From: Mobula hypostoma
Lineage: Eukaryota
NCBI RefSeq assembly: GCF_963921235.1
Contig: NC_086108.1
Coordinates: forward strand, 84,632,001 to 84,696,000
DNA length: 64,000 bases
Direction: 5' to 3'
Part shown: positions 1-64,000 of the stretch, one piece after another
How positions within the stretch are numbered: position 1 is the stretch's first letter
Layout: the number at the start of each line of letters is the position of its first letter
Position numbers and translations under genes: made by a program
Notes under the pieces: generated by a model
What the model saw: the letters and a program-made list of their open reading frames with translations, nothing else
Databases searched by the model: none
Told to the model about the DNA's origin: nothing

Positions 1-62
1 AATCAAGGGCACACAACTTCAGTCACAAGCTATTTTGCATTGTAACAAAAATCACAACCTAC

Positions 63-233
63 CACAATGTCCTCTGGATACAAGTTGTCACTGAAGGAAC
101 CATCATCGAAATTCACTTCATAGAAGGTTTCTTTACTCAATCCAACCACCTCACATTGGTAAAAGCGCCCATTTTTGTGTTTTGAGATGACCTTCTGCCC
201 AACTTCAATCTCATTTAAAGCTGATTTAGAACG
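63..233 (-). CDS. KDM4A: Tudor exon RSKSALNEIEVGQKVISKHKNGRFYQCEVV...FYEVNFDDGSFSDNLYPEDIV
   Basis: tag acceptor, GTG|gtaggt donor, 171 nt, phase 0 to 0. Confidence 0.95.
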
Positions 234-395
234 CTATGGAAAAATTAAACAAAATTTTTATTTTATTTAGAGATGCAGTGTGGAGTAGGCCCTTCTGGCC
301 CTTCGAACTGCACCACCACTGCAACCCCTGATTGAACCCCAACCTGGTGATGGGACAATTTACAATGACCAATTAACCTACGTAGTATGTCTTTG

Positions 396-1446
396 CAACA
401 CACATCAAAGTTGCTGGTGAACGCAGCAGGCCAAGCAGCATCTGTAGGAAGAGGTGCAGTCGACGTTTCAGGCCGAGACCCTTCGTCAGGACTAACTGAA
501 GGAAGAGTGAGTAAGGGATTTGAAAGTTGGAGGGGGAGGAGGAGATCCAAAATGATAGGAGAAGACAGGAGGGGGAAGGATAGAGCCAAGAGCTGGACAG
601 GTGATAGGCAAAAGGGGATACGAGAGGATCATGGGACAGGAGGTCCGGGAAGAAAGGCAAGGGGGGGGGACCCAGAGGATGGGCAAGAGGTATATTCCGA
701 GGGACAGAGGGAGAAAAAGGAGAGTGAGAGAAAGAATGTGTGCATAAAAATAAGTAACAGATGGGGTACCAGGGGGAGGTGGGGCCTTAGCGGAAGTTAG
801 AGAAGTCAATGTTCATGCCATCAGGTTGGAGGTGACCCAGACGGAATATAAGGTGTTGTTCCTCCAACCTGAGTGTGGCTTCATCTTGACAGTAGAGGAG
901 GCCGTGGATAGACATGTCAGAATGGGAATGGGATGTGGAATTAAAATGTGTTGCCACTGGGAGATCCTGCTTTCTCTGGCGGACAGAGCGTAGATGTTCA
1001 GCAAAGCGGTCTCCCAGTCTGCGTCGGGTCTCGCCAATATATAAAAGGCCACATCGGGAGCACTGGACGCAGTATATCACCCCAGTCGACTCACAGGTGA
1101 AGTGTTGCCTCACCTGGAAGGACTGTTTGGGGCCCTGAATGGTGGTAAGGGAGGAAGTGTAAGGGCATGTGTAGCACTTGTTCCGCTTACACGGATAAGT
1201 GCCAGGAGGGAGATCAGTGGGGAGGGATGGGGGGGGACGAATGGACAAGGGAGTTATCTAGGGAGCGATCCCGGCGGAATGCAGAGAGAGGGGGGGAGGG
1301 AAAGATGTACTTAGTGGTGGGATCCCGTTGGAGGTGGCGGAAGTTACGGAGAATAATATGTTGGACCCGGAGGCTGGTGGGGTGGTAGGTGAGGACCAGG
1401 GGAACCCTATTCCTAGTGGGGTGGCAGGAGGATGGAGTGAGAGCAG
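396..1446 (-). mobile_element. Penelope-like element (Neptune-type) 3' fragment: linker, GIY-YIG endonuclease, 3' UTR/pLTR
   Basis: GVIYCVQCSRCGLLYIGETRRRLGDRFAEH motif, Cys-rich linker CKRNKCYTC, 9-bp TSD atgtctttg at 387-395 and 1447-1455. Confidence 0.9.
458..493 (-). ncRNA. Minimal type I hammerhead ribozyme motif, intact core
   Basis: Minus strand AGTC-CTGACGA-agggtctcggcct-GAAA-C-GTC-GACT; stem I AGTC/GACT. Confidence 0.8.
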
Positions 1447-1899
1447 ATGTCTTTGACTGTGGGAGGAAACCAAAGCACCTGGGGAAAAACCCATGTATCC
1501 CATAGGAAGGATGCACATGGAGACTCCTTACAGATGATGCTGGATTTGAACTCTGGCACCCTGAGCTGTAATAGTACAGTGGTAACCGCTTTACTACTGT
1601 GGCACCCATCTTTTAAGAGTTCCATTGATCTCAATTGTCCGGCAAAGGAAGATAACAAAAAATCCATTTTGCATGTTAATTAATGACCAGATGGTGAGCC
1701 AGTACCAGGACATTTAATAGCAGCTGCTATAGGTTAGATCTGCCTTTATACCTTAAAACATAATTTCATCACAAAGCTGCAGCCATGGAACAGGGCTTTT
1801 GGATCAAACAGGCAAGATACAAACTAACAAGATGAGCAAAATAAACAATAGCCAGAAAATTAGTGAATTAAATGCCAAAATTACATACATAAATTTCAT

Positions 1900-2175
1900 T
1901 TTTATTTAGTGCAGATGCAGCTTAGACCAGGCCCTTCTGGCCTAATGAACAAACCATCGATTTAACCCTAGCCTAATCACAGTATAATTTACAATGACCA
2001 ATTAACCTACTAACTGGTAGGACTTTGGAAAGTGGGAGGAAACCTGAGCACCTAGAGGAAATTAATACATTCACAGGGAGGAAGTACAAACTTTTTACAG
2101 ACAGCGTTGGAATGGAACACTAAACTCCAACGACGCAAGCTGTAATAGCGTTGATCTAACCACTATGCTGCTGTA
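1900..2175 (-). mobile_element. V-SINE/HE1-like SINE
   Basis: Same head, core and tail as 258-1608. Confidence 0.75.
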
Positions 2176-2229
2176 CAAAAATGAACACCAGAATTTAAGT
2201 ACTACGTCTCAGATTTCAGTGGTAGTACG

Positions 2230-2740
2230 ATTGAAGTAGTATTTGGGATCTTTGTCTTTATATATAGGGGAAGACTACAAAAAGTATGCTATAAAATAAA
2301 GGTTAAGCCTCAGGTAGAGCATTTTGTTCTATTTAGGACCAGACATTAGGAAGTATTTCACAACCATGGCGAAGATAACGAGGAAATTCAGTAGAATGGT
2401 ACAAAGAGAACGAAACATGGAAGAGCAGACTGTTCTCCATGGACCACCTGTCTTTAAAAAGATCAACTTAAAGATTTTCATGAATATTTAAAATTTAGTA
2501 GTTAGAAAGAAACTGCTTTCAGCAGCAGCAGAATTGCCAACAAGAGGCCACAAATTTAAAGCAACTGACACAAGGACATTTAAAAAAATTGGAATGCATG
2601 GCCAGAAAAGGATGACGAAAATGATTTCAATAAAGTTAAGAGAATTAGTTAAGTATACTGAGATGTGTTTGGCTAAGGAGGAGAAAGAGAAAAAGATTTT
2701 AATGTCAAAAGGTTGGTACATTATTGATGGTTGCATGACA
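2230..2740 (+). mobile_element. Highly decayed CR1 3' fragment
   Basis: Remnant TRGHKFK peptide and CR1-like RT C-terminal DNA. Confidence 0.5.
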
Positions 2741-3187
2741 ACCTTTCAAGCCACAACACTGTACAACTGCACTCAATAGCTTAAGGAGATATCTTGAAAT
2801 GCACAACACTCAAGCCTATCACCTGCAGTGTGGCAAAAATCTGCAGGCTTTCCTTTCATTGGCTTCACTGCAGGGCAGCAATATCAGAATTTCAGGAATA
2901 GAAATGATTCAAAACATCTTGGTGAAGTACTGACGAGAGCGAGGTGAATGGCTACATTCATTCTTTGACACTTGTAGAGGCATTGAAAACGGGGTTCAAT
3001 GGAACAAAACAGATTTCTAATCAGCAACCGTCATACCAATATTTTTCCAAGGATGCTAAATACCAAGGTACCCTTGTCCATCATCCTACAATTTTCCCGT
3101 AACAGCAATTAGTAAAACTTAATTTATTTGACAAGTATGGGAATTCTGCCCAGCAGCAATAATCTACTGCTGTAAAGCAGCACCTAC

Positions 3188-3376
3188 CTCTGCTTGACTG
3201 GGTGTCTTGTGCCGACAGCAGGTGATGAAGACTACATACGGCCAGTCATCAGGTTGCATGATGACTCCAGCAGCATAGGCACAGGTCACATGAAAAGAAG
3301 TGGGGCAACGACCATGGGAGCACTGCACACAGCAACCACCAGTCTTTTTCATTCTCTTTTTACAGTAGAAGCATTT
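3188..3376 (-). CDS. KDM4A: PHD2 exon [32 protein letters not shown]...[21 protein letters not shown]
   Basis: cag acceptor, GAG|gtaggt donor, 189 nt, phase 0 to 0. Confidence 0.95.
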
Positions 3377-3937
3377 CTGTAAATGGCCAATGTTATACCA
3401 TTGATAAAGCATATGCAGTTTTAAAAGAGTGCACAATGACTGAGGTACAGAAATAGCAAGGGACATTAACACGTGTAATAAAAACTACAATCAAACTTTT
3501 GTACAGTGTAGTCTAAGCCTGAATGTTGTTCTTACTGCTTGAATATTACTTGTGAAAAGGCAAAACTGTTGCCAGCACAAAACAGTATGACCACCTCCCT
3601 CTGACAGTCAATGGCTTTTCAATGCAGTATCGGCTATTAATGATGACCTTATTACACCAGTGACAACACTGACCAGAAACCAAGAAGAACCAGCCACATA
3701 AATACTCTAGCTATAAAGCTGGTCAGAGCTTATTACTTGTGATTCAATTTGGTGTTAATTCCCTTCCAGATTCCTGAAGGCTTCATCACAAAGACTGAAT
3801 TACCAGTACTATGATTGTAACTACATTGTAGAGTGTATCATATTCTGATTCATGTGTAGTCTTAAGTCAACTTTGTGGGTAATTAAGGACGGTACATCCT
3901 GGTGCCAAAAAATAAATGGGGTAGTTTCGTTCGGTAT

Positions 3938-4030
3938 AGAGCGAGTGAGAGAGCATGAGAGCGAGAGCGAGAGCGAGAGAGAGAGCGAGCGAGAGAGAGA
4001 GCGAGAGAGAGAGCGAGAGAGAGAGAGAGA
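3938..4030. repeat. (GA)n/(GAGAGC)n microsatellite
   Basis: Directly visible. Confidence 0.95.
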
Positions 4031-4572
4031 AACCAGGAGATCACACTGGATAAAATAGTATAGAGCTATTTATTGTGTTTTCTGGTAGATATCTTGTTGT
4101 AAATATATGCAGTTTCTTTTTGCTATTTTCACTAATTTTTTATAAGTTTGATTTTTGATGTACTTAATAACATCCATGCACTATAATGCTAACTGACTCC
4201 AGCTAGTTTTTCCTTGGTCATAACCCAGATATTGTAACAACATGTACAACGGGAAAAAAATCCAGTTGGAAACTTAATCATGTGAAGCCTAATGATGCAC
4301 TTATCATCTATTTCCTGCAAAATAGATTGTTTGCCATGGATCCCTACTCTTGGAAGAGTGCATGCTTTCCTCTATTTGTCAAGGATAGCTTTGAATGTCT
4401 CCATGGCCAAAAATGAACTCTGGGATTGACAGTATGTCAATGACAGTGGCAGAACAAATTAGAAACTACCTGATGTGGGTAAGTGATCAAAATAGTACCA
4501 CATATCTGGGTTTATAACTTGTAGCGTTTGCCAGTGGCACTTGCTTTAAGACACTAAGCACATGACTCGTAC

Positions 4573-4681
4573 CAGTTTCCAGCGAAGTGGTGGTATTGGG
4601 CTGACATCCACAGGACGGCGTTCTGCGACATTCACAAACCGAACCTCCTGCACTGCAACAGCACACATTAGGTGTACCCAC
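4573..4681 (-). CDS. KDM4A: Exon (R)[36 protein letters not shown]
   Basis: cag acceptor, CTG|gtacga donor, 109 nt, phase 2 to 0. Confidence 0.94.
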
Positions 4682-5066
4682 CTGTACAAAAAAAAGGTAT
4701 ATTTAAATAGATAATCCAAAGATGGAACTGTGTTTGTTCAAATCCGTTCAATGTATTCCAAAGATACTTACAATGTATATTTAAATGTTATTCTGAAATA
4801 TTTCTGGTATACAGTACGCATGTGTTCTATATATTCAATTAACATCATTGCCTGTTTTCATGACACTGTGTATCTTATGCCAATCTACAGTGCGAGGGGA
4901 AATATTTTCATTAAGTTTTTGTTAGATTACTTCAGGGTGCATTCGCATCAACATTTTATTCATCCTCAGCCTCTGGTACTAATCATTCCTTTTTAAACAC
5001 TGAAGTAAATCCTATTATCCCTTTGACTACTCCTGTCACTCTCACCTTTGCTCTTCAAAAAAAACT

Positions 5067-6046
5067 TTCAGATTCAAAAAACTTTATTGTCATTCTAACC
5101 GTACATCAGCTCTGCAGGGCAGACTGAGACAGCGTTTCTCAGGAGCAGTGCAATCATAACATAACAAATGCAACACTAAATAATAAACATAACAATAAAT
5201 AGTAAAACACAACAGCCACATGTCAGTTAAAATCAAGTTATAAGCGTCCAGTGCAAGTTAAAAGTGTCCAAAGCAGAGTCAGGTGGAGCAGCTATTTAGC
5301 AGTCTGACTGCCTGTGGGAGGAAGCTGTTTAGTAGCCTTGTGGTTTTAGTTTTGATGCTCCTGTAATGCTTGCCTGATGGCAGAAGAACAAACAGTTCAT
5401 GGAGAGGGTGGGAGGGGTCTTTAATTATGTACCATGTCTTCTGGAGGCATCGACTCTGAAAGAGGTCTTGGACAGAAGGTAGGGAGACCCCAATAACCTT
5501 CTCTGCTCCCCTAACCACCCTTTGCAAGGCTTTTTTGTTGACAGCACTGCAGCTGGAGTACCAGGTTGTGATGCAAAAGGTCAGCACACTCTCAACCACG
5601 CCTCTGTAGAATGTAGTTAAGATTTTAGCGGGGAGTGATGCTTGTTTAAGCTTCCCCAGAAAGTGGTCCCTGCTGGGCCCGTTTCATAATCCCAATGGTG
5701 TTCCTGGACCAGGTGAGATTGTCCGAGATCTGCACCCCAAGGAACCTGATGTTTTCCACTCTCTCCACTGTGGAGCCGCTGATGCTGAGGAATGTGTGCT
5801 CAGGCTGAGATGGTCTGAAATAGATGATCATCTCCTTGGTTTTGGTGACATTAAGCATCAAGTTGTTATCCCTGCACCAGCTCTCTTGGTGTTTGACCTC
5901 TTCCCTGTACATTGTTTCATCATTTTTGCTGATGAGCCCCACCACTGTGGTATCATCAGCAAATTTTAATGATCAGGTTCTCCTTGAATCTGGCTGCACA
6001 GTCATGTGTTAGCAGTGTAAACAGCAATGTGCTAAGCACACAAGCT
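5067..6046 (-). mobile_element. Rex1/Babar-like LINE, 5'-truncated
   Basis: FADDTTVVGLISKNDE, LNVTKTKEMI, ESVLTFCITTWY and LLNSFLPQAVRLLN motifs; aataaa plus short tandem tail. Confidence 0.82.
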
Positions 6047-6179
6047 TGTTCACAAGCTCAATTTTCCTGCCAGACTCTTCCAACTGTTTCTGTATCCCAT
6101 TTCTCCAGTATTTAAACACAAATCACTCTACAGTTTTGATTCACTCCTGAACATAGTTAATACTTTCTAATCCATAATG

Positions 6180-9100
6180 CAAAAACATGCACTCCACTGA
6201 AGTCTCATTAGGGGTCCAAGACAGGTCTCTCACACTACTACTACACTTTGTTTTTTTAAAATTTTATTTTTTTATTTGGATAAGGTATTCACAAGTAGTA
6301 CACAAACTTTTTTACATATAAAAACCTTTTCCATTTTTTATATATGTATAAATCTATATATATTTATACATTCACAGGTACACATTGATATTTGCTCCTA
6401 CCCACAGACCTCCTCCTCATCCTCACACATCTAGTCATATTATAGCCCTCCGCAGGATGTATAATTAATTATAGAACTTCAAGGAACTCAAATTCTCAAA
6501 TACAACCTAGTCTCACGTATAAACTGAATAATAGACTCTTCAATCAGATGTTGATTCTCTTGATGGCCAAAGACTTAATAGAAAACCAAAATAAATTTAA
6601 GCCAGATAGCCTCTTGAACACGCTTCTTTCAATTTTGTATCGATTACAACTCAGCAAAACATGCTGGACTGTCTCTGGACTACCACAGTCACATAATCCA
6701 GTAGGATGTTTTCCTATTATCTTTAAATAATAGTTTAGCCCACAATGCCCCAACCTAAGTCTTGTAAATTTCACCATATCTCTACGACTTAAAGTGTAAG
6801 AGTCTGAGACCTTTTTAGCTAGTGGGTGACTAGAAAAATAATGCCTGCCCCTTAATTCATTTTTCCAATCCTCCTGCCACTTCTTCTCTATACCTTTTTT
6901 AATCTGACTTCTCAATTCTGCTCTGCTTAGGGGAACTCTAATTTCTACTTGCCTGCTCTGTAAGGAAGACTTTACAATGCCATCCACAATTTCATTTCCC
7001 TTCACCCCAGCATGCCCTGGTATCCATGAAAGTCTAACTGCACAACCCATCTTCCCTACTCTAAACAACTCTAAGAGAATCTCAATAACTATGTCAGGAC
7101 GAGCTTTTGATTTACTCCCTTTTATAGACTCTAAGGCAGCAGCAGAATCCGAACAGATGATAATCCTACGTGGTCGAGAGTCTTCTATCCACCATAAGGC
7201 CCTGTGGATTGCTAATAATTCTGTTGCAAAGACAGAAACACCATCTGAAACCCCGACCAATCTTAACTCCAAGTTGAGACACATACATCCCAAATCCTGC
7301 CCTACTGCTCTCTGGGTCCACTGAGCCATCAGTAAAAATCTTCAGATAAGATCCCCATTTATAATTTAAATATTCATTTGTGATCAACGCTGATGAAATT
7401 GCACTGCTTCCTTTAAACTGAAAAAGGAGGAATAGGTCTACTTGTTCTGGAAAGAGCCAAAAAGGGATGGGTGGCAAGCAAATTTGGTCAACTCAGTCAG
7501 TTTCAATTTCACAGCCCAGTTATTAACCAAATCTGAAAATGGTTATCTTTTAATTTTACCTTGGCACTCCGACTTCCCCTGCAAAGGACACTTTGGACAA
7601 CTGTGATTGAATGCATTTAGTTTTACCCAATACTGCAGGCCCAGCTGAATTTGTCTTAAATGTAGAGGCACTTCTCCCATCTCCACACGTAATGCCGGGA
7701 CTGATGTAGTTCTAAAAGCTCCACAACAGAGTCTAAGTGCTTTGGACTGTACAGTGTCTAGTTTTCCAAGCACTGCCATAGCAGCGGAACCATAAGCAAT
7801 ACAACCATAATCTATAACTGATCTAATCATAGCTAGATATATTAAGTACATAGTTTCCTGCCCTGCTCCCCAGTCGCATCCAGCAATACTTCTCATAACA
7901 TTTAAAACTTTCTCACACTTTCCAATTGCTTTATCTATATGAATCCTCCAAGTAAGTCTTTCATCAAACCAGACACCGAAAAACTTGAATACCATGACTC
8001 TTTCTAGTGGAGAATCATATAGGCACAATTCACAATCAGGAATCTTTCTTCTATAGCCAAAAATCATGTATTTGGACTTAGAAGCAGAAATCCTGAAACC
8101 CCATTTATTAGCCCAGTTTTCAACTGATCTTAAAGCCTTTTGTACCTGCCTTAATATATACTTGATGTTTCTTCCTCTTTTCCAGGTTGCACCATTGTCT
8201 GCAAACAATGATTTGCCAAATCCTGTCCCTACCTGATCAAAGGTATCATTTATCATGACATTAAAAAGAACTGGACTAATGACACTTCCTTGAGGGGTAC
8301 CATTACCTATTTTAACTGACTCGGAGCTTGTTCCGCCTATTCCTACCTGAATTGTCCTTTCCTTAAGGAAATCTTTGATCCAATTAAACATTCTACCTCT
8401 AATTACCGCATCATAGAGTTTAATTAATAAGCCATCCTTCCATAGCGAGTCATATGCTCTTTCAATATCTAGAAATACACTTACCTACTTCTATTTTGAA
8501 ATGCTTTTTTAATATCATGATCTAAAAGGGCAATAGATTCCATTGATCTTCCAGTTCTAAAACCATTTTGATAGGGAGCAAAATGTCCCATATTTTCCAA
8601 AAAATAAACAAGTCTGTTGCTGACCATTCGTTCCATAATTTTACAAAGCACTGACCTTAAAGCTATAGGCCGACACAAACTAGGACTAGACACGTCCTTA
8701 CCTGGCTTTAAAACTGGAACTACCACTGCATGCCTCCATTCTACTGGTAATTTTCCTTCTTTCCACACTGAATTAAACAATGCTAGAATTTCTATTAATA
8801 CAGAGTCATCTAAATGCTTAAGCAATTCATAACATGGTCCATCCCTACCAGGAGAAGTGTTTGAACCTGACTGGATAGCTTCCTGCAATTCCTGAAGGGA
8901 GAAGAACAAATTTATGGAGCTAATATCATCCAAACTCCTGTCCAATTCCCAACTTTCCTTTAACATAATTTTCTTTCTCAAATCACCTAACTCTCCAGAA
9001 CTGTGTACTGCTTGGAACACCTCTACAAACATATCAGCCTTTTCCTTATTGGTTACAGCTTCAGTATCTCCTTCCAGCAAAGCTGGGATAAATATATCCC

Positions 9101-11495
9101 TGACATTCTGTGAATGATCGTCCATAGCTGCTTTATAGGTGCCTCAGGGCACAGGGTTCCACAAAGTCTTCTCCAACTATCCCTCTTTGCATTTTTAATT
9201 ACTCTCCTTACGACTGCTCTTTCCTTTTTATTCTCCATAACATTATCTAACACTGGGTACTTTCTTAATTTCCTGTAAGCTCTATTTCTGTTTCTTACTG
9301 CTATATCACAATTTTTATTCCACCACGGAACTAATGCTCCTGCATTAAGTACATTCCGTGGCGGAACAATCAACTGAGCAACTTCATGAATTATACAACA
9401 ACGGGACTCATTCCAATCATCTATGAAGCCCTCGCTATTAATGTCTTTTATTATATCCACAGCTTTCTCCTGGTACTCATCCCAATGGGCCAGAGAAAAA
9501 TTATACCTAGCAGACCTCTCCTCAAATTCTATGATCAAATTTCTACCAAATCTACATAATATAGGATAGTGATCACTTCCTAGTGTGTATCTGTCCATAG
9601 CATCCCATTCCCCAACCCTAGCTAAGTTTGAGGAAGTGATAGATAACTAAGTGACTACAAGTATTCTTTACAATATTAAATCTTGTAGGCCTTCCGTCAT
9701 TTAGCAGTACCATATTGTATTCATCTAGAAACTCCTCTATTACCACTCCATTACTATCTTTACTTTCACAACCCTATATAGGATTATGGGCATTGAAATC
9801 TCCAACCCAGATTACTGGGGATCTTACCTTATTCATAATTTCATCCAAATCTGATAACATCATATTACCTGGATTATAAAAGTTAATCAAAGTTATTTGA
9901 CCATGAGAGCTCCAAACCTCCACAGCCACAATTTCAAGGTTAGATTTAAAATCAAGTCTTCTAACCTGGAGTCCTGTTTTTATGAAAGTTGCACGCCCTC
10001 TACCAGACTTACCTGTTCTGTCAGCTCTCTAACTATCATATCCAGGGATCACAAAATCTAAATGAGGCTTTAACCATGTCTCCTGTATACAGATCAAATC
10101 AGGCTTGTCTTTAAAAGTTCCAACAAACCTTTTTAATTCTTGACCATCTGCAGATAAACTTCTTGCAATTCCATTGTAATATTAAAAACATCCAAATACT
10201 AATTATTGGCCTCTTCATCCACATAAAGCTCCTCCGTACTCTCTGATCCCGACAACTGGGAAGTATTCAGTGATTGTTTGTCTGTCATATACTCAGGTAA
10301 TTTTTCTGGCAAAATGTTTTATATCAAGGAATCTCTCTGCAGTTCCAATAACTACCTTTATCATATCCGACCTCTTGGCTGTAGTTTTAGCCCCTACCAG
10401 TACATCAACAACAAACACCAAAAAAGACACTTTTAGTCATCAACAACATGCCTGAAAGAACCATAGTTGGAGAACTCGGAATGAACTGACTCCCCATTAT
10501 TCCATCTTTTCTTTACTTATCCTTTGCTCTCTATCAACTTTCTTTACTGCTTCAGCATATGATATTTTTTGTTGGATACTAACATACTGAATCTGCTTTG
10601 CCTTACTAAAATACTCACATCCTCTGAACGCTGCTATATGGTCCCCTCCACAGTTACTGCACATAGGCACCGCTGCCTTACCTGCTTTAATATCATGATC
10701 CTCTCCACATTTCCTACATCTTCTTTTACCTCCACATGAACCAGCAACATGTCCAAATCTCTGACAATTATAACAGCGTAAGGGAGGCCTAATGTATTCT
10801 CTAACTTGATAAGACATGCACCCAAGATAGACTCTAGTTTGAAGAACATCACCTGCAAAAACCAGAAGAACAGGGGAATCCCAATTACTACTTTCTCTCG
10901 ATTTTAATCGTTTGGCTTCAATCACTCGACCACCTTTAATATTGTCCAAAATTTCCTTTTCAGTCATGCCATACTAAATTCCTTTCTTTCAGAGTAATAC
11001 ACTCCACTTTCACAAAAAATTTTCCCACCATTTTAGCACTGTTATATTGGTCAGTATCTTTGCAACAAATTTTCAGCAATCCATTAGACAAAATCTTGGC
11101 CTGGAATCCTTTACCTATTTGGTTCTCTAATGCTGCTGCTGCCACTTTCAAAGGATTAAGGGCTCTAAATCCTCCTCCTCCTTCCTTCTGACCTTTAATT
11201 TTATACAGAACTATAAATTCCTCCAATTCACCCACTTTCCTCAATTTGTTGTCCCCCATTACTTCAGGTCTTTCACTTGATGCACCCCTTTTTTGGCTAC
11301 CCTTACTTCTGGAGTATTCCACAGTCTCCCGCCCTCCCCCTTCAATCTCAACGCCCCCCTCTCCCTTTCGCAGCCATAGGCTACAAACTAACCCTTCCCA
11401 AACTACTAGGCTCCTCCATGCCAAAGTCCCCACCCACTCAATCAACAGCCCCAACTGCCCAGAAAGCCATTTACAGACATACTTATCCAATCCTT
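6180..11495 (-). mobile_element. Near full-length decayed I-group (I/Nimb-like) LINE: gag-like ORF1, APE, RT, RNase H, C-terminal CCHC
   Basis: Three Zn knuckles (CYNCQRFGHVAGSC etc.), GSDHYPI, GTPQGSVISP, FADN, FTDGS/CSDS/WIPGHAGVKGNE, CDCGSPETVQHVLLSC; multiple frameshifts. Confidence 0.88.
6251..6390 (-). mobile_element. Probable short L1/Tx1 3' tail with poly(A), inserted in the I-element 3' UTR
   Basis: T-run then AT-rich segment; flanks join as cactttg|ctcctaccc with tttg on both sides. Confidence 0.4.
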
Positions 11496-12115
11496 GCGTA
11501 CTTATTTACTTAATTTTATCATTTTTTCCACCAAATCTTTTTCTTGTATTAATTCCACATTTTCCAGAAATAAAACAGTGAACATTCGAACCAAGGGAGG
11601 TTACGTTAACCCTATTACTATATTGATGAGGAAAGCAGTATGAACCTTTAGGAGAGTCATCTAAAGTCTGCTTGCATTGGGGTTATAAATTCAATCCATT
11701 TGTTCCAAATTTGATTTTTAAAAATTTCATTTTGAATTCTGAGAGAGTAAGTCATCTTTTCCATTTTAAATACAAACGTTCGTATTTCCAGAATAATTTC
11801 ATGCCAATCTTCTAATGTAGGTGACGTTGGATTTAGCCACTTCCTGGTGATTGATTTCTTACTTGCCGCTAAAAGGGCCTGCAGCAGCTTTATATCTTTC
11901 TTCTGTTCCAAAAACAATACATGCCCCAAATAGAGAGTCTCCAAGTTCAGAGGTATCTGAGCCTTAAATACCTTAACTAATGTTCTGTGAATACCTTTCC
12001 AATATAAACTTAATTTAGGGCAATCCCAAAAAATATGGAAATGATTTGCCTCCTTGGAGCCACACCTTCTCCAACATACCACGTTAGTTATCCACACTTT
12101 GAAATTCCTTTTCTT
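11496..12115 (-). mobile_element. L1/Tx1 ORF2 C-terminal fragment with partial 3' UTR
   Basis: CWRRCGSKEANHFHIFWDCP and ASKKSITRKW motifs. Confidence 0.8.
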
Positions 12116-12411
12116 ACTCACATTCACACACAGATAAGAGAGAAAAAAAACATTGCCCTCTACAATCCTTCTCCCTACATCCCCTTTTCTATGTTTTTTT
12201 AAATTGAAATACAGTGTGGATTAGACCCTCTGGCCTTTTGAGCCATATTGCCCAGCAATTCCCCCCTGATTAATCCTAGCCCAATCACAGGACAATTTAC
12301 AATGACCACTGAACCTATCAACTGGTACATCTTTGGACTGTGGGAGGAAACTGGAGCACCTGGAGGAAATCCACGCAATCTCAAGAAGAACATAAAGGCA
12401 GTAGCAAGAAC

Positions 12412-13933
12412 AGTCATAGTAGTCATAGTCATACATTATTGATCCCGGGGGAAATTGGTTTTCGTTACAATATATATTAATGACTTAGATGAGGGAATTA
12501 AATGCAGCATCTCCAAGTTTGCGGATAACACGGAGCTGGGTGGCAGTGTTAGCTGTCAGGAGGATGCAAAGAGGATGCAGGGTGACTTGGATAGGTTAGG
12601 TGAGTGGGCAACTTCATGGCAGATGCAATTTAATGTGGATAAGTGTGAGGTTATCCACTTTGGTGGCAAAAACAGGAAAACAGATTATTATCTGACTGGT
12701 GGCTGATTAGGAAAAGGGAAGGTGCAATGAGACCTGGGTGTCATTATACACCAGTCATTGAAAGTGGGCATGCAGGTACAGCAGGCGGTGAAAAAGGCGA
12801 ATGGTATGCTGGCATTCATAGCAAGAGGATTCGAGTACAGGAGCAGGGAGGTACTACTGCAGTTGTACAAGGCCTTGGTGAGACCACACCTGGAGTACTG
12901 TGTGCAGTTTTGGTCCTCTAATCTGAGGAAAGACATTCTTGCCATAGAGGAGTACAAAGAAGGTTCACCAGATTGATCCCTGGGATGGCAGGACTTTCAT
13001 ACGATGAAAGACGAGATCGACTAGGCTTATACTCTCTGGAATTTAGAAGATTGAGGGGAGGATCTTATTGAAACGTATAAAATCCTAAAGGGATTGGACA
13101 GGCTAGATGCAGGAAGATTGTTCCAGATGTTGGGGAAGTCCAGAACGAGGGTCACAGTTTGAGGATAAAGGGGAAGCCTTTTAGGACCAAGATTAGGAAA
13201 AACTTCTTCACACAGAGGGTGGTGAATCTGTGGAATTCTCTGCCACAGGAAACAGTTGAGGCCAGTTCATTGGCTATATTTAAGAGGGAGTTAGATATGG
13301 CCCTTGTGGCTAAAGGGATCGGGGATATGGAGGGAAGGCTGGTACAGGGTTCTGAGTTGGATGATCAGCCACGGTCATACTGAATGGCGGTGCAGGCTCG
13401 AAGGGCCGAATGGCCTACTCCTGCACCTATTTTCTATGTTTCTATGTTACAATTGCACCATAAATAGTTAAATAGTAAAAAGTAAACTATGCCAGGAAAT
13501 AAGTCCAGGACCAGCCTATTGGCTCAGGGTGTCTGACCCTCCAAGGGAGGAGTTGTAAAGTTTGATGGCCACAGGCAGGAATGACTTCCTATGACGCTCT
13601 GTGTTGCATCTCAGTGGAATGAGTCTCTGGCTAAATGTACTAATGTACTCCTGTGTCCACCCAGTACATTATGTAGTGGATGAGAGACATTGTCCAAGGT
13701 GGCATGCAACTTGGACAGCATCCTCTTTTCAGACACCACCGTCAGAGAGTCCAGTTCCATCCCCGCAACATCACTGGCCTTACGAATGAGTTTGTTGATT
13801 CTGTTGGTGTCTGCTACCCTCAGCCTGCTGCCCCAGCACACAACAGCAAACATGATAGCACTGGCCACCACAGACTTGTAGAACATCCTCAGCATCATCT
13901 GGCAGATGTTAAAGGACCTCAGTCTCCTCAGGA
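12412..13933 (-). mobile_element. Rex/Babar-like LINE 3' fragment, interrupted by CR1
   Basis: FLRRLRSFNIC...FYKSVVASAIMFAVVCWG; (tatgac)n tail near 12412-12432. Confidence 0.75.
12472..13445 (+). mobile_element. CR1 LINE 3' fragment
   Basis: YINDLDEG, KFADN, LVRPHLEYCVQFWS; (ttctatgt)n tail; 8-bp TSD gttacaat at 12464-12471 and 13446-13453. Confidence 0.9.
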
Positions 13934-15077
13934 ATTGAACCCAGGTCACTGGTACAGAAAAGCATTGTGCTAATCACTATGCTACCACAGCAACCCTGTT
14001 TTCCCCTCCCCTTTTTGTCTTTGTGGGACACAACCCAGTGTGCACTTGCGGAGCCTAAATGTTATTGTAAATGGTTGCAATCTAGCTTAAGGGAAATGTA
14101 TACTGTTTCTTGTATAGGATGAGAAGAGCCAAGTAGAATTGTGAGTGTTCTGTAACATTGTCAGAACTAGTTAAACATGTCAAGGAGATTATTTAACTCC
14201 CTTGATTAAAATATTGTACATATCATTTAAAATATATTATGACAGCTATTGTATATTGTTTGAAAATTATTTGAAATTAATAGTTCTATTTTCTATTTAG
14301 CTAAAGTAATAGTAATGCCAAGTTTTGGCTTATCACTATTTTTACAATTTCACTGTAAACTTAGTTTTAACATTACCGGCTTTATATGCATTTGATTTGA
14401 ACAGTGTATTTTACTATTTAGATAATGCTATTCTAAATGTACGATTTTTATAGTTCTTTGATAGATGTCAATAAATTCATGGATGGGGTAGTGGATACTG
14501 TAGGATGCAGTGTTTGGACAGAAAATATGAAAGCTGGTCAATAGCTTTCAAATAACAAACAAAAATGCATCATACATCACAAAAGCAGCAATGAAATATT
14601 CTAAAAAGGTAGTCAATAATTTAAAACAATACACAACTTGAAGATATCCTTCATTAATCATAAAATATAGCTTAAAAAAGTAAAAACGATAGACAAGTCC
14701 ACCTGGTTTTTACACAAGTACATGCAATTATTTACATGCTAAATAATAATTTTATATCAGGAAGCAAGAACAGAAGAATTCACCTTTGAGTGATTATGGA
14801 GAGCAAACAATAAAGGTCAGTTATGGTACCATCACTCAGAGGGAGATTTCAAATTTAGAATGGTTTTCTAAGAAATACAAGTAATTCTTTAAAAATTCTC
14901 AGTACAATAAACCCATGACCAAACAGGAAATTCTGGGGTCAGCAGAGATCCAGGTGCCTTGAGTTTGCATTTTAGTAAGAGAAGACTGGAAGCAGACAAT
15001 AAAAAGTCAAAATAAACTGTACAGCATAAACTTATCCTATTAACCTTTAATGCAAATATGCGTTAGTTTTCTGACAT

Positions 15078-15890
15078 TTAAGACCATAAAACATAGGAGC
15101 AGAATTAGGCCATTCAGCCCACTGAGTTTGCTCTGCCATTCCATCATGTCAGATCCTGGATCCCACTCAACTCCATACACCTGCCTTCTTGCCAGATCCT
15201 TTCATGCCCTGACCGATCAGGAAACTATCAATTTTCACTTTAAATATACCCACAGACTTGGCCTCCACAGTTGTCTGTTGCAGAGCATTCCACAGATTCA
15301 CTGACCTTGGCAGAAAAAAAAAATCCTCCTTACCTCTGTTCTAAAGGATCGCCCCTCACTGTTGTGGGTGTGCCCTCGAGTTGTGGACATCCCCACCATA
15401 GGAAACATCGTCTCCACATCTACTTTATCTAGGCCTTTCAATGTTGTAGGTTTCAATGAGATCCCCCCTGCATTCTTCTAAAGGCGGCATTGCATTTGCC
15501 TTCTTTACCAAAGACTCAACCTGTAAATTAACCTTCTGGGAGTCTTGCACGAGGACTCTAAGTCCCTCTGCACCTCAGATGTTTGAATTTTCTCTCCATT
15601 TAGGTAATAGTCTGCACTTTTGTTCCTTCTACCAAAATGCATTATTATATATTTCCCAACACTGTATTCAATCTGCCACTTTTTTGCCCATTCTTCCAAT
15701 TTGTCCAAGTCCTTCTGCAATCGTATTGCTGCCTCAGCTCAGCACTACCTACCCCTCCACCTACCCTCATATAATCTGCAAACTTTGCCACAAAGCTATC
15801 AAATCCATTCTCTAAATCATTGACAAACAATGTAAAAAGTAGCAGTCCCAATACTGAACCCCGAGGAACACCATTAATTACTAGCAGCCA
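15078..15890 (-). mobile_element. CR1 fragment with internal deletion
   Basis: AKFADYM and LQKDLDKLEEWAKKWQ-like motifs; CR1 3' UTR. Confidence 0.85.
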
Positions 15891-16170
15891 AGGTTGGAGA
15901 GTTAAAACTAGACGTCACAGACTTAAGTAGAAAGGGAGAGATTTAAAGATGATCTGTGAGGCAATGTTTTTCCACACAAAGGGTGGCGGATATCTGAAAC
16001 AAGCTGTCAGGGGAAATGGTAGAGCTGGGTTAATAGCAACATTTAAAGACACTTGGATAGGTATACGGACAGAAAAGGATGTGGGCCAAATGGGATTAGA
16101 TCAGGTAGGTACCTCAGTTGGTATGGACAAATTGAGTCCAATGGTCTGTTTACATGCTGTGTAATTCTGT
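15891..16170 (+). mobile_element. Older CR1-like 3' fragment
   Basis: Degenerate ttttccacacaaagggtgg CR1 3' motif. Confidence 0.55.
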
Positions 16171-16409
16171 GACCAAGACTAAACGAGGAATGGATGGGGT
16201 AGGAAACCGTAGCATTGGGAGCAAACAGGGAGAAGCATCTGATCGAAGAGTGCATAAATGTTAAATATAAGAACACACAGTCTTGATATCAGTCAGCTGA
16301 AAAATAAAATTCTACAAGTCCAGTTCACTTCACACCCAGAGGTACTATTGCTAGTATAGTTGACATGTTGAGTGGACTGAGCTGAGGGCCATGGACTGAG
16401 ACACAGCAG

Positions 16410-18212
16410 CCTTTAGCATCATCATGGAAAAGGATAGAATCAGAGAGGACAGGAAAATTTTTAATTGGGGAAGGGCAAATTATGAGGCTATAAGGCTAGA
16501 ACTTGCGGGTGTGAATTGGGATGATGTTTTTGCAGGGAAATGTACTATGGACATGTGGTTGATGTTTAGAGATCTCTTGCAGAATGTTAGGGATAAATTT
16601 GTCCCAGTGAGGAAGATAAAGAATGGTAGGGTGAAGGAACCATGGGTAACAAGTGAGGTGGAAAATCTAGTCAGGTGGAAGAAAGCAGCATATTTGAAGT
16701 TTAGGAAGCAGGGATCAGATGGGTCTATTGAGGAATATAGGGAGGCAAGAAAGCTTAAGAAGGGGCTGAGAAGAGCAAGAAGGGGGCATGAGAAGGCCTT
16801 GGCGAGTAGGGTAAAGGAAAACCCCAAAGTATTCTTCAATTATGTCAAGAAAAAAAGGATGACAGGAGTGAAGGTAGGACCGATTAGAGATAAAGGTGGG
16901 AAGATGTGCTTGGAGGCTGTGGAAGTGAGCGAGGTCCTCAATGAATACTTCTCTTCGGTATTCACCAATGAGAGGGAACTTGATGACAGTGAGGACAATA
17001 TGAGTGAGGTTGATGTTCTGGAGCATGTTGATATTAAGGGAGAGGAGGTGTTGGAGTTGTTAAAATACATTAGGACGGTTAAGTCCCCGGGGCCTGACGG
17101 AATATTCCCCAGCTGCTCCACGAGGCGAGGGAAGAGATTGCTGAGCCTCTGGCTAGGATCCTTATGTCCTCGTTATCCACGGGAATGGTACCGGAAGATT
17201 GGAGGGAGGCGAATGTTGTCCCCTTGTTCAAAGAAGGTAGTAGGGATCTGTTCTGGGACCTCTACTTTTCGTGATTTTATTAACGACCTGGATGTGGGGG
17301 TAGAAGGGTGGATTGGCAAGTTTGCAGACGACACAAAGGTTGGTGGTGTTGTAGATAGTGTAGAGGATTGTCAAAGATTGCAGAGAGACATTGATAGGAT
17401 GCAGAAGTGGGCTGAGAAGTGGCAGATGGAGTTCAACCCAGAGAAGTGTGAGGTGGTACGTTTTGGAAGGACAAACTCCCAGGCAGAGTACAAAGTAAAT
17501 GGCAGGATACTTGGCAGTGTGGAGGAGCAGAGGGATCTGGGGGTACATGTCCACAGATCCCTGAAAGTTGCCTCACAGGTGGATAGGGTAGTTAAGAAAG
17601 CTTATGGGGTGTTAGCTTTCATAAGTCGAGGGATAGAGTTTAAGAGTCGCGATGTAATGATGCAGCTCTATAAAACTCTGGTTAGGCCACACTTGGAGTA
17701 CTGTGTCCAGTTCTGGTCGCCTCACTATAGGAAGGATGTGGAAGCATTGGAAAGGGTAGAGGAGATTTACCAGGATGCTGCCTGGTTTAGAGAGTATGCA
17801 TTATGATCAGAGATTAAGGGAGCTAGGGCTTTACTCTTTGGAGAGGAGGATGATGAGAGGAGACATGATAGAGGTGCACAAGATAATAAGAGGAATAGAT
17901 AGAGTGGATAGCCAGCACCTCTTCCCCAGGGCACCACTGCTCAATACAAGAGGACATGGCTTTAAGGTAAGGGCTGGGAAGTTGAAGGGGGATATTAGAG
18001 GAAGTTTTTTTTTACTCAGAAAATGGTTGGTGCGTGGAATGCACTGCCTGAGTCAGTGGTGGAGGCAGATACACTAGTGAAGTTTAAGAGACTACTAGAC
18101 AGGTATATGGAGGAATTTAAGGTGGGGGGTTATATGGGAGGCAGGGTTTGAGGGTCAGCATAACATTGTGGGCCAAAGGGCCTGTACGGTGCTGTAGTAT
18201 TCTATGTTCTTT
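16410..18212 (+). mobile_element. CR1 LINE, 5'-truncated, with an internal RT deletion
   Basis: 460-aa ORF with KSPGPDGI, FINDLD, KFADDTK and VRPHLEYCVQFWSP. Confidence 0.92.
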
Positions 18213-18530
18213 CTTATTCCACCTCTTCTTCTGCATTCCAGGCATTATATCATTATAGTGCACATGACAGAGATGCACAACAGCTGCCTTACCATGCAAA
18301 CCACATGCTCCAGCAGCTTCATCACTGGAAATATCCACCCAGTGATAATCATCTACATAGCAGCTGTGTCCCCAGGAGAATAGGGCATCAAAAGGTCATC
18401 CACCATCACACTTGGCTTTGTCCTGGATGGACCTTTCATCGTTTTAACATGGGTAATTTAAGGTGGAGATCTGTCGAGAACATTTCTTTGCATAATATTC
18501 TAAAATCTGGCATGTATGCCACAGACTGAC

Positions 18531-18586
18531 CTGTTGTCGGTGGTTTTCTGAAGAGCTCCTCCCCGAAGGGTACAGAGACAGCAATC
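18531..18586 (-). CDS. KDM4A: Zn-knuckle exon DCCLCTLRGGALQKTTDN(R)
   Basis: cag acceptor, AG|gtcagt donor, 56 nt, phase 0 to 2. Confidence 0.94.
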
Positions 18587-20744
18587 CTGTATAAATGCAA
18601 AAGACACAAGAATGTACTAGCTTCTAGTGCAATAGTATTATTTTCTCAACAGATCAGTCTTCGAAAACTTAAAGCATTTTGATAATCTTCGAAATTTTAA
18701 ACCAGTTCAAATCTACATAGATCTTCAGCTTTACAATTCACAAACTTCCATTTTTTTTTTGTCTTATCAGCAAGACTGATTTCAAGTGCATAGAACTTGT
18801 ACTACTAGAAATTTGACCACAAGAACAGAAGTTAATTAATGGTTTCTCAGCCATGCAGTAGAACCTCACATTATGCTTCATCTATATATATAGCTCATTT
18901 TGTCATCATATCCACTTTCCCACTTTATTTCCACATTCTCTAGTCTTCATAATTAAAACTCCTAGACTCAGCTTTAATTATCTCAATACTTGAGCCCTTG
19001 CAGCTAGAATTATAAAGACTCTTCCTAAAAGAAATCTCACTTTTCTTCTAAATGAATAGCCACCGCCGCCACCACCACCTCCCCCCCCCCCGCCCCCACC
19101 ATCTTGACACCCTGTCCTTGGCCCTACACTCTCCAGCTAGAAGACACAGCCACTTGGCATCAACCTGATGAATCCTTTTCAGAACATGAGTCAATGAAAT
19201 CACCTTGTTTCTTGCCAATGCTGCTCAAATTCCTCCTTGGAGGACAATTCTGTCATTCCAGGAATCAATCAAGCTAATCCAAGCCAAGTACATCGTTAAA
19301 AAAAAAATTCCAATTACAGCAAGGTGTCCTTGGTTTATATTAATCTTTGTTGATAGGTTTGCAATATATCATCTGAATTTTGGACTGTTTGCTGTATTTA
19401 CATACTTACCTCATGAATTACTGTGCCTTTGTACAGCACTGCAGTCACTTTGTTTATTACTTTCATCAACATGTATAACCTCACATTCTGCTTCATCAAC
19501 CATTAGCTGGTTAATCAATTTATTTCCCAAACCTGAAGCAAAGTTATGACCCAAAATGTTGATGGTCCCTTTGCTTTTACTCAGTTCCTCCAGCAGTTTG
19601 AATTTTTTACATCTTTTACATCTGCCCGAGTACATTCTCCACAGCTCTGGTTTCCCATCTAGCTAACTGTGATCAAATTTGGTGTTAAGCTTTCATAGAA
19701 TCAAGAACAGTGCAGTGTTGAAACAAACCTATCAGCCTATAGTCCACTCAATCACAGAGAGAATGTATGAAAATTAACTGCTTATAGACAGCAGCAGAAC
19801 TGAACCTAGGTCACTGGCACTGTAATAATGTTATGCTAACATGCTACCCTCAACTTATGTGGTCACAGGAAGAACTTCACAGTCCAGAAATCAGGATTGA
19901 ACCTGGGTCTTTGAGGCTGTGAGGAAACAGTTCCACCTGCTGCACCACTATGCAACTCAGGTATTTGTAAGCTCAGGTAATACTTCTGGTCCCTATAGTT
20001 ATCTCCTTTTTCATCAGTCACAATCTAAATTCAACTTACTATCCAATTCAACATAGTAATTGAATACTACTTGCAAAATTCAACAATGCTCCTGGAGAAA
20101 TTAAAGAGGATCAAAACTGGACAAATTTTCTGAAAGTACTGGCCAGCATCTGCAGAGACCAGAAGTGTTACTAAATTCCCTCAATTCTGGAACAAATCAG
20201 AGCACAAAGGAAGGTTCTAATACTTTTAATACTCTTTAATACTATTCTAATATTTTTAAGTAAAGAATATTGAAGGAAAAACATGGAACAGTAGTTCAGT
20301 TGGCCAGATATCTATTGCTGAAAAAGTTTAAAGCTCTCTATTAGGAAGGTTATAATTAGAGGGCACTTGGAAAATCAGAATGATTGCATTAGCAGACCAT
20401 GGTTTTATGAAAACATGTTTAACAAGTACAAGAGCTTATGTTTACTTTTCTAAAAACAGGACCAAAATCTGAAGTACAATGCAGAAGCACGGGAAGATAA
20501 TTTGTTAAAATACAAACTAGTAGGAATAAATAAGCCATTAAAATGTTGCAAGATAATTATACTTCTGGCACCAGAATAAGAGGACTTGATTTCCGGTCTA
20601 TTTTAGGTATCAGTCCCTCAGAAGCTGATCGTCATCTCAAGGAGTAATTTACAAAAAGAATATATAACTTATGGAATCTCTTGGTAACCTCTACAATCAA
20701 ATTGTAATGGATACCTTTGAAGGGAATGCTATATTTCAAGGCCA

Positions 20745-21680
20745 TAGAACAATACAAATCATATAATTGAGTGTTGATAAAAACAAAAGACAGCACAGGA
20801 ACAAACTTTTGGCTCACAATGTCTGTACTTTTCAAGATGCTAAGCTCAACTAATCCTATCTGTTTTCACATGGTCTATACCCCTCCATTGCTTATTTGTT
20901 CATCCACTTAAGTCCTTCAACCACAGCTGTCACTTCTGCTTCCAGCAATTCTCCTGGCAGTCTTCCAGGCAACTACCACTTCCTATAAAAATAAAAATCT
21001 TGCCACAAATCTGCTTCAAATTATCCATTTAAAGTTATCCCCGCCAACATTTGACATCTCTACCCTGAAAAGACTCTAATATCTACCCCATCCATGCCTC
21101 TGATAATTTTTGCATACTTCGATCAGATTGCCCTCCCCCACCCTGCATCTAATGCTCAAATAAAAAAATTCAAGTTTATCCAACATCCCCCAGTAGCTAA
21201 TACTCTGTAATCTAGCAACAGCTTGGTGAATCTCTTTTGCACTCTCTCCAAAGACTCCACAAGCTTTCTGTAATGTGGTTTCCAGAATTCCAAATGTAGC
21301 CAGACCGAAGTTTTATATGGCTACTTGTCTTTCTGACTTTTATACTCAATATCCAGACTGATGAAGGCAAGTATGACATACACCTTCTTTACCACGTATT
21401 TATTGTCTTGTCACCACTTTAAGGAATTTGTGGATTCCTCTACACATCAATACACTGAAGGGTCTTGCCAATTGCTGTATACTTTCATCTTGCATTTGAC
21501 TTTGCAAAATATGAGTTCTCACAGCTATTCAGATTAAATCCATATAACATTTATTTTAATTTCCAACCGGTCTATATCCAGCTAAATCCTGACAACCTTC
21601 TTTATTTTCTATGACTCTTCCTGAGTTGTCTGCAAACTGAAATCAACTCACCTACATTTCTGTCTAAATCATCAAATTTC
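20745..21680 (-). mobile_element. Decayed CR1 3' fragment
   Basis: CR1-like DNA motifs, no open frame. Confidence 0.55.
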
Positions 21681-21734
21681 TTTCTTTTTAAAAAGGATTA
21701 CATTGATCAATTACACACGTGCCACGACACTTAC

Positions 21735-21811
21735 TTCTGACAAAGCATTAGCAGAACATCTTGAACAGATCCAGTCATCAGTTATTTTTTCAGGAGCGAC
21801 TCCATAACAGC
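21735..21811 (-). CDS. KDM4A: PHD1 exon (S)CYGVAPEKITDDWICSRCSANALSE
   Basis: aag acceptor, GAA|gtaagt donor, 77 nt, phase 1 to 0; not in ORF track. Confidence 0.94.
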
Positions 21812-22158
21812 CTTCAAAGCAAAAAACATTTTTTTCTGTTTTAGAAGTTTATAAACAAAACAGCTTTTCAACACACGCAACTTATAGGAAAATGCAAATA
21901 ATTAAATTTTTAATGTGTACAAACCCATTAAAATCATACCCCAAATCCATTAACAGGCTTATATGAGGGCTGACGTTAGGGTCATCCATGATGTTGGTGG
22001 CACAGAAATGAATACTCACTTACTACTTTATTTTAAATTTCTGCTCTTTTTACACAACATATTTTAAATTGACTATTTTATAGACATACAGTGCTTATAA
22101 AAAGTATTCGCTGCCCTTGGTAGTTATCGTGTTTTATTGTTTCAACAACATTGAAATA

Positions 22159-23635
22159 CAGGTGTCCCCCACTTTTCGAATGTTCGCTTTACGAAACCTC
22201 ACTGTTACGAAAGACCTACATTACTACCCTGTTTTCACTTTCAGAAGGTGTTTTCACTGTTACGAAGGCAGCGCGCGCCCCGAGCAGCCACTCTCCCCCG
22301 GATTCGGAACGGCATTGCTTTAACATGTTGCATTGAGCAGCCGTTAGCAAGATGAGTTCTAAGGTGTCGGAAAAGCCTGAAAGAGCTCGTAAGGGTGTTA
22401 CACTTAGCGTAAAACTAGACATAATTAAGCGTTTCGATCGTGGTGAACGAAGCAAGGACAAAGTGAGTTTGGCTTGTGGAAGCTGACGAAGATGATGTTG
22501 AAGAGGTTTTGGCATCCCATGACCAAGATCTGATAGATGAAGAGCTGATGCAATTGGAAGAGGAAAGGATAACAATCCAAACCGAATGCAGTAGCAAAAG
22601 TGAAGCAACTACGTGAGATTTTCACTGCAATGATAAAGTACGACTTTAATTTTGAAAGGGTACGTAGGTTTAGGGGATATTTGCAAGATGGTTTGAGTGC
22701 TTACAAAGAACTGTGTGATAGAAAAATGCGAGAGGTTCAGCAGTCAAGCAAGCCTTTCACATCAGCCACAGCAGACGACGAACCTCGACCTTCAACATCG
22801 AGGCGGGCAGTCATAGGAGATGAGCTGCCTGCTCTGATCGACGATGAGATGACACCCCCGTGTCCCACCACCCCAACCCCCGGGCCCTGGACAGATACTG
22901 TACCAATTTGCGGAGAACGCAGCGGTAGCCAGGAGGCACACAGCACATCTTTAAGAAAAAAGCCAAAATAAACATGCTAATTAATTACGTGCCTGGCAGC
23001 ACCTAATTAATCAGCATGTCTATTTCGGCTTTTTTCTTAAAGATGTTCTGTGTGCCTCCCGGCTACTGCTGCGTTCTTTGCGGCAATGTATCGGGTCGGC
23101 AGCTAGGAGGGTGGGGGCCACTACACCACCCAACCGGCGACGACTCAGTCTAACACACAATCATCAGTGTGCTCGGCGCTGTTTTCCCAATTCCTGTAAG
23201 TGATACTACACTGTACATACATTATTTTTACTTTATATAGGCTGTGTATTTTTACATGTTATTTAGATTGGCAGTTTCATAGTTTAAAGCTTACTGGAGA
23301 ACGTGTTTATGCCAACAGCGCTTGCGTGAGATTTTCTGCCAAGAGCACTTGCGTGAGACTTTCGCTACGGACATCTGTGCAGGCAATTGTTGTAGAGAAG
23401 TATTTCTACTTTATATAGGCTGTGTATTTATCATATCATTCCTGCTTTTACTATGTTAGTGTTACTTTAGGTTTTATGTGTTATTTGGCATGATTTGGTA
23501 GGTTATTTTTGGGTCTGCGAACGCTCACAAGATTTTCCCATATAAATAAATGGTAATTGCTTCTTTGCTTTACGACATTCTGGCTTACGAACCGTTTCAT
23601 AGGAACGCTCTACCTTCGGATGGCGGGCAAACCTG
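22159..23635 (+). mobile_element. Internally deleted pogo/Tigger-like DNA transposon
   Basis: TA TSDs, CAGGT...ACCTG termini, N-terminus MSSKVSEKPERARKGVTLSVKLDIIKRFDRGE joined to acidic C-terminal DVEEVLASHDQDLIDEELMQLEE. Confidence 0.8.
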
Positions 23636-24605
23636 TACAGTGGATTTAATTTGGCTTTTTATGACACTGATCAACAGAAAAAGGAAGTTTCTGTGTTAAA
23701 GTGAAGACAGATCTCTACAAAGTGATCTAAATTAATTACAAATATAAAACACAAAATAATTGATTGCATTATTATTCACCCCTTAATATGAAACACCAAG
23801 CCATCACTGGTGCAGCCAATTGGTTTCTGAAGTCACATAATTAGATAAATGGAAACAATCATGTGCAGTCAAGGTGTTTAAATTGACTGCAGTAAAAATA
23901 CACCTGTATCTGGTGAGTCAGTATCTTGGCAAAAACTACAACAGGAAGACAAAAGAACACTCCAAGGAACTCAGTGAAAAGGTTATTGAAAAGCACAAAC
24001 CAGGAGATAGATTCAAGAAAATTTTCAAGCCACTAAATATCCCTTGGAGTACAGTTCAGTCAATCACCAAGAAATGGAAAGAATATGGCACAGCTGTAAA
24101 TCTGCCTAGAGCAGGCCATCCTCAAAAAATGAGTGACCACACAAGAAGGGGACTAGTGAGGGAGGCCACCAAGAGACCTATGACAACTCTGGAGGAGTTG
24201 CAAGCTTCAGTGGCTGAGATCACAGAGACTGCACATACAACAACTGTTGTCTGGGTGCTTCACCAGTTGCAGCTTTATGGAAGAGTGGGCGAGAGAAAGC
24301 CACTGTTCAAAAACACTCACATAAAATGACAGTTAGAGTTTGCCAGAAGGCATGCGGGGGGCTCTGAAGTCAGCTGGAAGCAGGTTTCATGGTCCGATAA
24401 AACCAAAATTGCTTGTCGTAGGCCAAGCACTCCATATGATCAAAAATATACCATCTGTACCATGAAGCATGGTGGTGGCACCATCATGCTGTGGGGATGC
24501 CTCACTGCAGCAGGCCCTGGAAGGTTTGTGAAGATAGAGAGCAAAATGAATACAGCAAAATACTGGGAAAACCTGGAGGAAAACATGATGCAGTCTGCAA
24601 AAGAA

Positions 24606-24726
24606 CTCGGCCTGAAACGTCGACTGCGCCTCTTCCTATAGATGCTGCTTGGCCTGCTGCGTTCACCAGCAACTTTGATGTATGTTGCTTGAATTTCCAG
24701 CATCTGCAGAATTCCTGTTGTTTGAG
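24606..24726 (+). mobile_element. Penelope pLTR mini-insert, truncated within hammerhead stem II, inside the Tc1 transposase
   Basis: Near-identical to the reverse complement of 47992-48111. Confidence 0.85.
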
Positions 24727-26112
24727 CCTTGGCATGTGATTTGTTTTCCAGCAAGACAATGACCCCAAGCATAAAGCCAAAGCTACACAGGAATGGCTTC
24801 AAAACAACAAAGTTAATGTTCCAGAGTGGCCCAGTCAGAGTCTAGACCGCAATCCAATTGAGAATTTGTGGCTGGACTTAGAAAGGGCTGTTAACTCACA
24901 ATCCCCATGCAATCTGAAGAGCTTGAGTAGTTTTGTACAGAAGAATGAGGAGAAATTGCAATGTCCAGATATGCAAAGCTGATAGGACAGATATCCACAA
25001 AGATTCAAGGCTGTAATTGCTGCCAAAGGTGCATCTACTAAATACTGACTTGAAAGGGGCCAGTAATTATGCAACTAATTATTGTGTGCTTTATATTTGT
25101 AATTAATTTAGATCACTTTGTAGAGATCCATTTTCACTTTGACACAGAAGTATCTTTTTTGATCAACGTCAAAAAAAATTAAATCCACTGAGATTCAATG
25201 TTGTAAAACAATAAAGCATGAGAGCCTTCAAAGGGGAGTGAATACATTTTACAGGGTGTGTGTGTATAGTTTTTTTCTCTATTTATTTATCACATATTTC
25301 ATTGTACTGCTGCCATAAAGTTAACAAACTTCATGCCATATGTTGATGATATTAAATCTGATTCTGATGTATAGCGAGAGCAGAAAAGGGGGAAAGATAG
25401 TGTTGTATCCAATTACTATGAAATAAATCGGGATCAAATATAACAGTGGAGGAGGCAGCCATTTGGTCTTTTGAGTTCACATCAAATTTTTGAAAGGGCA
25501 ATGTAGCCAGTCCCATTACCCTGTCATTTTTCCATAAATCTGCATATTATTTTCCAGTCAAGGATCAATACAGTTCCCTTTTCACAGTAAACACACTATG
25601 GGGCAATGAATGGCAGGTTTCAACTTTTCTAAACAAATGTCCTTTTTTCAGTTACCTAAATTGTACCCTGTTTTTCAACCCTTCCACTAACTGGAACTGG
25701 AACTGTTTTGCATCAACTGTTTACGTGAGCACTTTTACCCTATCTTCCTTTCGTGTTCTGTACAAGGAGAACAATTGGAGTTTGTGCAGACCGATGCTTC
25801 TAACATATCCAATGCTGAACCATTCCAATACAGGCAAAACTTGGCACTTCAAGGCTGTCACATCCTTCCGAAAACAGATTTGATTATTATTCAGGTAATA
25901 TTCCAGCTCTGACAAAATTGGAGATAATTTCTTATGAAGCTTCAAACTAACCTCAATATCAAAGCGCAAAAACTATAATAAAAGCAGTTTGAAGTTAGAT
26001 CAAGTAGCATACTTGGACAGTGAAGTACAGTTAACAGTTCTGGTCAACCACCTTTTATCAGAACTCTCAGCTCTGACAAAAGATCTTCAACCTGAAACAG
26101 TTAAAACCATAA

Positions 26113-26248
26113 AGTCCTGATGAAGGGTCTCGGCCCGAAACGTCGACTGTAACTCTTCCAATAGATGCTGCCTTGCCTGCTGTTTCCACCAGCATTTTGG
26201 GTGTGTTGCTTGCATTTCCAGCATCTGCAGATTTCCTCGTGTTTGCGT
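26113..26248 (+). ncRNA. Penelope pLTR mini-insert with intact minimal hammerhead (26113-26148)
   Basis: AGTC-CTGATGA-agggtctcggccc-GAAA-CGTC-GACT. Confidence 0.8.
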
Positions 26249-26254
26249 TTTTAA

Positions 26255-29090
26255 AAACTATAAGCTAAAGGAGCAGAATTAGGCCATTCAGCCCATTGAG
26301 TCCATCCTGACTCATTTATTATCACTGTGGAGTCCACTTTCCTGCCCTCTCCCCATAACCTCTGACACCTGACTAATCAACAACCCATCAACGGCTGCTT
26401 AAAGTATACTCAATGACTTGACCTCCACAGCTGTTTGTGGCAACAAATTCCACAGATTCACTACCCTCTAGCTAAAGAAATTCCACCTCATGTCTGTTCG
26501 AAATGGATGTCCCCCTATCTTGAGGCTGTGCCCTCTGGTCTGTGACTTACCCACCACAGGAAACATCCTTTCCGTATCAACTCTATCTAAACCTTTTAGT
26601 ATTCAATAGGTTTCAATGAGATCTCCCCTCATTCTTCTCAACTCCAGATTAACCCTTTCCTTCCTGGAATCATTCTGCTGAACCACCTCTGTACCCTGTC
26701 CAATGGCAGAAAATCTTTTCCTAGATATGGAGCTCAAAGTTGCTCACAATATTCCAAGTCCAGTCTGACCAATACCTTAAGCAGCCTCAGCATTATAGTC
26801 TTGCTCTTATATTCTAGTCCTCTCAAAATGAATGCTAACATTGCATTTGCCTTCCTTACCACCAACTCAACCTGCAAGTTAACCTTTAGAGAACCCTATA
26901 CAAGGACTCCCAAGTCCCTTTGCACCTTTAATTTTTCAATTTTCTTCCATTTAGAAAATAGACCACACCTTCATTCCTTCTACCAGAGTGCATGACCATA
27001 TACTTCCTTACACTATAAACCATCTGTCATTTCTTTGCCCATGCTTCTGATCTGTCTGCAGCCTCCTTGCTTCCTCAACACCACCTGCCCCTCTACCTAT
27101 CTTCACATCATCTACAAACTTGGCCACAAAGCCATCAATTCCATCTTCCAAATCACTGGCATATAATGTAAAAAGAGGTGGTCCCAACACCGACCCCTAT
27201 GGAACACCACTAGTCCCTGGCAGCCTACCAAAAAAGGTTCCCTTTATTCCCATTCCATGACTCCTGCCAATCAGACAATATTCTATCCAATGCTGGTATC
27301 TTTCCTATAATATCATGGCCTCTTACCTTGTCAAATGCCTTCTGAAAAATCTAAGTACACAAAATCCAACAATTCACCTTTGTCTCTCCTGCTTTCTCTT
27401 TCCTCAAAGAATTCCAACAGATCAGTCAGGCTGACCAGGGCCATTTTATCATGTGTCTCCAAGTACCCTGAAACCGCATTCTTAATAATGGACTCCAACA
27501 TCTTCCCAACCAGTGAGGTCAGGCTAGCTGGCCTATAATTTCGTTTCTTCTGCTTCCCTCCCTTCTTAAAGAGTGGAGTGATATTTATAATTTTCCAGTC
27601 CTCCAAAACCATTCCAGCATCCAGTGATACTTGAAAGATCATTATTAATGCCTCCACAATCTCTTCAGCTACCTTCTTCAGAACCCTGTGATGTCGTCCC
27701 TCTGGTCCAGGTGACTAATCAACATTCAGCTTCCCAAGCACTTTCTCCTTAGTAACAGCATCTACACTCACTTCTGCCCAGACTGTGTCATATTTCTGGT
27801 GTACTGCTTTTGCCTTCCACTGTGGAAGACTGACACAAAATTCTTAAGTTCACCTGCCTTTTCTTTGACCCCCACTATTGCCTCTCCAGTGTCATTTTTC
27901 AGTGGTCCAATATCAACTTTAACCTTTCCACTAATCTGTGCTATATTATGTGCCCTCCCTTTTCCTTTTCTGCCACAGTTGCTTCATCCTCCCTTTACGA
28001 TACTTCACCTTTGGGATGTATCTATCCTGCGCCTACTGAATTGCCCCAGAAACTCCATCCATTGCTGTTGTCATTATCCCTGCTAGTGTCCTTCCAAACA
28101 ACTTTGGCCAGCTCCTCTCTCATGCCTCTGTAATTCCCTTTACTCCACTGTAATACTGATACATCTGACCTTACTGCACAGTCCTGATGAAGGGTCTCAG
28201 CCCGAAACATCGACTGTTTATTCTTTTCCATAGATTCTGCCTGACCTGCTGAGTTCCTCCAGCATTTTGTGTCTATTGCCCTATCATCTGTCTGTCCTTC
28301 CTCAAAGTCTCACTACACTCTACTGCCTCATCCTCAGCCACATCACTCCAGGTGTCTCTTTCACACCCCACAGGTTAGTCCCGTTTTTCCAGCTTTCTAC
28401 CTATACCCAACTCCCTTTTCCTACCAATGTCTTAAGTGCCAATTTGTACCATGACTTCGAGTTGCTCACACTCCCCCTTTAGAATGCTTGGACCCGATCT
28501 GAGACATCCCTGAAACAGGCACTTGGGAAGCAACATATTATCCAGGTGTCTCTTTCACACCCACAGAATCTACTGTCTGTTCTACTAATTATGGAATCCC
28601 CCATTACCACTGCACGTCTCTTTCCCCACCTCACTCTCTTCAGAGCCGGAGACCTGGTTGCTGCAGCTTCCTCCAGTGGATTGCTCCACCACCCCCAAAA
28701 CCCCAACAGTATCCAAAATGATATACTTATTATTGACGGGAACAGCCAGAGGAGTACTTCTACACTGGCTGTCTATTCCCTTTCCCTCTCCTAATAGTTA
28801 CCCAGCTACCCAACTCCTATAACTTGGGGTTGACTACCTTCCTGTAACTCCTATATATCACCTAATTTTCCTGTAAGAGCCAAAGGTCATTGATCTGCAG
28901 CTCCAGTTCCTTAACATGGTCTCTAAAGGAGCTGCAGCTGGATGTTCTTCATGTAAATGTACTTTTGAGAGAGACCGGAGGGCTCCCAGGGTGTCCACCT
29001 CTAAAACAAAGAACATATCACATATCTCAATGCACTAGCTATGTATTAATATACAAAGAAAGAAAAATCTTACCAGAAACTTACTTAGAA
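26255..29090 (-). mobile_element. Decayed CR1 with several deletions, including an ORF1 esterase-like remnant
   Basis: RAVVMGDSII (GDSL/SGNH-like), NYRPASLTSLVGK, YLDF and AKFVDD motifs. Confidence 0.85.
28178..28279 (+). ncRNA. Penelope pLTR mini-insert with hammerhead (28178-28217), nested in CR1
   Basis: ACAGTC-CTGATGA-agggtctcagccc-GAAA-CATC-GACTGT; 6-bp stem I. Confidence 0.72.
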
Positions 29091-29941
29091 TATCTGCCTT
29101 CTTTTTACTGGTTCAAATAAAACTCACTCCCGATGAGACTTGTTTTTTTTTTCAAATGGCTCCTGGCCTGCAATGACTTCTCTCTCTCTCACTCACTAAT
29201 TCAAATGAAAGTTAACTAAACTTTCTCACCACAGATGTTACTTAACTTGCAGAAACACATTTCACATGGATATAATTTTCTTTCATTGCAAATGCATTAT
29301 ATTTTAACCAACTGTAACTACTTCCATTAAATTATTTTCCCGCTCAGACATCTAATTGCTCAGCTTTAGGCCAAATCAACTTTCAACCTCAGATTTTGTT
29401 GCAGCCAGATAATTAAGGAAAATAAAAACAAGAACATTTATACTTAATCAGTAGTTGCCTCAGGTTACAATCTGGAACAATATTTAGGGGAAAATTATCA
29501 CATCAGAAGAGTATTTTTACAGCATGTGATCTTGCGAACGCTAGACGACATAAATGTCAAAAGTGCCTTAACGTAAAATTTCTTTCTTTCTTTTTAAATC
29601 TTTTTATTGAGTAAGTATACAAAAAAGGTAATCCATATAAACATTAATACAATGTTAAAGTATAATAAAATTCCAAAAGATAACAATACCAAAAAGAAAA
29701 TACTACAAACAATGTAATTTAAGCATAAGAAACCAAGATAACATAATAGTATACTAGATTTTATATATATCAATGGAAAAAAAAGAAAAAAAAAAAACCC
29801 CCAAAAAAAACCCACCGTGCAACTAACTAAAAGCAAAGCAAAGCAATGGGCTAACTTGAAACCAAACAGAGTTAAACTTAAAATCACGTCCTCATCCCGA
29901 CCTCCATTAAAACAGTGAAAAAAGAACAAGAAGGGTAAATA

Positions 29942-32900
29942 TTACATTAAATGAAAATATCGAATAAAAGGTCCCCAAATCTGTTCAAATTTAAATGAAG
30001 AATCATAAAGGTTACTTCTAATTTTCTCCAGATTCAAACATAAAATCGTCTGAGAAAACCAAAAAAAGGTAGTTGGAGCATTAAGCTCTTTCCAATGTTG
30101 TAAAATACATCTTTTCGCCATCAAAGTAAGAAATGCAATCATTCTACGGGCTGAAGGGGAAAGATTACTAGAAATTTTAGGTAGTCCAAAGATAGCAGTA
30201 ATAGGGTGAGGAGAGATATCTATATTTAATACCTTAGAAATAATATTGAAAATATCTCTCCAAAAAGTTTCCAAAGTAGGGCAAGACCAAAACATATGAG
30301 TTAAAGAGGCTATCTGCCCCGAACATCTATCACAGAAAGGATTAATATGCGTGTAAAAACGCGCTAACTTATCTTTGGACATATGTGCTCTATGAACCAC
30401 TTTAAATTGAATTAGGGAATGTTTAGCACAAATAGAGGAAGTATTAACTAATTGTAAAATCTGCCCCCAATCATCCACAGAGATGGTAAGCCCCAATTCC
30501 TGTTCCCAATCTACCCTAATCTTATCAAATGGAGCTTTCCTAAGTTTCATAATAATATTATAAATCATAGCCGATGCACCTTTCTGACATGGATTAAGGT
30601 TAATTATCGAATCTAAAATATATATAGGAGGAAGCATTGGAAAGGAAGAAAGTATAGTACTTAAGAAATTTCTAACTTGTAAATATCTAAAAAAATGTAT
30701 TCTTGATAAGTTATATTTATTAGATAATTGTTCAAAAGACATAAGGGAACCATCTAAAAATAAATCCAAAAACCGTAAAATACCCTTAGTCTTCCAAGTT
30801 TGAAAAGCGCGATCCGTAAAAGAGGGAGGAAAAAATATGTTACCTAAAATAGGAATCGCTAACCCGAATTGATTAAGATCAAAAAATTTTCTGAATTGAA
30901 ACCAAATACGCAAAGCATATTTAACGATCGGGTTAGAGACCTGCTTAAGGCGTTTCGAATCAAAGGGAAGAGATGAACCTAAAATAGAACCAAGTGTATA
31001 ACCCTGAACAGATTGTAATTCCAATGCTACCCATTTAGGAATAGATAGTATGTCCCGGTCAAGTAACCAAAATTTCATATGTCGAATATTAATAGCCCAA
31101 TAATAAAATCTAAAGTTAGGTAATGCTAAACCTCCATCTCTCTTAGCTTTCTGTAAATGTATTTTACCCAGTCTCGGATTCTTATTCTGCCAAATAAATG
31201 AAGAAATTTTAGAGTCGACTTTATCAAAAAAAGATTTAGGAACGAAAATTGGTAATGCCTGAAACACATATAAAAATTTTGGCAAAAAAAACATCTTAAC
31301 TGCATTAATACGACCAATCAAAGTTAAATATAAGGGAAACCATTTAGATGAAAGTTGAGTAATATGGTCTATTAATGGTAAAAAGTTAGTCTTAAATAAA
31401 TCTTTATGTTTACAAGTAATTTTAATCCCAAGATATGAAAGGTAATTATTAATCAATTTAAATGGAAATTTATAATATAAGGGAAGATGTTTATTAATCG
31501 GAAAAAGTTCACTCTTACTAAGATTTAATTTATAACCTGAGAAAAGACCAAATTGTGCTAATAACTCTAAAACAGCAGGAATAGATCTCTCAGGATTAGA
31601 AATATATAAAAGTAAATCATCAGCATAGAGTGATAATTTATGGAACTTTAATCCCCGAGTTATCCCAGTAATATTTGAAGATTCTCGAATAGCAATTGCA
31701 AGAGGTTCTAATGCAATATCAAATAATAGGGGACTAAGAGGACAGCCTTGTCGAGTACCACGAAAGAGAGGAAAAAAAGGTGAGTTTAAAGAGTTAGTAC
31801 GAACCGAGGCTACAGGGGAGTGATATAACAGTTTAATCCAGGATATAAATTTCAAGCTAAAATTAAACATTTCAAGCACCTTAAATAAATAAGGCCATTC
31901 TACTCTATCAAAAGCTTTCTCGGCATCTAAAGAAATAACACACTCAGGAACATTTTGTGAGGGAGTATAAACGATATTTAACAATGTACGAATATTATAA
32001 AAAGAGTAACGACCTTTAATAAAACCCGTTTGGTCTTCCGAAATAATAGAAGGAAGTACTTTTTCTAGTCTATTTGCTAATAACTTAGAAAAAACTTTAG
32101 AATCAACATTTAATAAAGATATTGGTCTATAAGATGCACATTGAGCAGGGTCTTTATCCTTCTTTAGTATTAAAGAAATTGATGCTCTATTAAAAGATTC
32201 CGGAAGTTTACCAAGTTTCAAAGAAGCCTCAAAAACCTTATAGAGCCAAGGAATCAATAAAGAAGCAAAACATTTATAAAATTCAACGGTAAACCCATCA
32301 GGGCCAGGAGCTTTCCCCAGATTCATAGAAAAAATAACATTCTTAATCTCATCCATTGTAATGGAAGTATCTAATAAAGAAGACATATCCTGTGAAATCT
32401 GAGGGAAGTCTAACTTATCTAAAAAATCATTCATATATTTAGAATCTCGAGGAGACTCTGATTGATATAAAGAAGAATAGAAATCACAAAAGGTTTGATT
32501 AATCCCCACATGATCCAATATCAATCGATCATTTTGGTTATAAATCTGATTGATTTGAGATTTAACATAATTAGATTTCAATTGATTAGCCAGCAGCTTG
32601 CCAATTTTATCACTATGAACATAAAAATCACTTCTTGTTTTCTTTAATTGGTTTACAATCGAGGACGAGAGTAGTAAACTGTGTTCCATTTGAAGTTCAG
32701 TTCTTTGTTTGTATAGCTCCTCAGAAGGAGCCATAACATATTTCTTATCAATTTCTTTAATCTTGTCCACAATTGCCATCTCCTCCTGCTTCTGTTTCTT
32801 CCTCAAAGCAACGGAATACGAAATAATCTGACCCCGAATATGGGCTTTAAAAGTGTCCCAAAGAGTGTTAACCGAAATATCTTCTGTATGGTTAATTGTA

Positions 32901-33718
32901 AAAAAAAGCTCAATCTGTTCATTCATAAAATTAACAAAGTCCGAGTCCTGAAGCAACAGCGAATTAAAACGCCATTGTCTATTGTTTGGTATATTGGCCA
33001 TAATTTTAATAGAAAGCTTAAGTGGAGCATGATCCGAAATGGTTATAGAATCATAATCACATTTAATCACTGAAGGAATGAGACGAGAGTCAATAAAAAA
33101 ATAATCAATTCTTGAATAGGAATGATGAACATGTGAAAAAAAGGAAAAATCTTTTTCCTGAGGATGCAGAAAACGCCAAATGTCCGTCGACCCAGAATCA
33201 GAAAGAAAAAAATTAATCAAATTTGCAGATTTATTAGGTAAAGTCCGTAAAGGAGCCGAACGGTCCAAAGCTGGAGATAAACAGGTATTAAGATCTCCGC
33301 CCCAAATCAATGAAAACTCGTTCAAATTCGGAAACTGATCAAACAATGATTTATAAAATTCCGGACAATCCATATTAGGAGCATAAACATTAACCAAAAC
33401 TACTTTTTTATTAAATAGTAAACCACTAACCAATAAAAATCTACCATTCGGATCAGAGATAATATCCTGTTGTATAAAAGTAACTGAGGAATCTATAAAA
33501 ATAGAGACGCCTCGAATCTTAGCATTGGAGTTCGAATGAAATTGTTGTCCCTTCCAGAATTTGAAAAAACGTAGTCTGTCCCCCCTCCGTACATGGGTCT
33601 CTTGTAAAAATAAAATTTGTGCTTTAAGTCTCCGGAACACTTTAAAAACTTTTTTTCTTTTAATAGGATGATTAAGACCATTAGTATTCCAGGAGACAAA
33701 ATTAATAATAGACTCCAT
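29942..33718 (-). CDS. L1 ORF2p (APE endonuclease, RT, CCHC), 1258 aa from the first ATG
   Basis: SWNTNGL, LQETH, GGDLN, SRIDY, SDH; GTRQGCPLSP, YADD; CDRCSGQIASLTHMFWSC; no stops. Confidence 0.96.
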   Translation of the reverse strand: MESIINFVSWNTNGLNHPIKRKKVFKVFRRLKAQILFLQETHVRRGDRLRFFKFWKGQQFHSNSNAKIRGVSIFIDSSVTFIQQDIISDPNGRFLLVSGLLFNKKVVLVNVYAPNMDCPEFYKSLFDQFPNLNEFSLIWGGDLNTCLSPALDRSAPLRTLPNKSANLINFFLSDSGSTDIWRFLHPQEKDFSFFSHVHHSYSRIDYFFIDSRLIPSVIKCDYDSITISDHAPLKLSIKIMANIPNNRQWRFNSLLLQDSDFVNFMNEQIELFFTINHTEDISVNTLWDTFKAHIRGQIISYSVALRKKQKQEEMAIVDKIKEIDKKYVMAPSEELYKQRTELQMEHSLLLSSSIVNQLKKTRSDFYVHSDKIGKLLANQLKSNYVKSQINQIYNQNDRLILDHVGINQTFCDFYSSLYQSESPRDSKYMNDFLDKLDFPQISQDMSSLLDTSITMDEIKNVIFSMNLGKAPGPDGFTVEFYKCFASLLIPWLYKVFEASLKLGKLPESFNRASISLILKKDKDPAQCASYRPISLLNVDSKVFSKLLANRLEKVLPSIISEDQTGFIKGRYSFYNIRTLLNIVYTPSQNVPECVISLDAEKAFDRVEWPYLFKVLEMFNFSLKFISWIKLLYHSPVASVRTNSLNSPFFPLFRGTRQGCPLSPLLFDIALEPLAIAIRESSNITGITRGLKFHKLSLYADDLLLYISNPERSIPAVLELLAQFGLFSGYKLNLSKSELFPINKHLPLYYKFPFKLINNYLSYLGIKITCKHKDLFKTNFLPLIDHITQLSSKWFPLYLTLIGRINAVKMFFLPKFLYVFQALPIFVPKSFFDKVDSKISSFIWQNKNPRLGKIHLQKAKRDGGLALPNFRFYYWAINIRHMKFWLLDRDILSIPKWVALELQSVQGYTLGSILGSSLPFDSKRLKQVSNPIVKYALRIWFQFRKFFDLNQFGLAIPILGNIFFPPSFTDRAFQTWKTKGILRFLDLFLDGSLMSFEQLSNKYNLSRIHFFRYLQVRNFLSTILSSFPMLPPIYILDSIINLNPCQKGASAMIYNIIMKLRKAPFDKIRVDWEQELGLTISVDDWGQILQLVNTSSICAKHSLIQFKVVHRAHMSKDKLARFYTHINPFCDRCSGQIASLTHMFWSCPTLETFWRDIFNIISKVLNIDISPHPITAIFGLPKISSNLSPSARRMIAFLTLMAKRCILQHWKELNAPTTFFWFSQTILCLNLEKIRSNLYDSSFKFEQIWGPFIRYFHLM

Positions 33719-34443
33719 AAATCCTAAAATCAACCCACAACAAGGAGGATTGACAATAGGCGTGACCCACAAACCCGGAGAGGAAACAGAACATACAAAA
33801 GATACCGGGGAAAAGGACGCAACCAGTACTTCAATAATGTATATAGCCCAAAGAAAAACAAACTAAAACGTGAAGCCCCTCCCACCACCCCCCACCCCAA
33901 GACCCCAAGGCAAAATCTAAAGCAGACCCGCCAGAAAGAAGCAAGCGCTAAAACTACCCCCATGACTTCCGGTATACGCTCCCTAAAAAAAAGGTATAAA
34001 TATGAAAAGGATCAGCTAATTGTAAAACAGTAAAAAAATAAGTAAAAAAAAAGTTAGCTCAATTAGAATACACACAGAACAGAACAAAAGCCGGAAAATA
34101 TATATTAAAAAAAACCACAATAAACCTCAAACTCATGAATAGACACAGCAACAAAAAAAAAATAGGATTATTAACATAAAGTGATTATAAAAAGCAAAAC
34201 AGAATAAAATTTAAAAAAAAACTACAAAATTTAAGGCCGCACAGGAAATACGTAAGATGACAAAAGGGAAGTAACCACCCAGAATCCCCTGGGAAAAGAA
34301 AGAAATGACGCAGTTAAAAAGAAAGTTTAGCAGCCATATTAAGAAATCAAAAGTAAACTTTTCTGCCCAAATAGGGCACAGAAAAGTTAAAACCAACCAA
34401 TTCACAGCCTCCGATCAACGGAGAAAATTAAAAAAAAAGGCAA

Positions 34444-35343
34444 TTAAGATGTTGAAGATGAAAGTTGATCCAGATAACTCTGGGCATCCGATGGAGAATC
34501 AAAAAAACGAAGGGCTCCATCTAACATGCGAATCCTTAGACGTGCAGGGTACAGCAGCGCTGGTCTTAAATCCATCTTATAGAATTCCGACATCACGGAT
34601 CTGTAACGGACCCGTTGGTCCCAGATTGGTTTACTGAAATCTTCCACGAATCGGAACTTAAGATCCGAAAAATCAATGAAACCTTTAGATCGAGCGAATC
34701 GAAACAGTCTCTCCTTGTCTTGAAAGTAATGAAAACGTAAAATAACATGCCTAGGTCTATCTGACCTAGACGAGTATGATGGGATTCTGTGAACACGATC
34801 CAGTAGCGGTGGTTGGTCAGGAAATACAGTAGGGAATGCATCTTTTAAAAGTTGAGAGAAATATTTCATGGGGTTGTTAGCTTCAACGGCTTCTCTCACG
34901 CCGATCATTCTTAAATTCTGCCGTCGCATTCTAGATTCCAAGTCAGAGTTTTTAAAAGTCAAAAAGTCAAGTTTCTTCTTCATTACATTAATTGTTTCTT
35001 CGATTTTCCCCATCTTAAGCTCACTTTGTTGCGCGAATTTTTGAAGATCAGATATAGCCGACTGATGTTCCGCAATACATGTTTGCATCTTATCAATTAA
35101 ATCGGCAATTTTCTGGAAATTAGTTGAGATTTCCGCATGAATCAGATCTTTAACAAAGCCTGCAATTTCCGTACGAATCATCTCCCTAACAGAGGTTGAA
35201 ATTTCCCTCTGAATTAACTCCGATATCGCTTTCAAAGTCACCGGTGATTCAGTCGGAGGGAGATCCGTAGCTTTCGGTTTAGCCGAAGGTTTACCATCCT
35301 TGCCGTTTTTCCCGTTCTTAGACATAGCAGATCTAAGTATCAT
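34444..35343 (-). CDS. L1 ORF1p (coiled coil, RRM, CTD), 299 aa
   Basis: DLESRMRRQNLRMIGVRE, DRVHR, RPRHVILRF, FVEDFS and LLYPARLRI motifs. Confidence 0.92.
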   Translation of the reverse strand: MILRSAMSKNGKNGKDGKPSAKPKATDLPPTESPVTLKAISELIQREISTSVREMIRTEIAGFVKDLIHAEISTNFQKIADLIDKMQTCIAEHQSAISDLQKFAQQSELKMGKIEETINVMKKKLDFLTFKNSDLESRMRRQNLRMIGVREAVEANNPMKYFSQLLKDAFPTVFPDQPPLLDRVHRIPSYSSRSDRPRHVILRFHYFQDKERLFRFARSKGFIDFSDLKFRFVEDFSKPIWDQRVRYRSVMSEFYKMDLRPALLYPARLRIRMLDGALRFFDSPSDAQSYLDQLSSSTS

Positions 35344-36355
35344 CCAATTGTCAGAGAGTTCAGTTTAATTCAAAGTATTATAAAAATTGATGCCTTAATG
35401 GTTAATTAAAGTATAGCTGACCATAGAGTAAAAAAACTCAGAGGTAATGGAGCGAGTCAAGAACGCGACTTCACTCCATGAGCGCTACCGGAAGTCCCCA
35501 ACGTAAAATTTCTATGCGGCATTTTACACATTAAAGATGGAATATTTGAACATTAGTTAAATCCTTGGTACTACAGTTCCTTGCAGTGTTAATTACAAAC
35601 TGACATTCGCCTAGTATGTCTCTAACCCACAAAGAAAAATGACAGTTGTGCAGATAAACAGAGTCCAGGTTGTGGATCATTCAAATACCTGCACAGCTTC
35701 TTAGACAAGTGAAAACTATTTGTCAAAGCATGAGATTCAAAAAACGAGTTGTCTTTTTCATATGTCAAACAGAAAAATTCTTGATTAAATCTAAATGACA
35801 TTTTCCATGCTTGTGGCCACTATATTCCCATATCCCCAATGTACAAAACATAAAACTTCAATTTTTTTCCTATTATTTGTAAGAAAGAATTCAATATCGT
35901 CCAATTCCCCACAGCTAGGTCATTTTGGCACAACAAATGCATAGTATTCATGAAGTAAAAATTAAATTCCCAATCTCCAGGATGCCTCCACTGCAAATCA
36001 CTGTTTTCACAAAGGGAACAAAAATCTTTGGGAACAGCCCTGGAAGAATTCTAGCTTTAGTTAAAAGCAATTATAAAAATATTCAATAAGCAAAAATCTC
36101 AAGTTTAATGTGCATAGTCATGATTCATCAACTGATCTATATAAAATCAAGCTAAAGCAGCTTCTGTACACTTGCAGTTCCTCCATAACTGATGAAATAC
36201 TTGAAAGGTTTTTCCTGTGGCAATACTCAGCAATGAATAAAAAAAATTTGATGGTCACGGAGATGTACATATTATTTGTAGTTTGCAGATAACTTTCCAG
36301 CTCTCATACAAAGCTTCCTTTTTTATACCACAAAAAGAGCCAATCCAACACTTAC

Positions 36356-36572
36356 TTGCGTGAACACATACACAGCACTTTGCACATGTAATCAGGGTGC
36401 TTGTTCCATCTTCCTCAATGTACGATGTGGGAAGGCTGAGATCAACATGGTCACTTCCCGATGTGAAGCACATCTCCGGAACCAAAGGCTTAGTTTTCGC
36501 TTTGTTTCTGAGTATGCTTGCATCCAAATGTTGGGTTTTGTTTCTGAAAGTATGACTCTCCTGACAGTCTAC
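36356..36572 (-). CDS. KDM4A: Exon VDCQE...TKPLVPEMCF...CAKCCVCVHA(S), PHD1 part
   Basis: tag acceptor, A|gtaagt donor, 217 nt, phase 0 to 1. Confidence 0.94.
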
Positions 36573-37329
36573 CTATTGAAAGAAAACAGAAGAAATGGTA
36601 GATAAGGGGGAAAAAAAAATAAAGAGTTAATTGCATTAAAACATTTAATCAGAATCCAAAGGACTTTTTTTGCTGCCATGGTCAACAAGAAAATAGCAAC
36701 TATCAAAGTTTCAAGAGCAGATATTTGGCAATGTTACATTAAATCACTGAATTTGCTGGAATCAATGCAAATGTTAAAAGATCATAAATGGAAACTGTTC
36801 TATCAGCAATTCTTATGGTAATAAAAAATTGTATTCATCAGTTAAAATAGCTTAAGCTATCAAATGGTATTATTTGCTAAAACAGCAAACTGTGAGTACA
36901 TGATACTTTTTTAAACCATAAATGATGCATGCTTCATTATGCCACAACATATTTCAGAAATTTTATAATCAACTCACAAAAAGTAAAGTTGAAGAAAATT
37001 GCCTGAAAAACTCATTAAACACAATTCAGGTGATCATGCAATCGTCTCAACGCAAGTTTCCTCAAAATGGAAATATTCCAGCAAGAAAATGCAACTGACC
37101 CCCAAAACATTACATTGATAATGCTCCACATAACAAGATCTCTTTGCTATTTTCTATGGAATAGGACAGATATAACTGAAAACAAGGAGAAAAATTCTTT
37201 AAAAACACAGGAGAACTATTCTAGAAGACCTACTAAAAATAGAATACAATACTGAAACCATTGTTCTTCAGTTATAGAGGGCATTGGTAAAAGTACATCC
37301 AGTTAAAGGCCAATTATCAACATGCAGCA

Positions 37330-37432
37330 GCAAGCAACACACACAGAATGCTGGAGGAACTCAGCAGGCCAGGCAACATCTACGGAAAAGAGTACAGTCG
37401 CCGTTTCAGTCCGAGACCATTCATCAGGGCCC
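37330..37432 (-). mobile_element. Penelope pLTR mini-insert with mutated hammerhead
   Basis: Minus strand CTGATGA-atggtctcggact-GAAA-CGGC-GACT; cleavage triplet is GGC rather than GTC. Confidence 0.75.
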
Positions 37433-38716
37433 TTCGTGCAGCATCAATCTGTGCACTCAAAGCTTAAAGCTGCTGTAGAGGGATCTATTTCAAAAGAGAT
37501 AAAGACTAGTTTCCGCTGGTGATGTTTCAATGAATACTATTTGTCAAAGGAAATCCCAATATTTCATATAGCCATATGAATAGAGGAGGCCATAGCTTTT
37601 TGAATCTGCTCTGGCATTTAATAAGACGAATACCATGGTTGATCTGCTGGTAACCACACACCCTCCTCTTCCGACCCCTTCATCTGCATGTCTACCAAGA
37701 ACCTATCTACTTCTGCCTTGAAAATGCTCAGATGTTGCTTCCACTATCTTTGAGAAGTTCAAGAGTCATGATCTCTCAAACAAACTGCACCTCATGCCGT
37801 AAATGGATTGCTTTAAAAAAAAACCAAGTAACCTTTCTAAATTCTGTCACACAAGAAAACATCTTTTCCACATCCAAGATCACCTTACTATTTGAAATGC
37901 CATTGGTTACGAGCGTAGCCTGTCCAACCTTGCCTGAAGACATCCACACATTCCAGCTATTAAGTCTCACTCAGTGAAGGTTTACTATTTCCAGCATTAT
38001 TAAGATCCTTTCTCAAATAAGGACACCAGTAGGATAACAGTATTCCAGATGAACCTCCTGTCTATAACTGAAGAATAAGACCACCCACCTACCACGACAT
38101 TTATAATTTCCTGTCAACACCCATGTATACATAGTCTGGCACTCAATGTCACTTTATGTACAATCATTCTATGTGTATAAGCTACCCTTACGTACTTAAA
38201 TTTATTGTTTTTTTTAAAGATTGTTCTCTATGGTTATTTTGTTTTTTTTAAAAATGGTACCTCGGATTCACAGTAAGAATCATTTTGCTCTCCTTTAGAT
38301 TTGTGTACTGAAGAACGACAATCTTGAATCTTTCTTAATTTGTTCTACTTAGCATTCTTCAAATAATACAGTAATACAATCTCCCCCCCAACTCAAAGCT
38401 CTGCAAACAATTTATATTGAATGCTTTTTTTATTTCTATTCCCTGACAAAATCAACAACTGCACATCTTTTCTCCATCATATTCCATCTGCCAGGTTTCT
38501 GCCTTCTCACTCAACCCATTGCCTATGTAACCTTCTTCGGTTACCACCCATCTGTATCATAACAAGTTTAGCAGCTCATTCCTGCTATCAGTTGAGACTC
38601 AATGGGCAGGGAACTTTTTTCCCCAAATACCTTACTGTTCCTGTCAATACTTAATAACATTCAATAGATATACAAAGATAAGAAATTTCATAAAACTGAA
38701 GAATATTTTAAAGGCT

Positions 38717-39366
38717 GGGGGGAGGAGAAGATGGTGGTGCGACGCAGCAGCCACTCCGGTGAAATGATATCTGTTATCTGTCAGGTAGGGTGCCGTGCAC
38801 AATCGTGATTTGATGGAGTCAGACACGAGAGCATGGAGGAACATCTGGAGAAACTTCTGAAATGCCTGTTTCGCTGCCGCTGCTACTGTGTGATCCAGAA
38901 TCTCCAGAGGGGAAGGCCCCGAGTCCTCGGCTTTGCTTGTTGCTTGGCAGCCCGGACGGGGTCGAAGCACTCGGCAGAGATGGTGCTCGGGGTTGGAGGT
39001 TCAAAGTTTTCGGACAGACTCAGAGTCGGCTGTGGTCGGGTGCTTCTAATGCATCGGCAGTTGTCAGCACCTGGAGGTTTATGGCAGGGGGAGTTTCTCC
39101 CTTTTGCCACCTGCTATTGGGACTATCGGAAGTTGATCGGAACTTTGAGACCTTTTTTTTTTACCATGTCCATGGTCTGTTCTTTTATCAAATTATGGTA
39201 TTGCTTTGCACTGCTATAACTATATGTTATAATTATGTGGTCTTGTCAGTGTTAGTCTTCGGTTTCCTTTTTTTTGTGATATCACTCTGGAAGAACATTG
39301 TATCATTTCTTAATGCATGCATTTCTAAATGACAATAAACGAGGACTGAGTGTCCTCATAATCTAA
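38717..39366 (+). mobile_element. Non-coding, probably non-autonomous retroelement with LINE-like 5' head and Rex/RTE-like 3' tail
   Basis: GC-rich start with aagatgg (also at 47127); ends atgacaataaa plus aatct repeats. Confidence 0.55.
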
Positions 39367-39841
39367 AAAAAAATCTAAAGAATAGCCAAAATGCAAAGGC
39401 AGACTATTATTAATGGAAAAAGTACTTCGCAGTGACTGATTCTTTACACCAAATTGCCAGCAGAGGGGGGAAAACAGTCACACAGAAACTCCCCACATCT
39501 TATCAACTGAGAAATTATGGGTTTGTACATTCATTCAAGAGTATTTCACAAATTTATAGTAAACAGAGAATCAATCACTGCAATGACACTCTTTTCCAAT
39601 GGTGATACAACAGTGGCCTTTATCTAAAAAATACTTTACAACAACTTGAAAACATCTCACAAATTTAGAACCATTACTTTTTGCATAATCCATGGTCGTT
39701 TTTCAAACTTAAATTTGAGGAACTCTCAATTTTCCAATAAAACTAGTTATAATCTTCTATTTTCCAGTGTTAAATCTTTATGATAAAAGGAATCTATAAT
39801 CTGAATCAAACACTGGAGAGGAAATGAAAAAATATTCCAAC

Positions 39842-40020
39842 CTGGTTTAACTGGAAGAGGGCACAAATGGAACAGTGTGGTACTAGCTGTGCCAATGTAC
39901 TGTTGTACTCTCGTTCTGCGAGAAAGTTCTGGGGACGATTTTGCCAAAGATGAGCAAGTGGTTTAGCCCACGGTTCTGACTCCATTGGGTCATCTTCTAC
40001 TGCCAACAGGTCTGGCATTT
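39842..40020 (-). CDS. KDM4A: Exon (E)MPDLL...WAKPLAHLWQNRPQNF...HCSICALFQLNQ
   Basis: cag acceptor, CAG|gttgga donor, 179 nt, phase 1 to 0. Confidence 0.92.
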
Positions 40021-40174
40021 CTGTCACAAAAGGTTAACATCAAGTTAAAATCCACTAAACAGGTTTTGAATTTTAAAAAGTACAAATCAAATACTTTTGA
40101 CAATCTGATATCCCGAAGGCTTTCCTTGCTATTATTTCTTCCACCTCCCAATCATTCTCCAATTAGTTCCTAGT

Positions 40175-40920
40175 TTGAAGACAGAATAAAATATTAATGG
40201 TAAGACTCTTGGCAGTGTGGAGGATCAACGAGATCTTGGGGTCTGTATCCATAGGACACTCAAAGCTGCTGCGCAGGTTGACAATGTTGTTAAGAAGCCA
40301 CATGTGGTGTCAGCCTTTGTCAACCAAGGGACTGAGTTCAAGAGCCGTGAGATAATGTTACAACTATATAAGACCTTAATTAGACCCCACTTGGAGTAAT
40401 GTATTTAGTTCTGGTCACCTTACTACTATAGTGATGTGGATACTATAGAGAGAGTGCAGAGGAGACTTACAAGGACATTGCCTAGGTTGGAGAGTTTACC
40501 TTATGACAATAGGTTGAGTGAACTTGGCCTTTCCTCCTTGGAGTGACGGAAGATGAGAGGTGACCTTATTGCGGTGTACAAGATGATGAGAGGCATTGAT
40601 CATGTGAAGGCTTTTTCCCCGGACTGAAATGGCTAACACAAGGGGGCATAGTTTTAAGGTGCTAGGAAGTAGATACAAAGAGGATGTCAGAGGTAGGTGC
40701 TTCACACAGAGAGTGGTGGGTGCACAGAATGCACTGCCAGTGAAGGTGACAGAGGCGGATACAATAGGATCTTTTAAGAGACTCTTAGATAGGTACCTGG
40801 AGCTTAGAAGAATAGAGGGCTTTGCGGTAGGGTAATTCTTGGCAGTTTCATGAGTAGGTTACATGGTTGGCACAACATTGTGGGCCAAGGGACCTGTAAT
40901 GTGTTGTGGATTTCTATGCT
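40175..40920 (+). mobile_element. CR1 3' fragment
   Basis: EDQRDLGV, LYKTLIRPHLE and TRGHSFKV motifs. Confidence 0.85.
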
Positions 40921-41164
40921 TCACCTCCTAACTTGCACGTTATAATCAGAACTCATGGAAAGTTTCACATAACCAATTTTCCAGGTTGTCCCATCAAAAA
41001 TGGCCAGTCCAAGGAAAGGTCAACCTACAGTGTTAAATCCATTTCTCTCCACAGATGCCGGCCTGATCTGCTGAGTTTAAGGCCTAATTTGTTGGGTATT
41101 TTAGAGGATCTCTCCTGGGTCCAGCCCATACCTACCATTACAAAGCAACTCTAACTTCTTAGAA

Positions 41165-41815
41165 GTTTACAAAGATTCACCATGCCATCTAAAACTTTTA
41201 CAAACTTCTATAGATATGCAGTGGAGAGTATAATGATTGGTTGCATTTTGGTCTAGTATGGAAATACCGATGACATTGAAAGGAAAAGCAAGCGCAAAGT
41301 AGTGGATACAGTCCAGTCTATCACAGGTAAAGCCCTCCCCAGCACTGAGTTCATCTACAAGAAGTGCTGTTGGAAGAAAGCAGCATCCATGATCCAAACT
41401 ATGCTCTTTTCCTGTTGCTGCCATCAGGAAGGAGGTATAGGAGCCTCAGGACCCACACCACCAGGATCAGGAAGAGCTATTACCCCTCATCTCTCAGGCT
41501 CTTGAACCAGAGGGGACAACTTCACTCATCTTAACACTGAGTTGTTCCCACAACCTATGGACTCACTTTCGAGGCCTCTATCTCATGTTCTTGCAATTGA
41601 TAGCTTATTTATGATTACTTTGTTTCTTTTTTTTACTTTTTGCATTTGCACATATGTTGTCCTTTGTACACTGGTTGTTGTGTGCACATTTTTATTGATT
41701 CTATTGTGTTCCTATATATTTCCTGTGAATGCCCACAAGAAAATGAATCTCAGGGTAGGACAATAGATAGTGATATACATGTACTTCGATAATAAATTTA
41801 TTTTGAACTTTGAAT
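41165..41815 (+). mobile_element. Decayed Rex/Babar-like 3' fragment
   Basis: aacttctatagatatgcagtggagagt RT C-terminal motif; tail aataaa...(tttgaac)n. Confidence 0.7.
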
Positions 41816-42539
41816 TACCACCATTACTTGTTTTTACTTTAAGAATCTGGAAACTACAGGCTTTTATAACTTAACAGTTCCAACATCACTTTTCCTCCCC
41901 TCTTTCATACTTGTATCTCCTCCAGATTATCCACCTACAAATAAGACCAGGAGCAGAATTAGGCCATTTGCCCATCAAGTCTGCTCTGCCATTCCATTAT
42001 GGCTGATTCATTATCCCTCTCAACCCCAAAAATTAGAACCTTTGATCGTCTCCTAGCTGGCACCACTGTTTACATCACGCTCCCATTTCCCACCCCATCA
42101 CAGACATTCCTTTTATTTAATATATCCTACCCCTACTACGCAATTTAAAACATACTCACTTTCCAGCAATAACCTGCTGGGGAATCTCAGCAGGTAAGCA
42201 GCAGCAGTAGAGAGGAAAAGGAATGGTTGACAGAGTAGTCCTGCATTGCCAGTCCCATTCTCCTCTTTATACTGGGCAGCTTCCCTTTCAGTCCTAATTC
42301 TGGGGTTTTAACCAAAAACACTGACAATTCTTCCACCTCTCCCACCAATGCTGCCTGCCTCACCAATTCGGATAAAAAATTATCAATCCATAATGCTAAA
42401 GTTATGTTTGTACAAAACTAAATTTACAGTTCATATTTTGGTACTAACGAGCATAAGGCAACATGAAAGATCAAACAATGGCAAGAAGTTAAAATTTTAA
42501 GTTTCTTGGTAACAAGTATAATTGTTTCTGTTACTGAAT

Positions 42540-43270
42540 CTTAGAGTACAAATTAGTCTAATGCAGAACCTCTTCCCTCACCACCATTCAAGACCCCAAA
42601 CAGTCCATTCAGCAAGTCTGTCATGTTCCTCAATTGTATCTGCTGCTTCCAGCGTGGCCTTCTCTACATTGGTGAGACCCGACAGAGATCGGGGGAACAC
42701 TTTATTCATTACCTGCGCAAGATCTCCCAGTGCTAGCCATTTCAATTCAGCTTTCCATTCCCTATCTGACATGTCTATCCATGCCCTCCTCTACTGCCAC
42801 AAGGAGGAGCAACACCTCATATTCTTTCTGGGTACTCACCAACCTGATGGAATAAACATCGATTTCTCCAACTTTTGGTAATTTAAACTAACCCCTCTCC
42901 TCTCTTTTTCCTTTATCCATTCTGGTTACCTTTTCTCCCCATTTTCTTCTCTCCACTTCCCCACAAACTCCCACTGGCTCCCCTCCTCCTTCCCTATCTT
43001 CCACTGTTCTCTATTAGATTCCTTCTTCAGCCCTTTATCTCTTTCACCTAACCCCTCCCAGCTTCTTATTTCACCCACCCACCTACCTCACCTGGTCTCA
43101 TCTAGCATTTGCTAGATTGTACTTCTCCTCCACTACCTTATTCTGGCTTCTACCCCCTTCCTTTCCTGTCACGATGAAGGGCTTGGCCTGAAACATTGAC
43201 TATTTATCCTCCTCCATAGATGCTGCCTGACTTAGAGTTCCTCCAACATTTTGTGGGTGTTGCTCAAATT
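42540..43270 (+). mobile_element. Decayed Penelope fragment: GIY-YIG remnant, 3' UTR and degenerate hammerhead
   Basis: ASHFNS...SDMSIHALLYC...EEQHLIF...QPDGINIDFSNF; cacgatga...gaaacattgac at about 43170-43200. Confidence 0.85.
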
Positions 43271-43330
43271 CCAAAGACATGCTTTCACAGCAAAGCCATT
43301 TGATTGAGACTGCTAACCCTTTTTACAAAC

Positions 43331-43454
43331 CTTCATCACTGACACAGTCCTTTACAACAGCAAGGGGATGGTGCCGTGGTGGTTTACTGAGAGGCTGACG
43401 TCGACTTTTTGCCTTCTTCTTGGATTTCATTTCCTTCATATATTGCTCTGCCAT
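43331..43454 (-). CDS. KDM4A: Linker exon MAEQYMKEMKSKKKAKSRRQPLSKPPRHHPLAVVKDCVSDE
   Basis: tag acceptor, G|gtttgt donor, 124 nt, phase 0 to 1. Confidence 0.92.
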
Positions 43455-44949
43455 CTAGGAAATGAAGAAATGTGGAATTGTAACATTTCCTCAATTCAGA
43501 AGGTTATATAGCAGCTGGAAAACCAGAACATTTTGGTAACAAGTATAATAATTATGTTTGTCAACATGTCCTTTTTTTGCAAGTCTTCAGTTGGCAAATA
43601 ATTTAAACAAAATTCAAATGGAAAACCCATGGAATTATGGAAATGGGGTCACAATGTGGCAAGAATCCTGGCATTCAATCCATCTTCAGAGATACACTGG
43701 TATCTTTCAGAAAGAATCCAACAAGTGCTAATGATTATATGCATTTTATAACATAGAGTGAAGGGACAAAGGACAAAAGCATTCAGCACACCAGATCCAA
43801 GCTGATATTTTGCATTCCAGAAGGTTCCTCCAAATACACTCATCCAACTTCTCCACATTTCTCCCCCATTCCTTTCCCTAGCTTCCCTCAAGATGTTGAG
43901 GTGACAAGTAGGTACAATTTGATAGCTCCACATTAGCAAATTAAGCAGAAAAGGCTCGGTCTGAATTCCATACTGGATTTATCAGAGTATTTTTGTACCA
44001 CTAACTGTTAACTCTGATTTCTACAAAGTAAACATCTTTTCGAAATTATTCCCAAACTTCCCTAAATTTTCAAATCCTTCCACGATGTTTTCTTGCAAAA
44101 GTAGTTCATGCAGTAGTTCATCCATCGCAAAATAAGAAGATAGCTTTCCAGTTCCAGTATCGCCTTAGTTGCAGCTGTCTAAAAACTACCTAGGAAACTG
44201 ATTTTCATACAAGGCCAGAAGTATGCACAAAATTGAGAACTTGGTATATTCAAGATCAATTGAACTTAAAAAAATCAACCCTCCAAAAATAGACAATGAT
44301 TTACTTACTATTTTTGTTGATATTTTTACCTTCAGCTCCACTGCCGTACAGATTTGATGGCACCTAGAGCAGGCATTTCAGCTGATATTAACACCCAAGA
44401 TGATTTATTATTTGGACTCAGTTGTGCAATTGGGTTATGCAAATATCACAAGTTGGTCCAAATGGTGTTCCAGAATTGATCCTTCTAGGCAACTATTTCT
44501 TGTTCTTTCTGGCAAAAAGTAACTACATATTTTCTTAACCTATTTTTAAACTAAATTCTAAACTTTATCTATATTAAAAATATTCTATATTTTTAAGGAT
44601 TAGATTATAACCCTTTGAAAGAAGAATAAAAGGTTGAATATACATATAACATTCCAAAAACATTACCCAATGAAAACACTATCACCTGGAACAACATTCA
44701 TAAAAAGGACTCACACTTATTCTGTGGGTCTTTTGAAAAGTTAATCAATTTAAAAATAACTGTTTACACAGATTACTTCAACCTAACATTGATTCACTCA
44801 ATGGATTCTTGAGTAATTTGCTCTCCAAAAAACCAAGTTCTCAAAAATATGAGTCAGTTTGATGCACATAATTTTGGGTTAATTGCTCAAGATTTAGAGC
44901 ATAAGTGAAGTGCAATCAAGTAGTATGAAATTACTACATCTATGATTAC

Positions 44950-45233
44950 CTCTGCAAGGTCTTGTTCATTGAGACTAGTTCCAACATTGGTTTTAGCTGG
45001 TTCACCCCAATCTGGACTATTATCAGAGTCTTCAGCAGCACTCTCTTGACTTGAGCTCTGACTGCTTGTGGTTTCGGAATCAGATGAGCTGGAGTCTGAG
45101 GATTTCACAGAAGCGGAAGTACTTTGAGAATGAACCGCCACAGAGAAGTTTAACACAGTGACAGCGGTGTCTGCTGAGGACAAAGTTGGCTTCAGTCTCA
45201 GCTTCTCCTCTTGTGAAGCATTTTCAACTTTAA
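44950..45233 (-). CDS. KDM4A: Ser-rich linker exon (V)KVENASQEE...SSDSETT...NEQDLAE
   Basis: cag acceptor, GAG|gtaatc donor, 284 nt, phase 1 to 0, open frame. Confidence 0.85.
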
Positions 45234-46219
45234 CTGTGGCAGATTCAAATTAAATGCATTACTAATAAAAATGTGATAAAGATGAAAGGAACACAAGAAT
45301 AAAAAAACTGCACAGGTTCTACAAATGTGATATAAAAACCAAACCTTCACAGACCATGGAGATATGATGGAATTTAAAATAGTGATGTGTGAAATAACAA
45401 TGCATCATTAGGTATGATCATGTCAGGGCAAGGGAGTGAATCACAAGTACCAATATTTACATTTCTCATCATTGGAGGTAAAACTCACACCCTGGCCATT
45501 TACCAAGGAGCATTAACAGGAAGAACACCTCAACCTTGCCAATGAAGGGTATATAGGAAATGTTAAGAGTAGAAATGGGGAGCTGAGACTTGGGGACGAA
45601 ATAGATGAACAATAAAAGAGAACAGGCCAAGTTGCTCTCAAGACCTTGGAAAAGCTACCTGGGCTGGGCTGAAAACTTCAAATACTAGGAAGCCTGTGCA
45701 TCAATGTTAAAATTGAACTTCCATTTAAAAGCTGTTTATGTCTACAGCATTGGGAATTTTGCACTCACACATCCCTTCCCATTTTAACACCCAATTCATT
45801 TTATCCTAGCACTGGAGTGTAATATTTATAGAGATGTTTGTACAGGACATAAATGGCCTTTTTAGCCCACAATGCTAACTGCAGCTCTATTTCTGCCTTT
45901 CTATTCTAATCCCACTTACCCACACTAGATCAGTATCCTTCTACGCACTGCCTATTTAATCTACCTCCAACATCTTCTCTGGCTGTGAGTTTCAGGCCTC
46001 AACCACCACTTAAATAACCCACACCCCTCAAAACCCCTTTAACACTTATTCTCTCACATTGAACCTCTGCCCACACATTTTTGATATCCTTACCATGGGA
46101 GAAAAATTCTAACTACCCTAAATTGTCCCTCATAATTCAAGAAACAAAACAGGAAGATTATATATTTTTTCCTTTAATAACACACACAGCAACAGGAAAG
46201 GATACCATGAATATTTTAC

Positions 46220-46425
46220 CTGAAATATTAGGACTGGCATCACTAGTTTTAAGTTCACAGTATTCCTCTTCCTTTTGCTGCTTCCCTTTATACTCTTCAC
46301 TATTACCATGTACTACAGGATTAACGGCGTCATCGTCTTTGAGGATCGTAGCATTATCATTCATCTCTTCTGGCAACTCCAGACAAACCTTGTGTCTCTT
46401 TGTTCCTATTCGATGTTTTATTGGG
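46220..46425 (-). CDS. KDM4A: Linker exon (S)PIKHRIGTKRHKVCLELPEE...SPNIS
   Basis: Pyrimidine tract plus cag, G|gtaaaa donor, 206 nt, phase 2 to 1. Confidence 0.88.
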
Positions 46426-47124
46426 CTGGAAATGAAAAAAACTGTTTATTATGCAAAAAACACTATTAAAATGCCTACTCTCATCAACAAAAGCACGAAG
46501 CAGCTCTTCACTCAATAGCATTTCCTCACTTTTCCCACACCACCTGGCCCCTTTCCTCCACTGAGATACATAATACAGTGGTTTTTTTAACTATTTTATC
46601 CAGCAGAAAGCAAATTCCCCAAAATTCTGATACCACATTTTATGGTTATTACCAAATCTGTACTAACAACAGTGAGCAGAATTAATTAATAGATTTTGCC
46701 AACATTTGTTCAATCAAATAAAACAGGAAAGTATTTCAAGAAGACAGCTATTATATAGATGACTTGGCTACCTCTGGGGAAAAAAAAACAAAATATGGAA
46801 AAATTCGAAGTATTCAGAGATCTAAAGTGTCTCTTCACATTGCCATTCCATCCTATAAAGTTTTTTTCCCCTATTGTTGAAATTGCAGTGTTGAAATAAT
46901 TTCAAGCTTGTACCAGAGCATTCCTGCAGAGAGGTCTAATACCCTACCATTTCCTAAAAAGCACCAAAGGCACAATATGGTAAATATTTCAAAATTTGTA
47001 TGGATTAAAAAAAATATTTAACCTTTGCTTCAGGGGAAGTAACTCTTATCTTCAGCTACTGCCCAATATGCTAAATGTGCTCAGTTAAGAAGAAAGTAAT
47101 TCCAGCTCAGAATAATAATTTCAA

Positions 47125-50100
47125 ACAAGATGGTGTCGCAAACAGCGGCCATACCAACTTTACAGTGTACTACTGATTTCTGCAATTTCCATCCCATTTC
47201 TTTTTAAAATGCTAATAATCACATTAGATATGATCGACTGACTTTTCTGAACATTGGGAAGACGGCATTTACCCGCAATGTCCCGCCTTTTCTACACTGG
47301 GAACCTCTGTTTACATGATCCACGGGAGGCTTATTTATTACACCACTCTTACCTCGTAACATGGTGCTGAAGGCAAGAGAGAAGGGCCGGCATCCTGGTG
47401 AGGTTGAGACGGCATGCTAATTGGCCGCCGTTCCCTAATGTACTCCTGGCTACCGCTCCGTTACTGGACAACAAGCTGTGCGAACTGAGAGCCAGAATCT
47501 CCTATCAGCGGGAAACAAAGGAGTGTAACATTTTGTGCTTCGTGGAAACCTGGTTGACAGAGGAGATACTGGATCATGCCATCAAGTCCTCTGGGTGCTC
47601 CCTGTTCCAGGCAGATAAGTCTAAAAACCTCTTTGGAAGAGCAAAGGTGGGGTATCCTTCACAGTCAATAATGCTTGGTGCAACCCCCGAAATGTTCATG
47701 CCCTCAAATCCTTTTGTTCCTCAGATCTGGAGTACCTTGTGCTGCTGTGTAGACTTTATTGGCTGCCTAGGGAGTCCACTGTTGTTATTATCACAGCTGT
47801 GTATATTCCGCCACAGACTGATACTGACCTGGCTCGGCTCTCAAGGAACTGTACGAAACCATCAGCACCCTGGAGACTCTACACCCGGAGGCTGCTTTCA
47901 TCGTCGCCGGAGACTTTAATTGAGCGTCCCTGACTAAAGTCTCTCCAAAGTTTTGTCAACACATCCAGGTGAGTAAACGGAGATAGTATACTCAAACAAC
48001 AGGAATTCTGCAGATGCTGGAAATTCAAGCAACATACATCAAGGTTGCTGGTGAACGCAGCAGGCCAAGCAGCATCTATAGGAAGAGGCGCAGTCGACGT
48101 TTCAGGCCGAGACCCTTCGTCAGGACTAATATAAGATAGTATCCTCGACCACTGCTACTTTCCCTTTTGCAGTGCTTACAAAGTGCTCCACCATCCACCG
48201 CTTGGAAAGTCTGATCACTCCTTCATCCTGCCTCTGGACACTTACAGGCAGAAGTTGAAACAAGAGGCGATCATAGTTAAAACGTTCCACTGTTGGACTG
48301 ACCAATCAGTCTCCATGCTACAGGACTGCTTTGATGATGTCAACTGGAATATCTTCCGTGATGAAGATATATCCGAGTTCATGGAAGGGGTCACAAGCTT
48401 CATCCAGAAGGACAGAGGATGTTGTCCACCCTCCCCCCCTAAAAAAAAATCGGTCAGGGTCTATCCAAACCAGAAACCCTGGATCAACAGCTCCGTGCAC
48501 GCTGCACTTACAGCATGAGACAGAGCATTCACTGCTGGTAACCACCAGGAACTCAAGAAATGCAGCTATGATCTACACTAAGTCATCAAGGCAGCAAAAC
48601 GACAATACAGGAACAAGTTCCAGACATAACTCTCCACCAACAACACCCACAGCCTATGGCAAAGTGTACACACCATCAGAGACTTCAAAGCTAAATGCAG
48701 CGGTGCCACTAACATTACTGCCTCTCTCCCAGACAAGCTAAATTGTTTTTACACTTGGTTCGATGCCACCAAAAATGAGTCCCCGAGGAGAGCTGCCGAT
48801 GTGACCTGCACCGTGGCCATCTCTGATGCTGAAGTACGCAGGTGCTTCCAACGAGCGGACAGCCACAGGGCTGTGGGACCGGACAGCATCTCTGTGCGGA
48901 TACTCGAAAAGTGCACCGCACAACCAGCTGGCATGTCTGCAGACATTTTAATCTCTCCCTCTCCCAGTGTAAAGTGCCCTCCTGCTTCAAAACATCCACC
49001 ACTGTCCCTCTACCTAAAAAGACCCAGGTAACATATCTGAACAACTGGTGTCCTGTCACACAACTCAATAATAAGCAAACGCTTTGAGAGGCTGGTCAAG
49101 GACTACATCTGCAGCATGCTACCGCCCACACTGGACCCCGTACAATTCACCTACCGACACAACCGATCGACAGATGACACAATAGCCACAGTTCTTCACA
49201 CCATTCTTACACACCCGGAGAAGAGGGATGCTGATGTGAGAATGCTGTTCTTGGGACTACAGTCCAACATTCAACACCATAATTCCCTCCAGGCTTGACA
49301 AGAAGCTCAGAGACCTTGGCCTTCAAGTCCAAGACCAACTGCCTTGTGCAGTTGGTCTTGGACTTAGTGTCAGATCGCTGGAAGGTGGTAAGAGTGGGCT
49401 CCCTCACCTCTGTCCCTCAGGACTGTGTCTTACTCCTTTATTCTCTGTATACCTATGACTGTGTTGCCACCCACAGCTCCAATCTCCTAATTAAATTTGC
49501 TGACAACACGACACTGATTGGCCTAATCTCAAATAGTAACAAGGCAGCCTTACAGAGAGGAGGTCATCACTCTGACACAGTGGTGTCAAGAAAACACTTC
49601 TCTCTCAATGTTGCAAAAACAAAGGAGCTAGTTGTGGACCACAGGAAGAATGGAGACAGGGTAACCCCTATTGACATCAATGGATCTGGGGTTGAGAGGG
49701 TGAACAGCTCTAAGTTCCTCGGTATACACATTACTGAGGACTTCACTTGGTCTGTACATACTGGCTATGTGGTGAAAAAAGCACAATAGCTCCTCCTTCA
49801 CCTCAGATGGCTGAATAAGTTTGGCATGAGTCTCCAAATCCTTAGGACTTTCTACAGAGGCACAATTGCGAGCAGCCTGACTGGCTGTATCACTGCCTGG
49901 TATGGGAACTGTATTTCCCTCAATCGCAGGACTCTGAAAGAGTGCTGCAGACAGCCCAGCACATCTGTGGATGTGAACTTCCCACTATTCAGGACATTTA
50001 CAGCGACAGGTGCGTAAAAAGGGCCTGAAGGATCATTGGGGTCACCCCAACGACAAACTGTTCCAACTGCTACCATCCAGGAAACGGTACTGCAGCATTA

Positions 50101-50312
50101 AAGCCAGGACCAACAGGCTCCAGGGACAGCTTCTTCCACCAGGCCAGACTGATTAATTTACGCACTTATATTTCTAAGCTATATTGTCAGTTCTGTTGTA
50201 CGTCTTAATGCACATACTATTTATTACAAATTACTATAATTTGCACATTGTACATTCAGAGACGTAACAAAGATTTTTACTCATGTTTGCGAATGATGTA
50301 AGAAATAGAGTC
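47125..50312 (+). mobile_element. Full-length decayed Rex1/Babar-like LINE
   Basis: LCFVETWL, GKSDH, NQKPW, GPDSI, HNRSTDD and IKFADNTT motifs; many frameshifts. Confidence 0.88.
47994..48133 (-). ncRNA. Penelope pLTR mini-insert with intact hammerhead (48092-48127), nested in the Rex LINE
   Basis: Core identical to 458-493; 13-bp TSD agatagtat(a/c)ctc at 47981-47993 and 48134-48146. Confidence 0.85.
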
Positions 50313-50316
50313 TTAC

Positions 50317-50588
50317 CTTTTTGTTTCAGCCATGTCTTTTTGTGTGACGCACACTTTTCTTTCAGTTTTATTCACTTCTATTTCAGCTGCATCAGCATCC
50401 TGGTCATTCAAACTCTTTGTGGCTGCATTCTTTAATCCCTCATAAAATTCAACTGCTTCTCGAGTGGCTTGTGTGTGGTCAATAAAAGTTGTGTCTTTAC
50501 CCACTTTCCACAACTTGTATCTTTCAGGCTGAAACTTGCGCACAAAAACATCCATTGAAATCTTTACCATATCCTTCCTGCATGAGCA
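50317..50588 (-). CDS. KDM4A: Exon [28 protein letters not shown]...AETK(S), with Zn-binding CxC
   Basis: cag acceptor, AG|gtaaga donor, 272 nt, phase 0 to 2. Confidence 0.94.
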
Positions 50589-51647
50589 CTGGAGAAAACA
50601 TTCATAATTAGAATCTTTCCTTTGAAAAGCCGTCTAGCACAAGATAATTTTTCAATTGAAGTAAAATTTAGCGCTGTAATGCTTTGTGTTTTTTTTTTGA
50701 AAATAAATAAAGCATTTGATGCACAGTTTAATTAGGTACACCTTTGGCAGAAAGCATGGTGAGACACCAGAGTTTTTGGTATTTTACATATAACATACTA
50801 AAAAAATCAGTCAGGTTACTTAGAAAAAATAGTAGTTCGAAAGTATTTTATTGCTAACTATAACAGTTTCAAATCAATTACCATTTATATATTATGCTTT
50901 GTATTACAAGCTCACTTTTAGAAATTTAATATTTGACACAGAATTAGTGAATTAAAAATAAAATCTTCATAGTCATTTTGTTCCATTAATACTGCTTACT
51001 ACTACTGTTCCACTAAATATTTGTTGAGCTTGAACAAGGGGCTCTGACCTGAAGCATTCCAAGGCCAGATAAGCCTTGAAATTATTGAATGGTGGTGCAA
51101 GCTCGATGGGCCAGATGGTCTACTCCTGCTCCTATTTCTTACATTCTTGTTAACTCTTCCTCTTAGTAAAGATGCTTTTTCCAGGATTTCTTTGTATTTC
51201 AGATTTCCAACAGTTTTAGACACACAGGTTTTTATTTTCCAGCTCTCATTTTCATGGAGATTTCATTAATAATAAACTTACACCCAAAAAAGCTGGATAC
51301 ACTATTGGATCTCATCTTGAGCCTTTACAAAAGAACTTCACAAAATGGTTATAATTTATGTATTTTTCCCCAAAATAAAATCAAGACGAAGACAAATTTG
51401 GCAATTGAACTTCACTGTTGTACTTCAAAGTGGGATTACTGAAGAGCAGTAACAGTGAGACAGAGCACCCCCACCCCCCAATACACTACACTATATATTC
51501 CTTCTGAGGCAAGTGTTTAATGAAACTCTGTTCCAGTTCAGTTACTATTTTCTAGCTCTTAAGATAATAAAAATAGTGGAAGACTGCAGATTAATAGTTA
51601 CCCTAATATTAGGAGCTGCATAACAATATTTTAATTTGTTTTCTCTA

Positions 51648-51863
<216 letters not shown>

Positions 51864-52824
51864 CTATGAATTAATAAAGACTGATTAAAACTAATACATT
51901 TTCCTGAAATGAATTTGTTCTACTATATCACCAAGTTACCATACAAATTCCAATTATGAAATGAAATCCAAAGCAAAGTAATTGCACAACCAAACAACAA
52001 AGTGGCAAAATGAGTAGTTTATCAAATCATTTTTCCTTCACCATTAACAGACCCAATATCCCGACTACTGAAAAGCAATGCCATAATTGAAGTTTGACCT
52101 GTCTGTAGTATCCAGTGAACACCATTAACAATACCGGTAAAAGAACAGATCAACAGACATGTCGAATTCAGCTTATAGTGCAGAGCTTACTCCTAACCAT
52201 AAGTCTGCAATAGAATTAAACACTATAAATTTGGGTATTGCCAAATGGCATTGATAATGCAAGTAGAAATGTAAAATATGCTGCTATATTCTACTTGTAA
52301 GTGAGTGGCAACATTCATTTCACTGTTCTGATAAAACAAGCAAAAATATAATCATTTCAGGCAAAAAGAAATGTAATGAGTCCAAGGGACAGCATCATAA
52401 AAGTAATAACTGCAAAAAACATAAAGAAAGCACAAACAAGGGAACAAGTAGTTCTTCATTTTTCTTGTTCCTAAATAGATGACAAATGTATTTAAGGATA
52501 TTTTACTAATACAGAAATTAGTACAAGGTTGTCAGCCTGAAAACGTTTTTAAAAATTATCAACATTTTAAGAGGAATTATTGTGGAATGAATTGATCACA
52601 TGTAAGAAAATAGAATTCTAACAAATACGTCCCATTCCCCTAATCTGTTGGCTAAACTCAGTTTGCAACTTCCCAAATGCTCTGTGTACAGAAATATGTT
52701 CGGTGTTTTTTTTTGTAAGGAATTTGTAGCACCAGTCAAAAGTTTTAATTTCCTAAATCAAGTTCTAAAAAATCAAATGCACTACTTATTTTCTACTACG
52801 GTATTGTTTACAATAACCCAACAT

Positions 52825-53303
52825 CATAGAATATAGAACAGTACAGCAGAGTACAGGCCCTTCAGCCCACATTATTGTGCCAACCCACAAACCCTTCCTC
52901 CCATATAACCCCCCCACCTTAAATTCCTCCATATACCTGTCTAGTAGTCTCTTAAACTTCACTAGTGTATCTGCCTCCACCACTGACTCAGGCAGTGCAT
53001 TCCATGTACCAACCACTCTCTGAGTAAAAAACCTTCCTCTAATATCCCCCTTGAACTTCCCACCCTTTACCTTAAAGCCATGTCCTCTTGCATTGAGCAG
53101 TGGTGCCCTGGGGAAGAGGCGCTGGCTGTCCACTCTATCTATCCTCTTAATACCTTGTATACCTCTATCACGTCTCCTCTCATTCTCTTTCTCTCCAAAA
53201 AGTACAGCCCTAGCTCCCTTAATCTCTGATCATAATGCATACTCTCTAAACCAGGCAGCACCCTGGTAAATTTCCTCTGTACCCTTTCCAATGCTTCCAC
53301 ATC
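52825..53303 (-). mobile_element. CR1 3' fragment, same subfamily as 16410-18212
   Basis: Reverse complement closely matches about 17735-18210. Confidence 0.9.
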
Positions 53304-53464
53304 ATGTATGGAAAAACAAAAACAAAAACACTCTGGTCAGATTGCATTTGCAAGAACAGTTGTTTCAAGTCAGAGAGTCTCTCTCTCTCTCTCATTAGAA
53401 TGTTTTTTTACTTTAGATTTCAAATCATATACACTTTAAAAAAAATTCAATATCATGTACATGC

Positions 53465-53568
53465 CCTGTCAAAGGGAATTCCATATTTCTTGAGTATAGA
53501 AGGAGATATCAGAGTCATCTTATGGCGCAGAAATGCTTCACAGCTTTGAGCGCTTCCTGGGAAAAAGC
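53465..53568 (-). CDS. KDM4A: JmjC exon (G)[34 protein letters not shown]
   Basis: cag acceptor, 104 nt, phase 1 to 0; donor reads AGG|gcatgt (GC donor). Confidence 0.93.
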
Positions 53569-53973
53569 CTGTTTAAAAAAAAAGCAGGAAATTTTCAACT
53601 ATCCATCTTAAAACAACCAGGCAAAGCATTTATTTCTTAATCACATAATTTCTCCAGTATTTCCAAGGCTTGTTCCAATTAAAATATTAACTGATAAATT
53701 ATACAAAAGAAGCATTTTCTGCCATTGGCCTTCATTAATGTTATTCTATTGTTCCTAGTTGAGAGATGTTACTACTGTTTTTAGCACGGTATTGCCAGCT
53801 AATGTTCACTGCCAGCTAATGTTCACTTTCGGGTTACTTCAGGGAATAATTGCATTTAAACAAAGATGATGCAAGTTGGTCCAATTAACATTTTTAATGT
53901 ATCAGTAAACATGCTCTGATAAAATAGGCAGCATATTCAAAAAAGAATTAAAACCCATTATTTGCAATTTCAA

Positions 53974-54070
53974 GCAACACACATCAAAGTTGCTGGTGAA
54001 TGCAGCAGGTCAAGCAGCATCTGTAGGAAGAGGTGCAGTCGACGTTTCAGGCCGAGACCCTTCATCAGAA
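53974..54070 (-). mobile_element. 97-nt Penelope pLTR mini-insert beginning at the hammerhead CTGATGA box
   Basis: Perfect 14-bp TSD atttgcaatttcaa at 53960-53973 and 54071-54084. Confidence 0.88.
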
Positions 54071-55354
54071 ATTTGCAATTTCAACCCTTCTGCCAATAGT
54101 TTATAGTAGCAGACAAAGCAAACTTAAAACGCAAGTTGGATTATGTTAGGTAACATGCTATTATTTGACATTGCCTTGGATATGCAATACTCCATTTGAG
54201 AAAAGCAGTATTCATTTTTATTTTAAAATTCAACTGTTCTCTGGCCATTATATACTTGAAGGCCACTATAGAACCTGCGTGGTTAAGACATAACATCTTT
54301 GTAAAATAATAATAATCCATGGGACATGAATGATATTGGCCATGCTTCCTTTATTGTGCGTTCTATTCAAGATGATAATCTTGTGCAAGTTCTGTGAAAT
54401 GCTTGTCTTCGTGGTGATAATACTTAAAACAGTGAAATTCACGGTGAATACAAATAATTTGCAAGTGTGTAAGGATGCACTTAACATGCACACTAAACTA
54501 TTGCCAATTATTTTCTTCCATGCAATTATGCATACAAGTGTTCTACAACATAATATAAAAAAGACTCGAGCATCAAAATTTAAAATTGTGATGCCTTTCA
54601 TATTATTCAACACATACTTGTCAACCATGCTTTCTACTAGCTTGGAAATGGAAGGAACAAAATATGAACATTTGCCACCAAAAAATGTAACACATTAGAT
54701 TTAGAAGCTGAAATAGAAAGCCTGTACTGATCAGTGAGTTGCTTTGTTTCCCAAAACACTACAAAGTAAACTGAAGAATGAATTCTCAATGGCCTTTTTC
54801 AGGAAAAATTGCACATTTAATATTTTAAACAGCTTTTCTCCCTTCTTTTGAGAATTGCCTAGTGTCTATTCTGGGGAAAATCAGGTGTACCAAGAAAAAG
54901 GCAACTTGCATTTTTCCAAAGCCTACATTTTAAAAAGGAACAAGACACAAAGGACTGCTTTAGGCCCAAGGCCTTAATTAGTTCACAGGCAGGCTGTGTA
55001 CTGTAACCACAAAACACCAGCTTTAGAGTTTCAAAAAATGTACCAACTCATACTGCTATTCCACTTTGTGCTCTCATCACTTTTGCCACCAGAGATACCA
55101 GATAGGTCAGAATTCCAAAATGTGTTCAAAAATACTTATTGGTTGAAGTGCAAAACACTTGTGGTTGTCTTGAAGGCAATAGGCGATTGCAAGAAGAATT
55201 CGGATGAGAACAGCATCGGAGTGTAAGAATTGCCTTTTAGTTTTAACCATTCCTATTTTATATGCAGAATTTGAGTAACATTTCTAAAATCTGAATCCCT
55301 TTCCACAATGTCATTAAAAGCATTCAGCCGTTAGATCAATTTTAGATAGAGATA

Positions 55355-58300
55355 CAGGTGTTCCCCGCTTTCTGAACGTTCGCTTTTACGAAAGACCTAC
55401 ATTAGTACCTGTTTTCGCTAACCCAAAGGATTTTCACTTTTATGAAAAAAGACGCCCACTTTAAACTTAGTGTTTACCCTGAGAAAGACTACCATGACCA
55501 TGAAGCCTTGCTCGGGCAGATGTGTTGGCATGTGTGTATGTGCTGACTTTTTTTTTCTACAAATCGGTTTTGGCTCAATCTTCCCGATTCTGTTAAGTGA
55601 AGCGCCAGCAGGCAGCGTGGCACGGCAGCAGCGGCCTTTCGGATCTGGTGTTACTTTAATTTAATTTTTAAATTTAATTTTAAGGCACCATTTTTGATTA
55701 GGGCACATGGATAACAGAGTGACTATCTACCATTGCCAGATACTGCTACAATGCAGAGATCGCCCAAAACCAAACCTTCATGAAGATCTGCTGGTTAAAT
55801 TACGTGACCTTGGCTTGCTGAGGGGATCGGGCCTACAGTCCTCGGAGTCACCTGACGCCGGTTGCCGGAGGTGGGCACATTGTAAGCGGTGTGCGAGGAA
55901 GCGGAAGCGAGGCAAGCGGGCAGGAATCCGTGCCAGGCAAAAAGCAGACCCTAGCCGGCCAGCTCTCCTGCCCATTCTGCTCTCCAATATCCACTCCCTG
56001 GACAATAAATTGGACTACATCCGACTCCAACGAAATACTCGGCGGGAGTACAGAGTCTGCTGTGCGTATGTTTTCACGGAAACATGACTCACCGATGGAA
56101 TCCCTGCCATTCAGCTGGAGAGGCTCGTCTTGTTTCGAGCAGACAGAGATACAGCTCTTTCCAGTAAGACTCACCATGGTGGCTTGTGTGTTTACATCAA
56201 TACGGAATGGTGCAAGAACTCTGTGCTGGTTTCCAGATACTGCTCATCGCTACTGGAGTTTGTGACTATTAGACGCAGATCATTTTACTTACCACGGGAA
56301 TTGACCACTGTCTTTATAGTCAGTGTCTTCATTCCTCCCAGCGTTAATGCTCAGGAGGCATACCATATGGGGCTATATGCAAACTGCAAAATGCACACCC
56401 TGATGGACTGTTTATTGTCGCCGGAGATTTTAACCATGCGAACCTTAAGTCAGTGCTCCCCAGATTTCATCAGAACGTGGACTTCACAAGGAGGAGAACA
56501 TGTTGGACCTTTTTTTACACAAACATTCCCGGCGTGTATTAGGCGAAGCCCTGCCCCCACCTTTGTACTCAGACCACATCTCTGTTACGCTAATCCCAGC
56601 ATACAAACCACTCGTCAGGCGCTCCGGACCAGCTCAGAAGCAGGTGAAAACCTGGCCAGCAGGAGCCATCTCTGCTCTTCAAGACTGCTTTGAGCACACT
56701 GACTGGCACATGTTCAGGGAGGCTGCAACCGATGGCGACTCTACCAACTTAGAGGAGTGCACGGCATCAGTGACTAGCTACATCAGCAAGTGCATCGATG
56801 ACATCACTGTGGCCAAGATCATCACTACACACACTAACCAGAAGCCATGGATGACCGTGGAGGTGCGTGCACTGCTGAGGACCCGTGATTCTGCCTTCAG
56901 AGCAGGCGACAAGGCAGCCCTAACAACAGCGAGGGCCAAATTGTCCCGGGCCATCAGAGAGGCAAAGCGTGCACACGCCCAGCGAATCCACAGCCACTTC
57001 CAGGACAGCAGCGACACACAGCGCATGTGGAAGGGCATTCAGGACATCACCAACTACAAGACAACAGCACCTGCCTGTGCTGGTGATGCCTCCCTCCCAG
57101 ATGTGTTGAACAACTTCTACGCTCGTTTTGAGGGGGAAAATGACATGGCGGTGAGGAAGACCACCCAAGCACTAAATGACCAGGTGCTGTGTCTTACCGC
57201 GGCCGATGTGAAGAGAACCCTGTGCAGGGTCAACCCACGAAAGGCTGCTGGACCAGACAATATTCCTGGCAGAGTGCTTAGAGGATGCGCAGACCAGCCA
57301 GCAGAGATTCTCACTGACATCTTCAACATCTCCCTGAGCAGTGCTGTCGTTCCTACGTGCTTCGAGGCCGCCACCATCGTTCCTGTGCTGAAGTCTTCAG
57401 TGTTCTGCCCCAACGACTATCATCCATCATCATGAAGTGTTTCGAGAAGCTCGTCACGAGGCACATCAAGACCCTGCTGCCCCCCTCACTGGACCTCCTG
57501 CAGTTCACGTACCACCCCAACCGTTCAACAGACAACGTCATTGCCATCACCCTCCAACTGGACAAAAAAGACATGTACGTTCAAATGCTGTTCATAGACT
57601 TCAGTTCAGCATTCAACACAATCATTCCTCAGAAACTGATTGGAAAGCTGAGCCTATTGGGCCTAAACAGCTGCCTCTGCAACTGAATCCTAGACTGCTG
57701 ACGGGAGACCTCAGTCAGTCCGGTTTGGAAGCAGCATCTCCAACACCACCACACTGAGCACGGGGGCCCCCCCAGGCCTGTGTGCTCAGTCCATTGCTGT
57801 TCACTCTGCTGACCCACGACTGTACTGCAATACACAGCTCGAACCACATCATCAAGTTTGCCGATGACACGACTGTGGTGGGTCTCATCAGCAAGAACGA
57901 TGAGTCAGCATACAGAGAGGAGGTGCAGTGGCTAACAGACTGGTGCAGAGCCACCAACCTGTCTCTGAATGTGAACAAAACAAAAGAGATGGTTGTTGAC
58001 TTCAGAAGGACACGGAACGACCACTCTCTGCTGAATATCGACGACTCCTCTGTAGAGATCGTTAAGAGCACCAAATTTCTTGGTGTTCACCTGGCGGAGA
58101 ATCTCACCTGGTCCCTCAACACCAGCTCCATAGCAAAGAAAGCCCAGCAGTGTCTCTACTTTCTGCGAAGGCTGAGGAAAGTCCATCTCCCACCCCCCAT
58201 CCTCACCACATTCTACAGAGGTTGTATTGAGAGCATCCTGAGCAGCTGCATCACGGCCTGGTTCAGAAATTACACCATCTCAGATCGCAAGGCCCTGCAG

Positions 58301-59057
58301 CGGATAGTGAGGTCAGCTGAGAAGATCATCGGGGTCTCTCTTCCTGCCACTAGACACTTACACCACACGCTGCATCGATAAAGCAAACAGCATTATGAAG
58401 GACCCCATGCACCCCTCATACAAACTTTTCTCCCTCTTGCCATCTGGCAAAAGGCACTGAAGCATTCGGGCTCTCACGACCAGACTATGTAACAGTTTCT
58501 TCCCCCAAGCCATCAGACTCCTCAATACCCAGAGCCTGTACTGACACCAACCTACTGCCCTCTACTGTGCATATTGTCTTGTTCATTATTTATTGTAATG
58601 TCTGCACTGTTTTGTGCAATTTATGCAGTCCTGGGTAGGTCTGTGGTCTAGTGTAGTTTTTCTGTTGTTTTTACGTAGTTCAGTGTAGTTTTTGTATTGT
58701 TCATGTAGCACCATGGTCCTGAAAAACATTGTCTCGTTTTTACTGTGTGCTGTACCAGCAGTTATGGTCAAAATGACAATAAAAAGTGACTTGACTTGAA
58801 ACTACACTGCACATAAATTATTTGTACTTTATATAGGCTGTGTATTTATCATATCATTCCTGCTTTTACTATATGTTAGTGTTATTTCAGGTTTTGTGTG
58901 TTATTTGGTATGATTTGGTAGGTTATTTTTTGGGTCTGGGAACACTCAAAAATTTCTCCCATGTAAATTAATGGTAATTGCTTCTTCACTTTATGCCATT
59001 TCGGCTTACGAACAGTTTCTTAGGAACGCTCTACCTTCGGATAGCAGGGGAAACCTG
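55355..59057 (+). mobile_element. Short Tigger-like element (same family as 22159-23635), split by a Rex LINE
   Basis: TA TSDs, CAGGT...ACCTG termini; 58801-59057 matches the right end of the 22-23 kb copy. Confidence 0.82.
55602..58796 (+). mobile_element. Near full-length Rex1/Babar-like LINE, frameshifted
   Basis: [35 protein letters not shown] and KFADDTTVVG motifs; (gactt)n tail; tgaa on both flanks. Confidence 0.9.
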
Positions 59058-59401
59058 TAAATGAGAGACAAATCCACTCCAGTGCAATAATAAAATAAAG
59101 TGTTGTTTTAACAAGTCAATCTACATCACTGGGTCTCAGTTGTTGCAATCACCACCACTAATCGATCCAACGGAGCTGCTAACAATCATTAAAGGGGACA
59201 AAGTAACAAAAATAAAAAAGTTATCTTTCAGCTATCTGCTACAGTGAAGAAGATAGTTGCTTGGAAAGAAATTTAACAAAACCTGTACATTTCTAACTTA
59301 CTATAACCAACTAACAATTAAAAAAAAACTCTTCACAACTCATCATAATTGAGTTATTTTTCCGTTCAGGGAGTTAAGAAAAAAAACAACAAAAATTATA
59401 C

Positions 59402-59451
59402 CTTTAGCCAAGCGTTCTAGTCGCTTTCCATGTTCTGGAGGAACAGTATAC
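59402..59451 (-). CDS. KDM4A: JmjC exon (W)YTVPPEHGKRLERLAK(G)
   Basis: aag acceptor, G|gtataa donor, 50 nt, phase 2 to 1; too short for the ORF track. Confidence 0.95.
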
Positions 59452-59800
59452 CTTCAAGAACAGAATTAAAGAAATTATTAAATATGCCATAAATATTAAA
59501 GTCCCTTCTGTGAACTTCACTATCCTGAATGACACCAACACACTCACAACTGCACAAGTCTACCACTAATGGGAGCCTTAAGTTGTTGATTCCCATATCT
59601 ATGCCATCACTGAATAGAACTTGTTGCGCTGATCATCTTTGAACCAACAGACCACATAACTGTCTATATCACAGACTGCATCAGATCATGCTGTCTCATT
59701 TCATCCAAAAACCAATTAAGTTCAAAAGTTAATGAATAGTTTTTTCTTCGCTAATCATTTGTACAGCTAGTTTTTTCCAATGAAATTTCAGTACAACATA

Positions 59801-60186
59801 TACTCAGCGGCCACTTTATTTGGTACATATGCTCATTAATGCAAATATCTAATCAGCCAATCACTGATAGCAACTCGATGCATGAAAGCATGCAGACACA
59901 ATAGTCTCTTTAGAGTTCACCGAGAATGGTGCAAAAAACAAAAAATAAATCCAGTGAATGACAGCTCCGGGAGAAAATGCCTTGTTAATAAGAGGTCAAG
60001 AGGAAAATAGGCAGACTGGTTTAAGCTGGCAGGAAAGCAGCAGTAACTCAAATAACCATGCGTTACAACAGTGGTGTGCTGGAGAACATCCGTGATGTGC
60101 AACATGTTGAACCTTGAAGTGGATGGGCTGCAGCAGCAGACCACACCACCTTCCACTCCTGTAGCTAATTAAGTGGCCACTGAGTT
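59801..60186. mobile_element. Non-autonomous Tc1/mariner-type element (MITE-like)
   Basis: Inverted ends actcagcggccactt / aagtggccactgagt flanked by TA. Confidence 0.78.
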
Positions 60187-60272
60187 TAAGTATTTGTCAC
60201 TAGCGTTGATAACACCCATCCCTGTTAAGCACAATACTTAAGAAATAAAGATAATGAATGCAAGCTTTTTAC

Positions 60273-60466
60273 CAGGACTTCGGTTCACCAAAGTGCAGGT
60301 AGTTAATGCTGTAGAGATCCATGTCCTCTGTGTGCCAAGCAAAGGTGGTTTTCCACATTCCAAAATAAAGGTACGGAGTATTGACACCTTCAATGGTGAT
60401 GCCACTCTCTTTTTCCACTACATCCAGGATGGTGTTTAAATGCCCAATATTCCATTCATTCACATC
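60273..60466 (-). CDS. KDM4A: JmjC exon [10 protein letters not shown]...[22 protein letters not shown](W), with the Fe-binding HxE motif
   Basis: ttag acceptor, TG|gtaaaa donor, 194 nt, phase 0 to 2. Confidence 0.96.
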
Positions 60467-61101
60467 CTAAACAAAGAAATCACATTTAAACAAAACATTG
60501 TTGAACAAAGTCAATTTGGAAAATGTACCTGTTAAAACTCTTTCAACTACAAACAAATAGAAAGATGTATATTAACACAGGAATCCTGAGTGAATATGGG
60601 ATTCTAGACTAATCCACACAAGATTATACCACCCGATACCATTTCTCACCTTTACAACATGCACTGGAAAATTAGATGCACAGTATACACAGCAACTATG
60701 TTAAAAATGATTTATATAATCCTCAGAAAGCTCCACTATATTATTTGTCTGTGTCATATTTGTAATTCTTTAATCAGCATTCACTGATCTCAAAAAGTTG
60801 GCCCGTTCACTTTCCGGCAGATGGCTAACTGTTTCAATTAGACAGAACTAAAGCACAGGACAGTGAGGTACAGAAACCACTACAAGTTAACTGGTATTAT
60901 TTTACTGATTGAAATGAAATCCTACAAAGACCAACATCCTTCTTCCCATGACTTGAAAGGCAATTTTTTCTTTACAATGAGAAAGAATTCCTCTCAACAG
61001 AGATATTACTGTCAAAGAAGCCTCACAAATATGAGACACCAGGTCTCACCTAGCATGGAATAAGAAATTAAAGAGTTGCGCTCAGATGCTGGAGGTGTGT
61101 G

Positions 61102-61756
61102 TGAAAACGCCTATAAATGGCTACAAAATGGCTAGCAGTCCTCTTGAAGAAAACAGGGGATCAAGGGCTGTGTCAGGATGAAGATAATTTACCCATTCCC
61201 ACATAATATGTAGATAAAGTGCAAGTCAGCTTCCTAAAATCTCAATCCCTTTCTAAAAGGTCACAAAAAGCATTCAGCAGTTGAGATGCAAGACTGGCAC
61301 CATCAATTTGCATCAATCTTCAAATTAAAGGTACAGTTGAATAATGCTAAAGAATAGCCTATGAACAGCACATTATTATGCTCCTGCAGTCAGCAACATA
61401 TAGCTAAGTACAGAACACACTGGAGGTCACAAAGACACATCTCAGCATTAAGTTCAGGAGTAGTTCCATAATATACTGAACCTTAGAATCATTTATATTT
61501 TGAATCCTGTCCCTCACGTATACCACAACCACAACCGATCCATCAATGACAAACCCATTTAATTTCAGTGGAGCCGGCAGACCACCAATCCAAGTGGTTT
61601 GTTGTGTTGTTTCTATTCACATGAAAACGCCTATAAATGGCTACAAAATGGCTAGCAGTCCTCTTGAAGAAAACAGGGGATCAAGAGCTGTGTCAGGATG
61701 AAGATAATTTACCCATTCCCACATAATATGTAGATAAAGTGCAAGTCAGCTTCCTA
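61102..61756 (+). repeat. 135-bp direct duplication (61102-61236 and 61622-61756), one mismatch
   Basis: Directly visible, offset 520 bp. Confidence 0.95.
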
Positions 61757-61849
61757 CAAGTTAATTCACATGAAGTCAAATGCAGATTTTAAGTTTTATC
61801 ATTTATAAACATCAAAGATATTTAGAGACATTGGAAAAGGATTCTAACA

Positions 61850-63700
61850 GCATAGGTAATCAGAAAGCATATGAAGTTGCCAAGAGTAGTAGTAAACCGG
61901 AAGATTGGGAAAACTTTAACAAGCAACAAAAAACCACTAAGTGAGCAATAATGAAAGGGAAGATAGATTATGAAAATAAACTAGTGCAAAATATAAAAAT
62001 GGATAGCCTTGGATAACTAAGGAAATAAAACGTAGCAAACTAAAAGCTCGTGCATACAAAGTTGCTAAGAGTAATGGGAAACTGGAAGATTGGGAAAACT
62101 TTAAAAAGCAGCAAAGGACCATTAAGCGTGACAGATTATGAAAATAAACTACCACTTGTGGGCCTGAAAATAGACAAGTCCCCTGGTCCTGATGGAATGC
62201 ATCCCAGGGCACTGAAAGAATTGGCAGAAGTTAAAGTAGAGGCTTTGGTGATAATTTACCAAAATTCTCTGGACTCTGAAAAGGTCCCGGCAGATTGGAA
62301 GACAGCGAATGCCACGCCACTGTTCAAAAAAAGGATTTAGGCAAAAGGCAGGTAACTATTGACCAGTTAGTTTAACATCTGTAGTTGGGAAAATGCTTGA
62401 AGCTATCAATAACGAAGAAACAGCGAGACATCTGGAAAGAAATGGATCCATTAGGCAGACACAACATGGATTCAGCAGAGGCAGGCCCTTTTTAACAAAC
62501 TTACTGGAGCTCTTTGCGGATATAATGAGCATACTGGATAGAAGGGAACAGATGGACCTTATTTACTTGGATTTCCAGAAGGCGTTCAATAAGGTGCTGC
62601 ATAAAAGACTTATCCATAAGATAAAGATGCAAAGAGTTGGGGGTGATGTATTAACATGGAAAGAGGATTGGTTAACTAATAGAAAGCAGAGAGTTGGGAT
62701 ACATGGGTGTTACTCTGATTGGCAATCAGTGGTGAGCGGTGTGCCACAGGGGTCAGTTCTGGGCCCACAACTGTTCAGGATATACACTAACAATCTGGAA
62801 GAGGGGATCGAGTGTAGTGTATCTAAATTTGCTGATGATATTAAATTCAGTGGAAAAGCAAATTGTGCAGAAGATATGGAGAGTTTGCAGAGAGATATAG
62901 ATAGGTTAACTGAGTGGGCAAAGGTCTGGGAGATGGTGTACAATTTTGGTAAAGGCAAGGTCATTCACTTTGGAAGGGAAAATGAAAGAGCAGATTATTA
63001 TTTAAAATGGTAAAAAATTGCAGCATGCTGCTCTGCAGAGGGACTTGGAAGTGCCTCTGCATGAATCACGGAAGGTTGGATTGAAGGTGTAGCAAGCTAT
63101 CAAGAAGGCAAACAGAATGTTGGCATTTATTGCTAGAGGGATTGAATTTAAGATCAGAAAGGTTATGTTGCAACTGTACAGGATACTGGTAAGATTGCAC
63201 TTGCAGTACTGCGTGCAGTTCTGGTCTCCTTACTTGAAGTATATACTGGCTTTGGAGGCTGTGCAGAGGTGGTTCACCAGGTTGATTCCAGAGATGAGGG
63301 AATTAGAATGTGAGGAGAGACTAAGTCACCTGGGACTGTACTTGCTGGAATTCAGAAGAATGAAAGGGGTAGATGAGATAGAGGCAGGAAAGTTGTTTCC
63401 AGTAATAGGTGAGAGTAGAACTAGGGGACATAGCTCAAGATTCGGGGAGAAGATTTAGGACGGAGATGAGGAGGAATTGCTTTTCCCAGAGTGGTGAATC
63501 TGTAGAATTCTCCATGCAATGAAGCAGTGGAGACTACCTCAGTGAACATATTTAAGACAAAGTTGGATAGATTTTTGCACAATGGGAAAATTAAGGGTTA
63601 TGGGGAAAAGGCAGGTAGGTGGAGACGAGTCCATGGCCAGATCAGCCATGATCTTATTGAATGGTGGAATAGGCTCGACAGGCTTGCTATTTCTTATGTT
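61850..63700 (+). mobile_element. Decayed CR1 ORF2 fragment
   Basis: KSPGPDGMHPR, YLDFQKAFNKV, SGVPQGSVLGP and KFADD motifs. Confidence 0.9.
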
Positions 63701-63903
63701 CTAAAGGCATCAGGGCAGCTTGAGGGAAAGAGCCATAGTTTTGTCTGTGACTGCAGCAAGACTTGTTCGATAGTATAAGCTGCATGTCCATAAATTCAGA
63801 CAGCTACAATTGTAGGCATCGTTGAAACAGTTCAGTGCAAAATGGGGACTTGATCTGGCTCAATATTCAGAAAGAAAGGTTTTATCCTACAGTTCTTGAG
63901 AAT

Positions 63904-64000
63904 AGCAACGCACATCAAAGTTGCTGGTGAACGCAGCAGGCCAGGCAGCATCTGTAGGAAGAGGTGCAGTTGACGAAGGGTCTCGGCCTGAAACGTCGAC
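63904..64000. mobile_element. Penelope pLTR with an inversion junction at the hammerhead (runs off window edge)
   Basis: Minus-strand copy up to gcagttgacg, then plus-strand tgacgaagggtctcggcctgaaacgtcgac. Confidence 0.8.

What the first reader, a model, noticed from the sequence alone, without database searches (positions are those of the whole stretch)
458..493. Minimal hammerhead ribozyme repeated through the window, traced to a Penelope element
Seen: the 3' end of the GIY-YIG element reads AGUC-CUGACGA-stem II-GAAA-C-GUC-GACU on the minus strand. This has both hammerhead core boxes, a stem I (AGUC/GACU), a GUC cleavage triplet and a stem III reduced to the palindrome ACGU. Related copies lie at about 24606, 26113, 28178, 37396, 43170, 48092, 54037 and 63970, so nine recognisable copies in 64 kb. 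Established: Penelope-like elements carry minimal type I hammerheads that cleave as dimers, so the motif class itself is known. Inference: this is a high-copy ribozyme family in this genome that ORF-based annotation cannot see, with at least two subfamilies.
Basis: partly seen in the sequence, partly recalled or inferred. Interest (0 to 1): 0.75.

Follow-up and report, generated by a model that had tools for sequence, protein, structure and literature searches.

The report
Penelope transposon's minimal hammerhead, mostly uncut
This is a tiny, predicted self-cutting RNA motif of a kind already known from Penelope-type jumping genes, here present in over 50,000 exact genomic copies whose insertion ends pile up at the motif's front edge rather than at its predicted cut site, which suggests the copies were made from uncut RNA.

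Summary
Observation confirmed. Window 493→458 is a complete minimal type I hammerhead motif in the 3' pseudo-LTR of a 5'-truncated Penelope-like element (Neptune-type linker, GIY-YIG). All nine listed places are family copies, but only 3 of 9 are complete, intact motifs. The genome holds 50,694 exact matches to a 31-nt pattern (control 0). Full-length elements carry two same-sense motifs about 3.5 kb apart around a 1,043-codon open frame. Unrelated hammerhead families in the genome keep the core with fully different, paired stems. The class is in print (Cervera and de la Peña 2014); cleavage is untested here.

Additions: copy 5' ends pile up at the first base of stem I (1,553 junctions) against 54-116 at control positions and 120 at the predicted cut. 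So most inserted copies likely come from uncut RNA that begins at the ribozyme. One subfamily spread with a weakened A6C core. The scan noted this family and the 5' pile-up before, on other DNA of this genome. Verdict: new member of a known kind, with a testable lead on what PLE hammerheads do.

The parts
458..493 (-). Minimal type I hammerhead motif. Stem I 5' strand 493-490; C3-A9 489-483; extra A 482; stem II 481-470 (closing pair G10.1·U11.1); GAAA 469-466; C15.2-G16.2 465-464; U16.1 463; C17 462; predicted cut between 462 and 461; stem I 3' strand 461-458
396..1446 (-). 5'-truncated Penelope-like element copy of the young subfamily, with the short-form 3' end. Flanked by a 9-bp target-site duplication at 387-395 and 1447-1455; its last letters also fit the element's edge
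   Evidence: 92-97% identical to the 20 long copies
787..1257 (-). End of the element's ORF: CX4CxxC linker and GIY-YIG endonuclease; a frame break lies near 1214-1257
   Evidence: Pfam GIY-YIG E 2e-4, just under the curated cut-off
494..786 (-). Pyrimidine-rich 3' UTR / upstream part of the pseudo-LTR, ending in a splice-acceptor-like tract just before stem I
   Evidence: sequence; acceptor use not tested
24606..24724 (+). Stub starting inside stem II, with the tail; no first core box
26113..26245 (+). Stub starting at the first base of stem I; intact motif with G10.1-C11.1; tail present
28179..28278 (+). Older-subfamily stub starting at stem I; palindrome broken
37335..37428 (-). Older stub starting at the core; decayed
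42568..43269 (+). Older, decayed copy with a GIY-YIG remnant (42568-42875) and a degenerate motif near 43170
47993..48129 (-). Young stub starting 2 nt before stem I; intact motif, tail, 9-bp duplication
53969..54068 (-). Young stub starting at C3; short 3' end; 14-bp duplication
63904..64000 (.). Head-to-head pair: minus arm 63975-63904; plus arm from 63971, continuing with its tail beyond the window (L052)

Best explanation
The motif is the minimal hammerhead carried in both pseudo-LTRs of a young, very abundant Penelope-like retrotransposon; it is predicted to cut only as a protein-assisted pair, and most inserted copies were likely made from RNA that had not been cut. Shown: motif anatomy, its place in both pseudo-LTRs about 3.5 kb apart, copy number, two 3' end forms, and 5' ends piling up at the first base of stem I. 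Inferred: the element's RNA likely starts at that base, so the hammerhead would fill its first 36 nt. Reverse transcription would start internally at the two 'tail' sites, as shown for the anole element. From the 5' tail it would run off the RNA end and give the 100-135 nt stubs that fill this window. From the 3' tail it would give long or truncated copies. A lone copy is predicted to fold into an inactive rod. Cutting after GUC would need two copies to pair through ACGU and would be a rare or late step, not the step that defines the template.
For: Anatomy fits the min-HHR description in PMC4209133. 10 of 20 long copies fetched carry two same-sense motif matches 3,507-3,517 nt apart. Of these 20, 9 were picked because one search showed a long 5' end (8 of 9 have both); 2 of the other 11 have both. 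Three of the ten (L174, L182, L184) have an unbroken 1,043-codon frame. 3' ends are bimodal: 60 at +88..+102 and 66 at +120..+133, of 143 young copies, as in PMC11167929. 5' ends: 36 of 143 fall in -7..+5, against 39 in 83 flanking positions (p 7e-13). Genome-wide junction counts: -14: 116; -4: 1,553; +20: 69; +28 (cut site): 120; +32: 54. 11 of 30 junctions at -4 are plain, several with clean duplications. One full-length copy itself starts at -4. The -4 A sits in a YYANWYY context (initiator consensus recalled). Monomer and dimer folds favour inactive pairings. PMC11167929 found the anole hammerhead protein-dependent and dispensable for insertion, with no reads ending at the cut. A subfamily with an A6C core has 207 exact matches, and 5 of its first 30 also start at stem I.
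Against: No cleavage or RNA 5' end was measured. The cut site shows about twice the junctions of its two neighbouring controls (120 vs 69 and 54), so some cut-RNA templates are possible, although 16 of 30 inspected are inversion joints and 3 of 30 are internal changes. A circle religated at the cut would leave no junction, so these counts cannot exclude it. 19 of 30 junctions at -4 are inversion joints. Only 1 of 11 plain ones has a G before the junction, so there is no cap-copy signal (T was excluded by the pattern). The peak is broad (-7..+5). The five anchors differ in sequence and were not normalised to their own totals. In D. virilis Penelope the start site lies upstream of an intron that ends at helix I, not at the ribozyme. 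Nearest-neighbour energies ignore Mg2+ and core contacts.
Confidence: 0.68

Rival explanations
1. The two pseudo-LTR copies cut as a dimer and release a unit-length RNA that circularises. The circle is the template for long and partial-tandem copies (model of Cervera and de la Peña); the stubs come from a separate linear RNA.
For: Two same-sense motifs bracket exactly one unit. Partial tandems are common among full-length copies. Religation would be seamless. There is a two-fold excess of junctions at the cut. The architecture is kept across unrelated families.
Against: A circle has no end and cannot give the -4 peak or full-length copies that start there. Anole hammerhead mutants still insert in vitro. 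An A6C subfamily spread. Naiads lack canonical hammerheads yet form the same tandems.
Confidence: 0.2
2. In this lineage the motif no longer cuts at all and is kept only as a promoter or protein-binding sequence.
For: Stem II sequence is nearly invariant across the four subfamilies, with no two-sided change. The young family has G10.1·U11.1. An A6C subfamily exists. An inactive fold is predicted. Sense and antisense copies are 5:5 in the window, most of which lies within a minus-strand gene.
Against: Conservation ends at the two ends of stem I in three other organisms' runs. Other families keep the core with fully replaced paired stems. A6C is a natural, weakly active core variant (PMC3088659 passages; PMC7151607 results).
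Confidence: 0.12
3. The 5' pile-up is not a transcript start. The enzyme stops there at a bound protein (pyrimidine tract or splice-acceptor-like site) or at the hairpin that the young family can form over the core, and then folds back or joins the target.
For: A pyrimidine tract and AG directly precede stem I in all four subfamilies. An alternative hairpin over -16..+10 is the predicted fold with upstream sequence. Most junctions at -4 are inversions. The peak is broad.
Against: Stubs of older subfamilies, whose upstream sequence differs, start at the same place. A stop at the ribozyme's own structure would fall at its 3' side, near +31, where counts are at background.
Confidence: 0.25

Closest known systems
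Minimal hammerheads (min-HHR) in pseudo-LTRs of metazoan PLEs, including fish Xena, Poseidon and Neptune (Cervera and de la Peña 2014, PMC4209133; main text parts 1-2 of 4 read)
   Same: Type I; no loop 3; palindromic 15.2-16.2; extra base after A9; 4-5 bp helix I; in both pseudo-LTRs; mostly solo copies, with nearby opposite-strand pairs
   Different: Helix II is 4 bp, not the 7-8 bp of the Schistosoma motifs. The dominant subfamily closes it with G·U. 50,694 exact matches against about 4,000 (coelacanth) and 9,000 (Xenopus) descriptor hits; methods differ. An A6C subfamily and a 5' pile-up at stem I were not in the parts read.
Poseidon element of Anolis (PAc; Frangieh et al. 2024, PMC11167929; parts 1-2 of 4 read)
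   Same: Two 3' end forms 30-40 nt apart; tail continuous with the start of the ORF region; no sign that cut RNA is the main template
   Different: This element has the CX4CxxC linker absent from Penelope/Poseidon. Its open frame begins about 85 nt after C3, not at stem II.
Neptune clade of EN+ PLEs (Craig et al. 2021, PMC8557442; passages read)
   Same: RT with DKG, then CX2-5CxxC linker, then C-terminal GIY-YIG with CCHH; partial tandems, inverted 5' copies, tail
   Different: No tree was built, so Neptune versus Nematis is by anatomy and by reported vertebrate range only
Animal non-LTR retrozymes (bioRxiv 10.64898/2026.07.22.740005; part 1 and passages read)
   Same: Type I hammerhead of pseudo-LTR origin; one chondrichthyan genome was included in that survey
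   Different: Window copies are dispersed stubs or head-to-head pairs with target duplications, not tandem arrays

Membership tests
PLE minimal type I hammerhead | Core boxes CUGANGA, GAAA and UH triplet | tested here: met
   (focal copy; 3 of 9 window copies complete)
PLE minimal type I hammerhead | Helix I of 4-5 bp closing on the cut site | tested here: met
   AGUC/GACU plus U·G; C-G at that place in older subfamilies
PLE minimal type I hammerhead | Unpaired base after A9, and helix II closed by a 10.1-11.1 pair (usually G-C) | tested here: met
   A482 unpaired; the pair is G·U in the focal subfamily, and G-C at 26113, in subfamilies C and D and as the commonest form by depth in 3 of 4 other organisms' runs laid
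PLE minimal type I hammerhead | Helix III reduced to a palindrome that can pair between two copies | tested here: met
   ACGU at 466-463; the dimer can be drawn but is not the predicted minimum
PLE minimal type I hammerhead | Present in both pseudo-LTRs of full-length elements | tested here: met
   10 of 20 long copies, 9 of the 20 pre-selected
PLE minimal type I hammerhead | Self-cleavage as dimer or with element protein | not testable with these tools
   needs an in vitro assay
Rfam hammerhead models | Covariance-model match | tested here: not met
   no hammerhead family at E<=5; not filed under an Rfam family
EN+ Penelope-like element, Neptune type | Single ORF with RT and C-terminal GIY-YIG | tested here: met
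   1,043-codon frame; RVT_1 E 4e-5 and GIY-YIG E 0.004, both under curated cut-offs; YIDD motif
EN+ Penelope-like element, Neptune type | CX2-5CxxC linker, CCHH in the nuclease, DKG motif | tested here: met
   linker at residue 910 and DKG near 448; CCHH read by eye from the printed protein, since my pattern for it did not match
EN+ Penelope-like element, Neptune type | Partial tandems, inverted 5' copies, optional 30-40 bp tail | tested here: met
EN+ Penelope-like element, Neptune type | RT tree placement in Neptune rather than Nematis | not tested
   no reference PLE proteins were at hand
Non-LTR retrozyme | Two or more consecutive tandem units, each with a hammerhead | tested here: not met
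   none of the nine window places is a same-sense tandem; not surveyed genome-wide

The most novel reading that the evidence does not exclude
The element's RNA starts on the first base of the hammerhead. The stretch from there to the tail is then repeated at both RNA ends, like a retroviral R region, so the cDNA could jump from the 5' copy to the 3' copy and rebuild the pseudo-LTR without any cut or circle. The hammerhead dimer would act as a brake that removes the cap or the 3' priming site, which would explain why weakened cores (G·U closure, A6C) still amplified.
Probability: 0.3. Interest if true: 0.65.

Novelty: new member of a known kind. Interest (0 to 1): 0.36.

Why it matters
Hammerheads in Penelope-like elements are known, but their job is still called unclear (PMC8557442 passage). 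This genome has enough young copies to read template ends from DNA alone, and the ends fall at the ribozyme's front edge, not at its cut. That gives one-experiment tests (capped-end mapping, cyclic-phosphate sequencing, core mutants) of whether cutting is part of transposition, a brake, or a relic. For annotation, most of the roughly half a million profile hits are predicted inert stubs and should not be counted as active ribozymes.

Tried and rejected
Rfam gave no hammerhead hit; its four hits are elsewhere in the window and under their gathering scores. Folding z-scores do not single out the motif. Sequencing runs: no RNA holder listed. Contigs of four runs laid on the pseudo-LTR/ORF junction showed no start pile-up and no splice joint at the acceptor-like site; contigs cannot show RNA ends, so this is not used either way. 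A cap-derived G at plain -4 junctions was not seen (1 of 11). A downstream promoter element like D. virilis RGACGTGY does not fit at the expected spacing (by eye). The peak at the cut site that a cut-template model predicts is at most two-fold. Linking the other hammerhead families to a PLE ORF failed: tblastn hits in those loci were 65-93% identical to the focal ORF and look like neighbouring copies of the focal family. The retrozyme reading was rejected for the window. Lünse et al. (RNA Biol 14:1499) was not seen; I know it only from its title and a review passage (PMC6765202), and it may already list this motif or variant cores. Supplement file 1 of PMC4209133 could not be searched; file 2 had no shark or skate entry for the terms asked. 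bioRxiv supplements were not seen and may list the chondrichthyan family. Searches for a printed account of this family or of the 5' pile-up listed none that I recognised; the library lacks most subscription journals and Repbase.

Full report
Observation. The minus strand at 493-458 reads stem I AGUC, core CUGACGA, an extra A, stem II GGGU/GCCU around a 4-nt loop, GAAA, CG, UC and GACU. The predicted cut lies between 462 and 461. Below, positions are counted from C3 = 0 (window 489), so stem I starts at -4 and the 3' cut product would start at +28. The profile gives 10 hits at 9 places, and 0 hits on the reversed 1.339 Mb pool. A structural descriptor passes 3 of the 9 (458, 26113, 48092), and 117 places in the pool against 0 in the reversed pool; the pool is enriched for copies by design. 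Rfam does not see the motif, and its folding energy is ordinary.

What carries it. The focal copy ends a 1.05-kb, 5'-truncated element flanked by a 9-bp duplication, with a GIY-YIG frame upstream. Walking into the genome gave full-length copies. 10 of 20 long copies have two same-sense motif matches 3,507-3,517 nt apart; 9 of the 20 were pre-selected for a long 5' end, and in one of the ten the 5' motif begins at +1. Three of the ten have an unbroken 1,043-codon frame. That frame holds DKG, RT motifs with YIDD, a CX4CxxC linker and the nuclease (both Pfam scores are under the curated cut-offs). By the description in PMC8557442 (passages) this is a Neptune- or Nematis-type element; a 2026 preprint reports only Neptune and Poseidon in vertebrates (passage). 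That the host is a cartilaginous fish is my recollection from its repeats and comes from no call.

Abundance. A 31-nt pattern has 25,323 + 25,371 = 50,694 exact matches in 3.48 Gb, control 0. A 34-nt downstream pattern has 77,266. Forty dispersed 10-kb stretches give 66 profile hits (about 570,000 extrapolated) and 6 complete intact motifs (about 50,000; small sample). At 156 hits per Mb against 165 in the dispersed stretches, the window is typical.

Is the structure under selection? In four subfamilies, upstream and downstream sequence differs while the 36-nt block stays. Changes inside it are N7, loop 2, U or C at 11.1, CpG decay and, in one subfamily, A6C. No two-sided stem change was seen within the lineage. 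In contigs of four runs of other organisms (one gave only 16 contigs), fits break off at 456-459 and 492-493. Differences at 15% or more inside the block are CpG transitions, N7, position 11.1 and position 1.4. A pattern that forbids the focal stem II found 333 places, control 12. Among the first 30, other families pair stems that the pattern did not ask for: stem I AGAA/UUCU with stem II GCC-CUC/GAG-GGC, and stem I UUGCA/UGCAA with stem II GUUGC/GUAAC. A third family has a 7-8 bp stem II but no adjacent stem I, and 8 of the 30 loci are decayed or shifted copies of the focal lineage. The architecture is therefore real. A6C has 207 exact matches. It is a natural core variant with low activity (PMC3088659 passages) that prefers Mn2+ (PMC7151607 abstract and results).

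How it likely works. A lone copy is predicted to keep stems I and II but pair its core with the cut site; with upstream sequence, a different hairpin hides the core. The drawn active dimer scores -9.5 kcal/mol, against -20.0 for two monomers and -28.3 for the best dimer. These numbers ignore Mg2+ and tertiary contacts, but they fit the low in vitro activity in PMC4209133 and the protein dependence in PMC11167929.

Where copies start and end. I mapped ends for 172 distinct copies and kept the 143 at 88% identity or more; copies cut by a locus edge or ending before +60 were dropped first. The sample was 664 kb taken without regard to content, plus 70 loci anchored on the downstream pattern. 3' ends fall in two groups, 60 short and 66 with the tail, matching the two internal priming sites of the anole element. 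5' ends pile up: 36 in -7..+5, against 39 in 83 flanking positions. Genome-wide I counted junctions as three mismatching letters before a 31-nt anchor: 116 at -14, 1,553 at -4, 69 at +20, 120 at +28 and 54 at +32. Of 30 junctions at -4, 19 are head-to-head and 11 plain, several with clean duplications. Of 30 at +28, 16 are head-to-head, 3 are internal changes and 11 are plain. Five of 30 A6C copies also start at stem I.

Reading. A cut at the 3' copy would remove the priming tail, and a cut at the 5' copy would give copies starting at +28; such copies are rare. Linear templates were therefore mostly uncut (inference). The simplest source of an end at -4 is a transcription start (inference; about 0.6). 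An enzyme stop at a bound protein or hairpin, and a seamless circle for long copies, remain open. Against my reading: there is a two-fold excess at the cut, no cap-G signal, a broad peak and anchors that were not normalised. D. virilis also starts upstream of an intron that ends at helix I.

Comparison and verdict. The motif class, dimer model, tail, inverted pairs and solo copies are all in print (PMC4209133; PMC11167929; PMC8557442; PMC3846280 passages; PMC6765202 passages). The 5' pile-up and the A6C subfamily were not in what I read, but Lünse et al. and several supplements were not seen. I obtained the junction counts before consulting the scan's notes, which record the same family and pile-up on other DNA of this genome; these are not independent support. 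New member of a known kind; interest 0.36.

Noticed in passing
window 63-233, 3188-3370, about 36312-36572 (all minus strand): Exons of a KDM4/JMJD2-type gene (Pfam Tudor_2 E 5e-17, zf-HC5HC2H_2 E 2e-12, weak PHD_2). The focal element lies in the sense direction in the intron before the Tudor exon, and its acceptor-like tract (about 497-493) is some 260 nt upstream of that exon.
   Followed up: partly
window 29942-35364, minus strand: Apparently intact L1-type LINE with open ORF1 (306 codons, Transposase_22) and ORF2 (1,306 codons; endonuclease, RT, zf-RVT).
   Followed up: partly
L321-L350; 207 exact matches genome-wide: Subfamily with core CUGCCGA (A6C), a variant described in a phage hammerhead as Mn2+-preferring; here amplified in an animal retrotransposon.
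   Followed up: partly
L291, L294, L295, L297 and others; L296, L307, L312; L298, L302, L303: At least three other hammerhead-like repeat families. The commonest has a 7-8 bp stem II but no stem I next to the core. A further stem II type appears in the list on C5 and C9. Carrier elements were not identified.
   Followed up: partly
window 22951-23038: Long near-perfect hairpin (Rfam mir-7131 at 49.8 bits, under its gathering score of 74); more likely a fold-back transposon remnant than a microRNA.
   Followed up: no
window 23841-24841: Tc1/mariner transposase remnant into which the 24606 stub is inserted.
   Followed up: no
window about 300-395 and 1447-1600: The focal element appears to have landed inside an older short repeat; a similar repeat lies near 1900-2190.
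   Followed up: no
G000:C63:13592813-13593151: Four same-strand motif matches 61-122 nt apart: a short tandem array of the hammerhead, retrozyme-like.
   Followed up: no

What the first reader, a model, noticed from the sequence alone, without database searches (positions are those of the whole stretch)
53960..54084. Stand-alone ~100-140 nt hammerhead inserts with their own TSDs and clustered 5' ends
Seen: 53974-54070 has a perfect 14-bp TSD and 47994-48133 a 13-bp TSD with one mismatch, so these are independent insertions, not eroded long elements. In six short copies (24606, 26113, 28178, 37432, 48130, 54068) the 5' end falls within or just upstream of the ribozyme, while the 3' ends vary; at 48 kb and 54 kb the 3' end shares microhomology with the target. 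Random truncation should not cluster like this. Inference: either a dedicated non-autonomous mini-retroelement (retrozyme-like RNA mobilised by the Penelope RT/GIY-YIG), or the ribozyme fold is a strong RT stop or template-switch point. The ends mostly lie upstream of the core and not at the predicted cleavage site, which needs explaining. This is the best candidate here for an undescribed system.
Basis: partly seen in the sequence, partly recalled or inferred. Interest (0 to 1): 0.7.

Follow-up and report, generated by a model that had tools for sequence, protein, structure and literature searches.

The report
Penelope stubs starting at hammerhead edge
These 90-140-base inserts are real, separately inserted end-pieces of a very abundant Penelope-type jumping gene in a ray-like fish rather than a separate mini-element, and many begin at one spot just in front of its small ribozyme motif, which likely marks where the element's RNA starts.

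Summary
Observation largely confirmed. Both target-site duplications (TSDs) are real (14 bp perfect; 13 bp, one mismatch), but two of six short copies have none. Six of nine clear copies have a 5' end within 8 nt at the front edge of a minimal hammerhead; contigs of two public DNA runs peak at the same base. The 3' ends are not freely variable: they form two classes about 35 nt apart, the known Penelope 'tail'. Short copies group by subfamily with long GIY-YIG-bearing copies, so they are stubs of a Neptune-type Penelope-like element, not a separate retrozyme. A ribozyme-fold stop is unlikely: ends lie on the far side of a weak fold and 31 nt upstream of the cleavage site. Best model (inferred): reverse transcriptase starts at the tail site of the RNA's 5' repeat and runs off a fixed RNA 5' end, probably the transcription start. 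The parts are published; the sharp 5' peak was not found in eight paper searches. The scan has noted this same pattern many times before, in this and other genomes. Modest interest.

The parts
53974..54070 (-). 97-nt stub: minimal hammerhead (core starts 54068; predicted cleavage between 54041 and 54040) plus 3' part of the pLTR, short 3' end class
   Evidence: 98% identical to long copy 1 over 83 nt
53960..53973 (.). TSD copy (14 bp, perfect); its first letters also match the element's tail (microhomology)
54071..54084 (.). second TSD copy
47994..48133 (-). 140-nt stub with intact core (48123) and the 35-nt tail; 4-6 extra letters at its 5' end; TSD 47981-47993 / 48134-48146 (13 bp, 1 mismatch); lies in a decayed reading frame that continues across one TSD copy
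24606..24724 (+). stub starting inside stem II (+12/13), with tail; blunt insertion into a Tc1-type transposase gene, no TSD
26113..26252 (+). stub of a second subfamily starting at the A of helix I (-4), with tail; probable 10-11 bp TSD
28180..28279 (+). stub of an older subfamily starting at -4/-5, short 3' class, no TSD found
37334..37429 (-). stub of an older subfamily starting at -1/-2, short 3' class, 11-bp TSD with 1 mismatch set 9 nt back from the 5' end
63904..64000 (.). head-to-head (fold-back) copy: minus arm begins 1 nt after the predicted cleavage site, plus arm begins at core +2 and runs off the window
395..1447 (-). long copy 1: 5'-truncated element with thumb/linker/GIY-YIG end of the ORF (1257-787), pyrimidine-rich 3' UTR, hammerhead and short 3' end; 9-bp TSD
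457..494 (-). minimal type I hammerhead of long copy 1 (helix I 494-490 with 461-457; core from 489; cleavage predicted 462|461); position 493 is the genome-wide 5' end peak and the A of an initiator-like YYANWYY motif
42568..43273 (+). long copy 2: decayed older-subfamily element with GIY-YIG remnant, 3' UTR and hammerhead remnant (43167-43200)

Best explanation
The inserts are short retrocopies of the terminal repeat (pLTR) of a Neptune-type Penelope-like retrotransposon, likely made when the element's reverse transcriptase starts at one of two internal sites about 95 or 130 nt behind the hammerhead and runs off a fixed 5' end of the RNA, probably the transcription start at the first base of hammerhead helix I. 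Shown: same sequence as the 3' end of GIY-YIG-bearing copies; TSDs or blunt junctions; two 3' end classes 35-40 nt apart; a 5' end peak at -4 relative to the core; ribozyme copied uncut. From published PLE biology: transcripts start in an upstream pLTR, so each RNA carries the repeat at its 5' end too; the enzyme primes internally at two 'tail' sites and its product shortens when the template's 5' end is shortened; hammerhead cleavage is not needed. Inferred: priming in the 5' copy of the repeat gives a 90-140-nt run-off cDNA (stub), priming in the 3' copy gives long, randomly truncated copies; a free cDNA end can snap back through the hammerhead's own 4-bp complementarities and give head-to-head copies such as the one at 63.9 kb. 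The stubs would be dead-end by-products.
For: Stubs are 94-98% identical to long copy 1 or group with long copy 2. ORF has GIY-YIG, a C-x4-C-x2-C linker and 94% identity to a Mobula protein that also holds RT motifs. Tail is 35 nt, as the 30-40 nt between two RT start sites in Anolis PAc (PMC11167929). Loose ends into long, unlike flanks peak at 493 in two DNA runs: 21 of 255 and 13 of 147 partly laid contigs, 1-2 expected per base; 492 (9) and 489 (7) follow. Summed contig depth falls 2.1-2.5-fold at the hammerhead's 5' edge and is then flat over 680 nt. Position 493 is the A of a YYANWYY motif, one of 6 in the 392-nt UTR. No listed loose-end row at the cleavage site. PAc product length follows the template 5' end and needs ORF sequence downstream of the start sites.
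Against: No RNA 5' end was measured; contigs cannot show one. No untemplated cap G at the four TSD-flanked junctions. In D. virilis Penelope the start lies 46 nt upstream of a 75-nt intron whose 3' end meets helix I, i.e. about 120 nt upstream of the hammerhead (PMC2377424; PMC4209133). The initiator-like motif may be a by-product of helix I. Part of the 493 peak can be pooled from older subfamilies that diverge from the reference just upstream (one consensus starts purine-rich). Contig depth is not copy number and only 24 of 276 loose-end rows were shown. No full-length copy was seen. PAc is a Poseidon element and its priming is described as not homologous to the target, whereas the 54-kb junction shows microhomology.
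Confidence: 0.55

Rival explanations
1. The RNA's 5' end is made by processing, not by transcription start: a 5'-3' exonuclease trims longer RNA back to the protein-bound hammerhead, or splicing at the acceptor-like site just upstream creates the boundary; RT then runs off that end.
For: Peak sits at the first paired bases of helix I. Upstream 290 nt are 79% pyrimidine with one AG, then two AGs at 496 and 492 and branch-like motifs. D. virilis intron ends at helix I. The 48-kb and 54-kb stubs start right after these two AGs. No cap G seen.
Against: Fold is weak. No shared upstream exon in stubs or loose ends (agreement 0.40-0.44); no splice-type joint among those listed (many rows not shown).
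Confidence: 0.17
2. RT copies a long RNA but releases or switches template after passing the hammerhead, because the new cDNA folds back on itself.
For: Head-to-head copy at 63.9 kb turns at a 4-bp complementarity inside the hammerhead; contigs show joints that go back by one hammerhead length; self-priming proposed for PLEs (PMC3846280).
Against: cDNA fold only about -4 kcal/mol and not the helix I hairpin; a template-fold stop should leave ends 3' of the fold, and none of the listed peaks lies there.
Confidence: 0.12
3. A dedicated non-autonomous mini-element: stubs are themselves transcribed from an internal promoter and re-mobilised in trans.
For: Stubs at 24.6 and 48.0 kb are 99% identical, share three substitutions absent from long copy 1 and the same 3' end. 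Non-autonomous PLE derivatives exist (PMC8557442; bioRxiv 10.64898/2026.07.22.740005).
Against: Stubs fall in at least three sequence groups, two of which contain a long copy; the twin stubs have different 5' ends; no tandem units or poly(A) in the window; PAc needs RNA downstream of the start sites, which stubs lack.
Confidence: 0.1
4. No special end: ordinary steep 5' truncation plus a homology-edge artefact where subfamilies diverge in the pyrimidine tract.
For: Old and young subfamilies diverge right upstream of 493; a similar artefact explains the 507 row. PLEs are heavily 5'-truncated.
Against: Four stubs have TSDs 0-9 nt from the hammerhead, so nothing upstream was inserted; loose ends at 489-493 are long and unlike each other, unlike the short subfamily-edge rows at 457/458; a profile search found no excess of shorter copies; simulations.
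Confidence: 0.06

Closest known systems
EN+ Penelope-like elements, Neptune/Nematis type, 5'-truncated and solo-pLTR copies (PMC8557442, PMC3846280)
   Same: C-terminal GIY-YIG, CX2-5CxxC linker, hammerhead in the pLTR, optional 30-40 nt tail, TSDs of 9-14 bp or blunt microhomology junctions, head-to-head inverted copies
   Different: Truncation is described there as frequent but not as piling up at one base; here about half of the copies seem to stop at the hammerhead's front edge
Minimal hammerheads (min-HHR) of metazoan PLEs (Cervera and de la Pena 2014, PMC4209133)
   Same: Type I, 4-5 bp helix I, extra base after A9, G10.1-C11.1 (or G-U), no helix III with palindromic ACGU; mostly single motifs attributed to truncated PLEs
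   Different: Helix II is short (3-4 bp); that paper proposes self-cleavage as the processing step, while ends here avoid the cleavage site
Anolis Poseidon PAc (Frangieh et al. 2024, PMC11167929)
   Same: Two internal RT start sites about 100-140 nt behind the hammerhead giving the tail; uncut RNA is the template
   Different: Other clade; priming reported as non-homologous to target; no 5' end peak reported in the parts read
Animal non-LTR retrozymes (PMC7229834; bioRxiv 10.64898/2026.07.22.740005)
   Same: Non-coding, type I hammerhead, pLTR-related, dispersed monomers occur
   Different: Defined by tandem units and cleavage-to-cleavage circular RNAs with mostly canonical ribozymes; stubs here are solitary, TSD-flanked and begin upstream of the cleavage site

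Membership tests
EN+ PLE (Neptune type) | C-terminal GIY-YIG endonuclease | tested here: met
   PF01541 E 2.2e-4, 21.9 bits, just under the 22.6 cut-off; ORF ends 390 nt before the 3' end
EN+ PLE (Neptune type) | RT upstream of the endonuclease in one ORF | tested here: inconclusive
   Window copies are truncated; homologues P0001 (94% identical) and P0011 carry RT motifs, RVT_1 only E 0.008
EN+ PLE (Neptune type) | CX2-5CxxC linker between RT and EN | tested here: met
   C-x4-C-x2-C in the ORF 1257-787; definition from PMC8557442
EN+ PLE (Neptune type) | Clade placement by RT phylogeny (Neptune versus Nematis) | not tested
EN+ PLE (Neptune type) | Optional 30-40 nt tail | tested here: met
   35-nt extension in 3 of 9 copies
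EN+ PLE (Neptune type) | Tandem pLTR-ORF-pLTR full-length structure | not testable with these tools
   no full copy in the window; no genome held
PLE min-HHR | CUGAnGA / GAAA / NUH core, extra base after A9, palindromic 15.2-16.2, 4-5 bp helix I | tested here: met
   84.7% of 59 cells paired versus 20-43% when slid, but no covariation above shuffles; no Rfam hit
PLE min-HHR | Self-cleavage (as dimer or protein-assisted) | not testable with these tools
   predicted monomer fold is an inactive hairpin
Non-LTR retrozyme | Tandem units each with a hammerhead | tested here: not met
   all window copies solitary or head-to-head; a few single-contig joints going back 35-90 nt exist
Non-LTR retrozyme | Unit bounded by the cleavage site; circular RNA | tested here: not met
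   5' ends 26-33 nt upstream of the cleavage site in 6 of 7 short copies; circular RNA itself not testable
Dedicated non-autonomous element (SINE-like) | Short copies form a lineage of their own | tested here: not met
   tree and identities of 9 copies mix long and short copies; small sample

The most novel reading that the evidence does not exclude
In ray Penelope elements the hammerhead is not a cutter but the 5' leader of the RNA: transcription starts at its first base, and the 100-140-nt leader-plus-tail unit is an RNA of its own that stubs can express and that the element's protein re-inserts, a self-renewing ribozyme-headed mini-retroelement born again in each subfamily.
Probability: 0.12. 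Interest if true: 0.65.

Novelty: new variant of a known kind. Interest (0 to 1): 0.35.

Why it matters
How Penelope-like elements copy themselves and what their hammerhead is for are open questions. If the stub ends mark the RNA start, the ribozyme lies at the very front of the transcript, is copied uncut, and thousands of stubs give a base-precise map of the promoter and of both priming sites, testable by CAGE and by the existing in vitro assay. The inserts themselves are most likely inert.

Tried and rejected
No whole genome is held, so ends could not be mapped in an assembly. Rfam gave no hammerhead hit; 2 unrelated sub-threshold miRNA matches. Pattern scans: 0 hits in viral contigs; 3 hits in metagenome contigs were 21-nt chance matches without further similarity. 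Three raw-read runs laid 0 reads, so no read-level end map. The 507 loose-end row (14 contigs) looked like a branch-point stop but its consensus begins with the family's own allele where long copy 1 differs, so it pools nearby junctions. Rows at 457/458 are older-subfamily edges. Two runs guessed to be RNA show a steeper depth drop than DNA in organism A but not in B; contigs cannot show level or start, so this is not used. One search used a mis-registered helix I; one search is the valid count. Cap-G and shared-exon signals: not found. Decayed copies at 26.0, 29.2, 41.0 and 42.2 kb were left out of the 9-copy counts because their ends are uncertain (the null there includes real copies). My first reading said Poseidon; the linker motif points to Neptune/Nematis.

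Full report
Context. The window is vertebrate DNA rich in retroelements; the closest proteins to its GIY-YIG frame are from Mobula hypostoma (94%) and Hypanus sabinus, so a ray is the likely source (inference). No whole genome is held. Self-comparison and a profile search find nine clear copies of one 80-140-nt unit: two long (395-1447 minus; 42568-43273 plus), six short (24.6, 26.1, 28.2, 37.4, 48.0, 54.0 kb) and one head-to-head (63.9 kb). Four to six much more decayed pieces were seen and left out of the counts.

The observation. The 54-kb insert is 97 nt with a perfect 14-bp TSD and the 48-kb insert 140 nt with a 13-bp TSD and one mismatch; 0 and 1 of 1492 random flank pairs score as well. 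The 48-kb boundaries are backed by a decayed host reading frame that continues across one TSD copy (no Pfam match for it). Of the other four short copies, 37.4 kb has an 11-bp TSD with one mismatch (8 of 1492), 26.1 kb a weak or probable one (95 of 1492), and 24.6 and 28.2 kb none. The 24.6-kb copy sits in a Tc1-type transposase gene whose codon spacing is kept across the insert, so it is a blunt insertion. Long copy 1 has a 9-bp TSD (2 of 1492).

What the unit is. Long copy 1 ends a frame with a GIY-YIG domain (E 2.2e-4, just below Pfam's cut-off), preceded by a C-x4-C-x2-C linker, the mark of Neptune and Nematis PLEs (PMC8557442, passages). Homologues carry RT motifs upstream. About 290 nt of pyrimidine-rich UTR follow, then the hammerhead in sense orientation, then 95 nt to the 3' end. 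The motif fits the published minimal PLE hammerhead: core, extra base after A9, no helix III, palindromic ACGU, 4-5 bp helix I (PMC4209133, parts 1-2 of 4 read). The nine copies show pairing (84.7% of 59 cells) but no covariation beyond shuffles, and Rfam does not detect it. The short copies are therefore the 3' tip (pLTR) of this element. They do not form their own lineage: 24.6, 48.0, 54.0 and 63.9 kb are 95-98% identical to long copy 1, while 28.2 and 37.4 kb group with long copy 2 (support 0.93) and 26.1 kb lies between.

The 3' ends. Five of nine copies end within 0-5 nt of one point, three end 35-40 nt later, one lies between. This is the optional 30-40 nt PLE tail, shown for Anolis PAc to be the distance between two internal RT start sites (PMC11167929, parts 1-2 of 4 read; its supplementary figures are not visible, and a term search of three text files found nothing). 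At 54 kb the target matches the tail at 9 of 11 letters; at 37.4 kb 6 of 11; at three others 3 of 11.

The 5' ends. Six of nine lie within 8 nt (495-488 on long-copy coordinates, core C3 = 489); four truncation nulls give this in 0, 2, 11 and 133 of 100000 trials. Public contigs agree. Laid on 425-565, the largest listed loose-end rows in both DNA runs are at 493, the A of helix I: 21 of 255 and 13 of 147 partly laid contigs against 1-2 expected, with long flanks unlike each other (agreement 0.40-0.44); 492 (9) and 489 (7) follow in run X2. Only 24 of 276 rows were shown, and the wider lay listed no row there among 6 of 1072 shown. Summed contig depth in X1 is 7.3-9.0 million over 416-487, averages 3.5 million (2.3-4.9) over 524-1207 and has almost no slope there; the tool warns that this is not copy number, and older subfamilies inflate the core. 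Older subfamilies also diverge from the reference just upstream of 493, which can pool some junctions there; the 507 row is such an artefact. TSDs within 0-9 nt of the hammerhead in four stubs show that the short form is nonetheless real.

Mechanism. RT moves from the tail towards the RNA's 5' end, so a fold that stops it should leave ends on the 3' side of the hammerhead; the ends are on the 5' side, 26-33 nt upstream of the predicted cut. The RNA fold is unremarkable (-11.7 kcal/mol, z -0.3 to -1.2) and the cDNA fold weak (about -4). The simplest reading is that the template ends there. PLE transcripts start inside an upstream pLTR (PMC2377424, passages; review PMC6765202, passages), so an RNA has the repeat at both ends. 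In PAc the product shortens with the template's 5' end, the protein needs ORF sequence behind the start sites, and hammerhead mutants insert normally. Priming in the 5' repeat would thus give a 90-140-nt run-off, and priming in the 3' repeat the long copies (inference). Position 493 is the A of an initiator-like motif. The 63.9-kb copy turns inside the hammerhead at a 4-bp complementarity, as snap-back of a free cDNA end would give; head-to-head PLE copies are attributed to self-priming in PMC3846280 (passages and Discussion), which favours an antisense template instead. Against the start model: no cap G at four junctions, no direct RNA end, and the D. virilis start lies about 120 nt upstream of its hammerhead with an intron ending at helix I. 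An acceptor-like site lies at the same place here, which keeps the processing rival alive, though no shared upstream exon is seen.

Comparison and novelty. It works like, and by the tested features is, a truncated or solo-pLTR copy of an EN+ PLE. It fails the retrozyme tests (tandem units, cleavage-site boundary; PMC7229834 passages; bioRxiv 10.64898/2026.07.22.740005 parts 1-3 of 5, supplements closed and could bear on monomer ends). Single min-HHRs from truncated PLEs are in print. A sharp 5' end peak at helix I was not found in the texts read after eight searches; the library lacks most subscription papers and repeat databases, and the dimer-cleavage paper of Lunse et al. was seen only as cited in the review. 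Earlier notes of this scan report the same pattern and reading many times (98 findings in at least 16 genomes hold the search words); they are unchecked leads, not support, and my start-site reading was written down before I saw them.

Verdict. Real feature, known element class, one unexplained and testable regularity. Interest 0.35; new variant of a known kind.

Noticed in passing
window 25901-26112: Decayed head-to-head hammerhead pair (minus arm about 25979-26066, plus arm 26068-26101) directly upstream of the 26.1-kb stub; a near-identical 11-nt A-rich motif occurs at 25968, 26102 and 26253, as if the same target was used twice. A 14-bp direct repeat (25904/26068) crosses this arrangement and is unexplained.
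   Followed up: partly
window 41004-41077 (+), 42161-42359, 29200-29253 (+): Older decayed pLTR copies; the 41.0-kb one also appears to begin at the helix I edge, and 42.2 kb is a head-to-head pair.
   Followed up: partly
window 42506-43549: Long copy 2 lies inside a perfect 17-bp direct repeat, with 45 nt before and 260 nt after it that do not match the element; possible transduction or unrelated duplication.
   Followed up: no
window 514-490 (-) and 452-442 (-): Two splice-acceptor-like sites (pyrimidine tract plus YAG) flank the hammerhead; the second YAG, followed by ATG in most copies, is kept in all nine.
   Followed up: partly
window 29942-35364 (-): L1-type element with uninterrupted 1306-aa ORF2 (endonuclease, RT, zinc-binding) and 306-aa ORF1; may be young.
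   Followed up: partly
window 22951-23038: Long near-perfect palindrome that scores below threshold against a miRNA family; probably a MITE-like inverted repeat.
   Followed up: no
window 37430-37436 (-): The 7-9 extra letters between TSD and hammerhead repeat part of the core/stem II sequence, perhaps RT slippage.
   Followed up: no
run X1/X2 contigs on window 456-506: Several single contigs join the hammerhead's 5' edge back to its 3' edge (about 35-45 nt), i.e. tandem hammerhead dimers that could form the active dimeric fold.
   Followed up: no
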